From the NCBI GenBank assembly GCA_041661385.1, contig JBAZUP010000002.1, positions 78,670-142,669 of the forward strand: DNA of 64,000 bases, read 5' to 3'. The notes under the pieces were generated by a model. It did not search any database and was not told where the DNA came from. It saw only the letters and a list, made by a program, of their open reading frames with translations. The position numbers and the translations under genes were made by a program. This stretch comes from Patescibacteria group bacterium (lineage in GTDB: Bacteria; Patescibacteriota; Patescibacteriia; Magasanikbacterales; GWA2-37-8). Positions within the stretch are counted from its first letter, which is position 1, and every line of letters starts with the position of its first letter. Positions 1 through 64,000 of the stretch are shown here, piece after piece.

Positions 1-1
1 A

Positions 2-583
2 ATTGTCAGTGAACTGATCTTCGGCAAGACCATTGTTTTTCCGACCGAAACTTCCTATGGTCTTGGGTGTGATGCTACCAATCAGACAGCCGTAAATAAA
101 ATTTATCTCATTAAAGGACGACCGGATAATAAACCTCTGCTCATTGTCGTGCCGAATATTGAAATGGCAAAAAAAATATTAGCATGGAATAAAATTATTG
201 ATAGGCTGGCAGAAAAATATTGGCCCGGCGCGCTCACGATAGTCGGGGAGGCGACTAAGACCGAAAGTTGGGCGACTAATCTTGCGCGCGGAGTGATTTC
301 CGAGGATAATACCGTCGCCGTTCGGGTTACGGCTGATCCGCTTCTAAAATCGATTACCGAAAAATTGGGCCGGCCGCTTGTTGCTACTTCGGCAAATTAT
401 TCTGCCGAAGGAGATAATTATCGGGCCGATGAAGTTATTGAAAATTTTAAAGATAAAGATGCGCGGCCGGATATAATTTTAAATAACGGCGAATTGCCAA
501 AAAATTTACCCAGCACTATTGTCCGGGTTTATAGCGATCGGTTTGTAGTAGTGCGACAGGGAGAAATTAAAATTTCCATATGA
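2..583 (+). CDS. tsaC: L-threonylcarbamoyladenylate synthase, TsaC/YrdC family (5'-partial, continues upstream of window)
   Basis: Reading frame is open from position 2 (IVSELIFGKTIVFPTETSYGLGCDATNQ...). YrdC-like motifs are present: KGRPDNKPLLIVV and ATSANYSAEG. The TGA stop overlaps the next ATG (ATGA). Confidence 0.8.
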   Translation: MVSELIFGKTIVFPTETSYGLGCDATNQTAVNKIYLIKGRPDNKPLLIVVPNIEMAKKILAWNKIIDRLAEKYWPGALTIVGEATKTESWATNLARGVISEDNTVAVRVTADPLLKSITEKLGRPLVATSANYSAEGDNYRADEVIENFKDKDARPDIILNNGELPKNLPSTIVRVYSDRFVVVRQGEIKISI

Positions 584-1722
584 ATCGACGAATCAGCCCA
601 AAATTATTAATATTGTTTCTTTCTCTAGCGACAATTTTTAGTTTTTTTATTATTGCAAAAGCCTGGCAGACCGCGAATGCGGAAATAGATTCAATGTTCT
701 ACCAAATTAGCGAAACACCTACCACAACTGAATTTGGCAGATTGCAAAAACCGGAGAAGCAAACGGTGAAAGGTGTTTACCTCACGGCTTATTCGGCCGG
801 CAGTTCGAAAAAAGTCGGAGAAATTATTGATCTTATAAATCGTACCGAGCTAAATGCGGTGGTGATTGATATTAAAGATTATAGCGGTCTGGTTTTGTTT
901 AATACTAAAAATGCTCTTGCAACTGATTTGCATTTGAAAGATAATCGTTATCCGGATTTAGCAAAGACAGTTAAGCGTTTTCATGATAATAATATTTATG
1001 TAATTGCGCGGCAAACTGTGTTTCAGGATCCGGTCCTTGCTGAAAAAAAACCCGCTTGGGCAATCAAAAAAGTTGGCGGTGGTCTTTGGCGCGATCGCAA
1101 AGGTCTTGCTTGGGTAGACCCAAGCAAAAAAGAAGTTTGGGATTATAATGTCGCGCTCGCAAAAGAAGTGATTGAATATGGGGTCGATGAAATAAATTTT
1201 GACTACATTCGGTTTCCCTCCGACGGCAATATGAAAACCACGGTTTATAGCAACACCAGTACCAAAAAATATAAGGTAATGGGAAATTTTTATAAATATT
1301 TAACAACCAAGCTTGCTGATGAACCGGCTTATCTTTCTTTTGATATGTTTGGATTTGTGATGGAGAAAAAAGGGGAGGACGATATGAATATTGGCCAGCG
1401 TATGGAAGATGCTTTGCCTTACGCGGATTATATTTGCCCGATGATGTACCCTTCTCATTATCCACCCGGTCATCTGAAGCTCGCGAACCCGGCGGCATTT
1501 CCAGCCTTGGTTTTGAACCACGGTCTTACGCTTGGGGCGCCGCGATTCGAAGGTAAAAAAGCCGAATTGCGCCCCTGGATTCAAGCGTTTGATATGGGGG
1601 CAATATATGATGGAGCTAAAATTCGCGCTCAAATCAATGAAGTGGAAAAATTTACTTCGGCCGGTTGGTTGCTCTGGAACGCTTCCAATCGTTATACCGC
1701 CGCCGGTCTGAAAGCAGAATAG
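580..1722 (+). CDS. secreted or membrane-anchored putative glycoside-hydrolase-like TIM-barrel protein (DUF4015/GHL-type)
   Basis: N-terminal hydrophobic segment, then VKGVYLTAYSAGS...LNAVVIDIKDYSG, typical of GH-like DUF4015 proteins. Family assignment is from memory, not searched. Confidence 0.45.
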   Translation: MNRRISPKLLILFLSLATIFSFFIIAKAWQTANAEIDSMFYQISETPTTTEFGRLQKPEKQTVKGVYLTAYSAGSSKKVGEIIDLINRTELNAVVIDIKDYSGLVLFNTKNALATDLHLKDNRYPDLAKTVKRFHDNNIYVIARQTVFQDPVLAEKKPAWAIKKVGGGLWRDRKGLAWVDPSKKEVWDYNVALAKEVIEYGVDEINFDYIRFPSDGNMKTTVYSNTSTKKYKVMGNFYKYLTTKLADEPAYLSFDMFGFVMEKKGEDDMNIGQRMEDALPYADYICPMMYPSHYPPGHLKLANPAAFPALVLNHGLTLGAPRFEGKKAELRPWIQAFDMGAIYDGAKIRAQINEVEKFTSAGWLLWNASNRYTAAGLKAE

Positions 1723-1723
1723 T

Positions 1724-2575
1724 ATGCCTTCTTTATATAGCCACGTCCACATTCAGCACCTCGCTACCAAATACGGTCTTCAACCCGGGCGCACCTATGG
1801 ACAGAATTTTTTGATTGATGAAGAAGTGATACGAAGAATTATCACACTTTCCAATGCTGACCGAACGGATACGATTGTTGAAATTGGTCCGGGGTTTGGC
1901 GTGCTCACGACCGCTCTTGCCGAAGTAACTGGCCGAGTGATTAGTTTTGAAATTGAAAAAAAGTTAAAACCTTATTGGGAAGATATTCAAACAAAATTTC
2001 CAAATATCGAAATTTTGTGGGGTAATGCTTTGAAAACATTTCCGGAAATAGCCAAGGGTCTGCCCGATCATTATAAGGTGGTAGCAAATTTGCCATATCA
2101 AATTACTTCGGCGGCGATTCGAATGTTTCTAGAAGTGCCGCATCCGCCGTCTAAACTTACTTTAATGGTTCAAAAAGAAGTCGGAGAAAGAATTTGCGCG
2201 GCTCCGGGGCAGATGTCGTTGCTTTCGGTGTCGGTACAGTATTATGCCGAACCGCATCTTGAACTTACTGTGCCAAGCAGCGCCTTTTGGCCGCCGCCAA
2301 AAGTTGATTCAGCGGTAGTTACCCTGCGCCGGCGCGAAGGGGTGCGATATTCACCGGAAGATGAACAGTTTTTTGCGGTAGTTAAGGCCGGTTTTGCAGC
2401 TCGGCGCAAACTTCTCATAAAAAACCTGTCTGGGTATGCCGGCAGTAAACACCGTAAAGAATTAATGGAAATTTTTGCTAAACTTAAGCTTCTTCCTACT
2501 GCTCGCGCTCAGGAATTATCGATGCCGACTTGGCGCGAGCTCGCAAAGGAAATAAATATTCTTCGTCAGAATTAA
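1724..2575 (+). CDS. rsmA: 16S rRNA (adenine1518/1519-N6)-dimethyltransferase RsmA/KsgA
   Basis: GQNFL motif, EIGPGFGVLT SAM-binding motif, NLPYQITS. Confidence 0.9.
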   Translation: MPSLYSHVHIQHLATKYGLQPGRTYGQNFLIDEEVIRRIITLSNADRTDTIVEIGPGFGVLTTALAEVTGRVISFEIEKKLKPYWEDIQTKFPNIEILWGNALKTFPEIAKGLPDHYKVVANLPYQITSAAIRMFLEVPHPPSKLTLMVQKEVGERICAAPGQMSLLSVSVQYYAEPHLELTVPSSAFWPPPKVDSAVVTLRRREGVRYSPEDEQFFAVVKAGFAARRKLLIKNLSGYAGSKHRKELMEIFAKLKLLPTARAQELSMPTWRELAKEINILRQN

Positions 2576-2640
2576 TTATCCACTTACGAGCGAAGGGGAT
2601 TTATGCTATACTAACAATCGTATTCTAGCATTTCGCGCTT

Positions 2641-3234
2641 ATGGCGGAAGTACAACCAGTAGCGCCGATTCCGAGGCTAAGCCGTGAGCAGAAAATGGGT
2701 TTTGTTTTCTTGCTCGTTTTTGCTGTCGTCGGATTGGTTTTAGGGATATTGCAAATACGAAATACTTTGTTTGCGCCGTTCGCTCTTTCCAATGTGGTTC
2801 CTGCTTCAGTAAAAGAAAATATAAATGATGTAGAAAAATTACGGTACCGGGATACCGACAACGATGGACTCACTGATTTTGACGAAACTTACAATTATGG
2901 TACTAGCCCATATTTATACGATTCATTTGGCTATGGATTAAGCGATAAAGACGTTATAGAAAAGGGTTTACCACGCTGCGCAAATGCCGGCAAGAATTGC
3001 GCAACCGAAGAAACGGTTATTACGGCGGCAAGCGCCTCGTCTAGCGCTCAGTCAATAATAGGTGAACAGCCAATAGATATAAAAAATATTATAAACGATC
3101 CAAAACAAATTCGGGAAATGCTTTTAAAAAATGGTATGACCAAAGATGTGCTCGATAAGGTAAATGATGCGGAGCTGCTCGTAATGATTCAAGAATTAAT
3201 GGCAAGTACAACCTTATCAACATCTACAAATTAA
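2641..3234 (+). CDS. hypothetical membrane-anchored protein with Asp-rich Ca-binding-like motif
   Basis: N-terminal TM (FVFLLVFAVVGLVLGIL). DTDNDGLTDFDE thrombospondin-type-3/dockerin-like motif. Ends 4 nt before the giant gene. Confidence 0.4.
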   Translation: MAEVQPVAPIPRLSREQKMGFVFLLVFAVVGLVLGILQIRNTLFAPFALSNVVPASVKENINDVEKLRYRDTDNDGLTDFDETYNYGTSPYLYDSFGYGLSDKDVIEKGLPRCANAGKNCATEETVITAASASSSAQSIIGEQPIDIKNIINDPKQIREMLLKNGMTKDVLDKVNDAELLVMIQELMASTTLSTSTN

Positions 3235-3237
3235 TTT

Positions 3238-6200
3238 ATGCGCGATAGGTTTAGAAAATTTTCAAAATTAACGCTAGTGTCGTTATTTTTATTTGTTTTA
3301 GTTTTTGGTGATTTAGTATTAATGAATAGAGTTAATGCGCAGCCGGATGGTTCGGTCGCGGATTTTGCGGCCTTAGATGCAGGAGGGGGTGTTCCGGTAA
3401 CAGATATTGGTGCGTCGGTTTCACGATTGATGTCGAGTATTAAAGCCTTAATTAAATCCGCCTTGATTAGCGGCGGTATTCGAGCGGCTTCATATGCGCT
3501 TCGAAAGGTTGCGTTTGATTCTGCGGTTTGGGTGGCATCTGGTGGCAAAGGTCAAAGTCCGCTTGCACATACTGGAGGATTTGGCGGTTATTTAAAAAAT
3601 GTGGGCGATGAGGCTGCCGGAACTTTTATTTCTGAAATGAGTAGTAAAGCGGGGGTAAACCTTTGTAAAGTGCCGGATATTAAAATTGATTTAGCCATTA
3701 AAGTCGGTCTTCGTACCAGATTTGGCGGCGGACCACCGGCCAAACCAGTCTGTACGCTCAGCCAATTTACAAAAAATTGGAGCAGTGGTGAAGCTTGGAG
3801 CAAATATTCCGATCCAAACAAGCTTGCAAAAAGTTTTAGTTCGAGTATTATCGCCAATGATAGTGATTTAGGTATTTACATCGCGGCCACGGAAAAAATA
3901 AATAATAAAATTATACAACAAAAAGAAGCGGCAACTTTAGATCGACAAGAAGGTGATGGTATTAAATCTCTAAATACCCTGATTGGAGATCAGATAAAAA
4001 CTCCCGCTGCTCTTGTAAAAAAAACAGTCGAAGGTCTTGATCCGGCAGAAACCCTTAAAAAAAATGAGGCCTTGTTAAACTCCGCTTTAGCAGGTGGTGA
4101 TGCCAAGGTTTTTCCGGCAGTATTAAGTATTTTTCTTAGTACTTTAGGCGGTACAATTCTTAATAATTTTCAAACAAAAGGTATTTTGCCAACCGGTATG
4201 TGTGCCGGGGGTATTGGCGGACCTGGTTGTAGTAATGGTTCCGGGTCTTATAATAACCCGCTCTTTAACGAAAGCGGGGAGGGTCTTACTTCACTTGGCC
4301 GGGCAGCGGCAAAAAGTTTTTTTAATTATTTAACAGCGGTTAAAATCAAGGAAGTCAATCGCTATGATTTGGCTTCACAGCTTAACAGCTGTCCGGATTC
4401 GCCGGGTATTTATAATTGCCGCGCGGGAGATGATTTAACAAATGCAATCGATCAAAAAATTACTATTGAAGACGCGATAAAACTGGGTATACTCGATGGC
4501 AACAAAAAATTAATTCCGGATGATGTTAAAACTCGTTCAATAAGCAATGATTTGAATTGTTATTTAAGCGCTTATTGTTTGAATAATGTAAAAGTTTTAA
4601 GACAGCTCAGAATTTTACCGCTAGGTTTTGAAATTGCGATTTCACGTTCTAATCCTAATGATTTATCCACGCTAAAAAGCGTGGTTGATGCGTTTAACGA
4701 TAAAAATTCCTCTTTTTATCATCTTATTGATCCGCGCTGGGTGATAAAAGCTCCCGAAGCAAAGTGTAATGCGTTGGTAAATAGCGCCAGTTTGCTTGGA
4801 GCAGATCTGCCAGCTCGTCTTCAAGATTGTGTTGATTTGCAAACCTGTGTCGGTTACGACAACAACGGTAATTGTATCGATTATGGATATTGTACTCGTG
4901 AACAAAATACATGGAAATTTCCCGCCGATAAATGTTCGGAGCAATTTGCGACTTGCGCGGTATTCCAAAATTCAAAAGGAAATTCTGTAGGTTATATCAA
5001 ACGCACCCTCGACAGCGCTTACTGCACCCAAAGTAATGATGGCTGTACCGCTTATAGTCTTTCAAGAAATTCACTCAATCAGTGGGTCGCTCCGCAATTT
5101 CCAGCGACAGCCAGCGCGAACGCCGGAATATTTTTAAACTCTAAAGCTGAAACAGATTGTTCGGCGAATTCGGCCGGGTGTTCAATTTTTAAAATTGCTT
5201 CCGCGAATTCCAATGATTATTTGAATATTAAAAAAGCACCAGATTATTTAGGGTGTTACGATAGTAACCCTGCAACTCCAGCCATAGACTGGCCGCAAAC
5301 AGCTATTGATCTCGGCCGGCTTTCCACCAATTCAGAATGTAATAATTATGCAAAAGCTTGTACAGCCGATGAAGCCAGTTGTAATTGGTATACTCCGAAA
5401 AATGGCGGTATCAAATTGCCGGGCCGATTTGTTCCGGCCGTTGTTACGACTTCTTCCGTAATTTGGAATGATCAATGTGACGCCCGTTGCGAGGGGTATA
5501 ATGTTTACCGCGAAATGCCAAGTAATTATTCCAATGGTCAGGATCTTGCTTATATAATTCCTTCTTCCGGCAAAACTTGTGTTGCGGAAGACGAGGGTTG
5601 CTCTAGCTTTACGAATCTGAGCACTGCTGTCGGCGGGGTAGAAAATACCGAATATTATTCTTATCTCCGGCCTTGTATTACCATGTCCGAAGCGACCAGC
5701 ACAGTCGCAAAGACCTTTATTACTTATGAAGGTTCCAAAGAAAATGGTTTTCAACTTCATACTTATTTAATGTTGTTTAACCAAGGCACAACGGACGTTC
5801 CACAAAACGGACCAGCTGGCTCGCCAAAATATTTTTATAAAGATCCGGCCGAACTTGCCTCGTTAAATAATGAATGTACCGAGCAAAGATATAAAGACGG
5901 TGTCGCATCGCTTGATTGTCGCCAGTTCAATGACAAAGACGGCAATATTTATTACCGAATGATTTCGCATACGATACCCGCGAATGAAAAATGTACCGGT
6001 TATCGTTTGAACGACCCGGAATTTTATGTTGATGCAACGATTGTAACGCCCGATGCCTGTCAAACTCGACTGGGTAATTGGACCAATTCTGGCGGTGCGA
6101 ATGTTTGTGAAATGTGTGTTCAAAATGGTGAATACCGTAATGGCGCCTGTATCTATTCTGGAATACCAACCGGCGTTCAAAATCCGGCCGGTGTCAGTCG

Positions 6201-9200
6201 CTCTTGTGGCGCTTCGGCAGATACTTGTCGCGCCTACAAAGGCAATGCCGGAAATAATATTCAAACCGTCTTTAGTGAAAATTTTGAAACCGCGAGTTCT
6301 AGCGACGGTTGGGTTGGTGGTGGATTCAGAGCGTTAGTTTCTACCCGCGTGGGTGAATATTCATTTGAACATGATGGCGGCGGTGCGTTTAGTAAGTCTC
6401 TCACTTTGGAACCTGGCAAGAGCTACGATCTTACCTTCTGGGCTTCGGCCGCGAGCATGGCCAATGTGACAGTGTCTTTGAATAATGGCACTGCGAATAC
6501 CATGGGTGTAGTAAGTGTCTCCGGTGTTTGGAGGCAATATCACCTTGGCACTATTGAATTAAAAGGTGCTAATCCGTCTGTGCAATTAACCTTTAATCAC
6601 GCGGCGGGCGATTCGATATATCTAGATAATATTAAATTGGTAAAAGTTGCCAGTTATTTATACTTGGTAAAAAATTCTCTTAGCGTTGATCCGGTTTGCG
6701 ACAGTATTCCAAATGATAATTTACCTGGAGAGGCGCTCGGCTGTTCGGCTTATTCCGATCCGCAAGGTCGCTCCTTCTACCTTACCAACTTTAGTTTCCT
6801 TTGCCGTGAAGACGCGATTGGCTGTACCGCTCTCTTTGATACCTTTAATACTGAAAGCACTTTACCAGAGGCGTATCACGTTTGGATTCCGGGAGCCGCC
6901 AGCACCACTGTCAACGGGTCAATTCCTGCTCCATATTCCTGTAAGATCGGCGATGGTCAGAATGGTTGTTATGTAGATATTAAGGGATATAGTTTGAGTA
7001 CAATTCGGGCGGCACTTAATGGTAGTGTTGTTGCTTCAACTGTTTATATCCCCGGCGACACTCCAAGCTCAAGTCCGGTATATCTGGTCGCAAATAAAGC
7101 CGCTTCTTGTAATGAGGTTGATCTTGGTTGTTCACTTGCCGGCAAGCAGGTGTTTGGTTCAAATGGATGGCAGTTTATGACCACCACCATAAAAAATGTT
7201 CCTGCGTCTTATGCCGATACGCTTTGTGAGAGTCAGGCAACCGGTTGTAGCGCTTTCTCCGAAGGTGATTCCATTTCATATTTTAAGGATCCGTCCGTAG
7301 CAGGACAAACCTTATGTGCTTATCAAACCGATGTGCCGGTCGCAAATGGCACTTCGGGTACGAAACGGCAAAATGGCTGGTTCTTGAAAACCCGAGTGGG
7401 AATTTGCAGTAATAGTTCGAGTTTAACTTGCCACGAGAATACAGCGGCCAGTGACTGTGGTGTGGGTACCGCGGTTTGTACCCAATTAACCTACGATCCA
7501 TGCTATCCGGCCGAGCCGCAAACCACTATTGGTTATGATTTATTATCCTTTGGAACTACCGGTTATCAAAATATTGTTGGCGAGTGTCCGTCCGATCAAA
7601 ATAAATGTACTGAAATTATTGATCATGCCGGCAATTCAAGTAACAGAAAAAATTATTTAATATTTGACGACAAACTTACTTCGGGTGACTGTGCCGGGCA
7701 AGTAAGTCAAAAGCTGGGGTGCGCTCTTTTTGATCAAACGGATAATCCGATAAAATTATGGCACACCACCAGCACCTATGCGTTTAGCGAAACAGTCGAA
7801 AATGTTTTGGTTTCGCCATCTTCAACTTCAAACAACGATGCAAATTTAATTTTGAAAGTAGTCCCAGATCGTTCTTGCGGAGAATGGCTCTCGTGCGGCA
7901 GTTCATATTCAGTTTACGATGATCAAACCGGTAAATATCGAAATGTTTGCAATCGTATCCAACGCTGTAATGGCTCCACTTGCAGTGGCGTAAATGCTAC
8001 TTATGCTAATTCTATTTTAAACTCAGATATTTATACAGCACGAACCACCACTTGGGCTGGTATGGATTATGCCGGTTATTCGCTCTTGGGTTTTTATCCG
8101 GTCGAAAGATTTGACCAGGTAAACATGGTAACCTCGACCGACAACCCCGATTGGCGCTTGGTAAAGAAAGTTCCGTGCGGCGTTATTAGCGGAGTCAGTA
8201 ACTGTACTACCGGTAGTGTAAATATTTATAGCTGTGGCGAACCGAGCGGATATGTCGATGGTTTACCATGTGGCACTGAATCAGTACCGGGTGTATGTAT
8301 GAATCACATTTGTGTTCAGCCTCCAACCGGTGTAGACACTGCTATCACTCAGCAAGAACTTGCCGATATTTCGCCAAGTCACAGTTGCCGAGCTTATCCC
8401 GAATCCGATTCGCCATTCCCACGCACTCAAAAAATTATAAACGGCGGAGCATTTAGTGGTGTCCATATTTGTAGTGAAGAAAATCCAAATGGCTGCGAAT
8501 GTAATTATCGCAAAGTTTCTTATGGCGATTCAATTATAAAATATTGGAATTATTCCGGAAATGATTCAGTCGATTCAAAAATCGGCAATTTAAACGGTAA
8601 CGATCCGGTTGGTATTTGTTTGGGCGGTACGGGAGAGGGTAATAGCTGTTCAACCGATAGCCAATGCCCCGAGGGAGCTTGTCAGTTTAAATCGGGCACA
8701 GTGCGAAAACTTTTGGGTTGGAAAGGTTTTTGTTTAGAAAAAGATACTAGCAGAGTTTTGAATGCTGACCCGGCCGTAAACCCATGTCTCACTTGGTTCC
8801 CGGTAGAATCGCTGGTCGGTGCAGCCGATATATATAATCAGCATACCGAGGCGGGCACAGATTGGCACGCGACTCCTCACAATGGCGGATATTATTGTCT
8901 TAGTTCCTCCGGAACTTCCACAACCAGAACCGCCAGAATCGCATTTTCACCGTCTGGTCTTTTTGCACAGGATCCTCGTCAAGATCAGTGTGGCAACAGA
9001 GGTGCGTTTGGATTAGCTGATTGCAAAACTGAAAATTGTGGGAATGGTTGTAACTATCAATATACTAGGGAAATATTTTCCAGAAATATTATTGATATAC
9101 CAAGTCAAACTGAAATACTTGAAAATAATACGAGTAGAGCTTATGTAGCAGCTACTGATTTAGTTGGAATTAAAAAAGAAGATATTGGCGTTATAAAAAT

Positions 9201-11142
9201 TAGCACACTTACCGGTACAGGTGGGGCATATAATATTCCGGTTGGAAGTAATTTTTATCTTAATCCAAATGATTTACCAAATGGTACGCCCCAAACTTAT
9301 TATCATCTGGTAAATAATTTCGGTGAAATGTCGGCTGTAGTGGGTGGTTTTTATCGTGGCAATCCTAATGATTTATTATTATTTTATAGCAGCTCAGATC
9401 AGATTCCAGCAGTAAGTAATAATATCGGTCTAGATGTTAATACTGGGTTATTTAATTATTATTTTAGAGAAGCAAACGTTTATGATTTCCCTGGTTTAGT
9501 TGGCAATTTATTTTCCACAACTCCATCGTTTAAAGCGGGTACTATACAAGTCGATGATATTTGGGATGCGAATATAAGTAATACTTATGTAATTGCCGCA
9601 CCTGCTACTCAGATTCCTGATCCCTATTCTGACCCCATGAACCCCACATATATAGATGTTCCAGCGACAGTTAATACGGGTTTTTGTCCAACCGATTTAA
9701 TTATAAATGGTAGCCACGGTCATTACGATGCGCCATATACATGGCACGCAATTCGTTTTAGGTTTGATCCATACACTCATCAATTAGTTAATGTATACAC
9801 TGCATTTTGTGGGCCCGTTAGAGGGGCAGATGATGTTGTATATCAAATATCTTTCCAAACTCGCGAATGGTGTACTGATTTGGCGAACGATCAAATTGAT
9901 TTAGCGCGATCGAGCGGCCAGCGCGCTATTGCTTGGACCGATCGACTCTTTAGCCTACCAAAGAGTCCGCCATTTTCTGTGCCCGATCTCGGATTTACTT
10001 ACGATACTATTAATCCCGCGTTTGGCAGTATTTCTCCGGTGTTAAATCCGCCTCTAAATCAACCGGTATCTCTCAGTCCCGCTCCGTCGATTGATTGTTC
10101 AAGTTACAATTCAAATACCAGTAACTGCAGTTCGTTTGCGCAACCTCTTATCAACAATTCCCATACTGGATCGGCTTACAGCAGAAATTCCACTTTTCCA
10201 AATGATGTGCCTTATTGTGTTCGAGGTCCTTGTCTAATTCGGAATCCGTTTACTAACGCTTGTATGGCTTATTTTATAGACTGTTCATTGGCACGGCCGC
10301 CAGCAGCCGGTGGAAACAATTATTTGCTTACGGTATTTGCCGCTCATAATAATATTCTAAGTTATCGAACTTCTACCGCTTCTTATGTAAATAATGCTGT
10401 GTCGACAATGCCATTAAATATTACTCAATCCGGAGATTATATTACTGGTGTTCAGCCCAAACCGCCCGAAATTCACCCACTCGGTCGGAGTGTGTCTGGT
10501 ACCGGAAGTAATGCCGGAGTTTATTATGAGGAATTGCCGGCGCTGGGTTTTTCAGTGAACAATTCGAGTACCGGACAAGTGGTGTCCGCTCTTGGCAATG
10601 GGTATAATTTTTCCTTGGATTTCTTCATGTTTGCCGACAAAAATCAAATGCCGATTCGCTCGGTCACGATTGATTGGGGAGATGGGTATGCTCCTGTTCC
10701 GAATGCCGGATCTTTCCGCAATCAGCGTGGTGTTACTTCTACCGCTCCGTTAAAATTGCAGTGTCAGCCTCGGGCGAGCGCCATTGATTTCGGTCATATT
10801 CTTGATCAAACTTGCGACAACGCATATTTCCACGCCGAAAATATTTATTCCTGTGCTGGTTCGGCCGGCAATGTCTGTGCTGGGTTGAATGACAGTAATT
10901 GCTATGTCCCTGCGAATGATGCTCGAAATTTATGTCCTACTGCTTACCAAGCATCCGGTTGTTGTTTCTTCAAACCAAAGGTTAGAATTATAGATAATTG
11001 GGGGTGGTGCAATGGAAGTTGTATTGCAGGAAATGGTGGTTGTTATGATGCCTCGGTGAGTGGTGGAATTAATCAATGTAAAGAAGATCCGCGTTCTTGG
11101 ACAACATTTGGTGGTACAGTTGTTGTACCTAGCAGTAATTAA
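3238..11142 (+). CDS. giant (2634 aa) Cys-rich secreted/surface protein with CBM4/9-like beta-sandwich segment
   Basis: Uninterrupted 7.9-kb ORF. N-terminal signal/TM (LTLVSLFLFVLVFG). Very many paired cysteines. Segment near nt 6270-6640 (WVGGGFRALVS...SYDLTFWASAA...IYLDNIKLVKV) resembles carbohydrate-binding modules. Intrinsic terminator follows directly. Confidence 0.7.
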   Translation: MRDRFRKFSKLTLVSLFLFVLVFGDLVLMNRVNAQPDGSVADFAALDAGGGVPVTDIGASVSRLMSSIKALIKSALISGGIRAASYALRKVAFDSAVWVASGGKGQSPLAHTGGFGGYLKNVGDEAAGTFISEMSSKAGVNLCKVPDIKIDLAIKVGLRTRFGGGPPAKPVCTLSQFTKNWSSGEAWSKYSDPNKLAKSFSSSIIANDSDLGIYIAATEKINNKIIQQKEAATLDRQEGDGIKSLNTLIGDQIKTPAALVKKTVEGLDPAETLKKNEALLNSALAGGDAKVFPAVLSIFLSTLGGTILNNFQTKGILPTGMCAGGIGGPGCSNGSGSYNNPLFNESGEGLTSLGRAAAKSFFNYLTAVKIKEVNRYDLASQLNSCPDSPGIYNCRAGDDLTNAIDQKITIEDAIKLGILDGNKKLIPDDVKTRSISNDLNCYLSAYCLNNVKVLRQLRILPLGFEIAISRSNPNDLSTLKSVVDAFNDKNSSFYHLIDPRWVIKAPEAKCNALVNSASLLGADLPARLQDCVDLQTCVGYDNNGNCIDYGYCTREQNTWKFPADKCSEQFATCAVFQNSKGNSVGYIKRTLDSAYCTQSNDGCTAYSLSRNSLNQWVAPQFPATASANAGIFLNSKAETDCSANSAGCSIFKIASANSNDYLNIKKAPDYLGCYDSNPATPAIDWPQTAIDLGRLSTNSECNNYAKACTADEASCNWYTPKNGGIKLPGRFVPAVVTTSSVIWNDQCDARCEGYNVYREMPSNYSNGQDLAYIIPSSGKTCVAEDEGCSSFTNLSTAVGGVENTEYYSYLRPCITMSEATSTVAKTFITYEGSKENGFQLHTYLMLFNQGTTDVPQNGPAGSPKYFYKDPAELASLNNECTEQRYKDGVASLDCRQFNDKDGNIYYRMISHTIPANEKCTGYRLNDPEFYVDATIVTPDACQTRLGNWTNSGGANVCEMCVQNGEYRNGACIYSGIPTGVQNPAGVSRSCGASADTCRAYKGNAGNNIQTVFSENFETASSSDGWVGGGFRALVSTRVGEYSFEHDGGGAFSKSLTLEPGKSYDLTFWASAASMANVTVSLNNGTANTMGVVSVSGVWRQYHLGTIELKGANPSVQLTFNHAAGDSIYLDNIKLVKVASYLYLVKNSLSVDPVCDSIPNDNLPGEALGCSAYSDPQGRSFYLTNFSFLCREDAIGCTALFDTFNTESTLPEAYHVWIPGAASTTVNGSIPAPYSCKIGDGQNGCYVDIKGYSLSTIRAALNGSVVASTVYIPGDTPSSSPVYLVANKAASCNEVDLGCSLAGKQVFGSNGWQFMTTTIKNVPASYADTLCESQATGCSAFSEGDSISYFKDPSVAGQTLCAYQTDVPVANGTSGTKRQNGWFLKTRVGICSNSSSLTCHENTAASDCGVGTAVCTQLTYDPCYPAEPQTTIGYDLLSFGTTGYQNIVGECPSDQNKCTEIIDHAGNSSNRKNYLIFDDKLTSGDCAGQVSQKLGCALFDQTDNPIKLWHTTSTYAFSETVENVLVSPSSTSNNDANLILKVVPDRSCGEWLSCGSSYSVYDDQTGKYRNVCNRIQRCNGSTCSGVNATYANSILNSDIYTARTTTWAGMDYAGYSLLGFYPVERFDQVNMVTSTDNPDWRLVKKVPCGVISGVSNCTTGSVNIYSCGEPSGYVDGLPCGTESVPGVCMNHICVQPPTGVDTAITQQELADISPSHSCRAYPESDSPFPRTQKIINGGAFSGVHICSEENPNGCECNYRKVSYGDSIIKYWNYSGNDSVDSKIGNLNGNDPVGICLGGTGEGNSCSTDSQCPEGACQFKSGTVRKLLGWKGFCLEKDTSRVLNADPAVNPCLTWFPVESLVGAADIYNQHTEAGTDWHATPHNGGYYCLSSSGTSTTRTARIAFSPSGLFAQDPRQDQCGNRGAFGLADCKTENCGNGCNYQYTREIFSRNIIDIPSQTEILENNTSRAYVAATDLVGIKKEDIGVIKISTLTGTGGAYNIPVGSNFYLNPNDLPNGTPQTYYHLVNNFGEMSAVVGGFYRGNPNDLLLFYSSSDQIPAVSNNIGLDVNTGLFNYYFREANVYDFPGLVGNLFSTTPSFKAGTIQVDDIWDANISNTYVIAAPATQIPDPYSDPMNPTYIDVPATVNTGFCPTDLIINGSHGHYDAPYTWHAIRFRFDPYTHQLVNVYTAFCGPVRGADDVVYQISFQTREWCTDLANDQIDLARSSGQRAIAWTDRLFSLPKSPPFSVPDLGFTYDTINPAFGSISPVLNPPLNQPVSLSPAPSIDCSSYNSNTSNCSSFAQPLINNSHTGSAYSRNSTFPNDVPYCVRGPCLIRNPFTNACMAYFIDCSLARPPAAGGNNYLLTVFAAHNNILSYRTSTASYVNNAVSTMPLNITQSGDYITGVQPKPPEIHPLGRSVSGTGSNAGVYYEELPALGFSVNNSSTGQVVSALGNGYNFSLDFFMFADKNQMPIRSVTIDWGDGYAPVPNAGSFRNQRGVTSTAPLKLQCQPRASAIDFGHILDQTCDNAYFHAENIYSCAGSAGNVCAGLNDSNCYVPANDARNLCPTAYQASGCCFFKPKVRIIDNWGWCNGSCIAGNGGCYDASVSGGINQCKEDPRSWTTFGGTVVVPSSN

Positions 11143-11152
11143 TTATAATAAC

Positions 11153-11180
11153 AAAAAACCCCGATTCAATCGGGGTTTTT
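11153..11180 (+). terminator. rho-independent terminator of giant gene
   Basis: aaaaaccccgattcaatcggggttttttt: GC stem plus T-run. Confidence 0.7.
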
Positions 11181-11185
11181 TTATT

Positions 11186-11222
11186 ACCGACCTCCATTCC
11201 ATTGGATAGGAAAGAGGTCGGC
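11186..11222 (-). terminator. hairpin downstream of minus-strand GC-islet gene
   Basis: ccgacctc...gaggtcgg, an 8-bp stem directly after the stop of the 11243 gene. Confidence 0.4.
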
Positions 11223-11242
11223 GGTGATGAAGTTGGAGCGAA

Positions 11243-11980
11243 TTACTGGAAAACGCAGGTGTAGAGTCCGGTGAACGGATAGAACGCCTGGGTCATGGAG
11301 ATCAATTGGTTGGTCACCGGTGGGGATGTGTAAACGACCTGACTGGCAGGATCGCGAGCCAAGAGTGCGCCTTCAAGATCATTCATCTTGGCCATACACA
11401 CCCCATTGTTAACATACAGGGTGATGATGCCACCTTGTGGTCCGATTTGAGATGGGCAACCCTTCACCGCGCGGTTGTCGAGGTCACTGCGCCACTGGGC
11501 GCAGATATCGACCGGCGGGTCGTTGACCTTCAGGTTCACTGAGGCCGGGTTGCTGGAATTGCCAGCTTTGTCGGTCGAGATGGCCGTGAGGGGGAAGGAC
11601 CCAGGAGTCGTTGGGATCCACGAGCAAGTGACCGTGAAGCCGCCGTACAACCCGTACGTGACGTCGGTCGTCGTGCAGACGATCGTGTTGTTCACCTTGA
11701 AGTCAACGCGATCGATACCGCTCGTCGGAGCGCCGGGGTCGCTCACCGTGGCGGTGAGCGTGACCGTGGTGCCAACGACGATGTTGGTGTCGGCGGTCGG
11801 CGCCGTGATGACGACGGTGGGTGGGGTGATGTCGGGGTTCTGGACGCACTTGTTCTGGGTAGCGTCCCAGTGCTCGCCGGACGGGCAGGTCGGAGGGGTG
11901 TTCGTGTCTTCGCCGCCGCCACCGCAACCGACGATGAAAGCGACGATGACGACGGCGATGATGACGAAGAACTTCGTCAT
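11243..11980 (-). CDS. GC-rich islet: lipoprotein with Ig-like (Big-type) beta domain
   Basis: Start chosen at MTKFFVIIAVVIVAFIVGCGGGG, a lipobox (track ORF extends to 12079). T/V/P-rich beta-strand repeats (TPPTVVITAPTADTNIVVGTTVTLTATVSD). Region is visibly GC-rich against AT-rich flanks. The many overlapping ORFs on both strands are GC artefacts. Confidence 0.5.
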   Translation of the reverse strand: MTKFFVIIAVVIVAFIVGCGGGGEDTNTPPTCPSGEHWDATQNKCVQNPDITPPTVVITAPTADTNIVVGTTVTLTATVSDPGAPTSGIDRVDFKVNNTIVCTTTDVTYGLYGGFTVTCSWIPTTPGSFPLTAISTDKAGNSSNPASVNLKVNDPPVDICAQWRSDLDNRAVKGCPSQIGPQGGIITLYVNNGVCMAKMNDLEGALLARDPASQVVYTSPPVTNQLISMTQAFYPFTGLYTCVFQ

Positions 11981-12341
11981 CGAGGTGCGACGGATCGGCA
12001 GGGAATTGGTCATGGGCTTCTCCAGGTGCATGGGAATGGTGAGTGGCATCAACTTTGCGTCGAGGGTCTGTTGTTTCATGATGAAACTTCCTTCGGCCTC
12101 AAGGGCCCGTTGTGGCCCTTTGGGCCGTTAAACTTCTACAGACATTTTCAGAATTCTTTGAAGCTAAGGCAGAAATAGAAAATAATGGATTATTTACTAC
12201 CTATTTCCACCTTAGCTTTTCCAACTTCATAGTGGTTATTATTGGTCAAAAAATGACTAAAATAACACATTGTAAAGAGCAAAAGATGTAATAAATACAT
12301 CATTGTTTTTCAACCCAATTCTATCATAAGAAAAACATATA

Positions 12342-12370
12342 AGTATACACCAAAATAGGGGTTTTGTCAA
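12342..12370 (-). promoter_or_regulatory. sigma70-like promoter (TTGACA-N17-TATACT) pointing at the GC-islet lipoprotein gene
   Basis: Minus strand reads gtttacTTGACAaaacccctattttggtgTATACT. A near-identical module recurs at 27017-27045. Confidence 0.4.
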
Positions 12371-12395
12371 GTAAACGCCCTTATCCCCATTTTCG

Positions 12396-12424
12396 TTGTT
12401 GGCACTCATTTTTTATGCTATAAT
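12396..12424 (+). promoter_or_regulatory. candidate promoter of the T4SS-like operon (extended -10 TGcTATAAT)
   Basis: ttgttg-N17-tgcTATAAT about 40 nt upstream of the 12461 start, in a 330-bp AT-rich intergenic region. Confidence 0.3.
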
Positions 12425-12460
12425 AAGAGCACGTTTGAAGATTTAATTCTCATTGTTTCC

Positions 12461-15400
12461 ATGACGATAGAAAATATCGTAAAAAAGCTTGTTTCATGGA
12501 AAAAAATAACGCGAAATCAAAAAGCGATTTTTTTGTCGACTTTATTTTTATTTATATTTGGATTATTTTTTGCTGTTCTTCCCGCCTCAGCCCAAACGAA
12601 TACATTTGTCGGTAACAGTTTTTTTGACGCGCTTCTTATCAGCATGTCTCGGGTCATGATGGTAGTAGCACAAACCTGTTTACAGCTGCTCATGTTTGTT
12701 TTAACTTTCATTATTCAAATTGCCGCCTACAATAACTACTTAGATTCCACTGCCGTAAACACCGGTTGGATTTTAATCAGAGATCTTACCAATATGGTTT
12801 TTGTGGTGGCTTTGCTCGCCATTGCTTTCGGCACGATTCTTGGTATCGAACACTACGAATGGAAGCATATGTTGTTCAAGTTGGTTTCTGCCGCAATTTT
12901 AGTAAATTTCAGCCGCATCATCTGTGGCATTCTCATTGATATTTCTCAAGTAGTGATGATGACATTTTTAAATGGTATCGCTGCCACGATGGGCGGTAAT
13001 CTTATTCGCACTTTTAGTTTGGAAAAAATTCAAAGTTTTAGGCCTGGTGTCTCGGGCGCTCTCATTGACCCAGCCACCGTATTTATTACCGCCATGGCGG
13101 CGGTGTTTATTTCGGTCACGATATTGGTTGTCATGGGTATCATGCTCGGCATGCTTGTTGGGCGTATGATAGTGCTTTGGGTACTCATTGTACTTTCTCC
13201 AGTCGCTTTTGTGCTCGGGGTTTTACATCAGACCGAACACTATGCTTCAGAGTGGTGGGGTGAATTTGGTAAAAATGTTATAACCGGCCCGGTTTTAATA
13301 TTTTTTATTTGGCTTACTTTGGTTACGGTCGGAAGTGGAGTTATGGACCAAGAAATGAATAATGCTACCACTGGCGTTCCAAAACCAGAAACTATCAATG
13401 TCGGTATTGCTGATGTCTTATCCGGTGGTAAATTAGTAAATTTTGCTATTGCGATTGGCATGCTTTTGGTTGGTTTGCGGGTTACTCAGCATCTCGGTGG
13501 TATTGGCGCCGAATGGACCGGCAAAGCGGTAAGTATTGGTAAGAAAGCCGCAATGGCGGTGAGCGGTGTCGCACTCGCGCGTGATATGGCAAAATCTGCC
13601 GGTGGAGCGGTTCGGGATTATGGTCAACAAAGTTACAAAAATCTTGTTTCTGCACCGAAGGCGTTGGCTTCAATGGGTTTATCAAAAATAAAAATGACAC
13701 GGGATAATATTGCACAAGGCTTTGAAAAAGGTGGTAAAAAAATGATTGAATTAAAAAGTTTAAGAGATCGAAAGATTATTTCTGAGAAAGAATATCAGGC
13801 GCGTGTTAAGGGTGATGAAGTTGCATTAGGTCAAGTATATAATGAGAAAGCATTTTCACAATCTCGCGAAGAAGGCGATAAATATCGCGCTCAATTGGAA
13901 GCTGAAAATAAATTACTAAAACCGGCCGACCGACTTTCAAAGTCTCAAATTGCTCTCAAGGTTATGCAAAGGCAACAAGAAGTAATTGCTAATGTTCAAA
14001 GAGAAAAAGAAAAAGCATTAGCGGACAGTCCAAAAAAAGGTGGAGTATTTCAGTCTACAGCGGCAGGTCGCGTGGCTGGGAGTGTTTTGGGTTCGATTTT
14101 TCAATCTCAGTCCAGGGCGACTTCAAGAGCTGAAAATTGGGCACAGGCCGCTGAAAGCCTGAAAGTACGAGCTGGAAACGAAGAAAGTACAAGTGCTACG
14201 TTGGGTGGTCAGGTTAAGTTGAAACAAGGTGTACTTGAACACGCCTCCGTAGAAAGAGGTAAGGCTAAATCGCAACAGAAAAAAGATGAAGAAGCCCAGG
14301 CACTTATTGCAACGGAAGACGAAACATTCCATGAGTTAGAAGAAGGTGCAAGAAAGGCGAAGGCTGCTGGAACTGTGGCGCAAGCCTATGTTTCTGGTCA
14401 TGAGGCGTTAGCTCAACAAAAAGCTGATCAGAAAGCTGGTGTATACCGGGCTAAAACAAAACAAGAAATAGAAGAAGGCCTCGCGCGAGCTAGAGATAAT
14501 AGTGGCGTTGCCTTAGAAAGAGAAAAACTTATTTCCGAACCATTGATGGTCCGCGGTAATAAAATAGATTATATTGATCATACTCCGGAAAGTTTAAAAC
14601 TAGCCGAGAGTCATATTGATTCATTGGTCAGTGATGAGGGTGAGCGTGAAAAATTAAAGCAAAAAGCCGAAGCAATGCATATGGAGGCTTCCAGAAAGAG
14701 AGAAGAGGCAATCGGAGTACAGCGTAAAGAAGCGGTTGCTGCCCAAGAAACTGCTGCCGGTGCAAAAGCAAAAGAACAATTAGCGAAAGAAGGTGATTAT
14801 AGATTGAGAGAGCAAAGAATCACCGGCTTTACTGCAGAAATGAATCAGATTCAGGACAAGCTTACCGCAGAACGGCAAAATGAATTATTAACTTCAATTA
14901 GAAATTTATTAGAATCAGAAGTTGGCCTGACTAGGCAACAACAAATTGCTTCTTTTCAGGCGGGCAATAAAATGCAAGAAGATAGAACTGGGGGCATAAA
15001 AGAGCGTGAGGCTTTAGCAGCAAGGAGAGAATTGATGGCTTCGGCGGATAGTCGCCGGGAATTAAGGGAGACAGAACAACAAAAAGCACAAAATAAGCAA
15101 CAAGAAGAAAGATTGAGTGGAATAGGTGAAAGAGAAGCTGGGCGTGCAAAACGAGATTTGTTAGCAACTACTGGAGGACAAAATGAGCAGGCGAAAATTT
15201 ATCGCACAAGAGGACAAGAGGAGCTCGATAAAAGCTTGGCGGAAGATCCGCAAATAATGATGCAAGCGAGAGAAAAAGCTGCCATTTATAGACGTAATGG
15301 GGATCCCCTAAGGGCAGAAGCGACACTTAAATCAGCTTCAGCTCAAGTTGATAAAAAATATTCGGAATTATTTTCTGGCCTAACTTATGATGACCGAATG

Positions 15401-16231
15401 GCACAAGAAAAAATTCTATTAAGAAGGATTGCTGTAGAATCGGCGCCGGGAGGTGATCGGCGTAGGCTTGAAACTGCACAAGCAATGCGAGCTGCTTTAA
15501 CGCGATTAAATACAGCATCAGATGCTTCTTCGGCTCGAGACGGACGACAGGCCGCTGCGAGTGAATTGGGGGTTACCCAGATAGACGATACAAATAGTTT
15601 TATGGTTGAATTACAGCGGCTTACTGGTAATAGGAGTAATAATATAAATATTTTAAAAGCCGCTTTTGAAGCGAGGTTTAGAGGTGACCGGGTACAAAAA
15701 CAAGCGGCGTTAAGAGGATTATTTGAAGCTTACAAAAAAGCGGCTGAACGGGGAGATGAAACAGCGTTAGGCTTTATTAAAAAAGATTTAGTTGGTGCAT
15801 CAGGAAGTGAGACACTTAATTTTGAATGGGCAGCTGATCAAACGGACGCTAACAAATATGCCACGACGTATGGTACTTTTTTTGCGGAAAGAGCAAAGGG
15901 GCAAGTTGATACGATTGCTCCGATGTCTGGAAAAACTAAACAATCTGCGAGTGGTGAATGGGTAATGAATGGACAGACTACACAAGGACGTAAATCAATT
16001 GTCGCTTTTCATAAAGGAAAAGATGGAAGAGAGATGTCACAAAAAGATATGACTCCAGTTTACGCTTCTTGGAATAGTGCAGAAGTGAATGGGGCAAATG
16101 TTGCAGAGTATGTTCAAACAATGCAGGAGATAAAAAATGCCATGCCAGATGATGGATGGAGAAAATTCGAAGAAAATGTGAAAGATCTTAAAGCAAAAAT
16201 GGCCGCTTTTGGAGGTACCTGGCCACCGTAG
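12461..16231 (+). CDS. VirB6/TrbL-like polytopic membrane protein with long C-terminal charged coiled-coil extension (1256 aa)
   Basis: About 340 aa of multiple TM helices, then about 850 aa of E/K/R/A/Q-rich predicted coiled coil. It is the first gene of a cluster containing VirB4. Extended VirB6 proteins are known in Gram-positive and Rickettsiales T4SS. Confidence 0.5.
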   Translation: MTIENIVKKLVSWKKITRNQKAIFLSTLFLFIFGLFFAVLPASAQTNTFVGNSFFDALLISMSRVMMVVAQTCLQLLMFVLTFIIQIAAYNNYLDSTAVNTGWILIRDLTNMVFVVALLAIAFGTILGIEHYEWKHMLFKLVSAAILVNFSRIICGILIDISQVVMMTFLNGIAATMGGNLIRTFSLEKIQSFRPGVSGALIDPATVFITAMAAVFISVTILVVMGIMLGMLVGRMIVLWVLIVLSPVAFVLGVLHQTEHYASEWWGEFGKNVITGPVLIFFIWLTLVTVGSGVMDQEMNNATTGVPKPETINVGIADVLSGGKLVNFAIAIGMLLVGLRVTQHLGGIGAEWTGKAVSIGKKAAMAVSGVALARDMAKSAGGAVRDYGQQSYKNLVSAPKALASMGLSKIKMTRDNIAQGFEKGGKKMIELKSLRDRKIISEKEYQARVKGDEVALGQVYNEKAFSQSREEGDKYRAQLEAENKLLKPADRLSKSQIALKVMQRQQEVIANVQREKEKALADSPKKGGVFQSTAAGRVAGSVLGSIFQSQSRATSRAENWAQAAESLKVRAGNEESTSATLGGQVKLKQGVLEHASVERGKAKSQQKKDEEAQALIATEDETFHELEEGARKAKAAGTVAQAYVSGHEALAQQKADQKAGVYRAKTKQEIEEGLARARDNSGVALEREKLISEPLMVRGNKIDYIDHTPESLKLAESHIDSLVSDEGEREKLKQKAEAMHMEASRKREEAIGVQRKEAVAAQETAAGAKAKEQLAKEGDYRLREQRITGFTAEMNQIQDKLTAERQNELLTSIRNLLESEVGLTRQQQIASFQAGNKMQEDRTGGIKEREALAARRELMASADSRRELRETEQQKAQNKQQEERLSGIGEREAGRAKRDLLATTGGQNEQAKIYRTRGQEELDKSLAEDPQIMMQAREKAAIYRRNGDPLRAEATLKSASAQVDKKYSELFSGLTYDDRMAQEKILLRRIAVESAPGGDRRRLETAQAMRAALTRLNTASDASSARDGRQAAASELGVTQIDDTNSFMVELQRLTGNRSNNINILKAAFEARFRGDRVQKQAALRGLFEAYKKAAERGDETALGFIKKDLVGASGSETLNFEWAADQTDANKYATTYGTFFAERAKGQVDTIAPMSGKTKQSASGEWVMNGQTTQGRKSIVAFHKGKDGREMSQKDMTPVYASWNSAEVNGANVAEYVQTMQEIKNAMPDDGWRKFEENVKDLKAKMAAFGGTWPP

Positions 16232-17510
16232 AAATATAAATATGACTTTAAACCTAAAAGATAGTCAGCAGCTAGAATCAAAGCTAGTAGAAAATTCACA
16301 AACACCACAAGGGCGTGAGAATGTTTGGGTTTTTTTGCATTCTTATTTTCTTAATGCAACACCAGACGACGACAAAAAAGTTCGACTGACTTTATTTCGT
16401 TGGTATACAGACTTGACCTGGAAAAGAATAAATTTACTTTCAAATGAAGATTTTGTAAATGTCGCTTTTGGTCGACAAGTACCACTCGCTTTACTTCTCG
16501 GGTTTGATATTCAAAAAATTCTTTTTGATTATTTAAATTTTCGATGCCCAGAAAAGGAAGACATGGTGGATGTTTATGCAAAAACAAAAAATGCTTTTAT
16601 GAATTCTGAGGCTTTTCTTGGTTCGTTGGACGGAATTGAATATGGCGTAAAAGATATTATACCGGATATAAAAAAATATAATTTAGAAAGCCTGTCTACT
16701 TTAGAAAAAGCGACTATTACAGAAAAATTAACAAAAATATTGTTTCCCAAGAAAGATGAATTATTTAATCAATATATATTTACCGAGCCAACTCAGGTTG
16801 TTGATTGGTTTATCGGGTTGGTAAATTTTTTCATGGGTGTAAAAGCTGAGGATATTAAATTGATAGTGGACGGTTATAATAGAGAAGAGGATGAAGAAAT
16901 TATTAAAATATCCGAAAATAATAAAAAAATTGCACAAAAAGAGACAGAAAATAAACCATTCGAATTAAAACAATCGGAATCGATGAAAAATGTTATTCCG
17001 GTTATAAAACCCGAAGAGCCAAAAAAGCCGGAAATAAAAATTGAGGCTAAAAAAGAGATAAAACCCGAAGCGAAAAAAGAAATTAAACCTGAAATTAAAC
17101 CAACTGAAATTAAGGCCGGCGCAAAAACGCCGGAGAAAACTGATGACTCTATGTTTTTCTCAAAAAAATCAACTTCGCCAAAGAAACAAGAAGGTGAAGT
17201 AAATCACAATGTCGATGAAAACCTAAATGCTCCGAAGGCCCTGACACGTTCGCCAATTTTATCTGGTCATAAAAAGCCAGAAACGACGACGGGGGTAACC
17301 AATCGAAGATTGTCTTATAAGGAAATAAGAAAGCAATTAGAAAGCCGATTTGCAAAGGACTCGTATGGGCATTTCTTGAATGTGACAGATGTGCTGAACG
17401 AGTTGCAAAAAATTTCTGTTACGCAAGAAGATCCGCACATAAAAGATTTGTATTATTTTAATGAACAAGCTGGAGGATTTGAGTGGAATGAAAATTTACT
17501 CAAAGATTAA
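16209..17510 (+). CDS. hypothetical protein with KPE/KKEIKPE tandem repeats
   Basis: Real start is probably ATG at 16239 (MTLNLKD). Lys-Pro-Glu repeats (EIKPEAKKEIKPEIKPTEIK), no TM. Sits between the VirB6-like gene and the Pro-rich gene. Confidence 0.45.
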   Translation: MEVPGHRRNINMTLNLKDSQQLESKLVENSQTPQGRENVWVFLHSYFLNATPDDDKKVRLTLFRWYTDLTWKRINLLSNEDFVNVAFGRQVPLALLLGFDIQKILFDYLNFRCPEKEDMVDVYAKTKNAFMNSEAFLGSLDGIEYGVKDIIPDIKKYNLESLSTLEKATITEKLTKILFPKKDELFNQYIFTEPTQVVDWFIGLVNFFMGVKAEDIKLIVDGYNREEDEEIIKISENNKKIAQKETENKPFELKQSESMKNVIPVIKPEEPKKPEIKIEAKKEIKPEAKKEIKPEIKPTEIKAGAKTPEKTDDSMFFSKKSTSPKKQEGEVNHNVDENLNAPKALTRSPILSGHKKPETTTGVTNRRLSYKEIRKQLESRFAKDSYGHFLNVTDVLNELQKISVTQEDPHIKDLYYFNEQAGGFEWNENLLKD

Positions 17511-17512
17511 TT

Positions 17513-18964
17513 ATGTCTGATCAAGACGAAATAAAAATTTTAGTAAAGAAATCTGACGGCAGTTTTATACACATGCCGATTTCGGAAGTTCAAAAACACA
17601 ATCGGCTGACACCGACTGCGTCTTCCGCCGAGCCTGTTTTATCAAAACCGGCGGCTTTTAATCCCGCTGCGCCATTTGCTTCTGTACAGCCGGTTGCACC
17701 TGCTGCACCTCAAAAGCCAGCTGCGCCAGTTGCCCCTCAAAAACCAATTGAAAAACCGGTTGAAAAGAAACCGGAAACAATGCCAGTTGTAAAACCGGTA
17801 GAAAAAAATGAAGCATCGAAACCTAAATTTAATCCAAAAGAAAATGCCAGATTAGAAAAAGAAATTCCGGCGGTAATCAAAGCGGCGCCGGTAGTAAAAA
17901 ATACGCCACCGGTTGCAAGTGCGCCAATAAAAAATATTTCGGCGGCAGTACCACCCATTCCGGTTACGCCACCCCAATCGAAACCAGTGGTACCAAAAAT
18001 CGAACCGGTTAATTTGTCAGTAGTATCTGAAAAGAATGATATGGGTTCGCTGCTGGATGAAAAATTACCGAATGAAAATAAACTCACTCCGCTTACCAGT
18101 GAATCAAGAGATAAGCAAGTTGATGAGATAATTAAAAGTATTGGTTTTAAAATACCTCCTGGAAATAATAGTAGAGTAAAAACAATCATTCAATTATTTT
18201 TAAAAGAAGTTCGAGGCAAGGAAGAAACAATGGAAATTTTACGCCGGCCCGAAATTGATGGGGGAGTTGGTTTGTCCGATGAACAAGTAAATGAAGTTTT
18301 AGAAAAATGCAGTAAAACTACGGTATCAGCTGCCGGCAGTTTTTCCGTGCCATCGTTAAAAACTGTGCCGAAAATAACCGTGCCGATGCCAAATAAACTA
18401 GCAGCGATTCAAATAACAAGAATTACGAATTCGCAAGTAAGCACAAATGACAATAAGCGCTTAGAAGCAGAGTTGCCGGCTGTGGTAATAAAAACAGCAG
18501 CCCCAAAACTGCCGCCAAAACCAATTGCGACTGGAGATGCTAGAAAAATTTTAGAAGAACAAATAACTAAAAATACAATGTCGGAATTACCTGGTAATTT
18601 TACGATTAATTCCGATCGAAATAAAACGACCATGTCGGATGTAAAATCGGCTCCGGCTCAAATGGGACCGATTGAGGAAATTCGTTATTTTAGTTTGGTA
18701 GATTTTCGTAGGTTGTCCGGAGATCCGACCGAGGCTGCCAATCGGTTGAAACAAAAGTTTTTAAATCTTCACGAGGAATCAGTAGTTTTTTATTTTGAGG
18801 GGCTCGACGCCTGGAAAATTTCGCCGCTTTATCACGATTATATAAATTTGGTAAGTGAGGCGATAAAAAAACGCCAGACGCTGGCGCAAGTTGCAGTAGA
18901 TAAATCCAGAATACAAGTTTCGGAAATAAGCGCGCTTATTAAAATGGAAAAAGAATTAGGCTAG
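17513..18964 (+). CDS. hypothetical Pro/Ala/Lys-rich repeat protein
   Basis: PAAPQKPAAPVAPQKPIEKPVEKKPETMPVVKPVEK low-complexity repeats. Start is 3 nt after the preceding gene. Confidence 0.5.
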   Translation: MSDQDEIKILVKKSDGSFIHMPISEVQKHNRLTPTASSAEPVLSKPAAFNPAAPFASVQPVAPAAPQKPAAPVAPQKPIEKPVEKKPETMPVVKPVEKNEASKPKFNPKENARLEKEIPAVIKAAPVVKNTPPVASAPIKNISAAVPPIPVTPPQSKPVVPKIEPVNLSVVSEKNDMGSLLDEKLPNENKLTPLTSESRDKQVDEIIKSIGFKIPPGNNSRVKTIIQLFLKEVRGKEETMEILRRPEIDGGVGLSDEQVNEVLEKCSKTTVSAAGSFSVPSLKTVPKITVPMPNKLAAIQITRITNSQVSTNDNKRLEAELPAVVIKTAAPKLPPKPIATGDARKILEEQITKNTMSELPGNFTINSDRNKTTMSDVKSAPAQMGPIEEIRYFSLVDFRRLSGDPTEAANRLKQKFLNLHEESVVFYFEGLDAWKISPLYHDYINLVSEAIKKRQTLAQVAVDKSRIQVSEISALIKMEKELG

Positions 18965-18965
18965 T

Positions 18966-19406
18966 ATGCAACAATTTACCGTACCACAATTTATTGATGT
19001 TGAAGATAAAATTTTTGGTCCTGTTACAGCCCGTCAATTTAGTATTATGATTGGGGCGGTTGGTCCGATATTTTTAGCTTATAAACTCGCAGATTTTGCT
19101 TTATTTGTATTTATCGCGATTTTAATCGGCGGCACGGCAGCGATGTTTGCTTTTGTGCGCATAAATGGACAGGCTTTTCATTATTTTGTTTTAAATATTT
19201 TACAAACCTTACGTCGTCCAAGTCGTCGTCTTTGGTATAAAAGTTATACGAACGCTTCTTTGCAGGATTTTTTAAATTATGAAAAGCAAAATGTAAAAGA
19301 TAAATTGGATGCGGAAGATAATAAAATTGAAAAAAAAGTTATTTCCAATACGCGCATCAGAGATTTGTCGCTATTAGTGAATACCGGCGGGTATTTTAAA
19401 GTTTAA
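18966..19406 (+). CDS. small 2-TM membrane protein, VirB3/PrgI-like candidate
   Basis: 146 aa with two hydrophobic helices (IMIGAVGPIFLAYKL, ALFVFIAILIGGTAAMFAFV). Position just upstream of VirB4 matches prgI/virB3 in Gram-positive-type T4SS. Confidence 0.4.
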   Translation: MQQFTVPQFIDVEDKIFGPVTARQFSIMIGAVGPIFLAYKLADFALFVFIAILIGGTAAMFAFVRINGQAFHYFVLNILQTLRRPSRRLWYKSYTNASLQDFLNYEKQNVKDKLDAEDNKIEKKVISNTRIRDLSLLVNTGGYFKV

Positions 19407-19415
19407 TTTAAAAAC

Positions 19416-20102
19416 ATGAAAAGCAAAACCGAAGAAAAAAAGAAGAAAAGCATGGTTACGACCCAAAACCATTTGCTTATTTCTGAAATTAAACAGGACA
19501 CTGTAATAATGAAAGACGGTACTCTTCGCGCTGTTATTATGGTTTCGAGTATTAATTTTGCGTTAAAAAATGACGACGAACAAAATGCGATTATTCAGTC
19601 TTATGTCGGTTTTTTAAATTCACTCGACCATCCCTTGCAGGTCGTAATTCAATCTCGCAAATTACAAATCAAACCATATATCGACCGCCTAATTCAGCAG
19701 GAGCGCAATCAGACAAATGATTTATTGCGCACCCAAACCGCCGATTATCGGTCGTTCGTACTTGAGCTTGTAAAGCTTGGTGAAATTATGAACAAGCAAT
19801 TTTATGTGGTAGTTCCTTATGATCCGATTTCAAATAAAACAAAAAGTTACTGGAGTCGCGTGAAGGAAGTTATAAATCCTACGGCGGCGATTTCTTTAAA
19901 AGGTAAAAAATTTGATGAGCGCAAGAAAGATCTCGACAGCCGGGTACACCTTGTTGAAAGCGGTCTAACCAGCATTGGCTTACAAATTGCGAGGTTAAAT
20001 ACCCAATCGCTCATTGAACTATATTACTCAACTTATAATACTGACATTGCTTTGGTTCAGGAACTTGCCCCAATTGAGCAATTGCAGGTAGAAACAGAAT
20101 AA
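19416..20102 (+). CDS. VirB4/TraC N-terminal domain-like protein (first part of a split VirB4)
   Basis: LLISEIKQDTVIMKDGTLRAVIMVSSINFALKNDDEQNAIIQSYVGFLNS resembles the N-terminal region of VirB4/TrbE. It is in the same frame as the next ORF, separated by one TAA at 20100-20102. Confidence 0.5.
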   Translation: MKSKTEEKKKKSMVTTQNHLLISEIKQDTVIMKDGTLRAVIMVSSINFALKNDDEQNAIIQSYVGFLNSLDHPLQVVIQSRKLQIKPYIDRLIQQERNQTNDLLRTQTADYRSFVLELVKLGEIMNKQFYVVVPYDPISNKTKSYWSRVKEVINPTAAISLKGKKFDERKKDLDSRVHLVESGLTSIGLQIARLNTQSLIELYYSTYNTDIALVQELAPIEQLQVETE

Positions 20103-20105
20103 AAT

Positions 20106-22004
20106 TTGAGGTATAATGTAACAACTATGGCATTTAAGCCCACTAATCAAACAATTGAATCAAAGACCTCCGAGTCATTACTTGATAAGCAAAAAAATGT
20201 AATGAAAGATCGGGCCGAATCTGAGTTAGTAACGCTTGAGGAAGAGCGTATTTTTCGCGAGGGTGTAGTTTCGATTCGAGATCTTATTGCTCCGGCGGCA
20301 TTTAATGTTGAATCTAATTTTTTACAAATTGGTACCGCTTTTGCGCGAACAATTTTTGTCGCTTCTTATCCACGGTATATTTCTATTGGTTGGAGTTCGC
20401 CGATTATTAATCTTTCGGTAACCATGGATATCGCGATGTTTTTTTATCCGGTTAAATCTGAAATAATTTTAAAACAGCTTCGAAATAAAGTCGGTGCGCT
20501 CGAAGCGCAGATAACCTCGGATTCGGAAAAAGGCGCGCCTCGCGATCCGATTCGTGAAACCGCTCTTCGAGATATTGAAAAACTTCGTGATGATCTTACT
20601 CAAGGAATTGAACATTTTTTTCAGTTTGCTTTTTATGTCACTATTTATTCAGAATCCAAAGAAAAACTCGATACCGTATCGGCGGATGTCGAAAGCATTT
20701 TGGGCGCAAAATTAATCGGTACAAGAAAAGTATTGTTTCAATCTGAACAGGGTTTCAATTCGACCCTTCCGATTGGCGTGGATGAAATTATGGTTTCATT
20801 CAACATGAATTCAAGTCCGATTGCCGCTTCTTTTCCGTTTATTTCCGCCGAGCTTACTTCGGACAGCGGTATTCTTTATGGAATAAATCGCCATAACAAC
20901 AGTTTAATCTTGTTCGACAGATTTTCGCTTCAGAATGCCAACATGGCGGTATTTGCTACTTCCGGTGCTGGTAAAAGTTATTGCGTAAAACTGGAAATTT
21001 TGCGTACCCTCATGATGGGAGTAGATGTCATTGTTATTGATCCGGAAATGGAATATAAACATCTTAGTGATGCAGTCGGCGGTACCTACATAAATATTTC
21101 ACTTTCTTCGGAAAGTAAAATTAACCCATTTGATTTACCTCGGCCGGTCGGCCAGTCGATATCCGTCGAAGATGTTATTCGTGGCGCTGTCATTACCACC
21201 AAGGGCCTTTTGCGTATTATTTTTGGCGGTTTAAGCACTGCTCAGGACTCATTAATTGATCGGGCGCTCATTGAAACCTATGCCAAAAAAGATATTACCG
21301 CTGATTCTGATCTGGCCACCGTTCAGCCGCCGATTATGCAAGATTTGCTGGAAATTTTGGAAGGTTTAGAAGGCTCCGAGGAATTGGTGATGAAGCTGAA
21401 AAAGTTTACGGAAGGTACTTTTAGCGGTCTCTTTAATTCACCGACCAATGTCGATATAAAAAATCAACTGGTGATATTCAGCGTGCGAGATTTGGAAGAC
21501 GAACTTCGCCCGATTGCTATTTATACAATTATCAATTATATTTGGAACGTCGTTCGTTCTGAAACAAAAAAACGTATCTTGGTTATTGATGAGGCTTGGT
21601 GGCTTATGCAGCACGAAGATAGCGCCAGATTTATTTTTGCCCTGGTTAAGCGCTGCCGTAAGTATTATTTGGGAGTAACCACTATTACGCAGGATGTAAA
21701 TGATTTCTTGAAATCTCAATATGGACAGGCGATTGTCACGAACACTGCTTTGCAGATGCTTATGAAACAATCTCCGTCGGCGATTGATCTGATTCAAAAA
21801 GTATTTATGCTTACGGATAGTGAAAAATATCTTTTGCTAGAAAGCGGTGTTGGTGAGGGAATATTTTTTGCCGGTTTCAAACACGCGGCGATTAAAGTCG
21901 TTGCATCTTATACAGAAGACCAGATCGTTACAACTAATCCGGAACAACTGCTTCAGATTGAAAGAGCTAAAAAAGAATTTCAAGATCAACTTAAAAAAGA
22001 ATAA
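20106..22004 (+). CDS. virB4: VirB4/TrsE-family type IV secretion ATPase (ATPase domain)
   Basis: Walker A VFATSGAGKSYCVK, Walker B ILVIDEAWWLM, and VirB4-like C-terminal motifs. First ATG is at 20127; the track start at 20106 is TTG. Confidence 0.8.
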   Translation: MRYNVTTMAFKPTNQTIESKTSESLLDKQKNVMKDRAESELVTLEEERIFREGVVSIRDLIAPAAFNVESNFLQIGTAFARTIFVASYPRYISIGWSSPIINLSVTMDIAMFFYPVKSEIILKQLRNKVGALEAQITSDSEKGAPRDPIRETALRDIEKLRDDLTQGIEHFFQFAFYVTIYSESKEKLDTVSADVESILGAKLIGTRKVLFQSEQGFNSTLPIGVDEIMVSFNMNSSPIAASFPFISAELTSDSGILYGINRHNNSLILFDRFSLQNANMAVFATSGAGKSYCVKLEILRTLMMGVDVIVIDPEMEYKHLSDAVGGTYINISLSSESKINPFDLPRPVGQSISVEDVIRGAVITTKGLLRIIFGGLSTAQDSLIDRALIETYAKKDITADSDLATVQPPIMQDLLEILEGLEGSEELVMKLKKFTEGTFSGLFNSPTNVDIKNQLVIFSVRDLEDELRPIAIYTIINYIWNVVRSETKKRILVIDEAWWLMQHEDSARFIFALVKRCRKYYLGVTTITQDVNDFLKSQYGQAIVTNTALQMLMKQSPSAIDLIQKVFMLTDSEKYLLLESGVGEGIFFAGFKHAAIKVVASYTEDQIVTTNPEQLLQIERAKKEFQDQLKKE

Positions 22005-22010
22005 AAATAT

Positions 22011-22601
22011 ATGCCATTAAGAACACGAATTTTTATAATGATTGGTGCCGGGGTATTTGTTATCGGGGTAATAAGTATTTTTATAATTTTTAAGTTTGGC
22101 AAAAAGCCGGTCACAACTCCGCCGGTTCAGGAACAGGTAACCATTAATCAAACAAATGATCAGGTTAATGTAAAAGTTGGCACCGAACCGACTGTCGTGC
22201 CAAAGAATGTAAAGATAACCCCTCCGACTGCAATTCAGCAGGAAGATATTACGGTAAAAAATATCGCTCGAGTTTATATTGAAAGATATCATACCTATTC
22301 TAGCGAAAATAATTTTCAAAATATTCGTGATATTGAATCAATTGTCACTGCAGCCTATTGGAAAAAAATCAGCGCGCCAATGGTCGCAAAAATAGCGCCT
22401 CCGGCTAGTTTTGTTTCTTTAACAACCGAGGTGCTTAGCATATTATCAGTTGATGTAAAAAGCATCAGCGCATCGGTGGCGTTAAACACCCGTCAAACTG
22501 CTATCGCAAACGGACAAACTACTGTTAGCTTTAAAGAATATACCGTGACGCTTGTTAAGTCTGGTGGTAGCTGGCTGGTAAGTGGAGAGACTGCAAAATA
22601 G
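22011..22601 (+). CDS. bitopic membrane protein, VirB8-like (NTF2-fold) candidate
   Basis: N-terminal TM (IFIMIGAGVFVIGVISIFIIF). C-terminal about 120 aa has an NTF2-like character ending SGGSWLVSGE. Directly follows VirB4. Confidence 0.35.
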   Translation: MPLRTRIFIMIGAGVFVIGVISIFIIFKFGKKPVTTPPVQEQVTINQTNDQVNVKVGTEPTVVPKNVKITPPTAIQQEDITVKNIARVYIERYHTYSSENNFQNIRDIESIVTAAYWKKISAPMVAKIAPPASFVSLTTEVLSILSVDVKSISASVALNTRQTAIANGQTTVSFKEYTVTLVKSGGSWLVSGETAK

Positions 22602-22603
22602 TT

Positions 22604-23236
22604 ATGGTTACGGGGGAAGTAAAAGAAAAAATAAAGGATTTTTTGTTTCCGTATTTTTGCGCAGGCTGTAATAAAGAAGGGGAATGGTGGTGCAAAAACT
22701 GTCGCAAAACTGAAGTAGCACCTTCTATTATAAAGGCCGAAGCTGGGCTAGAAGCTGTTTCGGTTCTTTTTAATTATGATGAACATTCGGCAATTGGTTA
22801 TCTTATTAAACAGTTCAAATACAATTATGTTAAGGATATTTCGGAATTATGGAGAGCTGTTATAGTAGAAGCTAATTTATATTTTGAAAATAATACCATG
22901 CTTATTCCGGTTCCGCTTTTTTGGCGTCGAGAGCGAGAAAGAGGGTATAATCAGGCAAATATTTTAGCTCAAATATTGGCGGAGGTTTCCAAAAAAGAGC
23001 CGGTTCTGCATGCTCTAACTAGAGTTCGGCCGACCTTGCAACAAGCAAAACTTAATCGCGCTGAGCGGCAAATAAATGTTTTAAATGCTTTTGAGTGGCG
23101 GGCAAGCTATGTTCCAGAGCGGGTTGTCTTGGTGGACGACGTTTATACCACCGGAGCGACCATGAAAGAGTGCGCAAGCGTATTAAAACAGGCGGGGGTA
23201 AAGAAAGTCTCTGGTTTTGTATTGGCGCATGGATAG
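22604..23236 (+). CDS. comFC: competence protein ComFC (phosphoribosyltransferase-type)
   Basis: N-terminal Cys cluster (CAGCNKEGEWWCKNCR), PRTase motif VLVDDVYTTGATM. Confidence 0.75.
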   Translation: MVTGEVKEKIKDFLFPYFCAGCNKEGEWWCKNCRKTEVAPSIIKAEAGLEAVSVLFNYDEHSAIGYLIKQFKYNYVKDISELWRAVIVEANLYFENNTMLIPVPLFWRRERERGYNQANILAQILAEVSKKEPVLHALTRVRPTLQQAKLNRAERQINVLNAFEWRASYVPERVVLVDDVYTTGATMKECASVLKQAGVKKVSGFVLAHG

Positions 23237-23296
23237 GTGTAATATTGACTTGCTCAATTGAAAATGCTATTATGTAAGGGTTATTTTATTGAAAAA

Positions 23297-23368
23297 GCCG
23301 CGGTAGCTCAGTGGTAGAGCGAAGGCCTGAAGAGCCTTGCGTCGTGGGTTCGATCCCCACCTGCGGCA
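23297..23368 (+). tRNA. tRNA-Phe (GAA)
   Basis: Hand-folded cloverleaf: acceptor gccgcgg/ctgcggc, anticodon loop ctGAAga, T-arm gtggg-ttcgatc-cccac. No encoded CCA. Confidence 0.85.
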
Positions 23369-23471
23369 CGCTGTCCACCCCGACCCCCGACTTAAGACAC
23401 CTTCGGTTTCTTACGTCGCTTCGCTCCTATCTTTCCACTGCGGGGTGTCCAGATTTGCCTCAGGCAAATAA

Positions 23472-23545
23472 CGGGCTATGGCTCAATTGGCTAGAGCGTC
23501 TGGTTTGGGACCAGAAGGTTGTGAGTTCAAGTCTCACTAGCCCGA
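23472..23545 (+). tRNA. tRNA-Pro (TGG)
   Basis: Acceptor cgggcta/tagcccg, anticodon stem tctgg/ccaga with loop ttTGGga, T-arm gtgag-ttcaagt-ctcac. Confidence 0.85.
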
Positions 23546-23550
23546 CACGT

Positions 23551-23585
23551 AAAAGACCAGTCATTAGGACTGGTCTTTTTTATTT
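23551..23585 (+). terminator. terminator after the tRNA pair
   Basis: aagaccagtc-atta-ggactggtctt followed by a T-run. Confidence 0.7.
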
Positions 23586-23734
23586 TTATTCAACAAAAAA
23601 TATTACGGTTTTTTGTGATACTTCAAAAAATAATCGCTTCTTTTTTTTACCAAAGTAATTTGATAAAAATAAGAAGGGTTGGGAACGGCGCATGAGAAAG
23701 CGCCGTTCCCATAGATCACACCCTTTCATTGCCT

Positions 23735-24097
23735 TTAGCCACGCCGACGTGATGACGTTCGACTCCATCCGCGGAACAGGATGCCAGCTCCCAGCACGAA
23801 GCCGAAGTTGTACCATCCTCCATTGTTGTGGACTTCGTAGAAGCTGACTGTGTCGTAGAAGAGCGAGATGATGAACGTGATCCCACAGATCAAACCATGC
23901 CAGAGACCAAGCCAGAACCCGGCGATGTTGCCGTCGGACGAGGCGGTGTGGGTTGCCGGATTGGGACCGGCAGCACAACCGCTCATCTGGAATAGGGTGA
24001 TGACCAGTAGAACAGGGGCGTACTTCTTGAGGTTCTTCACGGGCTTTCTCCTTGGGGTCCAAAAGACCCACGCAAGTGATTTTTGTAGACAGGACAT
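23735..24097 (-). CDS. GC-rich islet: small lipoprotein/membrane protein (about 100-120 aa)
   Basis: Lipobox-like LFQMSGCAAG and a TM segment (GLICGITFIISLF). GC-rich block 23690-24110. An 11-bp perfect hairpin (gggaacggcgc...gcgccgttccc, 23679-23708) lies just past the stop. The overlapping 179-aa Arg-rich ORF is an alternate-frame artefact. Confidence 0.4.
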   Translation of the reverse strand: MSCLQKSLAWVFWTPRRKPVKNLKKYAPVLLVITLFQMSGCAAGPNPATHTASSDGNIAGFWLGLWHGLICGITFIISLFYDTVSFYEVHNNGGWYNFGFVLGAGILFRGWSRTSSRRRG

Positions 24098-24376
24098 TTG
24101 AAACTATGATATATCTCAATTTCAAATATCCCGTCCACCTAGGTGTGATAAATTGTAAGATACAAGCTTACTAGCAGAATATACGGCTAAAATTAGTCAT
24201 AAATTACAGCTAATAAACAGTAAAGCATATCACAAAAGACGACTTTTGTCAAGATTGTTGGCAAAATAAGTTCCAACTTCATTCCACTAGTTCAGCACAT
24301 TAAAACCCGCCATTATTGGCGTGTTTTGTTATTTTGTAAAATGTATTTATTGTGATATACTAGCAAAAAAGAACCT

Positions 24377-24811
24377 ATGTTTGGAGAAAAAATACCTACT
24401 GATAAAGAACAGCTTGAAGCTGGGCGAATTTTTGTTTCCCCTTTACCGATTGAAGAAGGACCTGAGTGGAATAGCGCAGAAATTGAAGGTAAATTATCTG
24501 TAGATGTGCTTGAGACCGAAACCGATTTGGTTGTTATTGCTACCATGGCCGGCACCAGGCCGGAGGATATTTTTTTGCATTTACACAACGATTTTCTTAC
24601 TATTCGAGGCAGTCGGTCCCCAAATTTGAATGAACCGGTTCACTTTTTTTATGAAGAATGCTATTGGGGAAAATTTTCAAGAACAATCGTTTTGCCGGTA
24701 GATGTAAATGGCGATATAGCAAAATCTGAATATCGTAATGGTGTACTTACCATTCGTTTGCCAAAAGCCAGCGCAAGGCAAAGTATTCCAATTTTAGTAA
24801 TTGAAGATTAG
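24377..24811 (+). CDS. Hsp20/alpha-crystallin small heat-shock protein
   Basis: ACD motifs: FLTIRGSRS...YGKFSRTIVLP...GVLTIRLPKA. Confidence 0.85.
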   Translation: MFGEKIPTDKEQLEAGRIFVSPLPIEEGPEWNSAEIEGKLSVDVLETETDLVVIATMAGTRPEDIFLHLHNDFLTIRGSRSPNLNEPVHFFYEECYWGKFSRTIVLPVDVNGDIAKSEYRNGVLTIRLPKASARQSIPILVIED

Positions 24812-26714
24812 TGTGAAAATAAAACTTCCGGCGTCGATAGGTCGACTCGGTAAAAATAAGTTGATTTTTGTTTTGCCGGCATGCATTATAATGCTTGGCG
24901 CTATTATTGTCGGCGGTGTTTGGTATTATATAAATTCTTATCAAGATCGGGTTTATCCGGGAGTAAAAATTGGCCAGTATGATTTGGGCGGCTTAACCAA
25001 AAAAGAAGTCAAAAATTTTATTGAAAATATTAATAACCGATTTGCCAACGAAGGAATAGAAATAATTATCGATAGTGAGGTCGGACCAAATGTAAAAATC
25101 AACACGGTGGCGAGCGGGGAGAGCGCTTTTGAAATGTTCCGTATCGATAGTGACGCCGTCAGTATTGCCGCGCTCAGGGCCGGTCGGCGAGGTGAAAATA
25201 CCAATGCTTACTTTGACCCCCTATATTTGCGTTTTTTCCCGTCGGAGCTTATTGTGCCGGTAGTTGCGAATGATGATATCTTAAAGTCGGAACTTTCAAT
25301 TGCTCTTTCATCTTATGAAGATAAGGTTCGCAATGCGACCGTTAGTAATGTCCAGCTAAATGGCGCGGCAAACATAATTGAAGAAAAGAGCGGACGAACT
25401 TTTGATTATGATTTAGCTGTGGCAAGTATTAGGAATAATGTTTCACATATTTCATTTCAGCCGATAGTTTTAAAAAGAAGTTTTTTTTCGCCGACGGTTA
25501 CTAAGCCGATGATTGAAGCAATTTTACCGGATTTGGGAGCGATTTTAAAATTTGGACCGCTCATTATAACTGACCCAACTTCATCTACTCCAGAGCGAGA
25601 GTGGGTTATTACCGAAAGAGAACTTGCGGGACTCGTTGGAGTAAGAGCAACCGACGATGGCCGGGCGGTTTTTTCGTTAAATAAAGATGAGCTTGAAAAA
25701 TATTTAAAAAATGTCATTGCTCCTGAAGTAGAGGTGCCGGCTAAGAATGCGAAATTTACCGTTGAAAATAATAAGGTTATTGAATTTCAAAACAGTTCTG
25801 ATGGTAAAGTGGTTGATCTTGATGCGACATATCTTGGGCTTAATAATTTGTTTGAGGTTCGAAATTCATTAATTTTACATAATACCAATGCCGATCGAAC
25901 GCCGCTGGTTTTAAAGACGTTATTACCGGATGTTCGTATTGCGAACAGTAATGAAATGGGAATTGTCGAGCTGATTGGCAGCGGTACTTCAACTTTTAGA
26001 GATAGTCATACTAGGCGCATTCAAAATATTGCCCACGCTGTAGAACGATTAAATGGTACATTAATAAAACCTGGAGAAGAGTTTTCTGCTACCAAAGCCG
26101 CCGGTCCGTTTACTTTAGAAAATGGTTATTTACCTGAGTCGGTAATAAAAGGTAGAACACTGAAAGATGAAGTAGGGGGTGGCATGTGTCAGATTGGAAC
26201 AACGCTTTTCCGCATGGCAATGCAAAGCGGACTTCCTATTACCGAACGGCATAATCATTCGCTTGTAGTAAGTTATTATCTTGATCCGGTAAATGGTAAT
26301 CCGGGAACGGATGCCACCTTGTATGAACCGATTTTGGATCTGAAATTTTTAAATGAAACTGGAAATCATTTACTTTTACTTACGGATATTGATTATAAAA
26401 AACAATTGTTAACTTTTTCATTGTGGGGAACAAATGATGGCCGTAGTGGATGGTTTTCGCGCCCTAAAGTTAGCCGTTGGATTCCGGCACCGGCTGAGAC
26501 GGAATATATTGTTGCAAGTGTCAATTCAAATGGTAAACCGATTACCGGTGAATCGTGCCAGGTCGCTTTTCGCGGTGCGGTTGCAAGTTTTACTTATACA
26601 CGTATTACACCGGAAGGCGAAAAAATTGAGCGTGTTTTTGATAGTTATTATCGGCCACTTCCAAGAATTTGTACGATTCCACCGAGCAGCACTCCCGCCG
26701 TCGTCACTCCATAA
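24801..26714 (+). CDS. VanW-family protein with N-terminal TM anchor
   Basis: GGGMCQIGTTLFRMAMQSGLPITERHNHS matches the VanW core. N-terminal TM segment. Probable GTG start. Confidence 0.6.
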   Translation: MKISVKIKLPASIGRLGKNKLIFVLPACIIMLGAIIVGGVWYYINSYQDRVYPGVKIGQYDLGGLTKKEVKNFIENINNRFANEGIEIIIDSEVGPNVKINTVASGESAFEMFRIDSDAVSIAALRAGRRGENTNAYFDPLYLRFFPSELIVPVVANDDILKSELSIALSSYEDKVRNATVSNVQLNGAANIIEEKSGRTFDYDLAVASIRNNVSHISFQPIVLKRSFFSPTVTKPMIEAILPDLGAILKFGPLIITDPTSSTPEREWVITERELAGLVGVRATDDGRAVFSLNKDELEKYLKNVIAPEVEVPAKNAKFTVENNKVIEFQNSSDGKVVDLDATYLGLNNLFEVRNSLILHNTNADRTPLVLKTLLPDVRIANSNEMGIVELIGSGTSTFRDSHTRRIQNIAHAVERLNGTLIKPGEEFSATKAAGPFTLENGYLPESVIKGRTLKDEVGGGMCQIGTTLFRMAMQSGLPITERHNHSLVVSYYLDPVNGNPGTDATLYEPILDLKFLNETGNHLLLLTDIDYKKQLLTFSLWGTNDGRSGWFSRPKVSRWIPAPAETEYIVASVNSNGKPITGESCQVAFRGAVASFTYTRITPEGEKIERVFDSYYRPLPRICTIPPSSTPAVVTP

Positions 26715-26741
26715 AAAAATCTCCCACGTACCAATAAGTAC
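26713..26741. terminator. bidirectional hairpin terminator
   Basis: ctcccacgtac-caataa-gtacgtgggag flanked by an A-run and a T-run. Confidence 0.6.
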
Positions 26742-27016
26742 GTGGGAGTTTTATATTTGTGGGGGTTACCCCCCTAAACCGCACCCAAGAAGATGTATTG
26801 CAGGTAAGGATGAGCCGGAGCCGACCATTCCAACAACACATCTCCATGCTTGTCGTGGATACGGGAACCTGATGAAAAATTTTTTCGGCAGATTCCCTAA
26901 TCCAGTTCAGAGCTTTTCCGGAGTATAGAGTGTCTTGGTTGTCACCATTTCGCGCCGCGATAATTATCTGGAAGGCGCTGTTTCTGGTGTGCGTTCTAGG
27001 GTCACTAGAACTGTTA

Positions 27017-27045
27017 AGGATACCATATATAGGATGGGTTGTCAA
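27017..27045 (-). promoter_or_regulatory. second copy of the TTGACA-N17-TATcCT promoter module (minus strand)
   Basis: Minus strand reads gtttacTTGACAacccatcctatatatggTATCCT, nearly identical in architecture to 12342-12370. It points into the 26745-27010 region. Confidence 0.35.
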
Positions 27046-27090
27046 GTAAACAACTGTGGATAGCCTGTTTTTGGCTAAAACAAAAGGAAA

Positions 27091-27115
27091 ACCTCCGCTT
27101 GGGCGGAGGTTTTTG
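27091..27115. terminator. bidirectional terminator downstream of clpP
   Basis: aacctccgc-ttgg-gcggaggtt with A/T runs on both sides. Confidence 0.6.
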
Positions 27116-27131
27116 AAGGAAAGAAGGGTGT

Positions 27132-27743
27132 TTATTTAATTATTACCTTATCAATTAAACCGTATTTTAGTGCTTCAGTTGCAGTTTGGAAATAGTCACG
27201 ATCAGTGTCTTTTTCAATGGTTTTAAGGTCTTTACCGGTGCTTTCCGATAGAATCTTGTTAAGCCGGTCTTTTATTCTGAGAATTCTTTCAGCGCGGATT
27301 TTGATATCACTGGCTTGGCCTTCCATTCCGCCCATTACTTGGTGAATCATTATTTCTGAGTTTGGTAGGGCAAAACGCTTGCCTTTTTCTCCGGCCGCGA
27401 GTAGCACGGCTGCCATACTAGCCGCAAGACCAACGCAGATTGTACTGACTGCCGGTTTAATGAATTTAATGGTATCAAAGATAGCTAGGCCAGCGGTGAC
27501 TGAACCACCTGGAGAATTGATGTAAAGCTTAATATCTTTTTCCTCACTTTGATTTGCAAGGAATAACATTTGCGCGATTACGACATTGGCAACTCCGTCA
27601 TCAATTTCACTTCCGAGGAAAATTATCCGATCTTGGAGAAGACGAGAATAGATATCGTAGGCGCGTTCACCAAAGTTGGTTTTTTCGATTACGGTTGGGA
27701 TTAAGTATTGTGAGGTAGATTTAATATTATTTTGTTTTGACAT
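27132..27743 (-). CDS. clpP: ATP-dependent Clp protease proteolytic subunit
   Basis: [17 protein letters not shown] and the catalytic Ser/His/Asp context typical of ClpP. Confidence 0.9.
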
Positions 27744-27768
27744 AATATTTTATTAAGTCTTTACCTTA

Positions 27769-28290
27769 TCATAAGGTTGAAGAAGTTTCAATAACAGTTG
27801 TCTTTGGCAAAGATTCACGAATTTTGGCTAGGTCTTGTTCGGAATATTTGTTGCCGCTAATTATAAACTTCTTTAAATTTTTAAGATTGCCAATTTCATA
27901 AGGCATGCCGGTAATGTAATTATTCGAAACATCGAGTATTTCAAGGTTGGCGAGCTGGCCTACTTCTGCCGGAATGCCGGTAAGAAGATTGTTGCTCATA
28001 TTTAACACCTTAAGGCTGGTCATTTTACCGACCTGAGACGGAATAGCTCCGGTCAGTTTATTGTTAGAAATATTTAATTCAATAGCCCGACTATTTTCGA
28101 ATATTTCTACGGGAATAGTTTTAAGATTCTGGCCACTCAGATTTATTGTATTTAAATAAGTCTGGATTGCCGGTGGCTTTTGTCCGATATTTGAATTGTC
28201 TGGCACTCTAAATATAGTGGAACGCGGGGCGCACCCAACTCCCAAAATAATTAATGTTGAAGCTGCTGATAAGATCAATTTATTACGCAT
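27769..28290 (-). CDS. leucine-rich-repeat lipoprotein
   Basis: Start chosen at MRNKLILSAASTLIILGVGCAP (lipobox), 4 nt after the upstream gene stop. Tandem LxxLxLxxNxL repeats (LTGAIPSQVGKMTSLKVLNMSNNLLTGIP...). The track ORF extends to 28461. Confidence 0.6.
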   Translation of the reverse strand: MRNKLILSAASTLIILGVGCAPRSTIFRVPDNSNIGQKPPAIQTYLNTINLSGQNLKTIPVEIFENSRAIELNISNNKLTGAIPSQVGKMTSLKVLNMSNNLLTGIPAEVGQLANLEILDVSNNYITGMPYEIGNLKNLKKFIISGNKYSEQDLAKIRESLPKTTVIETSSTL

Positions 28291-28294
28291 AAAA

Positions 28295-29260
28295 TTATTC
28301 TTTAAATTTAATAGTTTCCGGTGCAAATTCCGGGACGAAGGAATTAATAATGTTTTTTTCAATTGTTTCAAGACAAAAACTTTTTCCATTCGGTAAAATA
28401 TGAGTGCGGTCAATGACGCCGTCTTGTTCGGCTTTGGTTCTAAATAAGCGCGGCGGTTCACCCATGGCTTCGAGAGCGAGGCGAAAACTGCCCCAGTGAA
28501 TAGGAATGCAGTGATCGCTTTTCAAATCGGCAAATGCCTGATGTGCTTCAAGCGGGTTCATGTGGTGCGATGTCATCATCATTGGCTTATAAGCACCTAC
28601 CGGCAAAAGCGCGATATCGATTTTGTGTTTATCACCAATGTCTTTAAAATATTCGCCATAAGCAGTATCTCCGCCAAAAAATATCGCGTGATTATTTCGT
28701 TCTAATACATAGCAGTTATAACCTCGATCCGCTTTTTCCCAAGGAAATCTCTTTCCCCAATGTTTTGCTTGATAGGCAAAAACATTTAAGTCCGATTCAA
28801 GATTATTTTTATTCCAGTCGAGTTCGATAATTTTTTGGAAAGACATTTTTTCCACCAGATCGCGGCAAGCGCGGGGGACAATAAGTGTTTTTGTTTTGCT
28901 GGCGAGTCGGCGTAGCGAGCGCTTATCAAAATGATCAAGGTGAGCGTGGGAAATAATAACATAATCTAGCTCTGGCAATTCTTCGACTTTATATCCATGC
29001 ATTACGCGACGTTTGGGTACCGGCAAGCCACGCATGAGAAGCGGATCAGTAAGAATAATGGTGCCAAAAAAATTAATCAGAACGGTGGCATGTCCAACCA
29101 TCCAAACTCGTATTTCGTCTGGATTAATTACAATTGGTTCGCTGGGAAGAAGTTGGATGCGCCGAAAAAAATCTAGAGTGGTTCGGATTAACATAATTAG
29201 GCCAAAAGTCGTGATTAATGCGCCTTTGGTCAATTTATAACGTTTTTTTGTTGTTTCCAT
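28295..29260 (-). CDS. metallo-beta-lactamase-fold hydrolase
   Basis: HAHLDH-type motif (VIISHAHLDHFD) and downstream His/Asp ligands. N-terminal TM. Confidence 0.6.
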   Translation of the reverse strand: METTKKRYKLTKGALITTFGLIMLIRTTLDFFRRIQLLPSEPIVINPDEIRVWMVGHATVLINFFGTIILTDPLLMRGLPVPKRRVMHGYKVEELPELDYVIISHAHLDHFDKRSLRRLASKTKTLIVPRACRDLVEKMSFQKIIELDWNKNNLESDLNVFAYQAKHWGKRFPWEKADRGYNCYVLERNNHAIFFGGDTAYGEYFKDIGDKHKIDIALLPVGAYKPMMMTSHHMNPLEAHQAFADLKSDHCIPIHWGSFRLALEAMGEPPRLFRTKAEQDGVIDRTHILPNGKSFCLETIEKNIINSFVPEFAPETIKFKE

Positions 29261-29431
29261 GTATTACAGGTTATTGATGATACTATTATACAATACGTTT
29301 GGGAGTATGGAAAGGGTGCTAAACTGCTAAAATTATGCCTTATTTAAGCTCAAAATCAAGCTTTTTTTAATTAGCTATTTGAAGTTTTGGGCTGGTAGTA
29401 AAATTGTGCCACTAACGAGAGATTTTTATCG

Positions 29432-30166
29432 TTAGTTGAAAAGCTTCATAAACCAACCGAATAGACTGAAGGTGTTTTCGTGTAGAGAGACGAAGGTGTT
29501 GAGTTTTACTTCTTCGGCTTTCAGATTATCTATTTCGGCGATGGTGGAAGTGCTTGGGGTGGAGGTAGGCAGGCTGGCAAGTAGGCGGTTTAATTTATCG
29601 ATTCTATTTTCGGTTTTTGCTATTTCACTACGAATTTCACCAACATTTTTATAGTCAGTACCGATGAAGAAAGTTTTTATTTTGCTTCGGCTTTCAATTT
29701 CTTCGATTGCGGTAGAGACTTTATCTTTCGATTCATCCAGTTCTTTCGCCACCTCTCGAACTTGTTCACCGATGCCGCCTTTGTTATTGTCCGCTATATT
29801 CAAAAGATTTTGAACAAAAGCGGATACAGAACTACGGTGTTCTTCCGCTCGGCTATTATCTTCATTGTCTTCTCTGTTTTCAGAAGAAGTTTGGTTTTGG
29901 GTGGTGGTTCGATTGTCGTCATTTTCATCGTCATTATTATCTTCAATATCTTCTTTATCTCGTCTCGAATTAGAGCTTGTTGAATCGTCGTTGTCGTCAT
30001 TTCGACGTTCAGTTGAGGTAAGACCGTTAGCGGTGATACTTATCTCCTCATCGCTCGTATCGCGAGTTTCATCATTGTTTTCGCGAGCGTAGATGCCAAT
30101 ACTCGGCAAAGCCAGCAAGGCGACAGTGCTAAATATGGCTAAATTCTTAAGTTTATTTGTTTTCAT
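29432..30166 (-). CDS. secreted acidic (D/E/N-rich) coiled-coil protein
   Basis: Signal peptide (MKTNKLKNLAIFSTVALLALPSIGIYA). Low-complexity acidic central region. Confidence 0.5.
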   Translation of the reverse strand: MKTNKLKNLAIFSTVALLALPSIGIYARENNDETRDTSDEEISITANGLTSTERRNDDNDDSTSSNSRRDKEDIEDNNDDENDDNRTTTQNQTSSENREDNEDNSRAEEHRSSVSAFVQNLLNIADNNKGGIGEQVREVAKELDESKDKVSTAIEEIESRSKIKTFFIGTDYKNVGEIRSEIAKTENRIDKLNRLLASLPTSTPSTSTIAEIDNLKAEEVKLNTFVSLHENTFSLFGWFMKLFN

Positions 30167-30337
30167 ATTTGTTTATTTTGTGAATAAATATTCTCTTGAT
30201 GCGCAAGAGTCATATCTATTTTGTAACATTAAATTAAATAAAAATCAAGGTTATTTAGAAGGGTGTGAACCGGAAAAAAATTGTAAAAAAACAGGAATCG
30301 TGCCCTGTTTTTTAATAATTTTGACAATTTGTTATTT

Positions 30338-30514
30338 TTATAGAGCGTCGGTTTTGGGCCGGCTGCGCTTTTCCATTTTCTTGGAAAAAGATTTTTTGCC
30401 GATTACTTTTTTTAACCCAAAATGCTCCGCGGGTTTAACCGGAACGGAATCGACTTCAAATTTTTCCGGCTCCTTTTTTTTAATTTCGTCTAATTGTTTT
30501 TTATACCATTTCAT
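30338..30514 (-). CDS. small basic protein (58 aa), hypothetical
   Basis: Hand-translated minus-strand ORF MKWYKKQLDEIKKKEPEKFEVDSVPVKPAEHFGLKKVIGKKSFSKKMEKRSRPKTDAL. Below the ORF-track length cut-off. Confidence 0.3.
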   Translation of the reverse strand: MKWYKKQLDEIKKKEPEKFEVDSVPVKPAEHFGLKKVIGKKSFSKKMEKRSRPKTDAL

Positions 30515-30663
30515 AAAGTATCTTTATCTATAATATGTAGTATAGAGGATATTTAAAAAAATGCAAATTTAGACAATCGTTTTTTGATGTGTTAGACTGC
30601 AAACAACTGATCGGGGATAAGAAGATATTTCAAACCTAACACCCAATCAGCGAAAGGAAGCAC

Positions 30664-30858
30664 GTGAACGACGGCGACCCGAAGTCAGCAGCACTCGGTG
30701 ACCTCCGAAGAGCGGTATTCAGCGGGTCTCCGCACGATATCGAGATGCAGACGGATCGGTGCCGTGAATACGGTGCTACTCGTGAAGAAGTGGACAGCAT
30801 CGTGAACAACAGTCATCCCGCCCGGTATCGGCGGTTCACCACCATGCGTGGTTCGTAG
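30664..30858 (+). CDS. GC-rich islet: small hypothetical protein (GTG start)
   Basis: SD gaaaggaag 4 nt upstream of the GTG. GC-rich block. 9-bp perfect hairpin atcccccgg...ccgggggat right after the stop (30869-30901). Confidence 0.35.
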   Translation: MNDGDPKSAALGDLRRAVFSGSPHDIEMQTDRCREYGATREEVDSIVNNSHPARYRRFTTMRGS

Positions 30859-31027
30859 GAGAAGAAATATCCCCCGGCGTGCAATTGCGCGTCCGGGGGA
30901 TCATTATTTATTCCTTCTTTGTATTATCAGGCTATTGACACTTTAAAAAAATTACAAACAAAATCGGTCGAATTCTTCATTGTTGAAGCAGTTTTATCGG
31001 AGTACAATTAAATAGTAGCTTAATTAA

Positions 31028-31780
31028 ATGAAATCAATTTCTTTATTCAGTATTAAGGCAAAAATTGAACCGTTTTATTCCACGGTTTTGGGTTTGCTAT
31101 TGATTGTAACGACCGTAGTTTTAATAGTTCTTATTGGAAATACTTTGGACCATGTTGGTTTTATAGTTGCTTTCGATAAATTTATCTATGAACAAATTAA
31201 TCTCGGTGCCCATCCGGGGTGGTTGAATAAATTGGTTGCGCCGTTTAATTTTAATTTTATTCCTCAGCTTGGAACATTGATTCCAAATTTTTTATACTTT
31301 GTTTTTGCCTTAGGTTTTTTGGATATTTTATTGTTTAATAGAAAAGATTTTGGCTATGCGCTGCTCGCAATAGTATTTGCGTTTTTGGTAGATTATTATT
31401 TATTTAAAATCACGAACAGCTACGTGTTTCGCGACCGGCCGTTCATACATTTATTAAATACTGTTCCGGACGGTTCAAAGGCAATTTGGACTCATTGGCC
31501 GACTTATCCTTCCGGTCACGTGCGAGACATGGCGCTTTATTCAATAGTGTTAAGCGGTTTTGGAAAATATTTAAAGTGGCCGTTTGTAATAGTTACTTTG
31601 TGGGTCGGTTACACTCGAATATATTTGGGCGCGCATTATCCAACGGATGTTTTGGCTGGTTTATTGCTAGGCTATTTTATCGGTTACGGTATTTTGATAA
31701 TTATAAAATCTTGGCAAAAGCTTATCCGTGATAGAAAAATTAGGCGCAATATAAAATATTTTGGAGCGGAAGATAATTAA
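31028..31780 (+). CDS. PAP2-family membrane phosphatase
   Basis: PSGH and SRIYLGAHYPTDV-type PAP2 signature (YPSGHVRD...YTRIYLGAHYPTDV). Confidence 0.7.
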   Translation: MKSISLFSIKAKIEPFYSTVLGLLLIVTTVVLIVLIGNTLDHVGFIVAFDKFIYEQINLGAHPGWLNKLVAPFNFNFIPQLGTLIPNFLYFVFALGFLDILLFNRKDFGYALLAIVFAFLVDYYLFKITNSYVFRDRPFIHLLNTVPDGSKAIWTHWPTYPSGHVRDMALYSIVLSGFGKYLKWPFVIVTLWVGYTRIYLGAHYPTDVLAGLLLGYFIGYGILIIIKSWQKLIRDRKIRRNIKYFGAEDN

Positions 31781-31789
31781 TACATTAAA

Positions 31790-32779
31790 ATGAGAAAATA
31801 TCTAAAATATTTTTTTGCCTTTGTCGCTTTGGTTTTAGCGGTGGTATTTTTGTATTTCGTGTTACGAACATTTTCTTGGCAGGAAGCTTATGGTTCAATA
31901 AAAATATTGAACTTTGGCACTATCGCGATTTTTGTCGGATGTGTTTTAGCGGTTGGCGTCATAAAGGCGTATCGTTTTTATATTATTTTAAAATCGGTTG
32001 GTTTAAAAACTAGTTTATGGAAAACCATAATAGTTTTTATTTCTAGTCAGGCTTTTACTCCGCTACCGGGCGGAGAGGTAGTTCGGATTATTCTTTTTAA
32101 AAATAAATTACATTTAGAAACAACCCGGGTAATTGCGCCGGTTTATCTGCAGGCTTTTTTTGAATTGTGGACTGCCACGGTGTTGGCACTTCTTACGATT
32201 TTATTTATTAAAACAAGTTTTGGAATTTGGTTTGGGATTGGGCTTTCCTTAATGTTGATAGTAATATCGGTATTTATTTTAATTCCCGGTAAGTTGCAGA
32301 ATTTGCTTTTGTTTTTAAAAAGTAAGGGTTTGAAGTATTTTTGGGTAAATAAGCTTGTCGAAATTTTAAAGGTTAACGAAGAATTTATATCAAAGACGAG
32401 TGGTAGCGTGCGCTGGCGATTGTGGAGCATCGTAATTGGGCTTGGCCTCGCAAGTCATATAACGGGCGGGTTCCTTGTTTGGTATATTGCAAAAGTGCAG
32501 GGTGTTAATATAACAATCGTGCAGAGTATTTTCACCGCTGTCGCGGCGGTACTCATACAAATTATTCTGTCGTTTATTCCCGGCGGGCTTGGTGTTACTG
32601 AGGGCGGACTAATTGGCATCTTAACGACTTTTGGTATTCCTTGGAATAAATCCGTAATTATTACTTTGCTTTATCGGATTTTAACCTTACCAGTTTTAAT
32701 TATAATTTCACTTCTGTTTTTATTATTTCTGTATATTCCAAATCTTTATAGAAAAAAACCGGTTCTAATCCAAAGTTAA
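31790..32779 (+). CDS. flippase-like / lysylphosphatidylglycerol-synthase-TM-region (UPF0104) membrane protein
   Basis: Polytopic membrane protein. N-terminal region resembles UPF0104 (ISSQAFTPLPGGEVVRIILF). Confidence 0.55.
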   Translation: MRKYLKYFFAFVALVLAVVFLYFVLRTFSWQEAYGSIKILNFGTIAIFVGCVLAVGVIKAYRFYIILKSVGLKTSLWKTIIVFISSQAFTPLPGGEVVRIILFKNKLHLETTRVIAPVYLQAFFELWTATVLALLTILFIKTSFGIWFGIGLSLMLIVISVFILIPGKLQNLLLFLKSKGLKYFWVNKLVEILKVNEEFISKTSGSVRWRLWSIVIGLGLASHITGGFLVWYIAKVQGVNITIVQSIFTAVAAVLIQIILSFIPGGLGVTEGGLIGILTTFGIPWNKSVIITLLYRILTLPVLIIISLLFLLFLYIPNLYRKKPVLIQS

Positions 32780-32787
32780 TTTGTAAT

Positions 32788-33519
32788 ATGTTTAGACTTT
32801 CCAAGCGTTATCATATTAATCCATTATTACTAGCGATATTTTTTATCTGTCTATTATTTTTTGCTTCGGTTGTTTTTGGATATTTGGTTGAGAAGGTAAA
32901 ATTATTTGAATACTTTGATCGAAGTATTTATGAATTTTTTCAGTTCACTTGGCATCCGGCTTGGGTTAGTTCGATTATTGTTCCTTTTAATTTTAATTTT
33001 ATTCCAATCGGCGGAGCGCAGTTTTTAAGTTTTTTGGTGGTAATAATTATTATCTCGCTTGGGTATATTGCCTATTTTAGGCGAAAGGATTTTTCATGGG
33101 CCGTTTTCGCTTGCGCCTTGGCAGGTCTTTTTGATGCGCTTCTCGTTTTAACGATTCCATTTGTAATTTTTAGACAGCGTCCATTTTTATCTTTGCCAAA
33201 TTCAGTTAGTCAGGTTGCTTCAAGTATTTGGCAGGTCTTTCCTTCATATCCTTCTGGGCACACTCGTGACACCGCGCTTTTTTTAACGGTCTTAGCGGCT
33301 TTTTTGCCAAAAAAAATACGGGTGCCGTTCATTATATTTGTATTTTTTATCGCCTTTAGCCGGGTGTTTGTTGGCGCGCATTATCCAACCGATGTCATTG
33401 CGGCAATTTTTATCGGGTTTTTAATGGGGGAGATAGTGTTAAGTATCGTTGAAGAAGTAAAATTGATAATTGAAAATAAAAGAAAACTACGATCGAAAAC
33501 GCCGAGTTCGTCATCTTAA
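32788..33519 (+). CDS. PAP2-family membrane phosphatase (paralog of 31028..31780)
   Basis: YPSGHTRD...FSRVFVGAHYPTDV. Overall architecture parallels the first PAP2 gene. Confidence 0.7.
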   Translation: MFRLSKRYHINPLLLAIFFICLLFFASVVFGYLVEKVKLFEYFDRSIYEFFQFTWHPAWVSSIIVPFNFNFIPIGGAQFLSFLVVIIIISLGYIAYFRRKDFSWAVFACALAGLFDALLVLTIPFVIFRQRPFLSLPNSVSQVASSIWQVFPSYPSGHTRDTALFLTVLAAFLPKKIRVPFIIFVFFIAFSRVFVGAHYPTDVIAAIFIGFLMGEIVLSIVEEVKLIIENKRKLRSKTPSSSS

Positions 33520-33544
33520 ATTTGGAAGTAAACTTTTTTAAAAT

Positions 33545-34549
33545 ATGGCAAAAATAAAATTAATATACAATCCGCATGCCGGATCAAAAAAACATATTTT
33601 TGCCAGAACAAATTTTCTGTTGCTGCAGGATATTTATGCTTTGTTGTACAAATATGAAATAGATTTTGATACTTCGCCGATTTTAAAAGAGGGAGATGCT
33701 AGGCGACTTGCAAGAGAAGCGGCGAGTGATGGTTATGAATATGTAATAGTCGCGGGCGGTGATGGAACAGTGGGTGAGGCGGCGACTGGCCTCGTTGGGA
33801 GTAATACCGCGCTTGCCATTCTTCCGCTTGGAACATATATGAATGTTGCAAAGATGTTGTCCATTCCTTTAAATTTGGAAAGTGCAGTAATGGTTATAAA
33901 AATGGGAAATATCCGATCGATTGATGTGGGGGAGGTAATATCGTTAAAAGAAGAGCAGGTTGACGGTAAAGCGGCACGTGAGGCCAATTATTTTTTGGAA
34001 AGTGTCGGCATCGGAATTGAAGCCGATTTTCAAAATTTTTTATTAACTTATAAAAAAAATCGGTGGCATTCAATTGTCGAATTGGTCAAAGGCATGAAAT
34101 CGTTTTATAACGCTCCGCTCAGTATTGAATTAGATAACGATCGAATTATTGAATCAAAAGCTCAGTTGATTATGATATCAAACGGACCTTTTATGGGGGC
34201 GAATCTTTCGGTTGCGCCAACTTCAAAATTAAATGATCACGTATTGAAGGTGACAATATACAAAATGACAAATAAAAAATTACTTTGGCATATTTTTAAA
34301 CTTAAAATGACTAAACAGGGTTCGTATTTACGCTCTCATAACTTAAACCCAGCCATTCAAACTTATACATCAACTTTTGTAAATATTAAGTCTAAAAAAA
34401 CAAGACCAGTTGACGCGGATGCGAGGATTTATGGCGAAACTCCGATTTCGGTAAAGGTAAGACCGGGCGCGCTGAAAGTAATTGTTGGTTTCGCGGGTTC
34501 AAAAAAAGATTCAGCTCTTCTTGAAAAGAATGTCTATATAAAAGCCTGA
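33545..34549 (+). CDS. diacylglycerol-kinase-family lipid kinase (DAGK_cat)
   Basis: VIVAGGDGTVGE motif and the rest of the YegS/DagK-like catalytic domain. Confidence 0.7.
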   Translation: MAKIKLIYNPHAGSKKHIFARTNFLLLQDIYALLYKYEIDFDTSPILKEGDARRLAREAASDGYEYVIVAGGDGTVGEAATGLVGSNTALAILPLGTYMNVAKMLSIPLNLESAVMVIKMGNIRSIDVGEVISLKEEQVDGKAAREANYFLESVGIGIEADFQNFLLTYKKNRWHSIVELVKGMKSFYNAPLSIELDNDRIIESKAQLIMISNGPFMGANLSVAPTSKLNDHVLKVTIYKMTNKKLLWHIFKLKMTKQGSYLRSHNLNPAIQTYTSTFVNIKSKKTRPVDADARIYGETPISVKVRPGALKVIVGFAGSKKDSALLEKNVYIKA

Positions 34550-34597
34550 TAGTTGCATCAGGCTTTTTGGAAGAAATCTAAATTTATAAACAAATTT

Positions 34598-35287
34598 TTA
34601 TTCTTCGACGATGGTAACGCTTTTAACTTGAGTCGGAGTAACGGGTGAAGACATTTCACCGGAGGGGCTGGGTTTTACCGGGCTGTTTGCGATTGTGTCG
34701 ACTATATCCATTCCTTTGGTCACGTGGCCGAAAATTGTATAGTTTTTTGGTAATGGCACGTCGGCGTGCATAATAAAGAATTGGCTGCCGTTGGTGTTTG
34801 GTCCGGCGTTTGCCATGGCAACTGTGCCGCGATCATATTCACCGGTAAACGGCTCGTCATTAAATTTATAACCCGGACCGCCGGTGCCGTTACCTTTCGG
34901 ATCACCGCCTTGAATCATAAAATCTTTTATTATCCGGTGGAAGATGGTGTTGTCGTAAAAGTTTTTACGTGACAAGTCAACAAAATTTTTGACCGTGTTT
35001 GGCGTTTGTCCAAAATTCAAAGCGATTTCAATATCGCCGGCTGAGGTATGTAAGGTGGCGCGATAATGTTTGGTGGAGTTAAATTCCATAGGTTTATTAG
35101 AGGTTGGATTAGAAAGTTTATTAGAGGTAGTTTGAAAGGAAACAGTGTTATTTTTTGGAGCTGGTGTCTGCGCTTGCGTGGTAATTTCGTTTGCTTCTCT
35201 AGCGACTGGCGGCGAGTAACCACAACCAGAGGCAAAAATTAGCACAGAGAGCAAAGCAAGATTTAAATATTTGTTTTTGTTAATCAT
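34598..35287 (-). CDS. cyclophilin-type peptidyl-prolyl cis-trans isomerase, lipoprotein
   Basis: [14 protein letters not shown]...[19 protein letters not shown]. Lipobox FASGCG. Confidence 0.85.
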
Positions 35288-35365
35288 ATTTTTTTATAAA
35301 CTTAGTTTGTTAAGTTTAGCATAGTTAATAACTTCGTAAAACCCCCTGAGCAGTTAAAATGGCTA

Positions 35366-36250
35366 TTATTTTTCCGGTGTAAAAATTTCTCCGGGGAATT
35401 TGGAAGATATTTCTACCGAATAGTCTGCAAACATTATTAGGTATTCAAATTCGTAGTCGGATTTAAATTTGCTGCTAGGAAGAAAAAATAAACAAGTGGC
35501 AAGCGCGTCGGCAATGGCCGTGTCTTTGGCTACTACCCAGATTGCCAAAATATCTTGCGGTGAAGTTAGCTTTCGCGGATCAATAATGTGGTTGAAATTT
35601 GCCCAAGCGCGACGATTACCCGCAGAACCACAAATACTATTATTCAACAATTCGGCAACGCCGATAACCTGACCTGAATTTTGCGGGTGTTCTAGCCCGA
35701 CGCGAAGTTTTTTTCCTTGATTATTTTTATAAAAAATATCTCCGCCGGCGTTAATACAAAAAGATTCAAAACCATGCTTTTCAAAAATTTTGGAAATTAT
35801 AGTTACCAAGTAGCCCTTGCCGGCGGCGCCAAAATCTAACAGGGCCGGTTTTTTTATTATTATTGTCGGCAACGTGAGTTCTATTACTTCATCCCAGCTC
35901 GGAGGGGTGGAAAGCTTTTGGGTTGTAAATGAGTAGGCCGCATCATAACCGGCATCAGCCAGCACTTGGCCGATGAGCGGTGTAAAAGCGCCTTGGGTAA
36001 GAATATAAAGGTGGTGATAAAGATTTAAGAGCGGGCCGGCGTCTTCGGGCAAGGTGTATGTGCCGGCTTTTTTAGACATCTCTGTCACTAGGGATTCGGA
36101 ACGAAAGCGTGAATAATTATTTTCAAATTTTTCAATTCGTTCACGAATTTCAATAAGCAAATCCGCCTCATTTAAAAGAGGCGGATTGTGTTCAATATCA
36201 ATTTGCCAGTGCGTTCCAATCGCTTCAAATTTTAAAGTCGCATTTGGCAT
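35366..36250 (-). CDS. apbE: FAD:protein FMN transferase (ApbE family)
   Basis: FEAIGTHWQIDI N-terminus and DFGAAGKGYLV motif resemble ApbE. Assignment is from memory. Confidence 0.55.
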   Translation of the reverse strand: MPNATLKFEAIGTHWQIDIEHNPPLLNEADLLIEIRERIEKFENNYSRFRSESLVTEMSKKAGTYTLPEDAGPLLNLYHHLYILTQGAFTPLIGQVLADAGYDAAYSFTTQKLSTPPSWDEVIELTLPTIIIKKPALLDFGAAGKGYLVTIISKIFEKHGFESFCINAGGDIFYKNNQGKKLRVGLEHPQNSGQVIGVAELLNNSICGSAGNRRAWANFNHIIDPRKLTSPQDILAIWVVAKDTAIADALATCLFFLPSSKFKSDYEFEYLIMFADYSVEISSKFPGEIFTPEK

Positions 36251-36281
36251 ATCGTAATCTTTTGAGAGTCTTGGCCGATAT

Positions 36282-36752
36282 TTATTTAGCTTGCAATTTT
36301 ATTTTTGCAATCGCATCATTAAAGGCATTTGTGGTTAAAGAAGATCCGGAAATTACCGAAAGATTAAGGTTGTTAATATTTTGTCCGATTACCTGTGTTT
36401 TGTAATTGGAGGCAAACATATTTTGCCAGACCTGTGAAACTTTATTTGTGGCTTTGGGTTGAATAGAAGTATCGGTGATGATGTTATTTTTTAACGTAAC
36501 ACTCACGCCAACGTCTTCTGTAAGGGCCTTCTCATCAGGTATATTGTAAGTCGTTGTTATATTATAGGTGCCGTCTTTATAAGTTCCTGGTGAATTGACC
36601 TCGCTCAATTGGGTATTAGTTTGAGTAGGGGTGGTGTTTGCGCCGATGTCAGTGGTGGTTGAATTACAACCTGCGCCAGTTACAACTAGTGCCATTGCAA
36701 CTATTGTAAAAAGGACCGCTAAATTAGGTAAGTTATGATTTTGTTTTCTCAT
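36282..36752 (-). CDS. hypothetical lipoprotein
   Basis: Signal plus lipobox (LVVTGAGCNS). T/N-rich. Confidence 0.45.
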   Translation of the reverse strand: MRKQNHNLPNLAVLFTIVAMALVVTGAGCNSTTTDIGANTTPTQTNTQLSEVNSPGTYKDGTYNITTTYNIPDEKALTEDVGVSVTLKNNIITDTSIQPKATNKVSQVWQNMFASNYKTQVIGQNINNLNLSVISGSSLTTNAFNDAIAKIKLQAK

Positions 36753-37117
36753 ATGAATGAATAAATATTAGATAATTTAGTTATTTTTATAATAATACTG
36801 TTAAAAAGTATTAGTAAATTATTATAGCAAAAATTATTATCGCTGTCATTTTCGCTGATATCCTTACTATACGTATTTGGCACCCAAAAGGTTTCAAGGC
36901 AAAAAAGCCGTTATTCCTGTTTGAGCTATTCACAATCAATTTACCTTGACAACCCTAAGGATTGTGGATATAATTAGGCACATGAAATTGAACTGCGCAA
37001 ACAATTTGAATAATAACAATAATAATACCTAGCGCAGGTATAGTTTTTCATGAAGCTATACCCGCTACTAAGCGGGTTTTTAAATAGCACAAGACTTATA
37101 GTTGGTAAGCAGTATAT

Positions 37118-37192
37118 TCCGGGATAGTTGAGTGGTACAACGCCACGCTGTTAACGTGGATATCCTAGGTTCGAATCCTAGTCCCGGAGCCA
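37118..37192 (+). tRNA. tRNA-Asn (GTT), CCA encoded
   Basis: Acceptor tccggga/tcccgga, anticodon stem ccacg/cgtgg with loop ctGTTaa, T-arm ctagg-ttcgaat-cctag. Its 3' end overlaps the recombinase stop region. Confidence 0.85.
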
Positions 37193-38677
37193 AGTAGGAT
37201 AAAGGGTTTTTTCGGCGAAAATACGCCAGCCCCTTTTGGCCAAGAATTCAAATTTTTTGCCTTTCACCGTAAAGTTCGAGCCGACATTTTTTAGAAAGGT
37301 ACGAATTTCATTGAGATCGCCTGCACGGGCGATTTTTTTGGCTTCACAACTGGATAAAATAAATTCCCTCATCGGTTCGAGCCAATTAGCGCCCTTGTTA
37401 TTAATTTCTTTCAATTTGCCTTCAGCTACCATTTTTTGATTCAGCAGTTTTTCTTTCTTTGTCAAATAATCGGCTTTATCTATTGTGCTGTCAAGATGCG
37501 AATCGAGCAATTTATCCATTTTTCCCTTTATTGCCGTTATTTGGCCTTCTAAGGCAACTACAAGGGCGCTGGATGCTTGTTTATTTGATTCCGCATCATT
37601 ATCTAGTTTAGCAAGCATCTGCTCGCCCAGGTCATCAGGTAAAGAAACTTTTTGCAAAACCTCTTTCAGCTGTTCGGCCAGCGCTTCTTCACGAATATAT
37701 TTTTCCTCGCATGTTCCTATTTTCTTGGTACAGCGATAGTACACATGACCCTTTTGTCTTTCAGCCGTTATATAGCAACCACACGAACCACATTTCATCA
37801 AACTGCAAAAAATATATTCGTGTTTCTTAATTTTGTGGGGCCGACCACGGTTTTGCATTATTGTTTGCACTTCGTCAAAAAGTTTCTTGGTAATCATTGG
37901 CTCGTGTTTTCCCTCGTGCAATTCGCCGTTGTATTTAAACACGCCAGAGTAAAAAGGATTTTTGAGAATTGATTGAAGTACGCTTACTGATAGTTTACTA
38001 TTGCTTTGGGTGCGTAGTCCTAAATCATTAAATTTTTCCGCAAGGACTTTTAAAGGATATTCACCAGTCGCGTACAATTCAAAAATCCTTTTTACAAGTT
38101 TATGCTTTGTCTTATCAATAAACATGGTGTGGTTTTTGAGATCATTCAAATACCCAAACGGCGCGCGGCCAGGGCATTCACCTCGGCGCAATTTTTGGCG
38201 CAAACCCCGTTTTACATTCTCGGAAAGATTATCAATGAAATATTTACTCTGGCCGAAAGCAATATTAAGCATAAACTTGCCTTGGGGCGTGTTTTCGAAC
38301 CAAAAAGTCGGAAATTTGAGGGAATTTATTTTTCCGGTGTCCACCAGGTAAATTATTTGTCCGCCGTCGATTGGATTACGAGCCAAACGATCAGGATGCC
38401 AAGCCAAAATGCCGTCGGCCTTTCCGCTATTGATAATTCGTAACATTTCACCGAACACAGTTCGGCCAGGCTGTTTGGCAGTTTTTGCCTCGCAAAGCGA
38501 GGTGACGATTTCAAGTTTTTCCTTTACGGCAAATTCTTTTAACTCGGCCAGTTGTGCGTCAATCGATAATACTTGTCGCTCTTCCTCGTCGGTCGATTTA
38601 CGAGCGTACAAAATGTATTTGGCCATACGATTATCAATTATATTTAGAAAAGTTTGTTTTTGGCGTCGTGCGACCAC
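37178..38677 (-). CDS. large serine recombinase (resolvase catalytic domain + recombinase domain + zinc ribbon + coiled coil)
   Basis: YARKSTDEEERQ...SIDAQ resolvase-type catalytic N-terminus (likely true start MAKYILYARKST, about 38626). CGSCG...C zinc ribbon. C-terminal coiled coil. Confidence 0.85.
   Translation of the reverse strand: MVARRQKQTFLNIIDNRMAKYILYARKSTDEEERQVLSIDAQLAELKEFAVKEKLEIVTSLCEAKTAKQPGRTVFGEMLRIINSGKADGILAWHPDRLARNPIDGGQIIYLVDTGKINSLKFPTFWFENTPQGKFMLNIAFGQSKYFIDNLSENVKRGLRQKLRRGECPGRAPFGYLNDLKNHTMFIDKTKHKLVKRIFELYATGEYPLKVLAEKFNDLGLRTQSNSKLSVSVLQSILKNPFYSGVFKYNGELHEGKHEPMITKKLFDEVQTIMQNRGRPHKIKKHEYIFCSLMKCGSCGCYITAERQKGHVYYRCTKKIGTCEEKYIREEALAEQLKEVLQKVSLPDDLGEQMLAKLDNDAESNKQASSALVVALEGQITAIKGKMDKLLDSHLDSTIDKADYLTKKEKLLNQKMVAEGKLKEINNKGANWLEPMREFILSSCEAKKIARAGDLNEIRTFLKNVGSNFTVKGKKFEFLAKRGWRIFAEKTLYPTWLRD
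37187..37263. repeat. IR-A left copy (77 bp). It includes the tRNA-Asn 3' end and the recombinase 3' end.
   Basis: Reverse complement matches 38681-38757 (gagccaagtaggataaagggttttttcggcgaaaatacgccagccccttttggccaagaattcaaattttttgcctt). Confidence 0.8.
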
Positions 38678-38680
38678 GAC

Positions 38681-38757
38681 AAGGCAAAAAATTTGAATTC
38701 TTGGCCAAAAGGGGCTGGCGTATTTTCGCCGAAAAAACCCTTTATCCTACTTGGCTC
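38681..38757. repeat. IR-A right copy (inverted), just upstream of the recombinase start
   Basis: Reverse complement of 37187-37263. Explains the shared peptide KKFEFLAKRGWRIFAEKTLYPTWL in two track ORFs. Confidence 0.8.
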
Positions 38758-38853
38758 GGAATGTACGAAAGAATACGAACGGAATTTACGGAATAGGGCG
38801 AGCGGAAGGAGGGGTTTGGGGAGGAATTCCGCCCGCCCACTGGCGCGCTTTTT
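38754..38853. repeat. IR-B left copy (100 bp)
   Basis: Reverse complement matches 44089-44188 with one mismatch (gctcggaatgtacgaaagaatacgaacggaatttacggaatagggcgagcggaaggaggggtttggggaggaattccgcccgcccac...). Confidence 0.8.
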
Positions 38854-38992
38854 AAAAACTGCCAAACAGCCTGAAAAAATGTCGGCTCAAACTTTACGGT
38901 GGCCAAAAGCAAACTTTTCTTTTCTCTGCGCTTGCCCCACCCGCCCGTTGCGCGCGCAGCGGGGTAGGAACTCCCTTTATAAATACTGAATA

Positions 38993-41242
38993 CTACACGT
39001 CAAATATAATATTCTCCTGCGCTTTGGCGTAAATATCAAGTCTATTTTTTAAATCGATTCTATTGACCAACCAACCCTGTAATTCGCACTGGTGGATAAA
39101 ATCATTAATTCTATTAATACCATATATTTCTTTTAGGGTTACCACGAGGCCAAACTTAATACCATCTCCATCTCTCGTGCCAAGTCTTTCTTTTGTTTTA
39201 ACACTTATCCCCCACATGCTATTATCATATGCTTTCCTAGGTAATAATTTTTCGCCAAATGTTTCCTGTATGTGTTTAGTATTGTCCCACTTGCGAAAAA
39301 ATTTTCTTGCGTCACCCTCATACATATAATGTGACTCGCCGTCGTCAACGCTTTGAGTGTTTCTGTTTATTGTCTTAATACCTTTTGTGTGAACCCTTCC
39401 AAGATACACATCCAGTTCGGTATTGGTATAATCTACTCCTTGGTTTATCGAACATTTGGGAAAATAACAGAGTGTAGCTTTTGCTACAAAGGGATATTTT
39501 TTATCATCAATAGGAACAGGAAGTTTGTAGTTGTATGTGTCATACATCTCTGAAACACCATTGATAATAAACCTTATCTCGTCATCGGGTGATTTAATTA
39601 TATCTTCTATGCGTTTCGGTACTATTCCATGGCCAATTAGTGCTGCAAGTCTTTGGTCGCACGCTTTATTACTCCATCCGGAAGCAGAATCCACAATTAA
39701 GGCTTTGGCTGTCTCTCTACTAAGACCCAAGACCTCGATTAGATATGCAACTTTTCTAGTTATCCAAGGTGCCGCAAAAGAAGTTCCCGTGCGAAGACCT
39801 TCACCGTTTGGTTCGCAAACTCGAATAAAATCTTCAGTAATCATATCACCCCCATAGCTACAGACATCTGGCTTGTTAAAAAATGACAAAACCAGCCCTT
39901 TTCTAGAATAAGAGGCGGGTGTATTTGTGCTGTTTACAGAATTGACCACTATCGAGTTTATGGAATCTGCTGGAGCGCCTATTCTTCTTTCGGTCTTAGG
40001 GTCTCTATTGTTGGTTCCCGCGATAATAAAAATTATATCTTTTTCGTATTGAATTTTGTCGAGTATGGCAGCTTCTGGCGATATTGAATTCAGGTTAATT
40101 TCGTTATCTGATCCCAAAGACAAGTTCCACACTTTAATGTCAGGGTTTGCTTCAACAATTTCTTCTATTAATTTCATAATTGTGAAGGCGCTGTACTGAC
40201 CCTTGGCTGCAACGCCAAAGTGCCGTACCTTAAACCTACCACAACCATCGTCGAGATCGGGGTTAATAACCGGTCCGTCCACAATAATAGAACTTATTGC
40301 CGTTCCGTGTTCATAGTCCTTTTGATCAAGTGGAATTTCATCATCGATCATTTTTTTGAATTTAACCCACTCAGAAAAATAAACCCTCGTATCAAACATG
40401 GTATCAATAACACCTATAGTTGGTTCATTATTTGGAGAATCAATAATATGACTATTTTTCTGGACCGTCTCGCTCAAAACATCATCATAACTTAATTTGG
40501 ATATATCCTCCGTTGCCATCGCTATAAGGTAAGGGGCTTTTTCCGTTAGGATTGTGATTTGAGGTGGCCTTAAGAGCATGGTGGTGTCACTGATCACTCT
40601 TTCTTCGGGGACATCAATGCCAATTTTTTGTAAAATTGTAATTGCATCAGCACTAGTTTTATAAATAGTTATAATTGATTGATTCTTTGTATTGATTCTG
40701 TTATCTGGAATTCCGAACCCTTCTACATAGTGCGAATCCGCAATAATATTGCAAAACGTTGATCGAGTAAGTCCATACTTATTAAATTCTATACCAAAAC
40801 TTCCAAGCTTTTCGAGCCCGTCAGCATCAATACTTCCTTTGAACTCGATGTTAAGTAATATGATACTTTTACTTAATTTTTCGATTGTATCATCAATTAT
40901 ATCGCCATGAACAAAATGAGTAATGATGTGTTTTTTTTCTCGGTCGCTGTCTGAGAATCTTGCGCCAACAACTGTGCTATTTGCGTGCATTTGACCTTTA
41001 GAAAAAAAGCCACTGATTCTATTACTTTTCGCCACAACGGTCGTGTACCTAACATCAATAAGGGCCCCACCAAGAACCTTCTCTTTTTTCCAATATTCTC
41101 CAAGTTGTTCCAGCCCCACTGACAGCGTCGTCAAATATTTAGATGTTACAGGAGGTGCGTTTTTTGGAATATTGCGAAATCCCGGCCTGTTTTTACTTGG
41201 CCGCTGCTGAAAGGAACCTTTTAACTGAAGTAGGTCATTCAT
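38993..41242 (-). CDS. S8-family subtilisin-like serine protease with N- and C-terminal extra domains (IetS-like)
   Basis: Catalytic triad contexts: IGVIDTMFD (Asp), HGTAISSII (His), GTSFAAPWITR (Ser). 749 aa, no signal peptide. Follows the AAA ATPase with a 3-nt gap. Confidence 0.8.
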   Translation of the reverse strand: MNDLLQLKGSFQQRPSKNRPGFRNIPKNAPPVTSKYLTTLSVGLEQLGEYWKKEKVLGGALIDVRYTTVVAKSNRISGFFSKGQMHANSTVVGARFSDSDREKKHIITHFVHGDIIDDTIEKLSKSIILLNIEFKGSIDADGLEKLGSFGIEFNKYGLTRSTFCNIIADSHYVEGFGIPDNRINTKNQSIITIYKTSADAITILQKIGIDVPEERVISDTTMLLRPPQITILTEKAPYLIAMATEDISKLSYDDVLSETVQKNSHIIDSPNNEPTIGVIDTMFDTRVYFSEWVKFKKMIDDEIPLDQKDYEHGTAISSIIVDGPVINPDLDDGCGRFKVRHFGVAAKGQYSAFTIMKLIEEIVEANPDIKVWNLSLGSDNEINLNSISPEAAILDKIQYEKDIIFIIAGTNNRDPKTERRIGAPADSINSIVVNSVNSTNTPASYSRKGLVLSFFNKPDVCSYGGDMITEDFIRVCEPNGEGLRTGTSFAAPWITRKVAYLIEVLGLSRETAKALIVDSASGWSNKACDQRLAALIGHGIVPKRIEDIIKSPDDEIRFIINGVSEMYDTYNYKLPVPIDDKKYPFVAKATLCYFPKCSINQGVDYTNTELDVYLGRVHTKGIKTINRNTQSVDDGESHYMYEGDARKFFRKWDNTKHIQETFGEKLLPRKAYDNSMWGISVKTKERLGTRDGDGIKFGLVVTLKEIYGINRINDFIHQCELQGWLVNRIDLKNRLDIYAKAQENIIFDV

Positions 41243-41245
41243 AAA

Positions 41246-42283
41246 CTACCCCCTAAGATCTCGTGATATCTGACTTTTTGATATTCCTGTGAGCATCTCC
41301 ATATCCCTAACAGAGAAGCCCTCCCTTTGTAAGTATTTTAAATCCGTTTTCTTATTCTTTGAATCGATAGATTCGTACAATTTTTTTAGATAGTCGAACT
41401 CATTGTTTGGATCACTAAATGCGAGCGAGGTTTTTATAATATTTTTTAGCTCACCGGGGTATGGCATTTCATCCATTAATGAAATAATTTTTTTAAACAA
41501 TCGCATATTGCGACCTGCAAATTTAAACTTTACTAAAAAATCATTAAGTATTGATTCAGCAACTTCAATTAAGTCGTTTCGACTGTATCTATTGAAGTTA
41601 ATGGTGGAATCGAATCTTCTGACTAATGCTTTATCAAATTTAATATAAAGGTTAGTCGTGGCAATAAGGATGGTACTAGCACTTAGACTGTCTAAACCCT
41701 TTAGCACCGACGATGTTACACGTCCCATTTCCCGTAAGTCGTTGGAATTTATCCTATCAAGAGCAATTGCATCTATTTCGTCAAAAAGTACGATCATCTT
41801 TTCTGGGTGGGGAAGTTCTTTTAGCTCTTTAAAGATAGTAACAATATTTTTTGATGTTTGACCAAGTTTGCTATCAATAACATTTTCAAAATCAACTGCA
41901 AACAACTCCCGCTCAAGTATTCTAGCTACTTGCTTGGCGGTCTCAGTCTTTCCTGTCCCAGGCTCGCCCTCAAACAAAAACTTATTTATTCCCGCGTTAT
42001 GACCTATTGAATTAATAATCCCTAAAATATCATTCTTGATTGGGGTGGGAAGTGGAAGAGCGCCTCCTGACAGACTTATTTTGGTCAAAAAAGGAAAATT
42101 TTGTTCGTTGTCTTGTGGTACGAATGTATTCGTGCCGGATAATAGCGCCATTATATATTCAGCAAGCTGCTGGTCGCCGTTTGCGTCAAAATATCGAGCT
42201 ATACTATAAGCTTCATTTCTAAAAGCCCCATCGTTTTTTTCTGCGTGATATTTTATTAAATTTAATATATTTTTTTTTCGCAT
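41246..42283 (-). CDS. AAA+ ATPase (IetA-like)
   Basis: Walker A GEPGTGKT, Walker B IVLFDEID, second region of homology ALVRRFD. Confidence 0.8.
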   Translation of the reverse strand: MRKKNILNLIKYHAEKNDGAFRNEAYSIARYFDANGDQQLAEYIMALLSGTNTFVPQDNEQNFPFLTKISLSGGALPLPTPIKNDILGIINSIGHNAGINKFLFEGEPGTGKTETAKQVARILERELFAVDFENVIDSKLGQTSKNIVTIFKELKELPHPEKMIVLFDEIDAIALDRINSNDLREMGRVTSSVLKGLDSLSASTILIATTNLYIKFDKALVRRFDSTINFNRYSRNDLIEVAESILNDFLVKFKFAGRNMRLFKKIISLMDEMPYPGELKNIIKTSLAFSDPNNEFDYLKKLYESIDSKNKKTDLKYLQREGFSVRDMEMLTGISKSQISRDLRG

Positions 42284-42536
42284 ATTTTCCTTTTATTTTT
42301 ATTCTAACACACCAGGGACGCATTTACAAGAAAATGGGACACAAACATAAAATCGACTACATTTCGCGAATAAGATAGGGCTTTTGACTTATTGTTTATT
42401 TCGGCGTATAATTATGCGACCACATTTTGGAGAAAGCGGTTTGTTAAGCAAAATATTGTTAATAAACCGAGTTTCCTAAAAAGAAACTCCTTTGTGCAAT
42501 GATGCATGAAGCCGAAACGAAGAAAGGGAAACACCA

Positions 42537-43475
42537 ATGCACCGTTCACTGTTGTTTGTTGTTCTCTTCATCACGGCCGTCGCAGTCGGCTGTGGTCGGC
42601 AGGGTTCGCCGGATGTGGCACAGGACCTTGGTGGCGCAAGCGCCTTCAAGGCTGTGCAGAATCTCAACCCCGGCCTCACCATCTACAAGGCATCCGGAGG
42701 CGAGCTCCGCGGAAGCTATCGCGCCAACAACAGCGCGATCCACTTCCAAGCCTTGCGCGGAGAGAATCTTGTGCTCGGCGTCAACACGGTCGATCCGGAT
42801 GCTCCCGCCTACGCCGTTTCCGTCCGGATCATCGACCAGGAAGGAAACCCTGTTGCGATCGCCATCGGCGATAGCGATGAAAGGATTTCCGCCTGGCAGG
42901 AGAAAGTGGAGGGACTCGGCACGGGTTCCAACCCCGACCTCAGTGAAACCTTCGTGCTCGCGCAGGAGGCCACAGATGTCCTGTCCCAGACCGTGACGAG
43001 CGGATTCGACGAGGAGATCAAGACCTTGAAGCGACGCAGCTTCACAGCTGCACCCGTCGCAAACGCACCCGGCCAGTCGAGCAAGATGCAGGCGCTTTCC
43101 TCGACGTGGAGGTACTGGCTCCGGATGTTCCGGAAGGATGCCAACTTCAACGGCAACTTCGCCGATCACTCCGCCGTCATCGTGAATGTGACCAAGCCAG
43201 ACGGAACGATCCTGAACTACGTCACCTGCAACCACGGTACCTGCGCGGACGATCCGTCCATGCAGTTCCGGTGTCAGAACACGGTCTACCCGGCAAGCCA
43301 GCGTCCGTTCGCGATCTTGCCGTGCGATTCGGTTTCTTCCTATGGCTTCTTCTCGGGCCAACACGTCTGCAACGATGATACTCTGGTGCAAGTCAACATG
43401 GTCGTGTACGGCAATAGCAGTCTCACGACCTGCACCGACTCGTCGTTGCGCCTCTGGGCACCTTCTTGCAGCTAG
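42537..43475 (+). CDS. GC-rich islet: secreted lipoprotein (312 aa)
   Basis: Lipobox LFITAVAVGCG, SD gaaagggaaa upstream. GC-rich block 42480-43545. 15-bp perfect hairpin gatgtcggcgctcgc...gcgagcgccgacatc after the stop. The minus-strand 310-aa Arg-rich ORF is an antisense artefact. Confidence 0.55.
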   Translation: MHRSLLFVVLFITAVAVGCGRQGSPDVAQDLGGASAFKAVQNLNPGLTIYKASGGELRGSYRANNSAIHFQALRGENLVLGVNTVDPDAPAYAVSVRIIDQEGNPVAIAIGDSDERISAWQEKVEGLGTGSNPDLSETFVLAQEATDVLSQTVTSGFDEEIKTLKRRSFTAAPVANAPGQSSKMQALSSTWRYWLRMFRKDANFNGNFADHSAVIVNVTKPDGTILNYVTCNHGTCADDPSMQFRCQNTVYPASQRPFAILPCDSVSSYGFFSGQHVCNDDTLVQVNMVVYGNSSLTTCTDSSLRLWAPSCS

Positions 43476-43609
43476 CAAGTCGGCCTAACCAGTAGGCGAT
43501 CACAAAGGATGTCGGCGCTCGCTCCTCGCGAGCGCCGACATCGCAACTTTTACACATATTTGTTATAATACCCACATATTTATAATAATACTTATTTATA
43601 ATAATACTT

Positions 43610-44047
43610 ATGAAAAATATTATATTATCTCCAGTGCCCTTTAAAAAAATAATTACTATTTTTTTTGCTGGCTTAGTTGGTGCCTTGATATTTGGCTTAC
43701 TATTTGGTTTGGTCGGTTTATTGTTTGCCAACAATCTCGGGTTTAAGGTCGCTATTGGTTCAGAAGAATTAACTATGGGAGCAAGCGCGATATTTTACTG
43801 TCTTCTTAGTACGCCTTTTGGCGCAATGTTTGGTGTTTGGATTGCCTCTAAGATGGCAGGTTATAAATCTAATTATTTGTATTATTTTTTAACGACTTTA
43901 TTTTTAGTTGTTATTGGTCTATTTTTTAGAGACTATTTTAATTTGTTTGCATTTGTGGCATATGCCGCTGTCTGTTCAATTACCCTAACAGCTGTAATTA
44001 ATTATTTTGCTAAAATTAAATCGCAAAATGTATCTACTCAGAAGTAA
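43610..44047 (+). CDS. small polytopic membrane protein
   Basis: Four hydrophobic helices, AT-rich native composition. Lies inside the IR-B-bounded segment. Confidence 0.5.
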   Translation: MKNIILSPVPFKKIITIFFAGLVGALIFGLLFGLVGLLFANNLGFKVAIGSEELTMGASAIFYCLLSTPFGAMFGVWIASKMAGYKSNYLYYFLTTLFLVVIGLFFRDYFNLFAFVAYAAVCSITLTAVINYFAKIKSQNVSTQK

Positions 44048-44088
44048 TAATTTTGTAAGTCTAGTTAAAGGAAAAACTTGAAATCGTC

Positions 44089-44188
44089 AAAAAGCGCGCC
44101 GGTGGGCGGGCGGAATTCCTCCCCAAACCCCTCCTTCCGCTCGCCCTATTCCGTAAATTCCGTTCGTATTCTTTCGTACATTCCGAGC
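44089..44188. repeat. IR-B right copy (inverted)
   Basis: Reverse complement of 38754-38853. Confidence 0.8.
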
Positions 44189-44214
44189 AAATACAAAAAA
44201 GCACCCTAAAATGG

Positions 44215-44357
44215 GTGTTTTTTTGTATTTTGTTTTGCGTCTGGATTCGAACGGAAGATGGTAATAAACGAAGTTTCTTACTTGCCGAGGAAAGTCCACG
44301 AAAACCCGAAGGTTGTCGTGAGAGAGAACGAAGTGAGCGCATTCGAATAGCCAAGCG
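44215..44357 (+). repeat. tRNA-3'-adjacent structured element, copy C (next to the tRNA-Asn 3'-end repeat)
   Basis: Inverted T-loop copy ctggattcgaacgg (44241-44254). Core cttgccgaggaaagtccacgaaaacccgaaggttgtcgtgagagagaacgaagtgagcg (44281-44339) is about 95% identical to 60165-60232. Followed by cctagtcccggagc. Confidence 0.6.
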
Positions 44358-44371
44358 CCTAGTCCCGGAGC
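44358..44371 (+). repeat. direct repeat of the tRNA-Asn 3' end (putative attR core)
   Basis: cctagtcccggagc is identical to 37177-37190. A degenerate third copy tctagtcctggggc sits near 44685. A hairpin terminator follows at 44372-44404. Confidence 0.6.
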
Positions 44372-44759
44372 ATAATAAATAAGCACACCATAATGGTGTG
44401 CTTATTTATTATGATTCAAAGGTTGGATTCGTTTTATTTTATAATATTGCTATAATTAACGTATAATGAAAGTCAAATTATGAAAAAATACCATAGACGA
44501 ATACTATATTCTATTTTCGCAATAGTATTTGGTGTGTTTATGTTTATATATGGTGGGTACGATGACAGTCCGGGTGGGCAAGGATTGGGGCTATTACTAA
44601 TTATTATTGGTATTGTTGGATTAGTAAAAAACAAAAAAATATCTTCGTAAAGCTAGTAAAATGAGCACGTTTGAATAGTGAAGCGTCTAGTCCTGGGGCT
44701 AATAAAAATATTGACAAAGTGCTAATTTAGTGCTATTTATAAGACAAGGAGGCAAAATC

Positions 44760-44960
44760 ATGGATTTTTCCTGGGAAACCAAATCATCGCCGGTCATTTT
44801 GCTGGCGGTAGCAATTCTCGGACCTGTAATCTTGTTAGGGTTCGTGATCATCGGACCAATTCATCTGGTTCTTCGCATGTTCGGGAGGCGCGGTTTCTAC
44901 ACCTTGAAGAACGGAGTAACCCATACCTGGTCCCTCGAGGGCGCCCTCGAACCGCGATGA
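44760..44960 (+). CDS. GC-rich islet: small membrane protein (66 aa)
   Basis: SD aaggagg 8 nt upstream of ATG 44760. One TM segment (PVILLAVAILGPVILLGFVIIGPI). Palindromic hairpin gagctcg...cgagctc after the stop. Confidence 0.4.
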   Translation: MDFSWETKSSPVILLAVAILGPVILLGFVIIGPIHLVLRMFGRRGFYTLKNGVTHTWSLEGALEPR

Positions 44961-45079
44961 AGTTTCTCCATTTGAGCTCGTTTCGACCATCGTGTCGGAG
45001 CGAGCTCTTCTATTAATAATTACCTTTCTTAATTACAATGAGGTATAATTATTTAAACTAAATTTAAATTATAATTTAT

Positions 45080-45451
45080 ATGGAAATTACAATTTTTTTA
45101 GCAAAATTTTGGGGGAGCCTTTTTATGATCCTAGGCGTCATGTCTATTGGTGCAAAATTGTTGGGAAGAATTATAGAGTATACAGAAGAAAGAGCTGTTA
45201 CTGTATCGACGGGTTATATTACTTTTTTGTTGGGACTTGCTACCGTTGTCGCTCATAATGTTTGGGTGATGGACTCGCGGGTTGCTATTACAATTTTGGG
45301 CTGGGTTACTTTATTCAAAGGAATTGAAAAAATTGGATTTCCTGATCGTGTTAATAAAAAAGCCCAAATTTTTAAGGGGAATCAAATGCTCTGGGGTGGA
45401 GTTATATTCCTAATTGGCGTTTTCTTTTTCTGGATGAGTTTTAGCTATTAA
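45080..45451 (+). CDS. hypothetical membrane protein (4 TM)
   Basis: Hydrophobic helices throughout. AT-rich native composition. Confidence 0.5.
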   Translation: MEITIFLAKFWGSLFMILGVMSIGAKLLGRIIEYTEERAVTVSTGYITFLLGLATVVAHNVWVMDSRVAITILGWVTLFKGIEKIGFPDRVNKKAQIFKGNQMLWGGVIFLIGVFFFWMSFSY

Positions 45452-45470
45452 TTTTTTAAGCATATTTATT

Positions 45471-45860
45471 ATGGAAAAAACCGCCAGAAAACTTGCTATA
45501 TTGAATATCGTGATAATTTTAATTCTGACCGTGCTAGAATTTCCTGCTCCGATTGGTTTTGAAGTTCGTCCTCAGAATAACGTGTCGATTTATTGGCTGA
45601 TATCTTTTCTCACAATTTTGCTTTCAGAAATAACTGCTATTTTTCTTCTTTTTAAAAGAAAAATTTTGGGAGCAAGATTGGCAATCTTGGCTGGGGTATT
45701 AAATATTTTTCAAATCATTGCTGACCAGGCTCATTTAATGCAGCCAGAAATAGCCCCGCTCGGATATCTTATACTCGAGGATTCTGTGGGGGTTTTTTCG
45801 ATTATATTAATATTTCTCTCGCTAAGAATTTTAAAACCAAACAAGCTTGAATCTGTATAA
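45471..45860 (+). CDS. hypothetical membrane protein
   Basis: Three or four hydrophobic helices. Confidence 0.5.
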   Translation: MEKTARKLAILNIVIILILTVLEFPAPIGFEVRPQNNVSIYWLISFLTILLSEITAIFLLFKRKILGARLAILAGVLNIFQIIADQAHLMQPEIAPLGYLILEDSVGVFSIILIFLSLRILKPNKLESV

Positions 45861-45948
45861 GGATGTAAAATAACAAAAAGCAACTTAATATGGAGTTGTT
45901 TTTTTTCGGTCAGTATTGTAAACTTCTAATGTTTTAATACTATATTAT

Positions 45949-46299
45949 ATGAGTGAACACGGTGGCGGACATGGTGGTGGGCATGCCGCTGAACACGGTG
46001 GCGGACATGAAAAAAAAGCCAAAGCGCATGGTGGTGGCGGACATGGTGGTGGGGGAGGAGCTGAAAGGAAAGAGCTTGCAATTATAGCGGGTCTAACTAT
46101 AGCGGGACCGGAATACGCGAGTAGTATTTTTAAATCTATGGGTTCTGCCTTTGACGTTGCTACTATCTTTCCAGCCAAACACGCTCTAGGAATTGCGGCA
46201 GGGTCAGCATCGGGAGTAGATTCAATTTCTACCGGTGGCATTATTACCGTGGGTCTCATTCTTTGGGATGCGTTTGGCGACGTATTATCGGCTATTTAG
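45949..46299 (+). CDS. His/Gly-repeat protein (HGGGHGGGH N-terminus) with hydrophobic C-terminal half
   Basis: MSEHGGGHGGGHAAEHGGGHEKKAKAHGGGGHGGGGG, then a G/A/I-rich segment. The minus-strand ORF 45945..46259 is its antisense artefact. Confidence 0.5.
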   Translation: MSEHGGGHGGGHAAEHGGGHEKKAKAHGGGGHGGGGGAERKELAIIAGLTIAGPEYASSIFKSMGSAFDVATIFPAKHALGIAAGSASGVDSISTGGIITVGLILWDAFGDVLSAI

Positions 46300-46302
46300 A
46301 AT

Positions 46303-46530
46303 ATGCAAAAAACTTTGAAAGAAAAATTTGTTGAACTGGTGAATAATAAATTTTCGGAGGAAGCATGTTTTAATTTTTTTGGTAATCTGAATGAAAATGA
46401 AATAAAATTAATGCTGGAAAATTTGTCCAAAGAAAACCCTTCATTAAATGCAGAGCAGAGGAATTTTTTACAAACCTATTTAGAAAAACTGCTTGAGAAA
46501 ATTGAGGAAATAAAAAAACAAACCCAATGA
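46303..46530 (+). CDS. small hypothetical helical protein
   Basis: 75-aa ORF, 3 nt after the previous stop. Charged helical sequence. Confidence 0.4.
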   Translation: MQKTLKEKFVELVNNKFSEEACFNFFGNLNENEIKLMLENLSKENPSLNAEQRNFLQTYLEKLLEKIEEIKKQTQ

Positions 46531-46544
46531 GGTTTGTTTAATTT

Positions 46545-47498
46545 TTAAGCGGTAAGAATTTTGCCCAGCACTTCTTCTAACGTGCCGTCGACTGTAAAGC
46601 CAGCGGCTTTTTTATGTCCACCGCCATTAAATTTTTTGGCGATGGCCGATACATCAACATCATTTTTTGTGGTGCGCAGGCTGCCTTTTATTTTTCCATC
46701 GGCGGTTTCGCTAAGGAGCAGAGTAATTGAAGTATTTTCTAAATTATTCAGGAAGTTGGAAATGCCTTCATATTCGCTTTCCGAAACACCCAGTTCTTTG
46801 ATATCGGCTTGAGTCACATATGTATGAGTAAGATTAAGCCGTTCATCTTTGGTCAGGCGGCTAAAAGCTTTACCCCAGAGCCGTAGTGAACCGATGGATT
46901 TATTTTTTAGGGTGTTTGAAGTTATTAAATTAAAGTTGCCTCCCGCTAAAATGAGTTCACCGCCGGCACGCAAGGCGTCACCTGTGGTCGCGGCGTTGGT
47001 GAAGTTGCTCGTGTCGGTTGAAAGACCGGTTAGAAGACTGGTCGCCATTTTTTGAGAAATGCGAATGCTGTTATGCCGAAAAAAGCGAAATAATATTTCG
47101 GTGGTCGAGGCGGCGGTTGGAATTACCAGATTAATGTCGCCGTAATTTTCATTGGAGGCGTGATGATCAATATTAATAATGGTGGCGCGATGTCCTTTTA
47201 CAAGTTCGGCGATGCCGGAATATCGCAAGTCGCCGGAGTCGAGCGTAACAATAGTATCAATGCTTGGGTCCTTAAAAATTGCCGGGTCAGAATAGATCGG
47301 AGCGGAATGATGTACGAAACTAAGTTTTGGATTGGGCGGAGTAACGCAAAAAATTTGTGCCTCGCGGCCAAGACTTCGCGCATATTCATGAAAGGCCGCC
47401 GCCGAACCAATGGCATCGCCGTCGGGATTTTGGTGGGGCACAATCAGGATTTTATGAGCTTTTTGAATGTGTTTATGAATTACCGTTGCTGCATGCAT
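46545..47498 (-). CDS. nrnA: DHH-family phosphoesterase, NrnA-like (oligoribonuclease/pAp phosphatase)
   Basis: DHH motif INIDHHASN. N-terminal HQNPDGDAIGS. DHHA1 GGGHKKAAG. Confidence 0.75.
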   Translation of the reverse strand: MHAATVIHKHIQKAHKILIVPHQNPDGDAIGSAAAFHEYARSLGREAQIFCVTPPNPKLSFVHHSAPIYSDPAIFKDPSIDTIVTLDSGDLRYSGIAELVKGHRATIINIDHHASNENYGDINLVIPTAASTTEILFRFFRHNSIRISQKMATSLLTGLSTDTSNFTNAATTGDALRAGGELILAGGNFNLITSNTLKNKSIGSLRLWGKAFSRLTKDERLNLTHTYVTQADIKELGVSESEYEGISNFLNNLENTSITLLLSETADGKIKGSLRTTKNDVDVSAIAKKFNGGGHKKAAGFTVDGTLEEVLGKILTA

Positions 47499-47670
47499 AT
47501 CAATAAAACGACTGTTTTTTGGCTTTAATTAGTTAAAAGTAATTAGAGATTATAGCTCTCTTGTCGCAATTTGTCAAGGTGCGGGGCAGGAATTAATTTG
47601 TTGTTACTAAATTATTAAGATTTATTTAATATAAAAAAACTCCGAGGTGACCCGGAGTTGAAATTGATAT

Positions 47671-48327
47671 TTAAAACAAGGTATTTATTGTTGGTGCCGA
47701 GGGTTTTGATTTTTTTCCAATGAGTTTGGAAGGGGGAGTGTTGGGGTGGGCTGTTAAGTATTTTTTAATTAAATTGTATCCAATAATGTAACCAGTAAAT
47801 CTAGGAATATTTCTTTTTTTTGAGCCATGAAACCACTCGTCATAATCGTATTGGCGAGAAAAAAAATGTTTTTTCGCTTTTTTAACTAATATATTTAGTG
47901 AATTTCCTTTGGAGTAGCGATAGTGAGGTTGTGGCTGATTGCCAGTTACCTCTGTTTCAAAATGGATTGCTAGACCTTCGTCAATCATGTCTTCAATTAA
48001 ATTCTTTGGATAACCAATTTTTTGGTTTCTTGCCGAGTGGAAAAGTTCGTGTGCTAAGGTTTTTGCTAGCTCAGAGCGAAGATTTTTCTTAAAATATTTA
48101 TGAGTAACATTTAATGCGATGTTTATTTTATGCTGATGTTCAGATTGACCGCTTATTATTCCAAAAGAAATATTTCCAGGGCTATGCATTAAAATAATAT
48201 CGATATTAGTAATCGGTATTAGTTTGGAGATTTTTTTAATTATTTCAGCCGCTGTTTTTTTTATTGCTTGTGCCTGACTTGTTAATGCTGGATTTCCATC
48301 CAGGATGTGAATTTTTACATTTTTCAT
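47671..48327 (-). CDS. putative zinc metallopeptidase (HExxH motif, DUF2268-like)
   Basis: AHELFHSARNQ...EGLAIHFE. Family guess only. Confidence 0.4.
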   Translation of the reverse strand: MKNVKIHILDGNPALTSQAQAIKKTAAEIIKKISKLIPITNIDIILMHSPGNISFGIISGQSEHQHKINIALNVTHKYFKKNLRSELAKTLAHELFHSARNQKIGYPKNLIEDMIDEGLAIHFETEVTGNQPQPHYRYSKGNSLNILVKKAKKHFFSRQYDYDEWFHGSKKRNIPRFTGYIIGYNLIKKYLTAHPNTPPSKLIGKKSKPSAPTINTLF

Positions 48328-48414
48328 ATTAAATATTATGCGGTCGGTAGGTGCGACTACCGACCGGTTTGTCCACTTTTGATCTCACTCGCACGTAATG
48401 TTGGCCGCGGTTGC

Positions 48415-48579
48415 TTAGAATATGCGGAAAACGTTCTTGCGCTCCCTGTTGCGATTGGAGTTCGTCTTCTTGCCCATGTCGATCCAGGACGAGTTCTTCT
48501 TCGCCGAGTTGCTCGGCTTCTTCTCGTGCTTGTCGCGATTCTTCTTGTAGTTGCCGGTGTTTTGGTTCCCGTGCGCCAT
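48415..48579 (-). CDS. GC-rich islet: small basic protein (54 aa)
   Basis: Hand-translated MAHGNQNTGNYKKNRDKHEKKPSNSAKKNSSWIDMGKKTNSNRNRERKNVFRIF. Perfect SD aaggagg 7 nt upstream. Hairpin cggtcggtag...ccgaccg downstream at 48341-48368. Below the ORF-track cut-off. Confidence 0.4.
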   Translation of the reverse strand: MAHGNQNTGNYKKNRDKHEKKPSNSAKKNSSWIDMGKKTNSNRNRERKNVFRIF

Positions 48580-48735
48580 TACAACCTCCTTGTTAATCCG
48601 TCAATTATTTGACGGAGTTACTGTAACGTTAGCAAAAAATGATCAAAAGGTCAATTATCGCATGAGTCACTTTTCATAAAGAAAAGGTCGTGATATAATA
48701 ATTTCGTGCAATTTTTGAATTGATGTAGTGGAAAC

Positions 48736-51700
48736 ATGTATCTTAAGCGTTTAGAAATACAGGGTTTTAAATCTTTCGCTAATAAAACCACCTTAGACTT
48801 TTTGCCTCCCAAAGATGGCGTTTTTAGTTTGACATCGATTGTCGGACCAAACGGCTCCGGCAAATCAAACGTGACTGACGCAATTCGCTGGGTAATGGGG
48901 GAGACAAGTATGAAAAATGTCCGCGCTAAAAAAAGCGAGGATGTTATTTTTAATGGTTCAGAAAATAAAGGTGCGATGGGGTCGGCGGAAGTTTCCATGA
49001 CGCTCGATAATAAAGATAATGATTTTAATGACGAAGTGCTGCAAAATTATCCGGAAATCACAATTACGAGACGTTTGTATCGAACCGGTGAAAGTGAATA
49101 TTTGGTGAATAATATGCCGTCTCGGCTTATTGATATTCATTTGCTGCTTGCACGCGCCCGCTTCGCTCAGCATGCCTACAGTATCGTTGGTCAAGGCATG
49201 ATTGACCGGCTACTCACGGTTACACCGGCGGAACGCAAAGATTTTTTTGATGAAGCCTGCGGAATTAAAGAACAACAAATTAAACAACATCAGGCGCAGC
49301 TGAAACTAGTTCGCACTGAAGAAAATATTAAACAAGCCGAGACTTTGCTTGCGGAAGTTGAGCCGCGTTTGAATCTGCTCCGCCGGCAAGTTCGTAAATT
49401 GGAAAAACGACAAGAAGTAGAACAAGAGTTGACGGCCGCGCAGGAAAGATATTACTCGATTTTGTTTAGCCGCAGTAAAAAAGAAATGGATGAAGTAAAA
49501 TTAAAACTTCAAACTTTGAATACCTCATATCGCGCCGGATTTTCCGATTTGGAAAAAACCCAAGGCGAACTCGCCGAACTCGCGCGCGGTTCTTCACGTC
49601 AGCAAGTTTTTGAATCTTTGCAAAATAAATATCAGGAAGTGGTAAAAGAAAAAAATGAGCTGGAAAGGCAACTCGTTATTTTGGAAGGTCAAATGCAGAC
49701 CAAATATAGCGAAGCTGGCGCGCACAATGTGGGCTGGATAGAAAATAAGGTTAGTGAACTGTCTTTGAATATTTCCGGAGTAAAAGGGAGGCTGGAAGAG
49801 GCGAGAGCTGAGGCGGATCGCAATGCAAAAATGGCCAGTGAACAAAAAAAGCAGCTTGAAAATATTAGCATTGAACAAACTCAGCAACGGCTTAAAATTT
49901 CCCGGTTGCAGACCCAGCTTCTTAGTAATCAATCGGAACAAAGTTATCGCGATATCGTCGGTCTTACAGCAGTAAAAGCAGTTCTTGAAAATCGTAAGAA
50001 ATTTGGCAAGGTGCACGGTCTCGTTGCTGAACTCGCCGAAGTAGACGAGGAATATAGGCTCGCCCTCGAAGTTGCGAGTGGCGCTCATTTATCTTCGATT
50101 GTGGTAGAAGATGAAATAGTCGCGAGAGAAGCGATAAATTTTTTGCGTGAAAATAAATATGGCGTGGCTACTTTTTTGCCCCACACCAGAGTTCGCGCCC
50201 GCCAAAGCTATACTGAAACCGAAAGCTTGCTTCGCGAAGAAGGGGTGCTTGGCAAAGCGATAAATCTTATCCGATTTGATTCGAAGTTTGATAATATTTT
50301 TTCAATGATCCTCGGCGATACGATTGTTGTTAAAAATCTCCGCGTGGCAGAGCGACTTGGTATTGGCCGCGCGCGCATGGTCACGCTCGATGGCGATTTG
50401 GTTGAGCAGCGCGGTATTATGCGTGGTGGTTATCGAAATCGGCGCGGTAATATAACTTTTTCCGCTAAACTGACTCTTAGTAATGATGAACAGATGCAGG
50501 AAATGCAATCTGCTCTTACCCTTGAAACAAATAATTTAGTCGAACTCGAAAGAAAAATGGAAAGCACTAAATCAAAAATGGTGGATTTTTCTATTTTGGA
50601 ACGTTCTTCAACTGAAAAAGTTCGAATGATTGAAAGTGAACTGACTAATGATGAAAAAGAAGTGGCGACTTTAAAACGAGAACTATCATTATTCCAAAGC
50701 GGTCCTGAAGAGTACAGCCAGCACCTGAAGGGCATGGCGGAAGAAAAAGAAAAAGTTTTGAAAAAAATTCTTGCTGCTGACAAAATTGTAGTCGCGGCGA
50801 GCGGTGATATTGAAAAGTTTAATCGTGAGGAAGAAGAAAAGAAGCAGCGAGTATTTGCATTGCAAGGGCAGATGCAAAAGGAGCAGGAAAAAGTAAATCA
50901 AATCTTAAATGAACGTAATGACCTGAGCGTGCAAATGGCCAAACTGGAAACTCACCTGGAAGATTTATCTCAAGAAGTGATGAACGAAATGAAAGTATCG
51001 CTTGAATCAGTGGTAAGCCGCGTGCCGACCCCGGTTGCAGACGCGGCGCAATTGGATGTTTTGGCCGGTGATATTCAAAAATTAAAATACCAACTCAGTT
51101 TAATTGGCGGAATTGATGAAGAGGTAGTAAAGGAATATGGAGAAACCAAAGAAAGATATGAATTTTTGGATGGCCAACTTACCGATCTGCGCTCCGCAAT
51201 GGAAGACCTCCAAACGATGATTGAAGAACTTGATGCGCTCATGAAAAAGAAACGAGCGGTTGCGTTTAAAAAAATTCGGCATGATTTTGATCGATATTTT
51301 CAGATTTTATTTGGTGGCGGTAAAGCCAATTTAGAAGAAATATATGGTGAACCGCCGGTAGAAATCGAAGAAGTGATTGGTGCGGAGGTAAGTGGTGTCG
51401 CGCTTGTGCAGCAGAATGAAGCGGCTGAAGAAGAAAAAGAAGTTAAGAAAAAGAAAAATGAAAAAGTTTTAACCGGTATTGAAGTAATGGCTAATCCGCC
51501 CGGAAAAAAAGTTCGTTATCTTAGTATGCTTTCTGGTGGTGAAAGAACCCTTACTTCCATTGCACTTATTTGCGCGATTTTGTTCAACAATCCTTCGCCG
51601 TTTGTGGTGCTCGACGAAGTTGAAGCGGCGCTTGATGAAGCTAACACGCTTCGCTTTGTAAAAATCATGTCTGAACTTTCTCATCATTCACAATTTATCA

Positions 51701-51822
51701 TTGTTACGCACAATCGTGTTACGATGCATGCGGCAGATGCTTTGTACGGCGTGGTTATGGGCACAGATGGTGTTTCGAAGCTGCTTAGCGTTAAAATTGA
51801 AGATGTTGCCAAAATTGATTAG
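48736..51822 (+). CDS. smc: chromosome segregation protein SMC
   Basis: N-terminal Walker A GPNGSGKSN, long coiled coils, hinge, C-terminal LSGGE signature and Walker B VLDEVEAALD. Confidence 0.9.
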   Translation: MYLKRLEIQGFKSFANKTTLDFLPPKDGVFSLTSIVGPNGSGKSNVTDAIRWVMGETSMKNVRAKKSEDVIFNGSENKGAMGSAEVSMTLDNKDNDFNDEVLQNYPEITITRRLYRTGESEYLVNNMPSRLIDIHLLLARARFAQHAYSIVGQGMIDRLLTVTPAERKDFFDEACGIKEQQIKQHQAQLKLVRTEENIKQAETLLAEVEPRLNLLRRQVRKLEKRQEVEQELTAAQERYYSILFSRSKKEMDEVKLKLQTLNTSYRAGFSDLEKTQGELAELARGSSRQQVFESLQNKYQEVVKEKNELERQLVILEGQMQTKYSEAGAHNVGWIENKVSELSLNISGVKGRLEEARAEADRNAKMASEQKKQLENISIEQTQQRLKISRLQTQLLSNQSEQSYRDIVGLTAVKAVLENRKKFGKVHGLVAELAEVDEEYRLALEVASGAHLSSIVVEDEIVAREAINFLRENKYGVATFLPHTRVRARQSYTETESLLREEGVLGKAINLIRFDSKFDNIFSMILGDTIVVKNLRVAERLGIGRARMVTLDGDLVEQRGIMRGGYRNRRGNITFSAKLTLSNDEQMQEMQSALTLETNNLVELERKMESTKSKMVDFSILERSSTEKVRMIESELTNDEKEVATLKRELSLFQSGPEEYSQHLKGMAEEKEKVLKKILAADKIVVAASGDIEKFNREEEEKKQRVFALQGQMQKEQEKVNQILNERNDLSVQMAKLETHLEDLSQEVMNEMKVSLESVVSRVPTPVADAAQLDVLAGDIQKLKYQLSLIGGIDEEVVKEYGETKERYEFLDGQLTDLRSAMEDLQTMIEELDALMKKKRAVAFKKIRHDFDRYFQILFGGGKANLEEIYGEPPVEIEEVIGAEVSGVALVQQNEAAEEEKEVKKKKNEKVLTGIEVMANPPGKKVRYLSMLSGGERTLTSIALICAILFNNPSPFVVLDEVEAALDEANTLRFVKIMSELSHHSQFIIVTHNRVTMHAADALYGVVMGTDGVSKLLSVKIEDVAKID

Positions 51823-52012
51823 TTATAATTATTAAAGACCGAATAACCCAGGTTTTGCGGGCGTTGGGTTGACAAAAGGTCTTTTTTTTGTTATTTTAAG
51901 TTATTAATTTTCGATATTGATTTGGGAATATTGTTCCCAAATCAATGTCCGAAAATGGACAGATGTAATTGTTCTTTTTATCGCTGTCTAACTCTAACCA
52001 AGGAGTAGCGCC

Positions 52013-52342
52013 ATGACCACAACCAAAAATCATCGCGTCCTTATTGTTGCAAGCTTGACCGATGGAGACCCCACTCCCGAGCAGCTGAAAGACGCCGTGT
52101 TCTTCGACAGAAAAGTCTCTTTTTTCTATACCATGCCGAGCGAGGCCGCGGCCGAGTTCCACATGCTTCCGGAGGGGACTATCGAAGTTAGGTTGTACAA
52201 GGCAATGCAGACCAAGCCGGGTGCTTTTTTGCTCCGGGGTGTGTACTATCACCCCGACGGCCAGAAGCCCCTCACCGTGGACGGGATGTATTATACGAAT
52301 CCGGTCTCCGGCTTCCTCGATCTCGGAAAAACCTTTGTCTAA
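52013..52342 (+). CDS. GC-rich islet: small protein, paralog 1 of 3 in tandem
   Basis: SD aaggag upstream. Shares VSFFYTMPSEAAAEF / DGMYYTNP with the next ORF (VVFTYTTDSEAARAL / NGTYYPV). Confidence 0.4.
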   Translation: MTTTKNHRVLIVASLTDGDPTPEQLKDAVFFDRKVSFFYTMPSEAAAEFHMLPEGTIEVRLYKAMQTKPGAFLLRGVYYHPDGQKPLTVDGMYYTNPVSGFLDLGKTFV

Positions 52343-52359
52343 TTATTTGGAGAACAGAA

Positions 52360-52662
52360 ATGAACAAACTTTTTCTTCTCCATGTCGTTAAGGGGATAAA
52401 CCCGTCTGTGGATCATTTGCTGAACAAAACGGAAAGGGTGGTTTTCACCTATACGACTGATTCTGAGGCGGCAAGAGCGCTCAAGATTCCTGATCATGGT
52501 CAAATGTTTTTCAATTTGACCTGTTGCATTCTTAGCTCCGCCCTAATCAACGTCTTCGTTGTAAAGGGCAAAAGCATCGATGACCGACTTCTAATGAACG
52601 GGACTTATTACCCGGTCAAAGAGGTTGGCAAACTGGCTGTTTGCATGAACGTGCCGAAATAA
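52360..52662 (+). CDS. GC-rich islet: small protein, paralog 2
   Basis: SD ggaga upstream. See paralog 1. Confidence 0.4.
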   Translation: MNKLFLLHVVKGINPSVDHLLNKTERVVFTYTTDSEAARALKIPDHGQMFFNLTCCILSSALINVFVVKGKSIDDRLLMNGTYYPVKEVGKLAVCMNVPK

Positions 52663-52685
52663 ACATTTCAGCATTGGGAGACTCC

Positions 52686-52982
52686 ATGTCGCATTCGAGA
52701 AAAATCCACATTCTTGACCTTACCACGGAAGTGGATGCAGAGAAGGCATTTGCTTCTTTGTTCAAGGGAATACCGATGGAAATCGGCTTCAAAACCGACA
52801 AAAAAACTGCCCAAGCAATTGGGATCGAGGTTCGTGGCAATCTCAATGTTTCCTGGTGCCACATTACCAGAATGGCGGAGATGTTTGTTTTCGAAGGAGC
52901 GTGCTCGCGCGGATTCAGCGTGCGCTGCTGGTATTGCCCAGATCGGTCCATCCGCCGCATTGAGCTCAAGGAAAAGAGTTAG
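52686..52982 (+). CDS. GC-rich islet: small protein, possible paralog 3
   Basis: Start chosen at MSHSRKIHILD with SD gggag (track ORF begins 52641). Similar size, weaker similarity. Hairpin ctgccga...tcggcag after the stop. Confidence 0.35.
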   Translation: MSHSRKIHILDLTTEVDAEKAFASLFKGIPMEIGFKTDKKTAQAIGIEVRGNLNVSWCHITRMAEMFVFEGACSRGFSVRCWYCPDRSIRRIELKEKS

Positions 52983-53138
52983 ATTGTTGTAAACAGGCCT
53001 GCCGACCTGAACTTCGGCAGCAGTATATTGGAGTATAAATATTGACAAACTCCCGGGTTTATACTATAGTAATGCTGCTCTCGCCCTAAATGGGGTCAAA
53101 AAAAGTCACAGTTTTATCTAAACTGAAAATAATACATT

Positions 53139-53513
53139 ATGTTAACCATTCGCTTACAACGCGTTGGAAAAAAGAAAATTGCCACTTATCGTTTGGTCAT
53201 TTCTGAAAAAGCCCGCGACACCCAAGACCGATATTTGGAATTACTTGGTACTTACAACCCTCACGCAAAAGAAAATCAATTTTTGCCAATTGCTGAAAGA
53301 ATTACTTATTGGATTAGCAAGGGTGCAGAAACTTCCCCAACTGTTCACAATCTTTTGGTAAAAGCCGGCATCTTGAAAGAAAAGAAAGTTAAAGCTGTTT
53401 ACCTTTCAAAGAAACGCCACGCCAAGATTGCTGAAAAAGCCGCTTCAAAGAAAGCCGCTGACGATAAGAAAGCCGCAGTCGCCGCAGCACCAGCTCCGGA
53501 AGTTGCAGCCTAA
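53139..53513 (+). CDS. rpsP: 30S ribosomal protein S16 (bS16) with Ala/Lys-rich C-terminal tail
   Basis: MLTIRLQRVGKKKIATYRLVISEKARDTQDRYLELLGTYNPH. Confidence 0.9.
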   Translation: MLTIRLQRVGKKKIATYRLVISEKARDTQDRYLELLGTYNPHAKENQFLPIAERITYWISKGAETSPTVHNLLVKAGILKEKKVKAVYLSKKRHAKIAEKAASKKAADDKKAAVAAAPAPEVAA

Positions 53514-53570
53514 GCATAAAAAGAATATACTACCCTGCACTGAAATAGTGCAGGGTTTTTTTTAAAATTT

Positions 53571-54557
53571 ATGGATAATTTATCATTTTTAGAACGGCCT
53601 AAATTAAACGGCGAAATTTCAATTGTTGGCATTCCGCTTGATTTGGGAAAAGATTCGGTCGGCACGGACAAAGGGCCGGCGGCTTTGCGCAAAGAGGGTG
53701 TTTCTTCCATGCTCGAAGAAATCGGTTACAAGGTGGAAGATGTCGGTGATATTTCTTGCCCGGATCAGACTATGGCCGAGGTTGGAAATACAAAAGCAAA
53801 ATATTTAGATGCAATAGTTACCGTTTCTGAAAATATCGCCAAAGTTGTCGCTGAAAAAATTAAGAGCGGTAAAAAGATTTTGGCAATTGGCGGAGATAAT
53901 ACAATTTCGATAGGAACACTTTCTGGTGCGGGGGAGGCGTTTAAAGACGATTTAGGAGTAATTTGGATTGATGCGCACGCTGATATTAATACCGATGAGA
54001 CCAGTCTTTCCGGAAATGTGCACGGCATGCCAATTTCCGCCGCGCTTGGCCTAGGAAATAAATCTCTAGTTGGTATTCGTTCGGCCGGCCGAAAACTTAA
54101 GCCGGAAAATTTAGTTTATGTAGGTCTGAAAGATTTAGATCAGGCGGAAGTGGATATTATTAGAGAACAAAAAATTGCGAGCGTTACCATGCTGGAAATT
54201 GCCGAGCAGGGGTTAGCTCCAGCTTTTGAAAAAATAAAAAAATTATCGCAAAAAGTTTCTAAAGTATGGGTCTGTCTCGACATTGATTCAATGGATGAAG
54301 AGTGCGCGCCCGGTACGCCCATGGCGACGAGGGGCGGTTTGAATTATCGTGAAAGTCTTAACCTTGCTAAATACATCGGAAAAGTTTGTAATGTGGCCGG
54401 TGTTGATGTATCGGAGCTTGCGCCGGATCTTGATTCAGAAAACAAGACTTCGCGTTTAGTTGTTGAACTGATTGCTAATTATTTTGGCGGTCAATACTCC
54501 TGGTATACCCGTTATATGAATGAAGAACAGAAGAAACAGGCAAAAAGACGGGGTTGA
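53571..54557 (+). CDS. arginase/agmatinase/formiminoglutamase-family hydrolase
   Basis: Mn-binding motifs GGDNTISIG, IWIDAHADINT, SLDIDSMDEECAP-like DxDxxDP context. Confidence 0.7.
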   Translation: MDNLSFLERPKLNGEISIVGIPLDLGKDSVGTDKGPAALRKEGVSSMLEEIGYKVEDVGDISCPDQTMAEVGNTKAKYLDAIVTVSENIAKVVAEKIKSGKKILAIGGDNTISIGTLSGAGEAFKDDLGVIWIDAHADINTDETSLSGNVHGMPISAALGLGNKSLVGIRSAGRKLKPENLVYVGLKDLDQAEVDIIREQKIASVTMLEIAEQGLAPAFEKIKKLSQKVSKVWVCLDIDSMDEECAPGTPMATRGGLNYRESLNLAKYIGKVCNVAGVDVSELAPDLDSENKTSRLVVELIANYFGGQYSWYTRYMNEEQKKQAKRRG

Positions 54558-54661
54558 CTTTTCACCCTATTTATGGTATAATGTATTCATTGAAAAGCAG
54601 TACTGGTAGGTCCTGAGTTAATCAGGATTCTGCACTACGTCGACAGGCTGCACTTATAGAA

Positions 54662-55018
54662 ATGTTAAGAATTGACAATATGGAAATGGATCAAAAGTTT
54701 GTTGAAGATGTCGTTCGCGCCATCACCAACAACCCAAGCGATGTCAAAACCAACAGAACCATCGACGAGCGCGGTGTTCTCATCACCTTAGATGTGAATC
54801 CAGCCGACATGGGTTATGTTATTGGTCGCCAGGGTCAGACTGCCAGATCTATCCGCACTCTCCTCAAAATCGTTGGAGCCAAGAATAACGCTCGCGTTAA
54901 CTTGAAAATCAACGAACCAGTAGGTGGTCGCGGACCAGCTCCAAGAATGGACTCACAAATGGGTTCAATGGACTCACAGCCAATCGATACCAGCGCTGTA
55001 GACAATCTGGAAATCTAA
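54662..55018 (+). CDS. KH-domain RNA-binding protein (KhpA/UPF0109-like)
   Basis: GYVIGRQGQTARSIRTLL KH core. Sits in the conserved rpsP - KH - (rimM) - trmD neighbourhood. Confidence 0.7.
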   Translation: MLRIDNMEMDQKFVEDVVRAITNNPSDVKTNRTIDERGVLITLDVNPADMGYVIGRQGQTARSIRTLLKIVGAKNNARVNLKINEPVGGRGPAPRMDSQMGSMDSQPIDTSAVDNLEI

Positions 55019-55162
55019 AGATAAAAAATCTTCAAACCACTCCGAGTAATCGGGGTGGTTTTTTGTTAAAAAAATACGGTGCACAATTGGATACTTCTTT
55101 TTTTTATTTTATGCTATATTAGTCTCAGCGTTTCCATAAACCTCCACCCATGAGGGTTCGGA

Positions 55163-55417
55163 ATGGCACTCAAGCCTCATCACAGAAAGCAGCGTGAGCG
55201 CATTCTCGCGGACGTACTTCTTCGGGAGGCCGAGGCAGAATTGCCGCTTGGCCACAAGGTTCACATGTTCCGGCCGAAGCCGGAATTCCTGATGATTCAA
55301 GGAGACACACTCGAGGAGTGGAGGAAGGCTGTGCACCCGTACTATGCACAACTCATCGCCGACGCAGTGCGGGAACTCGCAGCCATGAGGAGTGCCGGCA
55401 TCATGCTGGCCAGTTAG
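55163..55417 (+). CDS. GC-rich islet: small hypothetical protein (84 aa) occupying the position where rimM is expected
   Basis: GC-rich block 55130-55480. 12-bp perfect hairpin gggcgtcccgac-tttt-agtcgggacgccc after the stop. Confidence 0.35.
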   Translation: MALKPHHRKQRERILADVLLREAEAELPLGHKVHMFRPKPEFLMIQGDTLEEWRKAVHPYYAQLIADAVRELAAMRSAGIMLAS

Positions 55418-55446
55418 CCGTTTCACGGCCATTCGTTCTTTTCCAC

Positions 55447-55478
55447 CAGGGCGTCCCGACTTTTAGTCGGGACGCCCT
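55447..55478 (+). terminator. perfect 12-bp hairpin after the islet gene
   Basis: gggcgtcccgacttttagtcgggacgccc. Confidence 0.5.
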
Positions 55479-55539
55479 AATCATTATATTAAGTTGTTTT
55501 TTAGTATTTTTCATGTTAGGATAGGCACATAATTTATAT

Positions 55540-56217
55540 ATGAAATTTGAAATCATAACCATTTTTCCAAAATTCTTTGAGAGCTTTAAAACCGAGGCTT
55601 TGATTTCGCGCGCAGAAAAAAAGAAGCTGGTTGAAATTAATACTCATTATCTTCGGGATTTTGCAGATGATAAACGCGGCACTGTGGACGATCGTCCTTA
55701 TGGCGGGGGAGCGGGAATGGTTTTAATGTTTGAACCGATTTATAAAGCGATTAAAAAAATAAAAAAAGCCAAAAAAACCAAAATAATTGTTTTTAATCCA
55801 AAAGGTAAAAAGTTTACGCAAGAAATGGCCCGTGACTGGGCAAAGCTTGATCAGTTAATAATGGTTTGCGGGCGCTACGAAGGAATTGATGAACGAGTTA
55901 TGGCTGAGGTCGCTGATGAAGAAATTTCTATTGGTGATTATGTTTTGTTCGGCGGTGAAGTGCCGGCGATGGTGGTGATGGAAGCAATTACCAGGCTTCT
56001 TCCGGGAGCGATTGGCAAACAAGAATCATTAAATGACGAATCTTTTAAAAGTGTAAAAGGCATTGAAGGGGAACAGCTTACAAAATATTTGGAATATCCG
56101 CACTATACTCGACCGGAAGTAATCAAATTCGGCAAGAAAAAATTAGCGGTGCCCGAGGTTTTGCTGTCTGGTGATCATAAAAAAATTGAAGAATGGCGCA
56201 AAGGAAAAAGTAAATAA
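55540..56217 (+). CDS. trmD: tRNA (guanine37-N1)-methyltransferase
   Basis: MKFEIITIFP...RPYGGGAGMVL...GRYEGIDERV. Confidence 0.9.
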   Translation: MKFEIITIFPKFFESFKTEALISRAEKKKLVEINTHYLRDFADDKRGTVDDRPYGGGAGMVLMFEPIYKAIKKIKKAKKTKIIVFNPKGKKFTQEMARDWAKLDQLIMVCGRYEGIDERVMAEVADEEISIGDYVLFGGEVPAMVVMEAITRLLPGAIGKQESLNDESFKSVKGIEGEQLTKYLEYPHYTRPEVIKFGKKKLAVPEVLLSGDHKKIEEWRKGKSK

Positions 56218-56224
56218 TAAAAAT

Positions 56225-56806
56225 ATGTCTAAACTAAAACCAATCGCAAATTTTCTTTTTGAAGTTGGAATGTTAAATCGCACGCCCCGTAGCGGTTTTC
56301 AGTTTCTCGGTAGTGGTGACCAGAGCGTTGCGGAGCACACCAATCGAACCATGTATATTAGTTATGTGCTTGGCAAACTCGACGGCACAGTTAATATTGA
56401 AAAGATGTTAATTGAAGCAATGTTTCACGATTTGGGTGAGGCGCGGGTTTCGGATCTTAATCATATCCATCAAAAATATACGGAACGCTTTCAAGCCGAT
56501 GCAGTAAAAGATGTGGCGGCTGGTTTGCCGTTTGGGGCCGAAATGGTGCAGTCTTATACTGAACACGAAGAACGCAAAACCCCGGAATCAAAATTGGTAA
56601 AAGATGCTGATACTTTGGAATGGATTATTTCTTTGAAGGAACAAGCCGACATCGGAAATGAACGGGCAAATTTTTGGATTGAGAGTGCCAAGGAACGGTT
56701 ACATTCAGAAATCGCCAAAGAACTTTGTGAAGAAATATTGAAGACGGATTCGAACGAATGGTGGGGTGGACAGGCCGGCGGGGAGGCGTGGAAAAACAAA
56801 ACCTAA
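56225..56806 (+). CDS. HD-domain hydrolase (YfbR-like 5'-deoxynucleotidase family)
   Basis: HD motif AEHT...HDLGE. Start chosen at MSKLKPI (track ORF from 56171 would overlap trmD). Confidence 0.7.
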   Translation: MSKLKPIANFLFEVGMLNRTPRSGFQFLGSGDQSVAEHTNRTMYISYVLGKLDGTVNIEKMLIEAMFHDLGEARVSDLNHIHQKYTERFQADAVKDVAAGLPFGAEMVQSYTEHEERKTPESKLVKDADTLEWIISLKEQADIGNERANFWIESAKERLHSEIAKELCEEILKTDSNEWWGGQAGGEAWKNKT

Positions 56807-57299
56807 ATAGGCTAGCTTATCCACAATCTATGCCCTTGACAGGGTGCTTCAAATAAGCTAAAATGGTGTAACGTAAATTTAGACCCTAACCCGGTCGCCC
56901 CTATAAAAATTAATAGACTTCCTCTAAGTCCTACCGACAGTATCTAACGGTAACGAAACTGGAGAGAAAAAAGAGTAACTCATTTATTGGTTCCTCTTTT
57001 TTCTTTCTACGAAGCAGTTCGAAAAAAAACGAACCGGCCCGCCGTAAAAAGAATGAACTTTGACAATACAAATGTGACAAAAACCATTAACAGTTAAACG
57101 TTGGTTTAATTGTTATAATAATCGTCTATTATAATCTTTGAAATATTCTTCTTCGGCTTCGGCCGGAAGTAATTTCAAGATCCAACAAATCCAAAATAAT
57201 TAACCTCGTTCATTGAACGAGTTTCAATTCTCTTATGATAAGTTGAACAAGGAGCGAGGCCTGCGCAAGCGGACTTGAACACCGTTCTACATACTTATC

Positions 57300-58862
<1,563 letters not shown>

Positions 58863-59000
58863 GGAGATACTCAGTCGAAAGACTGTGATTATCCATAGTC
58901 GAATCCCGATATATAGTGAAACTTCGGTTTCTCTATGGGATGAGTAGACGAAAGGTTTTTGTCACTTTGTATTGTGAAAACAATAACACTGACTAAAAAG

Positions 59001-59030
59001 CTATCCTTCGGGATAGTTTTTTAGTTATGA
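59001..59030 (+). terminator. hairpin (UUCG loop) about 140 nt after the 16S 3' end
   Basis: aaaaagctatcc-ttcg-ggatagttttttag. Confidence 0.5.
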
Positions 59031-59069
59031 AAATGGAATTTAAAATTTGTTTTATTAAGATGTTGATTC

Positions 59070-59098
59070 TTGACTTTTCGGTCGTTTTGGGGTATGTT
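59070..59098 (+). promoter_or_regulatory. sigma70-like promoter TTGACT-N17-TATGTT for the 59132 gene
   Basis: ttgacttttcggtcgttttggggtatgtt. SD aaagga precedes the ATG. Confidence 0.35.
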
Positions 59099-59131
59099 GA
59101 AAATGCCCAAGCGGGCCGAAAGGAATGACAC

Positions 59132-59455
59132 ATGCAATTACTGCTAATAGTCATTTACATTCTGGCCCAGATTTTGGGAAACGGTGGAAGCGCTCAAAAA
59201 AGCGCTCCGGCCTCTGCGCCCATAAAGGCACAGCTCAACTACGCAATTCTCAGGTCTGATTGCAAGGCAATCCCCGTCGATGCTGCCGGTAGGCAGTTCA
59301 TGGAGATTAATCTTCAAGAATTAGACCCGGAGACGGACGAAAGCAAATCAAAACAATCGTGCAAAATTGGCGCGAACACATCAATCATTAACCCCGTAAA
59401 GGCGGTGTGGATCAAAAAAAAGGAGGTACCGCGACCGGTAGTTCATTATATTTAG
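59132..59455 (+). CDS. small secreted/TM protein (107 aa) between 16S and tRNA-Val, islet-like
   Basis: N-terminal hydrophobic segment (LLLIVIYILAQILG). 15-bp perfect palindrome ggaaggtggcgcgcta-g-ttagcgcgccaccttcc after the stop (59465-59500). Confidence 0.4.
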   Translation: MQLLLIVIYILAQILGNGGSAQKSAPASAPIKAQLNYAILRSDCKAIPVDAAGRQFMEINLQELDPETDESKSKQSCKIGANTSIINPVKAVWIKKKEVPRPVVHYI

Positions 59456-59581
59456 GAGGACCTGGAAGGTGGCGCGCTAGTTAGCGCGCCACCTTCCACA
59501 CAATACACAATACCCGGTGTATTTTTGTTTGGCTTTAGCTTGACTTTTTGACAACTTTTGTATATAATTTTCAGTACTTAT

Positions 59582-59658
59582 GGGCAATTAGCTCAGTTGG
59601 TTAGAGCGTTACATTGACATTGTAAAGGTCAGAGGTTCAACTCCTCTATTGCCCACCA
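59582..59658 (+). tRNA. tRNA-Val (GAC), CCA encoded
   Basis: Acceptor gggcaat/attgccc, anticodon stem ttaca/tgtaa with loop ttGACat, T-arm agagg-ttcaact-cctct. Confidence 0.85.
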
Positions 59659-59773
59659 GAGTTGAACAAGGGTTGGAAAGGGAAGTATTCCCTTTCTTGT
59701 TGAGGAAGAGTATTGAGAAACCCGAAGGTTTCTCAAAGAGCGTAAGCGAGTTCAACTCCTCTATTGCCCACCA
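59659..59773 (+). repeat. tRNA-3'-adjacent structured element, copy A (after tRNA-Val)
   Basis: Begins gagttgaac, the reverse complement of the tRNA T-loop gttcaactc. Hairpins gaaaggga-agta-ttccctttc and gagaaacc-cgaa-ggtttctc. Ends with a 24-bp direct repeat of the tRNA 3' end, gttcaactcctctattgcccacca (59750-59773 = 59635-59658). Confidence 0.6.
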
Positions 59774-59787
59774 AACTATGAAGTCAT

Positions 59788-60003
59788 ATGGAAAATGAAT
59801 CAAGTTTAGAAATTAAGAAATTGAATGAGTTGGCAGATAAGCTAGAAGAGCTAAATGGTGGTAAAGAGATTCCTGGTGCTTTAGGAGTATTTGTGAAATT
59901 GCTGAGGGTAGGAAAACGCGAAGAAGCCGTCTCAAGAGTAAAAAATGAATTGTTCGACAAATTGACCGATGAAGAAAGAAAAATAATTGGCGATTATTTA
60001 TAG
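59788..60003 (+). CDS. small hypothetical helical protein (71 aa)
   Basis: ORF between tRNA-Val and tRNA-Ile. Charged helical sequence. Confidence 0.35.
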   Translation: MENESSLEIKKLNELADKLEELNGGKEIPGALGVFVKLLRVGKREEAVSRVKNELFDKLTDEERKIIGDYL

Positions 60004-60011
60004 TAAATAGC

Positions 60012-60085
60012 GGGCGTGTAGCTCAGATGGTTAGAGCGCGTCACTGATAATGACGAGGTCCCCGGTTCGATTCCAGGCACGCCCA
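60012..60085 (+). tRNA. tRNA-Ile (GAT)
   Basis: Acceptor gggcgtg/cacgccc, anticodon loop ctGATaa, T-arm cccgg-ttcgatt-ccagg... No encoded CCA. Confidence 0.85.
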
Positions 60086-60250
60086 CATAAATAAAAATTC
60101 CCAACAGGGGATTTTTTATTTATGTTAGCCTGTGAATCGAACGGGAAAGGGAGAAAACGGGAGTTTTCTCTTGCCGAGGAAAGTCCACGAAAACCCGAAG
60201 GTTTTCGTGAGAGCGAACGAAGTGAGCGAGTGAGATTCCGCACGCCCACA
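60086..60250 (+). repeat. tRNA-3'-adjacent structured element, copy B (after tRNA-Ile)
   Basis: Terminator-like hairpin. Inverted T-loop copy cctgtgaatcgaacggg. Hairpin gagaaaac-ggga-gttttctc. Core cttgccgaggaaagtccacgaaaacccgaaggttttcgtgagagcgaacgaagtgagcg. Partial direct copy of the tRNA-Ile 3' end, gattccgcacgcccaca. Confidence 0.6.
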
Positions 60251-60258
60251 TATAAAGA

Positions 60259-60834
60259 TTAGAATCGAAAACCGGACAAGATTATGCCAAAATTTTTCAA
60301 AAATAATATTGTTGTAATAGCTGAAATACAAATTAGAAAAATGAATGATGAAATTTTGTATAATTTTTTTTCTTGTGGAAAGTAATTCGTTATTTTTGCA
60401 ACGTATAATATTAGTAGGGGCGGCAGTATCAAATTATACATTATGCCTGCCATGTATCCAGCCATATCACCATCTTTTGATAGGTCAACAAATAAATCCG
60501 TGATAAAATTACCAGTTAAATAACCGTAATGGGAGTAGTTAACTACTTGAAATCTTGCATATAATATCGAAAAAAGTCCATGAATTATTGCTAGGATGCT
60601 CCAGGTGATAGTGGTTTTATTAACCCATGATTTATGGGTAATATATCCGTAACCGATGGCAGTAAGAGTGATAGAAAATAATATTCTTATTCCTGTAATA
60701 ACGAAAAATGAGTCTACAATATTTATTAAAAAAAAGATATTTGATAGTATTCCTATAATTCCTATAATTTCAAGTATAACTCCCACAAGAAGATTTGTTT
60801 TTGGTGGTGGGTTAAGTTGTGTTGTTGTTTCCAT
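60259..60834 (-). CDS. hypothetical polytopic membrane protein
   Basis: Five or six hydrophobic helices. AT-rich. Confidence 0.5.
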   Translation of the reverse strand: METTTQLNPPPKTNLLVGVILEIIGIIGILSNIFFLINIVDSFFVITGIRILFSITLTAIGYGYITHKSWVNKTTITWSILAIIHGLFSILYARFQVVNYSHYGYLTGNFITDLFVDLSKDGDMAGYMAGIMYNLILPPLLILYVAKITNYFPQEKKLYKISSFIFLICISAITTILFLKNFGIILSGFRF

Positions 60835-60927
60835 ATTTATTATATTTATGTAAAGATATTTGAATAAAGTATACCTTTATATCAATATATTGTCACGAAT
60901 GACAAAAGGTGCTAACATGGCGAGGTT

Positions 60928-62268
60928 ATGCAAGTAAAAATCGAAAAACTCGTATTTGGCGGGCAGGGCCTGGCACGGAGTGATGGCCAGGTGATTTTTG
61001 TTTGGGGCGGACTTCCGGGAGAAGAAGTAGAAATAAAAGTTTTGAAGAAAAAGAAAAACTTTGTCGAGGGGGTAGTGATAAATGTTTTATCCGCTTCGCC
61101 CGACCGCGTTAAGCCCGCTGAGGAGCATTTTTTGTCTTGCTCACCCTGGCAAACTATTGGTTTTGAAAAAGAGAACGAATGGAAAAAAACTATCGCCGAA
61201 GAAACTTACAGCCGCCTCGCGGGAATAAAAGATTTAAATTTGGAAATAGTTTCTGGTACAGAAGAATACGGTTACCGAAACAAAATGGAATATAATTTTA
61301 CCGCGGGTAAAAATGGCGGAGTATCGCTCGCTTTTCATCACCGTGGTACTCACGATTTATACGAGGTAGAAAAATGCGTGCTTGCGGACAAAAAAATTCA
61401 GGAGTCAAGTGCGCAAATTGTGAATATCTTGAATACCAACCAAGTACCGCTAAATGTGCTAAAGAGTTTGATTGTAAGAAGCGACAAAAAGGGGGTAGCG
61501 GCGGTTTTGTTTGTTACAAATCGGGAGTTTTTAAATATTTACCCAGAGCTTTCTACTATTGATGACCTTGTCGGCTGGCAAGTGTATTTTTCAAATCCGT
61601 TTTCTCCCGCTTCAGTCCCAACTGAATTGATTGGGCAGAACGGTAAGACCGAATTGGATTATATTTTAAATGGTGTAAAACTTAGTTGTGGTCTGCTTAG
61701 TTTTTTTCAGATTAACCCTTCAATTTTTGAAGAAACCCTAAAAGACATTGGACAACACTTGTCCAGTGGGCCTGCCCGCAATGCTACGCATAGCGTTGCC
61801 CGCCGGCATGCCTTTGGCAAAGCCAATGGCGGCCAGGCAGGCGGGCGAGTTGTGGATTATTATTCGGGGGTAGGGGCAATTGGTTTAGCCTTGCATGATA
61901 AGTATAAAGAAGCCGTTTTGATTGAAGAAAATAGAGAAGCGGCTGAATTTGCGGAAATGAATATTAAGAAAAATGGTTTTAAAAATGTTAAAGTTGTTAA
62001 CTCTTTATCGGAAACGGCAAAAGCAGAAATCGGGGAGGATGATATTGTAATTTTGGATCCGCCTCGCACCGGACTTCACAAAGATTTTACAAAGGAATTA
62101 ATAAATAGCCGTCCGAAGAAAATAATATATCTGTCTTGCGGGTTAGACACACACGCTAGGGATATTTCGGTTTTATCTCTTATCTACAAACCAGTCTTCT
62201 GGAAACTTTATAATTTTTTTCCTCACACTCCGCATATTGAAGGATTGTGCGTACTTGAGCGTAAATAA
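60928..62268 (+). CDS. TRAM-domain class I SAM-dependent RNA (uracil-5)-methyltransferase, RlmD/TrmA family, with in-frame GC-rich insertion
   Basis: N-terminal TRAM (KLVFGGQGLARSDGQVIFVWGGLPGEEVEI). FFQIN and VVDYYSGVGAIGLAL SAM motif. About 20 extra residues (LSSGPARNATHSVARRHAFGKANGGQAGGR) between them, encoded by a GC-rich palindrome-containing stretch at 61765-61850. Confidence 0.8.
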   Translation: MQVKIEKLVFGGQGLARSDGQVIFVWGGLPGEEVEIKVLKKKKNFVEGVVINVLSASPDRVKPAEEHFLSCSPWQTIGFEKENEWKKTIAEETYSRLAGIKDLNLEIVSGTEEYGYRNKMEYNFTAGKNGGVSLAFHHRGTHDLYEVEKCVLADKKIQESSAQIVNILNTNQVPLNVLKSLIVRSDKKGVAAVLFVTNREFLNIYPELSTIDDLVGWQVYFSNPFSPASVPTELIGQNGKTELDYILNGVKLSCGLLSFFQINPSIFEETLKDIGQHLSSGPARNATHSVARRHAFGKANGGQAGGRVVDYYSGVGAIGLALHDKYKEAVLIEENREAAEFAEMNIKKNGFKNVKVVNSLSETAKAEIGEDDIVILDPPRTGLHKDFTKELINSRPKKIIYLSCGLDTHARDISVLSLIYKPVFWKLYNFFPHTPHIEGLCVLERK

Positions 62269-62347
62269 CCCACCTTGCTTTACAAGCTTCTATAACCATG
62301 AGATAGTAATATAATCTCATTTTTGTTTATTCCTATTTTTTTATTAT

Positions 62348-62875
62348 ATGCGTAAGCATAATTTAGTCGGTTTATTGGGGGTGGCCGCAGCCACAATTAT
62401 TTTGGGCGCTGGGTGTAGTTCGGCGCCTGGTTATCAGGATAATGCGGCAATTAATCCAGTCGGGGATGGGTATAAAAATCAACCGATTGCGTCTAGTCCA
62501 ACGCCGTCGCCAGCCGCGAACAACCCGCAAACACCCGCAAGTCAAAAGCTTTCCGATCAACCTTATGCGCAATATGCGTATCTGATTTCTAGTCCAACAC
62601 TTAGTGCTGATGCGAAACTGGCTTTGACTGGATTTCAAATGACCAAGAAAGCAAATGCGGACGGTTCGATACAATTTACTTTAAAGGCGCTTAAAACAGA
62701 ATACCGCGACCAAGTTTACACCTTGCAACCCGGACAGCAGCTATATTTCATCGAAAAATTCTTACAGGATGATGACCAAGAAGCCAATGAAGATAAGAAT
62801 ATAAAAGATGATTTGGCTGTGATTGTCGACAAAGATGGTAATGTTGTAGGGGAGCCGGCAAGCTTCAGTAAATAA
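62348..62875 (+). CDS. hypothetical lipoprotein
   Basis: Signal plus lipobox LGAGCSS. Terminator aaaaccacccaaacgggtggtttttt follows. Confidence 0.5.
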   Translation: MRKHNLVGLLGVAAATIILGAGCSSAPGYQDNAAINPVGDGYKNQPIASSPTPSPAANNPQTPASQKLSDQPYAQYAYLISSPTLSADAKLALTGFQMTKKANADGSIQFTLKALKTEYRDQVYTLQPGQQLYFIEKFLQDDDQEANEDKNIKDDLAVIVDKDGNVVGEPASFSK

Positions 62876-62925
62876 GTAATTATTAAAAAACCACCCAAAC
62901 GGGTGGTTTTTTGTTAGCAATATTT

Positions 62926-64000
62926 TTAACCCAAACTCTTGCGAAGTAATGCCGCTTCTTTAATCAGCTCCGCGACTGGTTCTTTTTTTTGAACGCGAGC
63001 GTAAATTTCTTCCGAAAGGATTTGGTGCTGTTTTTCTTCAAAAGTATTAGGCCCCAGTTCAGTGCCCAAATATTCCTCGATTGCTTCTACATCTTGCCGA
63101 ATTCCTTCCCAAGCCGGAGACTGCAAAGCCAAATCTTTCAAAACATTTTTGTTTAAATAATGTCCGGCGCGTTTAAGATCAGCTTTAATATTGATGTAAT
63201 ATTTTTCCACCAATTTGAGATTTTCTTTTTGAGCTAATCCAATTTCGCGAAGGCCGCGACCAGTACCGATAAGTTCGGGAGGTACGCCGATAGAATAAAG
63301 CGCGCCAGTGAAACCGATTGCGCGTGGGAGGCGGACTTTGCCGACTCCGCGGGAATAACCAAACAGGCCGATATGCTGAACGCGTTCGCGGCGTTTTGGT
63401 AAAAGTTTTGCGACATCATTTACAAGGCCGGCAATTCCTTCCACGGCTTCACGGTAATAATTTTCAAAAATACCGCAAAATTTTTCCAATTGTTTTTCTT
63501 CTTCGTCTGACACCTTCATTGGTTCGCCTTTGGGAAGTTCTGTTTCTAGTTTTTTGATAGCTTCAATAACCATTTCTTTCGGATAATCATAACGGAAAGC
63601 GCTTTGGAGTAGGGCGGTTCGGACGCCTTTGTATTCGTTGATAAAAAGTTCCGGCGCATCGGGCCTGAGGCCGCCGCGGAAAGGGAGCGAAGCAGAACCG
63701 ATAATTGGATACATTTTAATTCCTAATTCTTTTTCCAGTTTTGCGTAACGGGACAAGGCGATTTTAATCGCAAGTACAGTCGGTACAGTTCCCGAATTGA
63801 GCGCCGGGTCCGAGCGGGCCATGTAAGGGCGTACGTAGGGAGGAAGTTTATTAAATTTTGCTTTGTGAAGATCTAGATATTTTCGGAGTATGCCATCGGA
63901 ATTAATAATCGTGCCAACTTGTTCAAAAAGAGGAATTACTTCAAGGTGATGAAAAGCACTGGTGCCAAGCTTATATAAACGATGTTTAAGCTGAGTTAAC
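62926..64000 (-). CDS. archaeal-type phosphoenolpyruvate carboxylase (PepcA)-like protein, 5'-partial (continues past window end)
   Basis: Frame stays open upstream of the track Met to position 64000 (...LKHRLYKLGTSAFHHLEVIPLFEQVGTIINSDGILRKYLDLHKAKFNKLPPYVRPYMARSDPALN...). Family call is from memory. Confidence 0.4.
   Translation of the reverse strand, partial: LTQLKHRLYKLGTSAFHHLEVIPLFEQVGTIINSDGILRKYLDLHKAKFNKLPPYVRPYMARSDPALNSGTVPTVLAIKIALSRYAKLEKELGIKMYPIIGSASLPFRGGLRPDAPELFINEYKGVRTALLQSAFRYDYPKEMVIEAIKKLETELPKGEPMKVSDEEEKQLEKFCGIFENYYREAVEGIAGLVNDVAKLLPKRRERVQHIGLFGYSRGVGKVRLPRAIGFTGALYSIGVPPELIGTGRGLREIGLAQKENLKLVEKYYINIKADLKRAGHYLNKNVLKDLALQSPAWEGIRQDVEAIEEYLGTELGPNTFEEKQHQILSEEIYARVQKKEPVAELIKEAALLRKSLG

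What the first reader, a model, noticed from the sequence alone, without database searches (positions are those of the whole stretch)
3238..11142. 2634-aa Cys-rich surface protein with embedded CBM-like module, preceded by a small Ca-motif membrane protein
- One uninterrupted 7.9-kb gene, about 12% of the window, has a signal/anchor and dozens of spaced Cys pairs.
- A roughly 120-aa segment resembles CBM4/9-type carbohydrate-binding beta-sandwiches.
- The 197-aa upstream gene (4-nt spacing) has a TM anchor and a DTDNDGLTDFDE Ca-binding motif. It may be a partner.
- Such giant extracellular proteins are candidate host-attachment factors in episymbiotic CPR bacteria.
- The CBM-like module would give a testable ligand hypothesis.
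Basis: partly seen in the sequence, partly recalled or inferred. Interest (0 to 1): 0.55.

Follow-up and report, generated by a model that had tools for sequence, protein, structure and literature searches.

The report
Giant cysteine-rich surface protein beside T4SS
This is a real, widely conserved 2634-residue secreted protein of Magasanikbacteria-type ultra-small bacteria, stiffened by about 50 probable disulfide bonds and carrying one sugar-binding-type module; together with a small membrane partner it sits at the head of the type IV secretion gene cluster, making it the best candidate for that machine's unidentified host-contact part.

Summary
Window 3238..11142 (+) is one uninterrupted 2634-codon gene. 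It has a Sec signal peptide and 104 Cys (3.95%, against 0.52% in 32 other genes). C-x6-C pairs occur 14 times against 4 expected.

It is not an assembly artefact. More than 1000 50%-identity clusters and 361 species genomes, mostly Ca. Magasanikbacteria, encode collinear 2500-3300-aa relatives.

The CBM4/9-like module (aa ~1005-1140) is supported three ways:
- Pfam hits in 13 of 17 family members.
- A family-profile hit to CBM4 structure 1gui.
- An AlphaFold/Foldseek match (TM 0.71).

The rest, over 90% of the protein, matches no known domain or fold.

The 197-aa upstream gene has a TM anchor, a TSP3-type motif and one C-x6-C pair. It is the immediate upstream neighbour in 69 of 70 related loci.

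The pair heads a Patescibacteria type IV secretion cluster: extended VirB6, PrgI/VirB3, TrsD/TraC-like, VirB4, then ComF. This order is kept down to 26% identity.

Within the family the N-terminal two thirds are conserved and the C-terminal third is hypervariable.

Best reading: a Sec-exported, disulfide-stapled host-contact adhesin working beside the T4SS. Export and architecture are shown. Adhesion and T4SS coupling are inferred. It is a new family of a known general kind.

The parts
2641..3234 (+). Small partner protein, 197 aa. It has an N-in TM anchor (aa 19-37) and a conserved LQIRNT motif. The TSP3-type Ca-motif DTDNDGLTDFDE is at aa 71-82 (nt 2851-2886), followed by one C-x6-C pair (C112/C119), a Ser/Thr linker and a conserved C-terminal helix.
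   Evidence: A homolog lies directly upstream of the giant gene in 69 of 70 related loci. Homologs carry precomputed TSP3_bac hits.
3238..11142 (+). Giant Cys-rich secreted protein, 2634 aa plus stop.
3238..3339 (+). Sec-type signal peptide, aa 1-34, with predicted cleavage VNA|QP.
   Evidence: Hydrophobic stretch at aa 11-29. The PAxAQ motif is conserved in the family. Cleavage is inferred, not tested.
3340..4347 (+). N-terminal Gly/Ala-rich helical region, aa 35-370. It contains the conserved motif AYDSAVWxASGGKGQxPLA and a weakly hydrophobic helix at aa 291-309. It is the candidate membrane- or partner-proximal 'foot'.
   Evidence: AF2 predicts helices at low confidence, pLDDT 25-60. Conservation is 30-50%, and 90-100% between close relatives. 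No Pfam or PDB match.
4348..4887 (+). Compact alpha/beta domain of unknown fold class, aa 371-550.
   Evidence: AF2 pLDDT 75-89. Invariant residues include C385, C394, R455, G463, E465, P499 and W501. No sequence match to Pfam or PDB.
4888..6249 (+). Cys-hairpin beta-rich region I, aa 551-1004. It holds divergent repeats of a C-x6-C-[ST]-x-[FY] module.
   Evidence: Motif list. Internal profile-profile matches, for example 596-659 against 708-799 at probability 90%. AF2 shows beta strands with pLDDT 75-91 for aa 760-1000.
6250..6657 (+). CBM4/9-type beta-sandwich module, aa ~1005-1140.
6658..8937 (+). Cys-hairpin beta-rich region II, aa 1141-1900. It is the site of lineage-specific domain insertions, such as an NHL propeller at about aa 1425 in P0003, P0006 and P0008.
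8938..10587 (+). Hypervariable, Cys-poor distal region, aa 1901-2450.
   Evidence: 10-24% column identity against 30-60% upstream. Close pairs are 80-99% identical in the N-terminal part but 3-35% here. No significant fold match.
10588..11139 (+). Conserved C-terminal Cys-rich domain, aa 2451-2634, with motifs NQMPIRxVxxDWGDG and PKVxVxDNWGWCNG. No sorting signal.
   Evidence: The PKD-like look of the motifs is my impression only; Pfam PKD did not hit.
11153..11181 (.). Bidirectional terminator-like hairpin (A6-CCCCGATTGAATCGGGG-T6), 11 nt after the stop codon.
12461..16231 (+). Extended VirB6/TrbL-like protein, 1256 aa: 8 hydrophobic segments in aa 22-337, then about 900 aa of charged coiled-coil-like tail.
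   Evidence: It is 40% identical to the L082 gene that has a precomputed TrbL_3 hit. It is present downstream in 34 of 44 loci.
16209..18964 (+). Two conserved cluster proteins of unknown function, 433 aa and 483 aa. They are low-complexity, Lys/Pro/Glu-rich and have no TM segment.
18966..19406 (+). PrgI/VirB3-like protein, 146 aa.
   Evidence: Pfam PrgI E 2.9e-9, 37.8 bits against a 27-bit cut-off.
19416..20102 (+). TrsD/TraC-like protein, 228 aa.
   Evidence: It is 49-58% identical to genes with precomputed Pfam TraC-like hits in L080-L082. It holds the same position in L001 and L004.
20106..22004 (+). VirB4-type ATPase, 632 aa.
   Evidence: Pfam P-loop_TraG E 2e-26, plus AAA_10 and DUF87.
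22011..23236 (+). A 196-aa bitopic membrane protein (possibly VirB8/PrgL-like; not tested) and a ComF-type phosphoribosyltransferase, 210 aa.
   Evidence: ComF near virB4 is reported as typical of class ABY1 (PMC12102498).

Best explanation
The gene encodes a Sec-exported, elongated, mostly beta-stranded surface protein. About 50 disulfides rigidify it, many of them short C-x6-C hairpin staples.

Its conserved N-terminal part probably stays at the cell surface. Candidate contacts are the co-encoded small TM/TSP3 (Ca2+-motif) protein and the extracellular face of the adjacent type IV secretion machine (extended VirB6, PrgI, TrsD, VirB4).

The conserved Cys-hairpin stalk carries a CBM4/9-type module. 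In some lineages it also carries an inserted NHL propeller or fn3 domains. The stalk ends in a hypervariable distal third, which I propose contacts the host-cell envelope.

Functionally it would be the mating-pair-formation or host-contact adhesin that surveys of Patescibacteria T4SS could not find.

Shown:
- The gene is real.
- The family is conserved.
- A signal peptide is present.
- The Cys pattern and even Cys counts hold across the family.
- The CBM fold is present.
- The small partner is tightly linked by gene order.
- The T4SS gene order is conserved.
- Variability rises from the N- to the C-terminus.

Inferred:
- Disulfide formation.
- Surface retention.
- Polarity, with the N-terminus proximal.
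- Glycan binding.
- Host adhesion.
- Functional coupling to the T4SS.
For: Export and disulfides.
- The signal peptide and AxA|Q site are conserved.
- Cys is 3.95% against 0.52% background. C-x6-C is enriched (z 5.3) and CxxC depleted.
- 62 of 67 full-length homologs have an even Cys count.
- About 45 Cys are invariant.
- DsbA-like genes lie 2-4 genes upstream in two divergent relatives.

Binding modules.
- The CBM is supported by Pfam across the family, by a profile hit to PDB, and by fold.
- An NHL propeller and fn3 domains are inserted in other lineages.

Partner. The small TM/TSP3 gene is directly upstream in 69 of 70 loci, and its alignment is conserved.

T4SS context.
- VirB4, PrgI, VirB6/TrbL-like and TrsD/TraC-like.
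- The same order is found in L001 and L004.
- It is also found in the most divergent subfamilies, L080-L082, at 26-27% identity.
- VirB6-like lies downstream in 34 of 44 loci.

Surface-type evolution.
- The giant protein is 26-27% identical where VirB4 is 68-73% identical in the same genome pairs.
- In close pairs the N-terminal ~1200 aa are about 90% identical and aa 1900-2450 about 20%.

Literature.
- The Patescibacteria T4SS resembles the monoderm conjugation type. KsgA and ComF are typical neighbours, and 'no adhesins, such as PrgB, were detected' (PMC12102498).
- The T4SS and several polysaccharide-binding surface proteins are essential for epibiotic growth of a Saccharibacterium (PMC10633639).
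- Large Cys-rich extracellular proteins were proposed as attachment factors in Peregrinibacteria (PMC4736985).
Against: - No experiment or expression data exist.
- Gene order alone links the protein to the T4SS. KsgA, a housekeeping gene, is even more tightly linked (KsgA-small-giant in nearly all loci), so inherited synteny in these conservative genomes could explain the adjacency.
- 10 of 44 loci, a ~30%-identity subclade including L003, have no T4SS genes within 10 kb downstream.
- In this window a terminator-like hairpin and a convergent inserted gene separate the giant gene from virB6, so the two are not one operon here.
- No anchoring signal was found: no LPXTG and no C-terminal TM.
- The window's own CBM hit is below Pfam's threshold, and the ligand is unknown.
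- The AF2 models are only moderately confident: mean pLDDT 60-62, pTM 0.36-0.50.
- Magasanikbacteria have no cultured member, so an episymbiotic lifestyle is itself inferred.
Confidence: 0.5

Rival explanations
1. It is a general envelope or structural surface protein, such as a cell-wall-spanning scaffold or spacer. It is not functionally tied to the T4SS, and the adjacency is inherited gene order near ksgA.
For: KsgA-small-giant is more universal than giant-T4SS. A subclade keeps the trio without downstream T4SS genes. A terminator and an inserted gene separate it from virB6 here. The family is essentially one copy per genome, with 361 species hits.
Against: A purely structural envelope protein would not be expected to have a hypervariable distal third or lineage-specific inserted binding modules. 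The order giant-VirB6-...-VirB4 survives divergence to 26% identity while other flanking genes change. S-layer-type proteins are usually Cys-poor (general knowledge).
Confidence: 0.25
2. It is a cell-wall or glycan-processing enzyme, a functional analogue of VirB1. An unrecognised catalytic domain, for example aa 371-550, would be targeted by the CBM, opening the symbiont's or host's wall for the T4SS.
For: CBM4/9 modules usually accompany glycoside hydrolases (general knowledge; PDB hits 1gui, 3jxs and 1k42 are from a laminarinase and xylanases). VirB1 homologs are mostly not found next to virB4 in Patescibacteria (PMC12102498). The aa 371-550 domain is confidently folded with invariant E465/E555 and near-invariant D498. 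A DUF4015 putative glycosyl-hydrolase gene is a frequent upstream neighbour.
Against: No hydrolase family was detected by Pfam in 17 members at E<=1, by family profile against PDB sequences at E<=10, or among the top Foldseek hits. 2600 aa of Cys-stapled stalk is not needed for an enzyme.
Confidence: 0.1
3. It is a secreted toxin, pore-former or polymorphic effector delivered to the host.
For: Foldseek lists iota-toxin Ib, CDTb and Cry toxins at E ~1e-7. A conserved N-terminus with a variable C-terminus recalls polymorphic toxins.
Against: Those matches have TM 0.15-0.24 and rmsd 18-29 A, which is shared beta-sandwich content rather than a shared architecture. A Sec signal peptide argues against T4SS-substrate status. 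The variable part is about 700 aa, is followed by a conserved C-terminal domain, and has no conserved immunity-like gene downstream.
Confidence: 0.05
4. It is an assembly or frameshift artefact, really several genes.
For: None found.
Against: The frame is uninterrupted. Hundreds of independent assemblies give collinear 2500-3300-aa proteins with conserved N- and C-termini.
Confidence: 0.01

Closest known systems
Surface adhesins of Gram-positive conjugative T4SS (e.g. PrgB/aggregation substance of pCF10, MPF-FATA class)
   Same: It is a large Sec-exported surface protein encoded with a monoderm-type T4SS (VirB6/PrgH, PrgI, VirB4/PrgJ). It is a plausible donor-target contact factor and carries a polymer-binding module.
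   Different: No sequence or domain similarity was detected: nothing in Pfam or NCBIfam, and PMC12102498 found no PrgB homologs in Patescibacteria. It has no LPXTG anchor. It is about twice the size and stabilised by about 50 disulfides. It is chromosomal and the cluster looks non-conjugative; I did not search this window for a relaxase. Its partner is a small TM/TSP3 protein.
Large cysteine-rich extracellular proteins of CPR bacteria (Peribacteria, PMC4736985)
   Same: CPR organism, signal peptide, size above 1500 aa, high Cys content, no functional annotation, and a proposed role in attachment with strain variation.
   Different: The Peribacteria proteins average 7.2% Cys (14-gene cluster), and some carry FG-GAP or weak Myxococcus-repeat similarity. 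This is a single-copy, collinear family with 3.9% Cys, its own C-x6-C hairpin module, a CBM4/9 module and a fixed position at the T4SS locus. Homology between the two was not tested.
CBM family 4/9/16/22-type carbohydrate-binding modules (Pfam PF02018)
   Same: The module at aa ~1005-1140 has the beta-sandwich fold and profile-level sequence similarity.
   Different: It is embedded in a non-enzymatic giant protein. The window copy scores below Pfam's threshold. Ligand and binding-site residues are unknown.
Phage receptor-binding or tail-fibre proteins and other conserved-base, variable-tip adhesins
   Same: An N-terminal conserved part with an increasingly variable distal part, and swapped or inserted binding modules.
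   Different: No fold or sequence similarity to viral proteins. The protein is a chromosomal cellular protein with a Sec signal.

Membership tests
CBM_4_9 (Pfam PF02018) | Match to the family HMM at or above the gathering score | tested here: inconclusive
   The window protein scores 17.4 bits against a 25.9-bit cut-off, E 0.0061. 13 of 17 homologs match at the aligned position, best E 6.7e-11. Several homologs carry precomputed PF02018 hits.
CBM_4_9 (Pfam PF02018) | Beta-sandwich (jelly-roll) fold like solved CBM4/CBM16/CBM22 modules | tested here: met
   AF2 pLDDT 70-87 over aa 1010-1140. Foldseek: 8xmz_A E 5.5e-8, TM 0.71, rmsd 3.4 A; also 1gui, 1gu3, 2zex, 2y6j. Family profile against PDB: 1gui_A E 2e-6.
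CBM_4_9 (Pfam PF02018) | Binds a carbohydrate | not testable with these tools
   Needs a glycan array or ITC on the recombinant module.
Bacterial TSP3 repeat (Pfam PF18884), small 197-aa protein | DxDxDGxxDxxE calcium-binding repeat matching the HMM | tested here: inconclusive
   The motif DTDNDGLTDFDE is present. The Pfam score is 14.5 bits against a 25-bit cut-off, E 0.032. The family consensus is RDTDxDGLxDFDE plus a second DTDSDG that has degenerated in the window copy. Homologs have weak or faint precomputed hits. Ca2+ binding was not tested.
Patescibacteria MPF-FATA-like T4SS locus (PMC12102498) | VirB4 ATPase present | tested here: met
   P-loop_TraG E 2e-26, at 20106-22004.
Patescibacteria MPF-FATA-like T4SS locus (PMC12102498) | A second MPF component near virB4 (PrgI/VirB3, TrsD, VirB6) | tested here: met
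   PrgI is above threshold. The TrsD/TraC-like and VirB6/TrbL-like genes were identified by homology to genes carrying those Pfam hits. The VirB6-like protein has 8 hydrophobic segments.
Patescibacteria MPF-FATA-like T4SS locus (PMC12102498) | The giant protein is a functional component of the machine | not testable with these tools
   Only conserved gene order is available: 34 of 44 loci, kept down to 26% identity. It needs genetics, cryo-ET or interaction data.
PrgB-type Gram-positive T4SS adhesins | Sequence or domain homology to PrgB and an LPXTG cell-wall anchor | tested here: not met
   No Pfam or NCBIfam hit other than the CBM. The C-terminus lacks LPXTG or a TM segment in all members.
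Known Cys-rich repeat families (e.g. Myxococcus cysteine-rich repeat) | HMM match to a described repeat family | tested here: not met
   No such Pfam hit at E<=1 in 17 members. The C-x6-C-[ST]-x-[FY] module is detectable only by internal profile-profile comparison.
Polymorphic toxins (CdiA/Rhs type) | Short variable C-terminal toxin domain after a conserved delimiter, with a downstream immunity gene | tested here: not met
   The variable region is about 700 aa and internal, followed by a conserved C-terminal domain. Downstream genes are T4SS or unrelated genes.

The most novel reading that the evidence does not exclude
The giant protein and its small Ca-motif membrane partner form the missing extracellular arm of the Magasanikbacteria (class ABY1) type IV secretion machine. 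In this reading it is a disulfide-stapled stalk, rooted at VirB6, whose hypervariable tip selects the host cell. It would take the place of the pilus or adhesin of other T4SS, and so would determine host range in a large uncultured lineage.
Probability: 0.25. Interest if true: 0.75.

Novelty: new variant of a known kind. Interest (0 to 1): 0.55.

Why it matters
The Patescibacteria T4SS is essential for epibiotic growth in the one species tested. Its function and its extracellular, host-facing parts are unknown, and the published survey found no adhesin.

This family has more than 1000 sequence clusters and is unannotated in every source seen. It has a fixed position at the head of the T4SS cluster, a conserved base and a hypervariable tip. 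That makes it a concrete, testable candidate for the host-contact and host-specificity determinant in Magasanikbacteria.

Three handles are available for experiments: the CBM module for glycan binding, the even-numbered invariant cysteines for disulfide mapping, and the small TSP3 partner for complex prediction or pull-down.

About 2400 of its residues have no detectable relative among known domains or structures.

Tried and rejected
- phmmer of the whole protein against PDB sequences found nothing.
- NCBIfam found nothing for the giant protein.
- Foldseek of the C-terminal model (aa 1435-2634) found nothing significant against PDB (best E 0.08) or against viral BFVD (best E 0.037).
- A homology search with only the N-terminal 467 aa returned a single fragment, because of the word-index candidate limit. 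It was uninformative.
- Re-searching with the family alignment found no relatives beyond the family.
- The iota-toxin and Cry-toxin Foldseek hits were rejected as meaningful (TM 0.15-0.24, rmsd about 20-29 A).
- The weak MxiG and ZorA profile hits (E 0.33-4) were rejected.
- No DsbA/VKOR gene was found among the window's ORFs.
- Literature searches found no description of this family or of a T4SS-linked giant protein in Patescibacteria.
- First attempts to submit deep alignments for structure prediction failed on size limits, so the models rest on 28 sequences.
Full report
**1. The observation**

Window 3238..11142 (+) is a single ATG-initiated ORF of 2634 codons. The protein starts with a basic n-region, a hydrophobic stretch (aa 11-29) and VNA|QP, which is a Sec signal peptide. 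One further, weakly hydrophobic helix lies at aa 291-309.

It contains 104 Cys (3.95%), against 0.52% in 32 other genes of the window. C-x6-C spacing occurs 14 times against 4.0 +/- 1.9 in 2000 shuffles, and no shuffle reached 14. CxxC occurs once. The recurring form is C-x6-C-[ST]-x-[FY].

The upstream ORF 2641..3234 (197 aa) has one TM segment (aa 19-37), DTDNDGLTDFDE at aa 71-82, and one C-x6-C pair. Its stop codon is 3 nt from the giant gene's ATG.

**2. Real gene, large family**

A search of 5.8 billion proteins returned 71 collinear relatives of 2500-3475 aa at 26-57% identity. Where named, all but one are called 'hypothetical protein' (one is mislabelled as an IS1 transposase), and the organism labels are Patescibacteria, Magasanikbacteria and one Kaiserbacteria.

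An exhaustive phmmer scan with aa 34-1000 found 1378 50%-identity clusters at E<=1e-3, of which 1031 were at E<=1e-30. The listed 150 are all giant proteins aligned from their own N-termini.

In one-genome-per-species GTDB contigs, 361 stretches encode a relative. The named ones are overwhelmingly Ca. Magasanikbacteria. Many SRA-derived MAG titles read 'uncultured Gammaproteobacteria', which I take to be placeholder titles; I did not verify this.

About 45 Cys are invariant along the whole length. 62 of 67 full-length members have an even number of Cys, which is what full disulfide pairing predicts. The artefact or fused-gene reading is excluded.

**3. Anatomy**

Pfam finds only CBM_4_9 at aa 1011-1119, below threshold. 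Across 17 diverse members the same module hits CBM_4_9 in 13, best E 6.7e-11, and nothing else recurs.

The family profile against all PDB sequences hits only CBMs: 1gui_A CBM4 at E 2e-6, plus 3jxs, 8xmz, 1k42 and 2zez.

Two AlphaFold2 models were made with 28-sequence alignments:
- aa 1-1200 has mean pLDDT 62. The good regions are 370-550, 760-1000 and 1010-1140. The N-terminal 35-370 is helical at low confidence.
- aa 1435-2634 has mean pLDDT 60 and pTM 0.50, and is mostly beta.

Foldseek of model 1 puts a CBM first (8xmz_A, TM 0.71, rmsd 3.4 A), followed by CBM4, CBM16 and CBM61 structures. The toxin hits have TM about 0.2 and rmsd 18-29 A, and I discount them. Model 2 has no significant match in PDB or BFVD.

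Profile-profile self-comparison shows that the Cys-hairpin module recurs. Examples are 596-659 against 708-799 at probability 90%, 631-723 against 1281-1345 at 79%, and 602-652 against 1168-1200 at 75%.

Conservation along the protein is uneven:
- aa 50-1900 have 30-60% column identity.
- aa 1900-2450 have 10-24%.
- aa 2450-2634 are conserved again.

In close pairs the gradient is striking. For P0046 against P0050, identity is about 90% over aa 1-1230, about 65% to 1630, about 35% to 1900 and about 20% beyond.

Some lineages carry inserted modules: an NHL beta-propeller at about aa 1425 (P0003, P0006, P0008) and fn3 domains beside the CBM (P0067). No member has LPXTG or a C-terminal TM segment.

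**4. Context**

Downstream on the same strand lie:
- An 8-TM protein with a roughly 900-aa charged tail, at 12461-16231.
- Two low-complexity proteins.
- A PrgI/VirB3 protein, Pfam E 2.9e-9 and above threshold.
- A 228-aa protein homologous to genes annotated TraC-like/TrsD.
- VirB4, with P-loop_TraG at E 2e-26.
- A bitopic 196-aa protein.
- ComF.

Upstream are DUF4015 and KsgA. This is the Patescibacteria T4SS neighbourhood described by Quinonero-Coronel et al. 2025 (PMC12102498). They report KsgA as frequent near virB4, comF as typical of class ABY1, TrsD, PrgI and VirB6 as the common components, and 'no adhesins, such as PrgB, were detected'.

tblastn of the window's proteins against 79 related loci gave these counts:
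- The small protein is directly upstream of the giant gene in 69 of 70 loci.
- KsgA lies before it in nearly all.
- The VirB6-like gene is downstream in 34 of 44 loci with at least 4 kb of flank.

The order KsgA, TSP3-small, giant, VirB6-like, PrgI, TraC-like, VirB4 also holds in the most divergent subfamilies at 26-27% identity. These are L004, L080, L081 and L082, and the VirB6-like gene of L082 has a TrbL_3 hit. In those same pairs VirB4 is 68-73% identical, so the giant protein evolves far faster than the T4SS core.

Three caveats apply:
- A ~30%-identity subclade keeps KsgA-small-giant without T4SS genes within 10 kb.
- KsgA linkage shows that inherited synteny is strong in this lineage.
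- In this window a terminator-like hairpin (11153-11181) and a convergent, strain-specific lipoprotein gene (11243-12079) separate the giant gene from virB6.

**5. Interpretation**

Shown:
- A Sec-exported, Cys-pair-rich, beta-rich giant protein family.
- One CBM-type module in that family.
- An obligatory small TM/TSP3 neighbour.
- A conserved place at the head of the T4SS cluster.
- A conserved N-terminal part and a hypervariable C-terminal third.

Inferred:
- The cysteines form disulfides that rigidify an elongated stalk.
- The conserved N-terminal part stays at the cell, through the small partner and/or VirB6.
- The distal variable part and the binding modules contact a host envelope.
- The protein serves as the contact or adhesin arm of the T4SS.

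I put about 0.5 on this combined reading. I put about 0.85 on 'extracellular disulfide-rich surface protein with a genuine CBM-type module', and about 0.25 on the strong version, in which it is an integral extracellular arm of the T4SS that sets host range.

The rivals are an envelope scaffold unrelated to the T4SS (0.25), a VirB1-like wall-processing enzyme with an unrecognised catalytic domain (0.1), a toxin or effector (0.05) and an artefact (0.01 or less).

**6. Comparison with the known**

It works like a Gram-positive T4SS adhesin (PrgB) or a tail-fibre-like base-and-variable-tip adhesin. It is a member of neither: it has no homology and no LPXTG.

It belongs to the loosely defined class of 'large Cys-rich extracellular CPR proteins' noted in Peribacteria (PMC4736985). 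It is nevertheless a distinct, single-copy, collinear family with its own repeat module.

Only the CBM module can be assigned to a known family, and there the window copy is itself sub-threshold.

Literature searches found no description of this family.

**7. Verdict**

The finding is a new, very large and unannotated family of a known general kind. Interest is moderate (0.55), because it gives a concrete candidate for the unknown host-facing part of an essential but enigmatic secretion system, while the function remains inferred.

Noticed in passing
window 11243-12079 (-): A 278-aa lipoprotein-like gene with a lipobox (IVGC), a Big_7 Ig domain and 9 Cys. Local GC is about 0.50 against about 0.42 nearby. 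It is absent from all 82 related loci, so it looks like a strain-specific insertion between the giant gene and the T4SS genes. It is convergent with the giant gene and shares the hairpin at 11153-11181.
   Followed up: partly
window 37118-42283: tRNA-Asn is directly abutted on the minus strand by a large serine recombinase (499 aa). A 749-aa subtilase and an AAA ATPase follow. This may be an integrated element at the tRNA gene.
   Followed up: no
window 42499-43478: Long ORFs of about 310 aa overlap on both strands in a GC-richer stretch (0.47). Neither has a Pfam hit and there is no Rfam hit. Unexplained.
   Followed up: no
window 57300-60086: A complete 16S rRNA gene is followed by tRNA-Val and tRNA-Ile. 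No 23S rRNA lies in the remaining 4 kb, so the rRNA genes appear unlinked.
   Followed up: no
L080 6692-7435; L081 position 1; L080 1408-4658; L082 455-1501; L004 30005-30428: In divergent relatives a DsbA-like thioredoxin gene lies a few genes upstream of KsgA-small-giant. Genes with T4SS_pilin (PF18895) hits lie near the cluster. Neither was found in this window.
   Followed up: partly
P0003/P0006/P0008 (aa ~1480-1790) and P0067 (aa ~1350-1650): Lineage-specific insertions sit within the conserved stalk: an NHL six-bladed propeller in the first three proteins, and fn3 domains next to the CBM in P0067.
   Followed up: partly
window 12461-16231: The VirB6-like protein has a roughly 900-aa highly charged, coiled-coil-like C-terminal tail, an 'extended VirB6' in the sense of PMC12857230. 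Its location and role are unknown.
   Followed up: no
window 580-1722: A DUF4015 putative glycosyl-hydrolase gene with an N-terminal hydrophobic segment is a frequent upstream neighbour of KsgA-small-giant in related loci. A possible functional link to the CBM-bearing giant protein was not examined.
   Followed up: no

What the first reader, a model, noticed from the sequence alone, without database searches (positions are those of the whole stretch)
11186..12130. Recurring GC-rich islets in an AT-rich genome: about ten self-contained cassettes (Shine-Dalgarno + small exported protein + long perfect hairpin)
Sharply GC-enriched short blocks (about 55-60% by eye against about 37% flanks) occur at:
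- 11.19-12.13 kb
- 23.69-24.11 kb
- 30.65-30.90 kb
- 42.48-43.55 kb
- 44.70-45.01 kb
- 48.34-48.60 kb
- 52.00-53.03 kb
- 55.13-55.48 kb
- 59.13-59.50 kb
- probably 26.75-27.01 kb

Each carries one small ORF, or a tandem trio. Each usually has a strong SD (aaggagg, aaggag, gaaaggaag). The product is often a lipoprotein or secreted protein (IVGCGGGG, VGCG, MSGCAAG lipoboxes). Each ends with a long perfect GC hairpin of 9-15 bp, often without a T-tract. Native genes here mostly lack strong SDs and use short-stem plus T-run terminators.

The uniform cassette design points to a common origin. Candidates are horizontal acquisition from a high-GC donor such as an actinobacterial host, phage morons, or a mobile small-gene cassette system using the palindromes as recombination sites. 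Several sit at operon junctions, e.g. where rimM is expected.
Basis: seen in the sequence. Interest (0 to 1): 0.8.

Follow-up and report, generated by a model that had tools for sequence, protein, structure and literature searches.

The report
Persistently GC-rich small genes in Patescibacteria
An AT-rich candidate-phyla-radiation bacterium carries about nine small, self-contained GC-rich genes with strong ribosome-binding sites and long GC hairpins; at least three are old, vertically inherited genes that have stayed GC-rich, not recent imports or mobile cassettes.

Summary
The window is a Ca. Magasanikbacteria (Patescibacteria) contig with 41% GC. Native genes have GC3 of 0.24-0.43 and mostly no Shine-Dalgarno (SD) sequence.

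Nine of the ten listed blocks are gene units:
- GC3 is 0.53-0.79.
- All 11 ORFs have an SD (mean duplex -8.2 vs -1.5 kcal/mol for native genes, p=1e-6).
- Eight of the nine units end in a strong GC hairpin. The five longest perfect GC hairpins in the window lie at islet 3' ends and lack T-tracts.
- The tenth block (26.75-27.0 kb) has no SD-led ORF and looks like a structured non-coding RNA.

- The units share no sequence, hairpin motif or flanking repeats, so they are not one cassette family.
- They are not chimeras.
- Islets 1, 4 and 7 have syntenic counterparts in relatives whose flanking proteins are only 44-81% identical.
- The islet 1 and 4 orthologs keep GC3 of 0.72-0.80, the SD and the hairpin with compensatory changes, although synonymous sites are near saturation. 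Simple amelioration of a recent high-GC import does not fit.

Best reading: these are moron-like autonomous units, possibly of ancient foreign origin, whose GC-rich, SD-dependent, hairpin-bracketed design is actively maintained, probably at the mRNA level. Recent transfer remains possible for the lineage-specific small islets.

The parts
11187..11221 (-). Islet 1 3' hairpin (CCGACCTC ... GAGGTCGG), directly upstream of the native bidirectional terminator at 11153-11181
   Evidence: -23 kcal/mol including the neighbouring stem. A hairpin at the same position with a different sequence occurs in ortholog L098.
11243..12079 (-). Islet 1 CDS: 278-aa lipoprotein (lipobox IVGC) with an Ig-like Big_7 domain; GC3 0.79
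   Evidence: A syntenic ortholog in L098 has 39% aa identity and GC3 0.79. HMMER against 1.84 billion representatives finds a small family of about 245-aa proteins plus domain matches.
12087..12126 (-). Islet 1 SD (GAAGGAAG, 12087-12094) and 5' UTR double hairpin (12095-12126)
   Evidence: UTR fold z = -4.3. The motif GGCCC..GGGCCAC..ACGGCC..AGGCCG is conserved in L098.
23680..23711 (-). Islet 2 3' hairpin, 12 bp perfect (TGGGAACGGCGC / GCGCCGTTCCCA)
23735..24040 (-). Islet 2 CDS: 101-aa membrane lipoprotein (MSGC lipobox), GTG start, SD AAGGAGAAAG; GC3 about 0.68
   Evidence: The family has more than 3,300 members and matches phrog_30702 at 3e-22. Homologs lie in the 61% GC genome L012 and in Patescibacteria locus L016.
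30652..30898 (+). Islet 3: SD GAAAGGAAG, 64-aa ORF (30664-30858, GTG start, GC3 0.65), imperfect GC palindrome 30871-30898
   Evidence: Weak sub-threshold CMD-family match only. This exact protein is not called in public annotations.
42384..42412 (+). Islet 4 promoter-like site (TTGACT-17-TATAAT, 11 of 12), followed by a 5' UTR with two hairpins
   Evidence: UTR fold z = -3.4. The UTR hairpins are conserved in L005 and L007.
42537..43475 (+). Islet 4 CDS: 312-aa Cys-rich lipoprotein (AVGC lipobox), GC3 0.76, invariant CNHGTC and HVCNDD motifs
   Evidence: Syntenic orthologs in L005, L006 and L007 have 71% identity and GC3 0.72-0.79. AlphaFold pLDDT 84, with no PDB relative.
43508..43542 (+). 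Islet 4 3' hairpin, 15 bp perfect, no T-tract
   Evidence: Position is conserved, with compensatory changes in L005 and L006 and a degenerate version in L007.
44760..45007 (+). Islet 5: 66-aa small membrane protein (44760-44960, SD AAGGAGG, GC3 about 0.57) and 14-bp hairpin 44974-45007
48341..48615 (-). Islet 6: 5' hairpin 48598-48615, SD AAGGAGG (48586-48592), 54-aa very basic protein (48415-48579), 10-bp perfect hairpin 48341-48366 just upstream of the native DUF2268 gene
   Evidence: The whole 1.2 kb between the DHH gene and SMC is absent in relative L001.
51869..53026 (+). Islet 7: three-gene operon of paralogs. Promoter-like site 51869-51897, 5' UTR hairpin 51908-51954, CDSs 52013-52342, 52360-52662 and 52686-52982 (GC3 0.68, 0.53, about 0.56), weak terminal hairpin about 52996-53021
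   Evidence: Two homologs with SD of -14.6 kcal/mol lie at the same SMC-rpsP junction in L002.
55163..55478 (+). Islet 8: 84-aa ORF (55163-55417, GC3 0.68) and 14-bp perfect hairpin 55448-55478. It lies between the KH-gene terminator (55034-55061) and the trmD promoter.
   Evidence: No homolog in 81 related loci.
59070..59498 (+). Islet 9: promoter-like site 59070-59098, 107-aa secreted protein (59132-59455, GC3 0.53), 17-bp perfect hairpin 59463-59498. It lies between the 16S rRNA gene and tRNA-Val.
26721..27045 (-). Listed 'islet 10' is not a protein cassette. It is a candidate structured non-coding RNA of about 265 nt, with a promoter-like site at 27045-27017 and a canonical terminator at 26748-26721.
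   Evidence: no SD-led ORF; MFE z = -5.4; 0 of 200 shuffles fold as well; promoter and terminator; no Rfam family

Best explanation
The islets are nine unrelated, autonomous small-gene transcription units in a Ca. Magasanikbacteria genome.

Each unit has the same layout:
- an AT-rich sigma-70-type promoter;
- a leader that is often structured and ends in a strong Shine-Dalgarno sequence;
- a GC-rich ORF, or three paralogous ORFs in islet 7;
- in eight of the nine units, a long GC hairpin without a U-tract.

Native genes here are AT-rich, mostly lack an SD, and use A-tract/stem/T-tract terminators. The islets therefore form a second architectural class of gene.

Shown:
- The class difference is real.
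- The units sit between the terminator of one conserved gene and the promoter of the next.
- Islets 1 and 4 are vertically inherited. Their orthologs keep the GC-rich composition, the SD and the hairpins at divergences where synonymous sites are close to saturation. Islet 7 has diverged homologs with strong SDs at the same junction in a relative.

Inferred:
- The units probably entered the lineage by horizontal transfer, like phage morons. This happened long ago for islets 1, 4 and 7 and possibly later for the lineage-specific small ones.
- Their composition is held in place by selection on the transcript.
- A GC-rich, heavily base-paired mRNA capped by 5' and 3' stem-loops would be long-lived.
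- Such an mRNA would need an SD to recruit the ribosome, unlike the unstructured AT-rich native leaders.
- The hairpin would act as terminator and 3'-end protector.

The products are mainly envelope or secreted proteins of unknown function.
For: - Composition: islet GC3 is 0.53-0.79 and native GC3 is 0.24-0.43.
- SD: islet mean is -8.2 and native mean is -1.5 kcal/mol, p = 1.2e-6, and stronger than shuffled upstream regions. The 16S 3' end retains CCUCC.
- Hairpins: nine perfect GC hairpins occur against 0.1 expected, and the five longest lie at islet 3' ends without T-tracts. Energies are -19 to -38 kcal/mol.
- Islet 4 orthologs in L005, L006 and L007 are 71% identical. The flanks are 63% (S8 protease), 75% (AAA) and 37% identical. 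Orthologs have GC3 of 0.72-0.79 in genomes of 41-43% GC, with the SD kept and the hairpin kept through compensatory changes.
- At four-fold sites the islet 4 orthologs are 46% identical against 30% expected, with GC4 of 0.75-0.82. Native neighbours have GC4 of 0.25-0.35.
- Polarised synonymous changes in islet 4 number 25 GC-to-AT and 12 AT-to-GC. From a pool that is about 78% GC, this implies an equilibrium GC near 0.6, not 0.3.
- The islet 1 ortholog in L098 is 39% identical and the flank is 44% identical over the global alignment (56% over the best local match). Four-fold sites are equally saturated in both (0.35 against 0.28-0.29). GC4 is 0.76 and 0.63 in the islet against 0.40 and 0.39 in the flank. 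The 5' UTR hairpins, SD and 3' hairpin are all conserved.
- Islet 7 has two homologs with SDs of -14.6 kcal/mol at the same junction in L002.
- The same architecture occurs elsewhere. L002 has an unrelated 90-aa gene at the KH-trmD junction. L035 has a 125-aa lipoprotein with GC3 of 0.89 there. L008, L032 and L066 have further examples.
- In 47 related loci (455 kb), ORFs with GC3 at least 0.25 above the locus median have a strong SD in 50% of cases, against 13% for typical ORFs.
- Islet coding regions fold more stably than their own synonymous-codon shuffles. Mean z is -1.66 (p = 0.012) against -0.23 for native genes.
- Leaders of islets 1, 4 and 9 are significantly structured.
Against: - The selection-on-mRNA step is inference. 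There are no expression or half-life data.
- The synonymous-shuffle signal is modest (Mann-Whitney p = 0.04, nine genes per class) and comes mainly from three genes.
- 5' hairpins are not universal. Islets 3 and 5 lack one.
- The best promoter-like sites for islets 1 and 2 imply AT-rich leaders of 140-200 nt, so the GC-rich block is not the whole transcript.
- The saturation argument rests on 54-136 four-fold sites per comparison and a crude two-state model. A very GC-rich ancestor with slow amelioration is disfavoured but not excluded. L005 shows net GC-to-AT decay of 16 against 5.
- Conservation is shown for only three of the nine units. Islet 8 has no homolog in 81 related loci, and islets 3, 5, 6 and 9 have no known homologs.
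Confidence: 0.55

Rival explanations
1. Recent horizontal acquisition from high-GC, SD-using donors, such as a host bacterium, that has not yet ameliorated.
For: - The islets have atypical composition, an SD and non-native terminators.
- Islet 8 is absent from 81 related loci at a junction that is usually 70-120 bp.
- Different GC-rich genes occupy the same junction in L002 and L035.
- The islet 2 family is widespread and occurs in a 61% GC genome next to an integrase.
- A 45%-identical islet 4 homolog has native composition in a 54% GC genome.
- GC3 is graded from 0.53 to 0.79, which could reflect different ages.
- Horizontal transfer into Patescibacteria is documented (PMC12455944).
Against: - Islets 1 and 4 are syntenic orthologs across relatives with 44-75% flank identity, and they stay at GC3 of 0.72-0.80 with synonymous sites near saturation. 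Islet 7 has diverged homologs at the same junction in L002.
- The homolog in the 61% GC genome has only a weak SD, so the SD is not simply imported.
- No close hit (above 82% identity) to any high-GC genome was found for any islet.
Confidence: 0.2
2. GC-biased gene conversion. These loci would be recombination hot spots, for example surface-protein genes exchanged between strains, and biased heteroduplex repair would drive them GC-rich.
For: - GC-richness persists at synonymous and UTR positions in orthologs.
- Several products are surface proteins.
- It is established knowledge, not checked in the paper library here, that recombining bacterial genes tend to have higher GC3 (Lassalle et al. 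2015).
Against: - The GC boundaries are sharp, within tens of nucleotides, and coincide with the SD and the hairpin, whereas conversion tracts are kb-scale.
- Gene conversion does not explain the specific SD motif or the compensatory maintenance of the stems.
- The islet proteins are not more diverged than their flanks.
- Cytoplasmic small proteins are affected too.
Confidence: 0.1
3. A mobile small-gene cassette system, like integron cassettes, in which the terminal palindromes are recombination sites.
For: - The layout recurs: promoter-poor GC block, ORF, then palindrome.
- Units lie at intergenic junctions, and the same junction holds different cargo in relatives.
- A large serine recombinase lies at 37178-38677.
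Against: - The hairpins share no core motif or length class.
- No GTTRRRY / RYYYAAC cores were seen by eye at the hairpin ends, and there are no tandem arrays. Pfam on about 30 of the roughly 47 native ORFs found no tyrosine integrase.
- Flanking direct repeats do not exceed chance. The one 10-nt repeat around islet 9 is the shared -35 promoter box.
- Orthologous hairpins drift by compensatory change, which is RNA-stem behaviour.
- Islets 1, 4 and 7 are positionally stable over deep divergence.
Confidence: 0.03
4. Assembly chimeras or contaminating high-GC reads stitched into an AT-rich contig.
For: The window comes from a metagenome-assembled genome. Read data were not available.
Against: - The same islets occur at 100% identity on ENA MEGAHIT contigs (L004, L011) and on the 148.9-kb NCBI/JGI contig. 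Identical proteins occur in a second MAG.
- Orthologous GC-rich islets occur at syntenic positions in assemblies from unrelated samples.
- The boundaries coincide with functional signals.
Confidence: 0.01

Closest known systems
Phage 'morons' (Juhala et al. 2000; reviewed in PMC3594210)
   Same: - Single-gene, independently transcribed units with their own promoter and terminator.
- GC content differs from that of the surrounding genes.
- Inserted between two otherwise adjacent conserved genes.
- Products are often envelope or lipoproteins.
   Different: - Here the flanks are housekeeping chromosomal genes (SMC, rpsP, KH, trmD, 16S rRNA), not a prophage.
- Only islet 2 matches a phage protein family.
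- At least three units are ancient and positionally fixed.
- The compositional difference is maintained rather than decaying.
Horizontally acquired genomic islets with amelioration (Lawrence and Ochman model)
   Same: Atypical base composition and codon usage, patchy phyletic distribution for some units, and location at operon boundaries.
   Different: - Acquired DNA in AT-rich genomes is usually more AT-rich, not more GC-rich.
- Amelioration predicts convergence to host composition. Islets 1 and 4 have not converged despite near-saturated synonymous divergence.
Integron gene cassettes (ORF plus attC)
   Same: A short, largely promoterless-looking GC block containing one ORF with an RBS, followed by an inverted repeat.
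   Different: There are no attC cores, no extrahelical-base architecture, no IntI and no array. Each unit has its own promoter, and the palindromes are perfect and unrelated to one another.
mRNA stabiliser elements, such as the Bacillus thuringiensis cry-gene 3' stem-loop and STAB-SD, and the ompA 5' hairpin (from my own knowledge, not checked in the paper library)
   Same: A strong SD-like sequence in the leader, a 5' stem-loop, and a long 3' stem-loop without a U-tract bracketing a transcript that encodes an abundant exported protein.
   Different: Those systems do not involve whole-ORF GC enrichment. No stability data exist here.
GC-rich islands that mark structured RNA genes in AT-rich genomes (Klein, Misulovin and Eddy 2002; GC-IGR screens; from my own knowledge)
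   Same: GC-rich blocks stand out in an AT-rich genome. This applies to the 26.75-27.0 kb block (fold z = -5.4).
   Different: Nine of the ten blocks are clearly protein-coding. The evidence is the GC3 pattern, an SD at the correct spacing, lipoboxes, and protein-level homologs.

Membership tests
Phage moron | Independent transcription unit with its own promoter and terminator | tested here: met
   - Promoter-like sites lie upstream of islets 4, 7 and 9 and of islets 1 and 2.
- Strong 3' hairpins follow eight of the nine units.
- These are consensus matches only. No transcript data exist.
Phage moron | GC content differs from that of the surrounding genes | tested here: met
Phage moron | Resides in a phage or prophage genome between conserved phage genes | tested here: not met
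   - The flanks are SMC, rpsP, KH, trmD, 16S rRNA, ClpP and similar genes.
- PHROG matches were found for islet 2 only.
- Viral-contig scans found one distant relative of islet 4 and none for islets 1 and 8.
Integron gene cassette | attC site with conserved R''/R' cores (RYYYAAC / GTTRRRY) and an imperfect stem with extrahelical bases | tested here: not met
   The hairpins are perfect, 10-17 bp, and share no core. No GTTRRRY cores were seen by eye at the stem ends; no pattern search was run.
Integron gene cassette | Tandem array next to a tyrosine integrase (IntI) and attI | tested here: not met
   The units are dispersed over 48 kb. The only recombinase found is a large serine recombinase at 37178-38677. 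About 30 of the roughly 47 native ORFs were scanned against Pfam.
Recently acquired HGT island | Atypical composition and codon usage relative to the host genome | tested here: met
Recently acquired HGT island | Absent from close relatives at the same site, or patchy distribution | tested here: inconclusive
   - Met for islet 8 and for the islet 6 block.
- Not met for islets 1, 4 and 7, which are syntenic in relatives.
- Untested for islets 3, 5 and 9.
Recently acquired HGT island | Composition decays towards the host's with time (amelioration) | tested here: not met
   Islet 1 and 4 orthologs retain GC3 of 0.72-0.80 at near-saturated synonymous divergence.
Recently acquired HGT island | Identifiable donor lineage with closely similar sequence | tested here: not met
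   The best non-self hits are 71% (islet 4, in Patescibacteria relatives), up to 82% over part of the protein (islet 2, mixed taxa), and 41% (islet 1).
Structured non-coding RNA gene (GC island in an AT-rich genome) | No coding signal; significant, conserved secondary structure; own promoter and terminator | tested here: inconclusive
   - For 26721-27045 (-): fold z = -5.4, promoter and terminator present, no SD-led ORF, no Rfam family, and no relatives available to test covariation.
- For the other nine blocks the coding signal is clear, so this is not met.

The most novel reading that the evidence does not exclude
Some Patescibacteria run two gene architectures side by side:
- The bulk of genes are AT-rich, lack an SD and have canonical terminators.
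- A small conserved class is kept GC-rich by selection on the transcript. These genes are SD-dependent and hairpin-bracketed, giving structured, long-lived mRNAs for envelope or secreted proteins in cells with very few ribosomes.

On this reading, single-gene GC islets here are a stable, selected feature, not a footprint of recent transfer. Composition-based detection of horizontal transfer would misread them.
Probability: 0.3. Interest if true: 0.8.

Novelty: new variant of a known kind. Interest (0 to 1): 0.62.

Why it matters
- Atypical GC content is routinely read as evidence of recent horizontal transfer. Here, single-gene GC-rich islets in an AT-rich genome have stayed GC-rich, with conserved SDs and compensating hairpins, across divergences where synonymous sites are nearly randomised. 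This challenges the amelioration assumption and implies a force that maintains composition gene by gene.
- The strict pairing of GC-rich coding sequence with SD-led initiation, in a genome whose native genes largely lack SDs, gives a natural system for asking when a bacterial mRNA needs an SD.
- It also points to a set of probably highly expressed envelope or secreted proteins in an uncultured symbiotic lineage, including one with a confident fold that has no solved relative.
- Practically, composition-based island finders and MAG decontamination tools would flag these real, native genes as foreign or contaminant.

Tried and rejected
- **Known RNA families.** Rfam at gathering and at E<=1 thresholds found nothing in any islet.
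- **Pfam and NCBIfam on the islet proteins.** Only Big_7 in islet 1 was significant. The CMD-family match in islet 3 was weak and below threshold.
- **Phage origin.** PHROGs matched islet 2 only. tblastn against phage genomes found islet 2 relatives in Cellulophaga phages and one uncultured phage. Viral-contig scans found one 26%-identical relative of islet 4 on a 65% GC contig, and none for islets 1 and 8. This is not enough to call the set phage morons.
- **Islet 8 as a divergent RimM, or as homologous to the L002 gene at the same junction.** There was no similarity (BLASTP E = 0.68), and no gene lies between KH and trmD in most relatives.
- **Function of islet 4.**
  - The PDB profile search found nothing.
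  - The best Foldseek match against the PDB had E = 0.1.
  - The AFDB library was unavailable.
- **Target-site duplications or shared boundary motifs.** None exceeded chance.
- **Exact empty-site comparison for islet 8.** The intergenic DNA of relatives is too diverged to define the insertion ends.
- **'GC-rich block equals the whole transcript.'** Rejected. The best promoter-like sites for islets 1 and 2 leave AT-rich leaders of 140-200 nt.
- **The 38690-38990 GC-rich spacer as a structured RNA.** The fold z-score was 0.
- **Failed or truncated runs.**
  - One synonymous-shuffle run timed out. It was repeated on the small ORFs only, so islets 1 and 4 were not tested this way.
  - One encoding-contig look-up found no record.
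  - Two homolog loci returned no DNA.
Full report
**Source and context.** The window is part of a 148.9-kb contig of a Patescibacteria MAG. The NCBI locus tags are WC725_*, and a near-identical second MAG is named Candidatus Magasanikbacteria (WCT43_*). The window contains the following genes:
- a 16S rRNA gene (57300-58860) and five tRNAs;
- a type-IV-secretion-like cluster with VirB4/TraG-type ATPase, PrgI and TraC-like genes;
- SMC, rpsP, a KH-domain protein, trmD, ClpP and a subtilase;
- a large serine recombinase next to tRNA-Asn.

Overall GC is 41.2%.

- Measured GC of the ten listed blocks is 0.59, 0.54, 0.59, 0.59, 0.47, 0.53, 0.49, 0.57, 0.49 and 0.48. The window mean is 0.41, and 150-nt windows have an SD of 0.074.
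- Four blocks are striking, two are clear and four are marginal on bulk GC. Blocks of 0.50-0.53 also occur inside native genes.
- Third-codon-position GC separates the classes better. Native ORFs have GC3 of 0.24-0.43 and islet ORFs 0.53-0.79.
- The SD claim gives the sharpest contrast. All 11 islet ORFs pair with the anti-SD at -6.1 to -11.9 kcal/mol (mean -8.2). For 47 native genes the mean is -1.5 and most are weaker than -4. Mann-Whitney p = 1.2e-6. The islet SDs also beat shuffles of their own upstream sequence, which average -4.4.
- The 16S 3' end retains CACCUCCUUUC, so SD pairing is available but little used by native genes.
- The hairpin claim holds. Nine perfect GC-rich hairpins of at least 9 bp occur where local shuffles give 0.1. 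The five longest (10-17 bp) lie 8-31 nt after the stops of islets 2, 4, 6, 8 and 9 and lack T-runs. The native ones in that list at 26721 and 53532 carry T-runs.
- Islets 1, 3 and 5 have imperfect but strong 3' stems.
- Three products have lipoboxes (islets 1, 2, 4), one has a signal peptide (islet 9) and one is a small membrane protein (islet 5). The rest look cytoplasmic.
- The tenth block (26.75-27.0 kb) is different. It has no SD-led ORF. It has a promoter-like site, a canonical terminator and a fold z-score of -5.4, so it is more likely a structured RNA.

**Not chimeras.**
- The islets occur, 100% identical and in the same context, on separately deposited ENA MEGAHIT contigs (L004, L011). 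I could not establish whether that assembly used different reads.
- Identical proteins are annotated in a second MAG.
- Orthologous GC-rich islets occur at syntenic positions in assemblies from unrelated samples.

**Not one family, and not a cassette system.**
- Apart from the three paralogs of islet 7, the proteins are unrelated to one another.
- The hairpin sequences share no motif.
- Flanking direct repeats do not exceed chance. The single 10-nt repeat around islet 9 is the shared -35 box CTTGACTTTT of two promoters.
- There are no attC-like cores, arrays or tyrosine integrase among the ORFs scanned. No islet matches a known RNA family.

**Where they sit.** I scanned metagenomes with the KH protein and obtained 80 related loci, to which I added L002.
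- In most of the loci where trmD lies downstream of KH on the same strand, it follows within about 70-120 bp. A conserved terminator comes first and then the trmD promoter. No rimM is present.
- In the window, islet 8 lies exactly between that terminator and that promoter.
- Relative L002 has a different, unrelated 90-aa GC-rich gene at the same junction, with an SD (GGGGAGGTG) and a 12-bp perfect hairpin.
- L035 has a 125-aa lipoprotein there with GC3 of 0.89, an SD and a GC hairpin. L022 has an AT-rich small gene there.
- The SMC-rpsP junction behaves the same way. It is usually 65-200 bp, but it holds the islet 7 trio in the window, two homologs in L002, and other GC-rich SD-led ORFs in L032 and L066.
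- The units are therefore moron-like insertions at neutral terminator-promoter gaps. I use 'moron' as defined in PMC3594210.

**The key result: age and persistence.**

*Islet 4 (312-aa lipoprotein).*
- It has orthologs of about 71% identity in three contigs, L005, L006 and L007. L005 and L006 carry the same protein. All are from genomes of 41-43% GC.
- The contexts are homologous. In L005 and L006 the AAA ATPase is 75% identical and the subtilase 63%. The downstream gene is 37% identical in all three. The upstream leader hairpins are also conserved.
- In every one the gene is a GC island of 0.58-0.59, with GC3 of 0.72-0.79, a strong SD (-9.5), and a hairpin at the same place whose sequence differs by compensatory changes.
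- At four-fold sites of conserved residues, orthologs are only 46-54% identical against 30-32% expected if independent. GC4 remains 0.72-0.82. The neighbouring native genes are 32-38% identical against 27-29% expected, with GC4 of 0.25-0.35.
- Polarised synonymous changes number 25 GC-to-AT and 12 AT-to-GC. From a pool that is about 78% GC, this implies an equilibrium near 0.6 rather than 0.3. The counts are small and polarisation was by parsimony.

*Islet 1 (278-aa Ig-domain lipoprotein; the finding's own coordinates).*
- It looked like an orphan in the word-indexed search.
- An exhaustive HMMER search found full-length relatives.
- One of them lies in L098 in the same arrangement. It sits next to a homolog of the 1256-aa neighbour (44% identity over the global alignment, 56% over the best local match) and next to the same A-tract/T-tract bidirectional terminator.
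- At 39% protein identity, four-fold sites are as saturated as in the flank (0.35 against 0.28-0.29 expected in both).
- GC4 is nevertheless 0.76 and 0.63 in the islet against 0.40 and 0.39 in the flank. Whole-gene GC3 is 0.79 in both.
- The 5' UTR double hairpin, the SD and the 3' hairpin are all retained.

*Consequence.* A neutral relaxation model that uses the identity decay seen in the flanks predicts GC4 of roughly 0.45-0.55 at best, even from an ancestor near 100% GC. The composition therefore appears to be actively held, although the site counts are small.

**Other evidence on origin.**
- The islet 2 protein belongs to a family of more than 3,300 members and matches phrog_30702.
- A member in a 61% GC, 5.2-Mb genome has ordinary composition for that genome and only a weak SD.
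- A member in another Patescibacteria genome (47% GC) again has GC3 of 0.68 and an SD-like AAAGGA.
- A 45%-identical islet 4 homolog has native composition in a 54% GC genome that does not look like a Patescibacteria genome.
- An ancient foreign origin is therefore plausible. Horizontal transfer into Patescibacteria is documented (PMC12455944). However, the SD and the high GC appear to be properties these genes have while resident in Patescibacteria, not simply baggage from the donor.

**Generality.**
- In 47 related loci (455 kb, 508 ORFs), ORFs with GC3 at least 0.25 above the locus median are rare. They carry a strong SD in 50% of cases against 13% for typical ORFs. This rests on few cases.
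- The window is about four-fold enriched in such ORFs: 10 of 64 against 19 of 444, Fisher p = 0.0014.

**Mechanism.**

*Shown.*
- These are autonomous units with a distinct initiation and termination design.
- That design is conserved in the orthologs of islets 1 and 4.

*Inferred.*
- Selection acts on the transcript.
- A GC-rich, heavily paired mRNA needs an SD to recruit 30S subunits, whereas native AT-rich leaders do not.
- 5' and 3' stem-loops together with GC-rich coding sequence would protect the mRNA from RNases. The U-less hairpin would serve as terminator and 3' stabiliser.

*Support.*
- Islet ORFs fold more stably than their own synonymous-codon shuffles. Mean z is -1.66 (p = 0.012) against -0.23 for native genes. 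Mann-Whitney p = 0.039.
- The leaders of islets 1, 4 and 9 are significantly structured.
- The stems are maintained by compensatory change.

*Against.*
- The signal is modest.
- 5' hairpins are not universal.
- The best promoter-like sites for islets 1 and 2 leave AT-rich leader segments.
- No expression data exist.

*Rivals.*
- GC-biased gene conversion is a rival, but it does not explain the sharp boundaries, the SD motif or the compensatory stems.
- Recent transfer remains viable for islets 3, 5, 6, 8 and 9, for which no orthologs were found.

**Function of the products.** This remains unknown. Islet 4 gives a confident AlphaFold model (pLDDT 84, pTM 0.80) with invariant CNHGTC and HVCNDD motifs. 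It has no solved structural relative.

**Verdict.**
- The preferred explanations (recent high-GC import, common origin, palindrome-mediated mobility) do not fit the best-studied islets.
- What remains is a less ordinary phenomenon: single-gene GC islets with a foreign-looking expression design that are old, positionally stable and compositionally maintained.

Noticed in passing
window 26721-27045 (- strand): The intergenic block between the VanW-domain gene and ClpP has a promoter-like site (TTGACA-17-TATCCT with TG), a canonical T-tract terminator, no SD-led ORF, and a predicted fold far more stable than shuffles (z = -5.4; 0 of 200 shuffles fold as well). No Rfam family matches. It is a candidate novel structured RNA of about 265 nt.
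   Followed up: partly
window 60172-60239 and 44283-44339 (- strand); L001 2590-2659, 3443-3512, 4068-4137: A conserved repeated element of about 75 nt (…CTCACTCGCTCACTTCGTTCGCTCTCACGAAA-stem-loop-TTCGTGGACTTTCCTCGGCA) is present twice in the window and three times in a relative with 75% SMC identity. The inner stem-loop has a different sequence in the two genomes but still pairs. It is not a tRNA and matches no Rfam family. It could be a small RNA or a dispersed repeat.
   Followed up: partly
window 44371-44413: A 21-bp perfect AT-rich palindrome (CATAATAAATAAGCACACCAT / ATGGTGTGCTTATTTATTATG) lies next to one copy of the repeated element above. It is the longest perfect inverted repeat in the window.
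   Followed up: no
window 37118-38677: A large serine recombinase (499 aa; Resolvase, Recombinase and Zn-ribbon domains) lies directly beside tRNA-Asn. In relative L001, tRNA-Asn abuts the DHH gene next to SMC. The 9.3 kb between them in the window (recombinase, subtilase, AAA ATPase, islets 4 and 5, small ORFs) may therefore be a rearranged or integrated segment. However, the subtilase, AAA and islet 4 genes are also linked in L005 without a recombinase.
   Followed up: partly
window 12461-23236: A type-IV-secretion or conjugation-like cluster: 1256-, 433- and 483-aa proteins with no Pfam match, PrgI-like, TraC-like, and a VirB4/TraG-type ATPase. It is bracketed by islet 1 on one side and by tRNA-Phe, tRNA-Pro and islet 2 on the other. 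A giant 2634-aa ORF (3238-11142) lies just upstream.
   Followed up: no
window 57300-60086: The 16S rRNA gene is not followed by a 23S rRNA gene within the window. It is followed by a protein-coding islet (islet 9), tRNA-Val, a small ORF and tRNA-Ile. This is an unlinked or interrupted rRNA operon.
   Followed up: no
window 53571-54557: An arginase-family gene lies between rpsP and the KH-protein gene. It is absent there in L002 and in most of the 81 related loci, but a homolog is present in L020 (60% identity). It is an AT-rich lineage-specific insertion at another junction of the same conserved gene string.
   Followed up: partly
window 55129-55160: In the islet 8 leader, an anti-SD-like CCUCCACCC lies a few bases upstream of the SD (GAGGG) and can pair with it. 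This could be an SD-sequestering hairpin and hence a translational switch.
   Followed up: no
L098 2102-3727: In the relative that carries the islet 1 ortholog, two further GC-rich ORFs lie between the ortholog and the 1256-aa gene homolog: a 342-aa Ig-domain protein with GC3 of 0.68, and a 197-aa ORF in a 0.61-0.68 GC block. The islet neighbourhood has expanded there.
   Followed up: no

Follow-up and report, generated by a model that had tools for sequence, protein, structure and literature searches.

The locus comprises eight open reading frames at positions 12461–23236 of the window, as we call the whole 64-kb stretch of DNA analyzed. Coordinates and strand were verified for each ORF, in agreement with the original prediction of a co-directional eight-gene cluster: all of them lie on the plus strand, with gaps of 1–24 nt as in a tight operon. 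The GC content of the cluster is 0.397, compared to 0.412 for the whole window. Upstream lies an AT-rich intergenic region of 381 bp (12080–12460; GC 0.30–0.34), within which a candidate extended –10 element, TGcTATAAT, is placed 37 nt ahead of the first start codon. This element does not appear in the output of a consensus promoter scan because its –35 element is weak. All eight genes would be transcribed from a single promoter. Among the neighbors of the cluster are housekeeping genes, including those for KsgA, ClpP, tRNAs, and 16S rRNA. The features are as follows.

12416–12424, plus strand: candidate extended –10 element TGcTATAAT, read by eye from the sequence
12461–13495, plus strand: VirB6-like N-terminal domain of a 1256-aa protein, signal peptide followed by about seven hydrophobic helices
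13496–16231, plus strand: hydrophilic tail of the VirB6-like protein, about 900–910 aa
16242–17510, plus strand: ORF2, soluble protein of 422 aa with a K/P/E-rich linker
17513–18964, plus strand: ORF3, soluble protein of 483 aa with a Pro-rich linker and, by alignment, a conserved C-terminal domain (aa 370–483)
18966–19406, plus strand: PrgI/VirB3-like small membrane protein of 146 aa (Pfam PF12666)
19416–20102, plus strand: TrsD-like protein of 228 aa ("split VirB4"), homologous to the VirB4 N-terminal domain
20106–22004, plus strand: VirB4-type ATPase, 632 aa from TTG 20106
22011–22601, plus strand: VirB8-like bitopic protein of 196 aa, assigned by AlphaFold and Foldseek
22604–23236, plus strand: ComFC (ComF family), 210 aa, assigned by TIGR00201, GntX, and Pribosyltran

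The ATPase matches the NF045971 conju_CD1110 model (1.1e-104; 351.2 bits against a cut-off of 325; model positions 172–728) and the Pfam TraG P-loop (2e-26), its closest solved relative is the VirB4 structure PDB 4AG5 (5e-47), and a Walker A (GAGKS) and a Walker B motif (LVIDEAW) can be read in its sequence. The alternative raised with the original prediction, an FtsK or HerA identity, was rejected, since the protein groups with VirB4 and a PDB search gave no match to FtsK or HerA. Its true start is likely ATG 20127, giving 625 aa, compared to 622–625 aa in the orthologues, which share 71–87% identity across 80 species, mostly labelled Magasanikbacteria. The preceding ORF had been read as the N-domain of a split VirB4, and its matches support this: TrsD/TraD of NCBIfam (1.1e-7), positions 92–253 of 894 in the VirB4_plasma model (3.5e-9), and positions 8–96 of 752 in CD1110. 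In every locus, TrsD has a gene of its own, whose frame differs from that of VirB4 in 59 of 77. The VirB3/PrgI-like assignment of the small membrane protein was likewise confirmed by a PF12666 match above the gathering score (E 2.9e-9; 37.8 bits against 27); the protein contains a hydrophobic hairpin (aa 32–66) and is kept in 69 of 69 loci at 44–68% identity.

Downstream of the ATPase, the VirB8-like protein begins with a TM helix, which a disordered linker connects to an NTF2-like domain at the C-terminus. It shows no match to Pfam VirB8, but the predicted fold backs the earlier assignment: the AlphaFold model (pLDDT 79 overall, 85–97 over the domain) retrieved the Rickettsia VirB8-like protein 4o3v (9.5e-5) and PrgL 7aed (2.3e-4) from the PDB with Foldseek, together with TrwG, CagV, DotI, and TcpC. 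ComFC, which starts 2 nt after this gene, was recognized as originally proposed, by TIGR00201 (5e-33; 114.6 bits, under its cut-off of 233), GntX (1.5e-24), and Pfam Pribosyltran (27.7 bits against 26.3), as well as by a four-cysteine motif (C19/C22/C30/C33, CxxC...CxxC) and a PRPP loop read in the sequence. In all 72 loci long enough to show its position, ComF lies within 2 kb of VirB4 on the same strand. This constant co-location suggests that the system deals with single-stranded nucleic acid on its cytoplasmic side.

ORF2 and ORF3 are lineage-specific soluble proteins with short low-complexity linkers. They had been described as repeat proteins (KPE and PAAPQKP), a description that does not hold: the tandem repeats amount to 12 bp × 1.9 in ORF2 (17079–17101) and 27 bp × 2.2 in ORF3 (17688–17746). 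For ORF2, the start ATG 16242 is more likely than TTG 16209, from which the ORF extends mechanically. No TM segment or signal peptide was predicted for ORF2, no match was found in Pfam, NCBIfam, PHROG, or PDB, and its conservation is confined to the last ∼60 aa. Its slot in the operon varies, with one to three ORFs in other species. All 69 loci have ORF3 directly 5′ of PrgI. The protein gave no match in Pfam, PDB, or PHROG; its 37 database relatives are all unannotated, and the identical sequence (NCBI WC725_04315) is listed as "hypothetical".

The first protein of the cluster carries a signal peptide (aa 1–45, ...PASA/Q) and about seven hydrophobic helices (aa 63–343). There is no direct Pfam match and no sequence-profile match to TrwI, but a structure model of moderate confidence (pLDDT 65) indicates moderately well that this polytopic protein is similar to VirB6, so that the identity originally made dependent on TrbL/VirB6 similarity stands. 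Its tail is free of Cys and TM segments, E/K/R/Q/A make up 48% of it, and a charged middle part is followed by a weakly conserved C-terminal region of ∼350 aa; Pfam, PHROG, and PDB profiles gave no match. The original prediction of a coiled coil could not be upheld as demonstrable, since heptad periodicity is missing: a heptad Fourier test gave a mean z of 0.19, with 5% of windows above 2, compared to 1.6 and 4.0 for SMC arms from the same 64-kb window. Nor is the length of the extension unusual, as had been thought. All VirB6-like orthologues have tails of 550–1600 aa, long tails are the norm in the lineage (910–1890 aa in 50 species; 1088 aa in Southlakia epibionticum), and extended VirB6 proteins are an established category (PMC12857230). 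The C-terminal region is collinear in 75 of 197 relatives found by jackhmmer, at 12–33% identity; beyond aa 650, a single-sequence search loses the tail in all but about 2 of 50 orthologues.

The gene order VirB6-x-ORF3-PrgI-TrsD-VirB4-VirB8-ComF is kept across 80 Magasanikbacteria species (the upstream part in 69 of 69 loci, ComF in 72 of 72, VirB6 in 48 of 52). As had been noted, parts of a conjugation system are missing: a Pfam search of the ORFs beside the cluster and the other scanned ORFs of the 64-kb window revealed no relaxase, VirD4, integrase, or pilin, and neither VirB2-like pilins nor VirB1-like hydrolases were found in the window. Because the latter two are essential in Southlakia, the machine encoded here may differ or be incomplete. 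The search covered 64 kb of the genome, and a gene for VirD4 or a relaxase may be located outside this stretch.

The same component set has been described for 2,474 Patescibacteria virB4 loci, with TrsD found most often, hardly any relaxases, KsgA close by, and, in loci of ABY1, comF (Quinonero-Coronel et al. 2025; PMC12102498). Our cluster shares with these systems the MPF-FATA-like VirB4 with adjacent TrsD, PrgI/VirB3, VirB6, and a VirB8 homologue (detected there almost only in ABY1), as well as the chromosomal location near ksgA, the lack of a relaxase, and comF in the locus. We see no essential difference, although that study is silent on the long VirB6 tail and on the pair of soluble proteins whose genes separate virB6 from prgI, and many of its assemblies have VirB2-like pilins near virB4, which were not found in our window. 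In S. epibionticum ML1, the T4SS is essential for epibiotic growth whereas comEC, comF, and dprA are not, and a VirB6-like gene of 1088 codons appears in the supplementary tables, within a gene order resembling ours (Wang et al. 2023; PMC10633639). That cluster (SEML1_0006–0019) encodes, in this order, a long VirB6-like protein, an NTF2-like protein, a large unknown protein, PrgI, a small protein, and VirB4, and also lacks a relaxase and a coupling protein. In contrast to the locus studied here, where the NTF2/VirB8-like gene follows virB4 and precedes comF, it has no comF and includes an essential VirB2-like pilin array and two cell-wall hydrolases.

Gram-positive MPF-FATA T4SSs (pGO1/pSK41 Trs, pIP501 Tra, pCF10 Prg, CTn2) have in common with our cluster a CD1110-type VirB4, a separate TrsD (as in pGO1), PrgI, a VirB6 homologue, a PrgL/TraM-like VirB8-fold protein, and the lack of an outer-membrane core. 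The cluster differs in lacking a relaxase, T4CP, VirB1-type hydrolase, and surface adhesin, in being chromosomal and vertically inherited, and in its approximately fourfold longer VirB6. With the extended VirB6 proteins (Rickettsiales Rvh/VirB6 paralogues, F TraG, and MPF-FA VirB6 of 700–900 aa; PMC12857230), the first protein shares a polytopic domain of at least five hydrophobic helices and a large C-proximal hydrophilic domain, but the extension shows no detectable sequence similarity and is charged, Cys-free, predicted to be cytoplasmic, and found in a monoderm episymbiont lineage. H. pylori ComB (ComEC/ComFC) and archaeal Ced are likewise T4SS-related ATPase machines without a relaxase. 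The link to ComFC is functional in ComB and genomic here; moreover, ComB has a diderm VirB7–10 core and genes unlinked to comFC.

Judged only by charge, helix count, and composition, the VirB6 tail is probably a charged cytoplasmic extension. Instead, it could be an extracellular filamentous stalk or adhesin standing in for the missing VirB2-like pilus. The lack of a pilin gene in operon and window and the fast evolution of the tail would fit this, and the C-terminal domain of TraG, the extended VirB6 of the F plasmid, is exported. We nevertheless regard an extracellular tail as quite improbable: a signal peptide plus seven helices predict the C-terminus inside the cell, all 49 orthologues have a net positive charge in the 80 aa past the last helix, the composition resembles that of the cytoplasmic and not the secreted proteins encoded in the window, and the missing heptad pattern leaves a rod-like coiled coil unsupported. 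In the R388 structure, most VirB6 helices sit outside the membrane, and topology rules may therefore not carry over to the VirB6-like protein. An origin as an integrative conjugative element, remnant or active, is suggested by the nearest curated family, the CD1110 VirB4 of the Clostridioides CTn2 conjugative transposon, and by a serine recombinase 14 kb downstream. However, order and flanks are the same in ∼70 species, with identity declining gradually from 87% to 71%, the GC content is native, relaxase and T4CP are lacking, and the recombinase belongs to a separate tRNA-Asn locus with housekeeping genes in between, making this origin highly improbable.

As to function, an inward T4SS like Helicobacter ComB or archaeal Ced would bring host or environmental DNA to the membrane, with the co-transcribed ComFC receiving the single strand in the cytoplasm. 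The invariant position of ComF, the report of comF, recG, and radA in ABY1 T4SS loci, the lack of relaxase and T4CP expected of an importer, and the VirB4 match to the DNA importer CedB all point in this direction, and ComFC has reportedly been characterized in H. pylori, where a T4SS imports DNA. Yet the CedB match is weak (1.4e-14) and far below that to conjugative VirB4 (1e-104), the window contains no ComEC, ComEA, or DprA, and adjacency may stay conserved without a functional link. We know of no Patescibacteria T4SS that takes up DNA. In Southlakia, the dispensable competence genes contrast with the essential T4SS (PMC10633639), and competence relies on type IV pili and ComEC (PMC12857230), so that we consider uptake unlikely. 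Similarly doubtful is export of proteins or effectors into or onto the host, with ORF2 and ORF3 as substrates or chaperones and ComF as a mere neighbor. The ORFs in the ORF2 slot are highly variable, lineage-specific, and devoid of TM segments or signal peptides, like fast-evolving effectors, and Wang et al. (2023) favor protein export or an alternative role in Southlakia, relaxase and T4CP being absent. Against export, searches turned up neither a signal nor a domain of known effectors, the ORF3 C-terminal domain is conserved in 69 of 69 loci, a better fit to a structural or assembly role, and the T4CP normally required for effectors was not seen.

The cluster thus encodes VirB4 with TrsD, PrgI/VirB3, an extended VirB6-fold protein, a VirB8-fold protein, two soluble proteins, and ComFC, and the original description as a minimized Gram-positive-type T4SS was upheld for every component tested. 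From its sequence, it very likely represents a chromosomal Patescibacteria-type T4SS, derived from the monoderm MPF-FATA class, in an arrangement typical of Magasanikbacteria and class ABY1. Ultrasmall Patescibacteria usually possess such a relaxase-less system, and the genome here is Magasanikbacteria-like. This kind of system was published between 2023 and 2025: the TrsD/PrgI/VirB6 set, the absence of relaxases, and the ABY1 comF linkage are already documented (PMC12102498; PMC10633639), and the cluster belongs to it as a well-preserved member rather than forming a new machine type. By analogy to the established roles of the VirB families, VirB6 would form an oligomer in the cytoplasmic membrane, on which a VirB4 hexamer would dock by way of VirB3, VirB8 would make a wall-proximal collar, and ATP hydrolysis would push macromolecules through the translocon; the ∼900-aa tail and the two soluble proteins may form a docking or substrate platform. 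Because there is no nearby relaxase or coupling protein and the chromosomal position is fixed and vertically inherited, this is not a conjugation module. The original suggestion of DNA uptake or episymbiont–host interaction instead of conjugation matches proposals in the literature (PMC12102498; PMC10633639; PMC12857230). By analogy to S. epibionticum, the most probable role of the system is contact-dependent exchange between the bacterium and a host cell.

The eight co-directional genes of the original prediction were recovered in the ORF listing, all on the + strand at 12461-23236.

Genes of the cluster (window coordinates, strand and product, from the ORF listing)
12461-16231, + strand, VirB6-like protein of 1256 aa
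16209/16242-17510, + strand, ORF2 of 433/422 aa, with the ATG start likelier
17513-18964, + strand, ORF3 of 483 aa
18966-19406, + strand, PrgI/VirB3 of 146 aa
19416-20102, + strand, TrsD-like protein of 228 aa
20106/20127-22004, + strand, VirB4 ATPase of 632/625 aa, with ATG 20127 likelier
22011-22601, + strand, VirB8-like protein of 196 aa
22604-23236, + strand, putative ComFC of 210 aa

With the likelier ATG starts, the intergenic gaps amount to 10, 2, 1, 9, 24, 6 and 2 nt, and the cluster has a GC content of 0.397 compared with 0.412 for the window. The upstream spacer comprises 381 bp with a GC content of 0.34, falling to 0.30 at 12132-12460, and contains a candidate extended –10 element (TGcTATAAT, 12416-12424) read from the sequence. 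Downstream of comFC are genes for tRNA-Phe and tRNA-Pro as well as a terminator-like hairpin (23551-23579); consensus promoter and terminator scans of the window were uninformative. The cluster is a real, tightly packed operon. The window itself is chromosomal and also encodes 16S rRNA, KsgA, ClpP, SMC, TrmD and ribosomal protein S16. The sequence of ORF3 is identical to NCBI WC725_04315, from a “Patescibacteria group bacterium”.

The ATPase is VirB4 and not a member of the FtsK/HerA group. It scored above the cut-off of the NCBIfam model NF045971 for the CD1110-type conjugal ATPase (1.1e-104; 351.2 bits, cut-off 325), which makes the MPF-FATA CD1110 type its best curated model in NCBIfam, and all 13 of its 13 best NCBIfam matches are VirB4, TraC, TrbE or Ced ATPases. 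Its PDB matches were limited to Thermoanaerobacter VirB4 (4AG5, 5e-47) and TrwK; FtsK and HerA were absent. The translation contains a directly readable Walker A (SGAGKS) and Walker B motif (LVIDEAW), and the likely start codon at 20127 is preceded by GAGG. The VirB3/PrgI-like protein was likewise recognized above the gathering score (PF12666: 2.9e-9, 37.8 bits, gathering score 27); it is small, with a hydrophobic stretch at aa 32-66, and its gene lies upstream of virB4.

The 228-aa protein between these two matched the TrsD/TraD model NF041427 with an E value of 1.1e-7, its 31.9 bits lying far under the cut-off of 200. It also aligned to positions 92-253 of the 894-position Mycoplasma VirB4 model VirB4_plasma (3.5e-9), and the VirB4 ORF spans positions 284-889 of the same model; the pair therefore tiles a full-length VirB4. 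Remote homology of the 228-aa protein to TrsD and to the N-terminal part of VirB4 is clear from these profile matches, but membership of the TrsD family in the strict sense is not. In the window, both genes share one frame with a single TAA between them (20100-20127), an arrangement that could pass for a pseudogene or for read-through. In each of 77 related loci, the TrsD-like protein has a gene of its own, in agreement with the split VirB4 predicted originally, and in 59 of the 77 the two frames differ. Because of this difference in frame, the split is real, and stop-codon read-through or an assembly error was rejected as its source. Judged from this sequence comparison, the division into TrsD and VirB4 is genuine and ancient.

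Assignment of the polytopic protein to the TrbL/VirB6 family came by way of a homologue. A signal peptide and about seven hydrophobic helices were found in its first 345 residues. Direct searches of the 1256-aa protein retrieved no Pfam TrbL match (PF04610) even at E ≤ 1, only an insignificant SHOCT match in Pfam/NCBIfam, and weak Pfam matches to TrbL occur in 3 of 35 close relatives (best 0.0011). The homologue P0010, which matches the protein with an E value of 8e-30 and 36% identity over aa 95-360, passes the Pfam TrbL model (31.6 bits versus 25.9, over its residues 127-282). Searches of the PDB with two profiles of the N-domain, A1 and A7, did not reach TrwI, and the A1 search was swamped by noise from the charged tail. 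The N-domain is predicted to adopt a VirB6 fold. The family-model searches proposed for each ORF gave direct matches for PrgI and VirB4 and none for TrbL and VirB8. The original prediction named two ways in which it could fail, an ATPase grouping with FtsK/HerA and a polytopic protein lacking similarity to TrbL/VirB6; neither applies, because the ATPase matches VirB4 and P0010 passes TrbL.

For the 196-aa protein, no VirB8 family model was matched in Pfam or NCBIfam, and support for the predicted bitopic, NTF2-like (VirB8-like) protein comes from topology and structure. It carries an N-terminal transmembrane helix (aa 3-31), and its AlphaFold model has a pLDDT of 79 overall and of 85-97 over aa 70-196. 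The top PDB match in Foldseek was the Rickettsia VirB8-like protein 4o3v (9.5e-5), together with PrgL (2.3e-4); TrwG, CagV, DotI and TcpC were also matched, and similar scores were obtained for NTF2 folds that are unrelated, the CaMKII hub among them. Based on the modelled NTF2-like fold and the place of its gene beside virB4, it is a predicted bitopic protein of the VirB8/PrgL/TraM type. The last gene encodes a putative ComFC, which matched TIGR00201 over the full model length (5e-33; 114.6 bits, under the cut-off of 233.55), GntX (1.5e-24) and, above the cut-off, Pfam Pribosyltran. A four-cysteine motif (C19/C22/C30/C33) and a PRPP loop (VDDVYTTGAT) can be read in the sequence; no PDB sequence match was found for ComFC.

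A VirB4 scan of the genome collection returned 572 relatives. The best 80 of these share 71-87% identity; nearly all carry the label of a Magasanikbacteria or Patescibacteria MAG, and the automatic label of some is evidently wrong. Magasanikbacteria are members of the GTDB class ABY1. TrsD, PrgI and ORF3 are encoded upstream of VirB4 in 69 of 69 loci. Of 52 loci, 48 have the VirB6-like gene at a distance of no more than 10 kb, and ComF is found on the same strand at most 2 kb from VirB4 in all 72 loci that reach far enough. The variable part is the interval between virB6 and ORF3, which holds 1-3 ORFs of 300-760 aa in related loci. Many species carry one or two extra ORFs of this size without similarity to proteins of the window (among others L008 4262-6466, L012 4091-6106, L023 4186-6420 and L039 4061-6343), and a Pfam search with ten of them found nothing. 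As far as these sequences tell, the interval is a hypervariable slot within an otherwise rigid operon.

ORF2 and ORF3, the two soluble proteins encoded in the window between virB6 and prgI, had been described as a “KPE-repeat” and a “(PAAPQKP)n” protein. This description does not hold: the tandem repeats are restricted to 12 bp × 1.9 in ORF2 and 27 bp × 2.2 in ORF3, and by sequence they are short linkers of low complexity that join small domains. Profiles of both proteins retrieved nothing from the PDB. PHROG searches were equally negative for ORF2, ORF3, the VirB6 tail, the VirB8-like protein and a 197-aa membrane protein that adjoins KsgA (window 2641-3234). In two related loci (L073 5998-8834 and L074 186-1974), a homologue of this 197-aa protein abuts the ORF3 homologue, and both the VirB6-like gene and the giant 2634-aa protein encoded upstream of the operon in the window are absent from the cluster. 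The KsgA side therefore represents an old locus boundary, and virB6 can have its place outside the cluster.

The VirB6 tail (aa ~346-1256) had been described in the original prediction as an unusual, giant coiled coil. Its composition is 48% E/K/R/Q/A, 8.9% Pro+Gly and 23% strongly hydrophobic residues. In a Fourier test for the 3.5-residue heptad period, the tail reached a mean z of 0.19 and exceeded 2 in 5% of the 56-aa windows, compared with z values of 1.64 and 4.02 (43% and 84% of windows above 2) for the SMC arms encoded in the same window, which served as positive control. Ortholog tails gave the same outcome, and we rejected a coiled coil on the basis of this test. BLAST self-comparison revealed no internal repeats, and no part of the tail matched Pfam, PHROG or PDB profiles; the tails of 35 full-length relatives contain no recognizable Pfam domain, and a profile of the C-terminal region retrieved nothing from the PDB. 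The tail is best described, from its sequence properties, as a charged, helix-prone or disordered extension, for which a coiled coil is not demonstrated.

Nor is the extension unusual. All 50 of 50 complete orthologues (910-1890 aa) combine an AxA signal peptide and a VirB6 domain with 550-1600 hydrophilic residues lacking a transmembrane segment. With the N-domain as query, an exhaustive search across 1.84 billion representatives yielded 16,580 relatives (2,192 at ≤1e-30); the best 150 are nearly all 900-1900 aa long, match only over their first ~400 residues and, again in nearly all cases, have a large hydrophilic domain after the helices. In Southlakia epibionticum, SEML1_0013 is a 3267-nt gene whose product has structural similarity to VirB6/TrbL (Wang et al. 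2023, Tables S1 and S2; PMC10633639); after it come the gene for an NTF2-like protein, one of 2997 nt, prgI, a further small gene and virB4 (PMC10633639). From the long tails in orthologues, library relatives and Southlakia, it follows that the giant extension is the rule in Patescibacteria T4SSs. With about seven hydrophobic helices followed by ~910 hydrophilic residues without a transmembrane segment, the protein has the plan of, and its tail belongs to, the known “extended-VirB6” category, in which the function of the additional domain is an open question according to a 2025 FEMS T4SS review (PMC12857230).

Single-sequence searches recognized the tail past aa 650 in only about 2 of 50 orthologues. 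The resulting impression of a hypervariable tail was discarded after an iterative search, in which 75 of 197 relatives aligned collinearly with the last 356 aa at their own C-termini, with 12-33% identity. The tail thus appears to be fast-evolving, with a weakly conserved C-terminal region. Since the N-domain has a cleavable signal peptide and seven helices, the C-terminus is predicted to lie inside the cell. In 49 of 49 orthologues, the 80-residue segment behind the last helix has a net positive charge (median +9). In composition (EKR 0.27, STNG 0.22, no Cys), the tail resembles the cytoplasmic proteins of the window and not its secreted ones, which have EKR values of 0.06-0.18 and STNG values of 0.26-0.35 and are often Cys-rich. 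Helix count, charge and composition together indicate that the tail is probably cytoplasmic.

Pfam scans covering ten small membrane ORFs and every window ORF of 150 aa or more detected no relaxase and no VirD4/TcpA coupling protein in the 64 kb, as the original prediction had stated, and no VirB1-type hydrolase, ComEC or DprA. A VirB2-type pilin was likewise not detected by Pfam, either in the operon or among the ten small membrane ORFs. A TrsD-like protein, PrgI/VirB3 and VirB6 are encoded beside virB4 on the chromosome without a relaxase in the window, as in the T4SSs of the Patescibacteria clade (PMC12102498). In that clade, whose VirB4 proteins form a monophyletic group sister to MPF-FATA, a VirB2-like pilin near virB4 is frequent but not universal; here, none was found by Pfam. 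By its predicted component set, chromosomal place and lack of a relaxase, the locus has the features of a Patescibacteria-type T4SS from which pilins are missing. The proposed minimised Gram-positive-type T4SS is borne out by VirB4 of the CD1110 type, the TrsD-like protein and PrgI, with neither a relaxase nor a coupling protein in the window.

The surroundings of the operon offer additional observations. Directly upstream, a 2634-aa secreted protein is encoded at 3238-11142 (+), with a signal peptide at aa 8-32, 3.9% Cys and only a faint CBM_4_9 match. Of 52 Magasanikbacteria loci, 22 encode a homologue of its C-terminus at the corresponding upstream position, and the protein may be a host-contact adhesin tied to the T4SS. 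Between this gene and the operon, on the opposite strand (11243-12079), lies a gene for a 278-aa Ig-like (Big_7) lipoprotein in a patch of 56% GC compared with 41% for the window; it has no detected homologue in the 80 related loci and may therefore be a recent acquisition. Just downstream of the operon (24377-26714) are an Hsp20 gene and a gene for a VanW/PG_binding_4 membrane protein, and at least 17 related loci carry VanW homologues at a distance of 2-8 kb downstream of ComF. At 37118-42283, a large serine recombinase gene (37178-38677, –) overlaps the 3′ end of tRNA-Asn (37118-37192) by 15 nt and is accompanied by genes for a subtilase (38993-41242) and an AAA ATPase (41246-42283). This region looks like an element integrated at a tRNA gene. 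A duplicated 3′ end of tRNA-Asn as its att site was rejected, since the window holds no second copy, and the island (37.2-42.3 kb) is set apart from the cluster by housekeeping genes. At 42537-43478, in a patch of 940 bp with 47% GC, ORFs of more than 300 aa occupy both strands; the predicted product of the + strand resembles a Cys-rich lipoprotein and has no Pfam match. A complete 16S rRNA gene (57300-58860) is followed by tRNA-Val (59582) and tRNA-Ile (60012) in the region 57300-60086, with no 23S gene in the 5 kb after it; the rRNA genes appear unlinked.

Our analysis demonstrates the component set, the operon structure and the vertical inheritance of the system. All main elements of it are already published or tabulated, namely the minimised Gram-positive-type T4SS, the split VirB4/TrsD, PrgI and VirB6, and also VirB8 in ABY1, the missing relaxase and the nearby KsgA (PMC12102498, PMC10633639); coupling of comF to ABY1 T4SS loci has been reported as well (PMC12102498). 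The cited Patescibacteria T4SS literature does not discuss the universal long VirB6 tail or its likely cytoplasmic site, the conserved ORF3 family or the compact pilin- and hydrolase-free operon of Magasanikbacteria. The locus is no new kind of system, and it adds useful comparative detail.

With regard to function, family roles suggest that VirB4 and TrsD, acting in trans, would energise the system, that VirB3 would tether VirB4 to the membrane, that VirB6 would serve as membrane translocon or stalk base and that VirB8 would form a collar, jointly a minimal monoderm translocon. Its purpose is not conjugation, because the window lacks a relaxase and a coupling protein and the locus is fixed in the chromosome; an origin from an ICE was rejected, as flanks and gene order are kept across species. 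Proposals in the field are that the system exports proteins or that uptake from the host runs through it (PMC12857230). A 2026 preprint suggests that tubular structures seen at the parasite-host interface could be T4SS pili, and connects VirB4 with the transfer of macromolecules in a parasite that feeds on RNA. In Southlakia, the T4SS is essential for epibiotic growth, whereas comEC, comF and dprA are not (PMC10633639). The coupling to ComF is the main lineage-specific clue in Magasanikbacteria, and its invariance makes a nucleic-acid substrate plausible without proving it; DNA uptake as the role of this T4SS seems unlikely to us. A more specific idea, which we regard as a long shot, is that the pilus-less T4SS of Magasanikbacteria/ABY1 is an inward importer of nucleic acids. 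Here, the cytoplasmic VirB6 tail together with ORF2 and ORF3 would stand in for the missing coupling protein as a platform, which would pass host-derived single-stranded DNA or RNA to the invariably co-transcribed ComFC. If true, such an importer would correspond, in monoderm bacteria, to archaeal Ced and Helicobacter ComB, and would tie the essential Patescibacteria T4SS to nucleotide scavenging.

Few machines have been shown to be indispensable for ultrasmall Patescibacteria living as epibionts, and their T4SS is one of these. For the Magasanikbacteria version of this T4SS, our comparison provides three handles: a compact operon of eight genes in which pilins and wall hydrolases are missing, the presence of ComFC within the operon in every species examined (72/72 loci), and a VirB6 that always carries a charged, probably cytoplasmic tail of 550-1600 aa without a database match. 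These could steer experiments on whether nucleic acid is the substrate and on the role of extended VirB6 domains.
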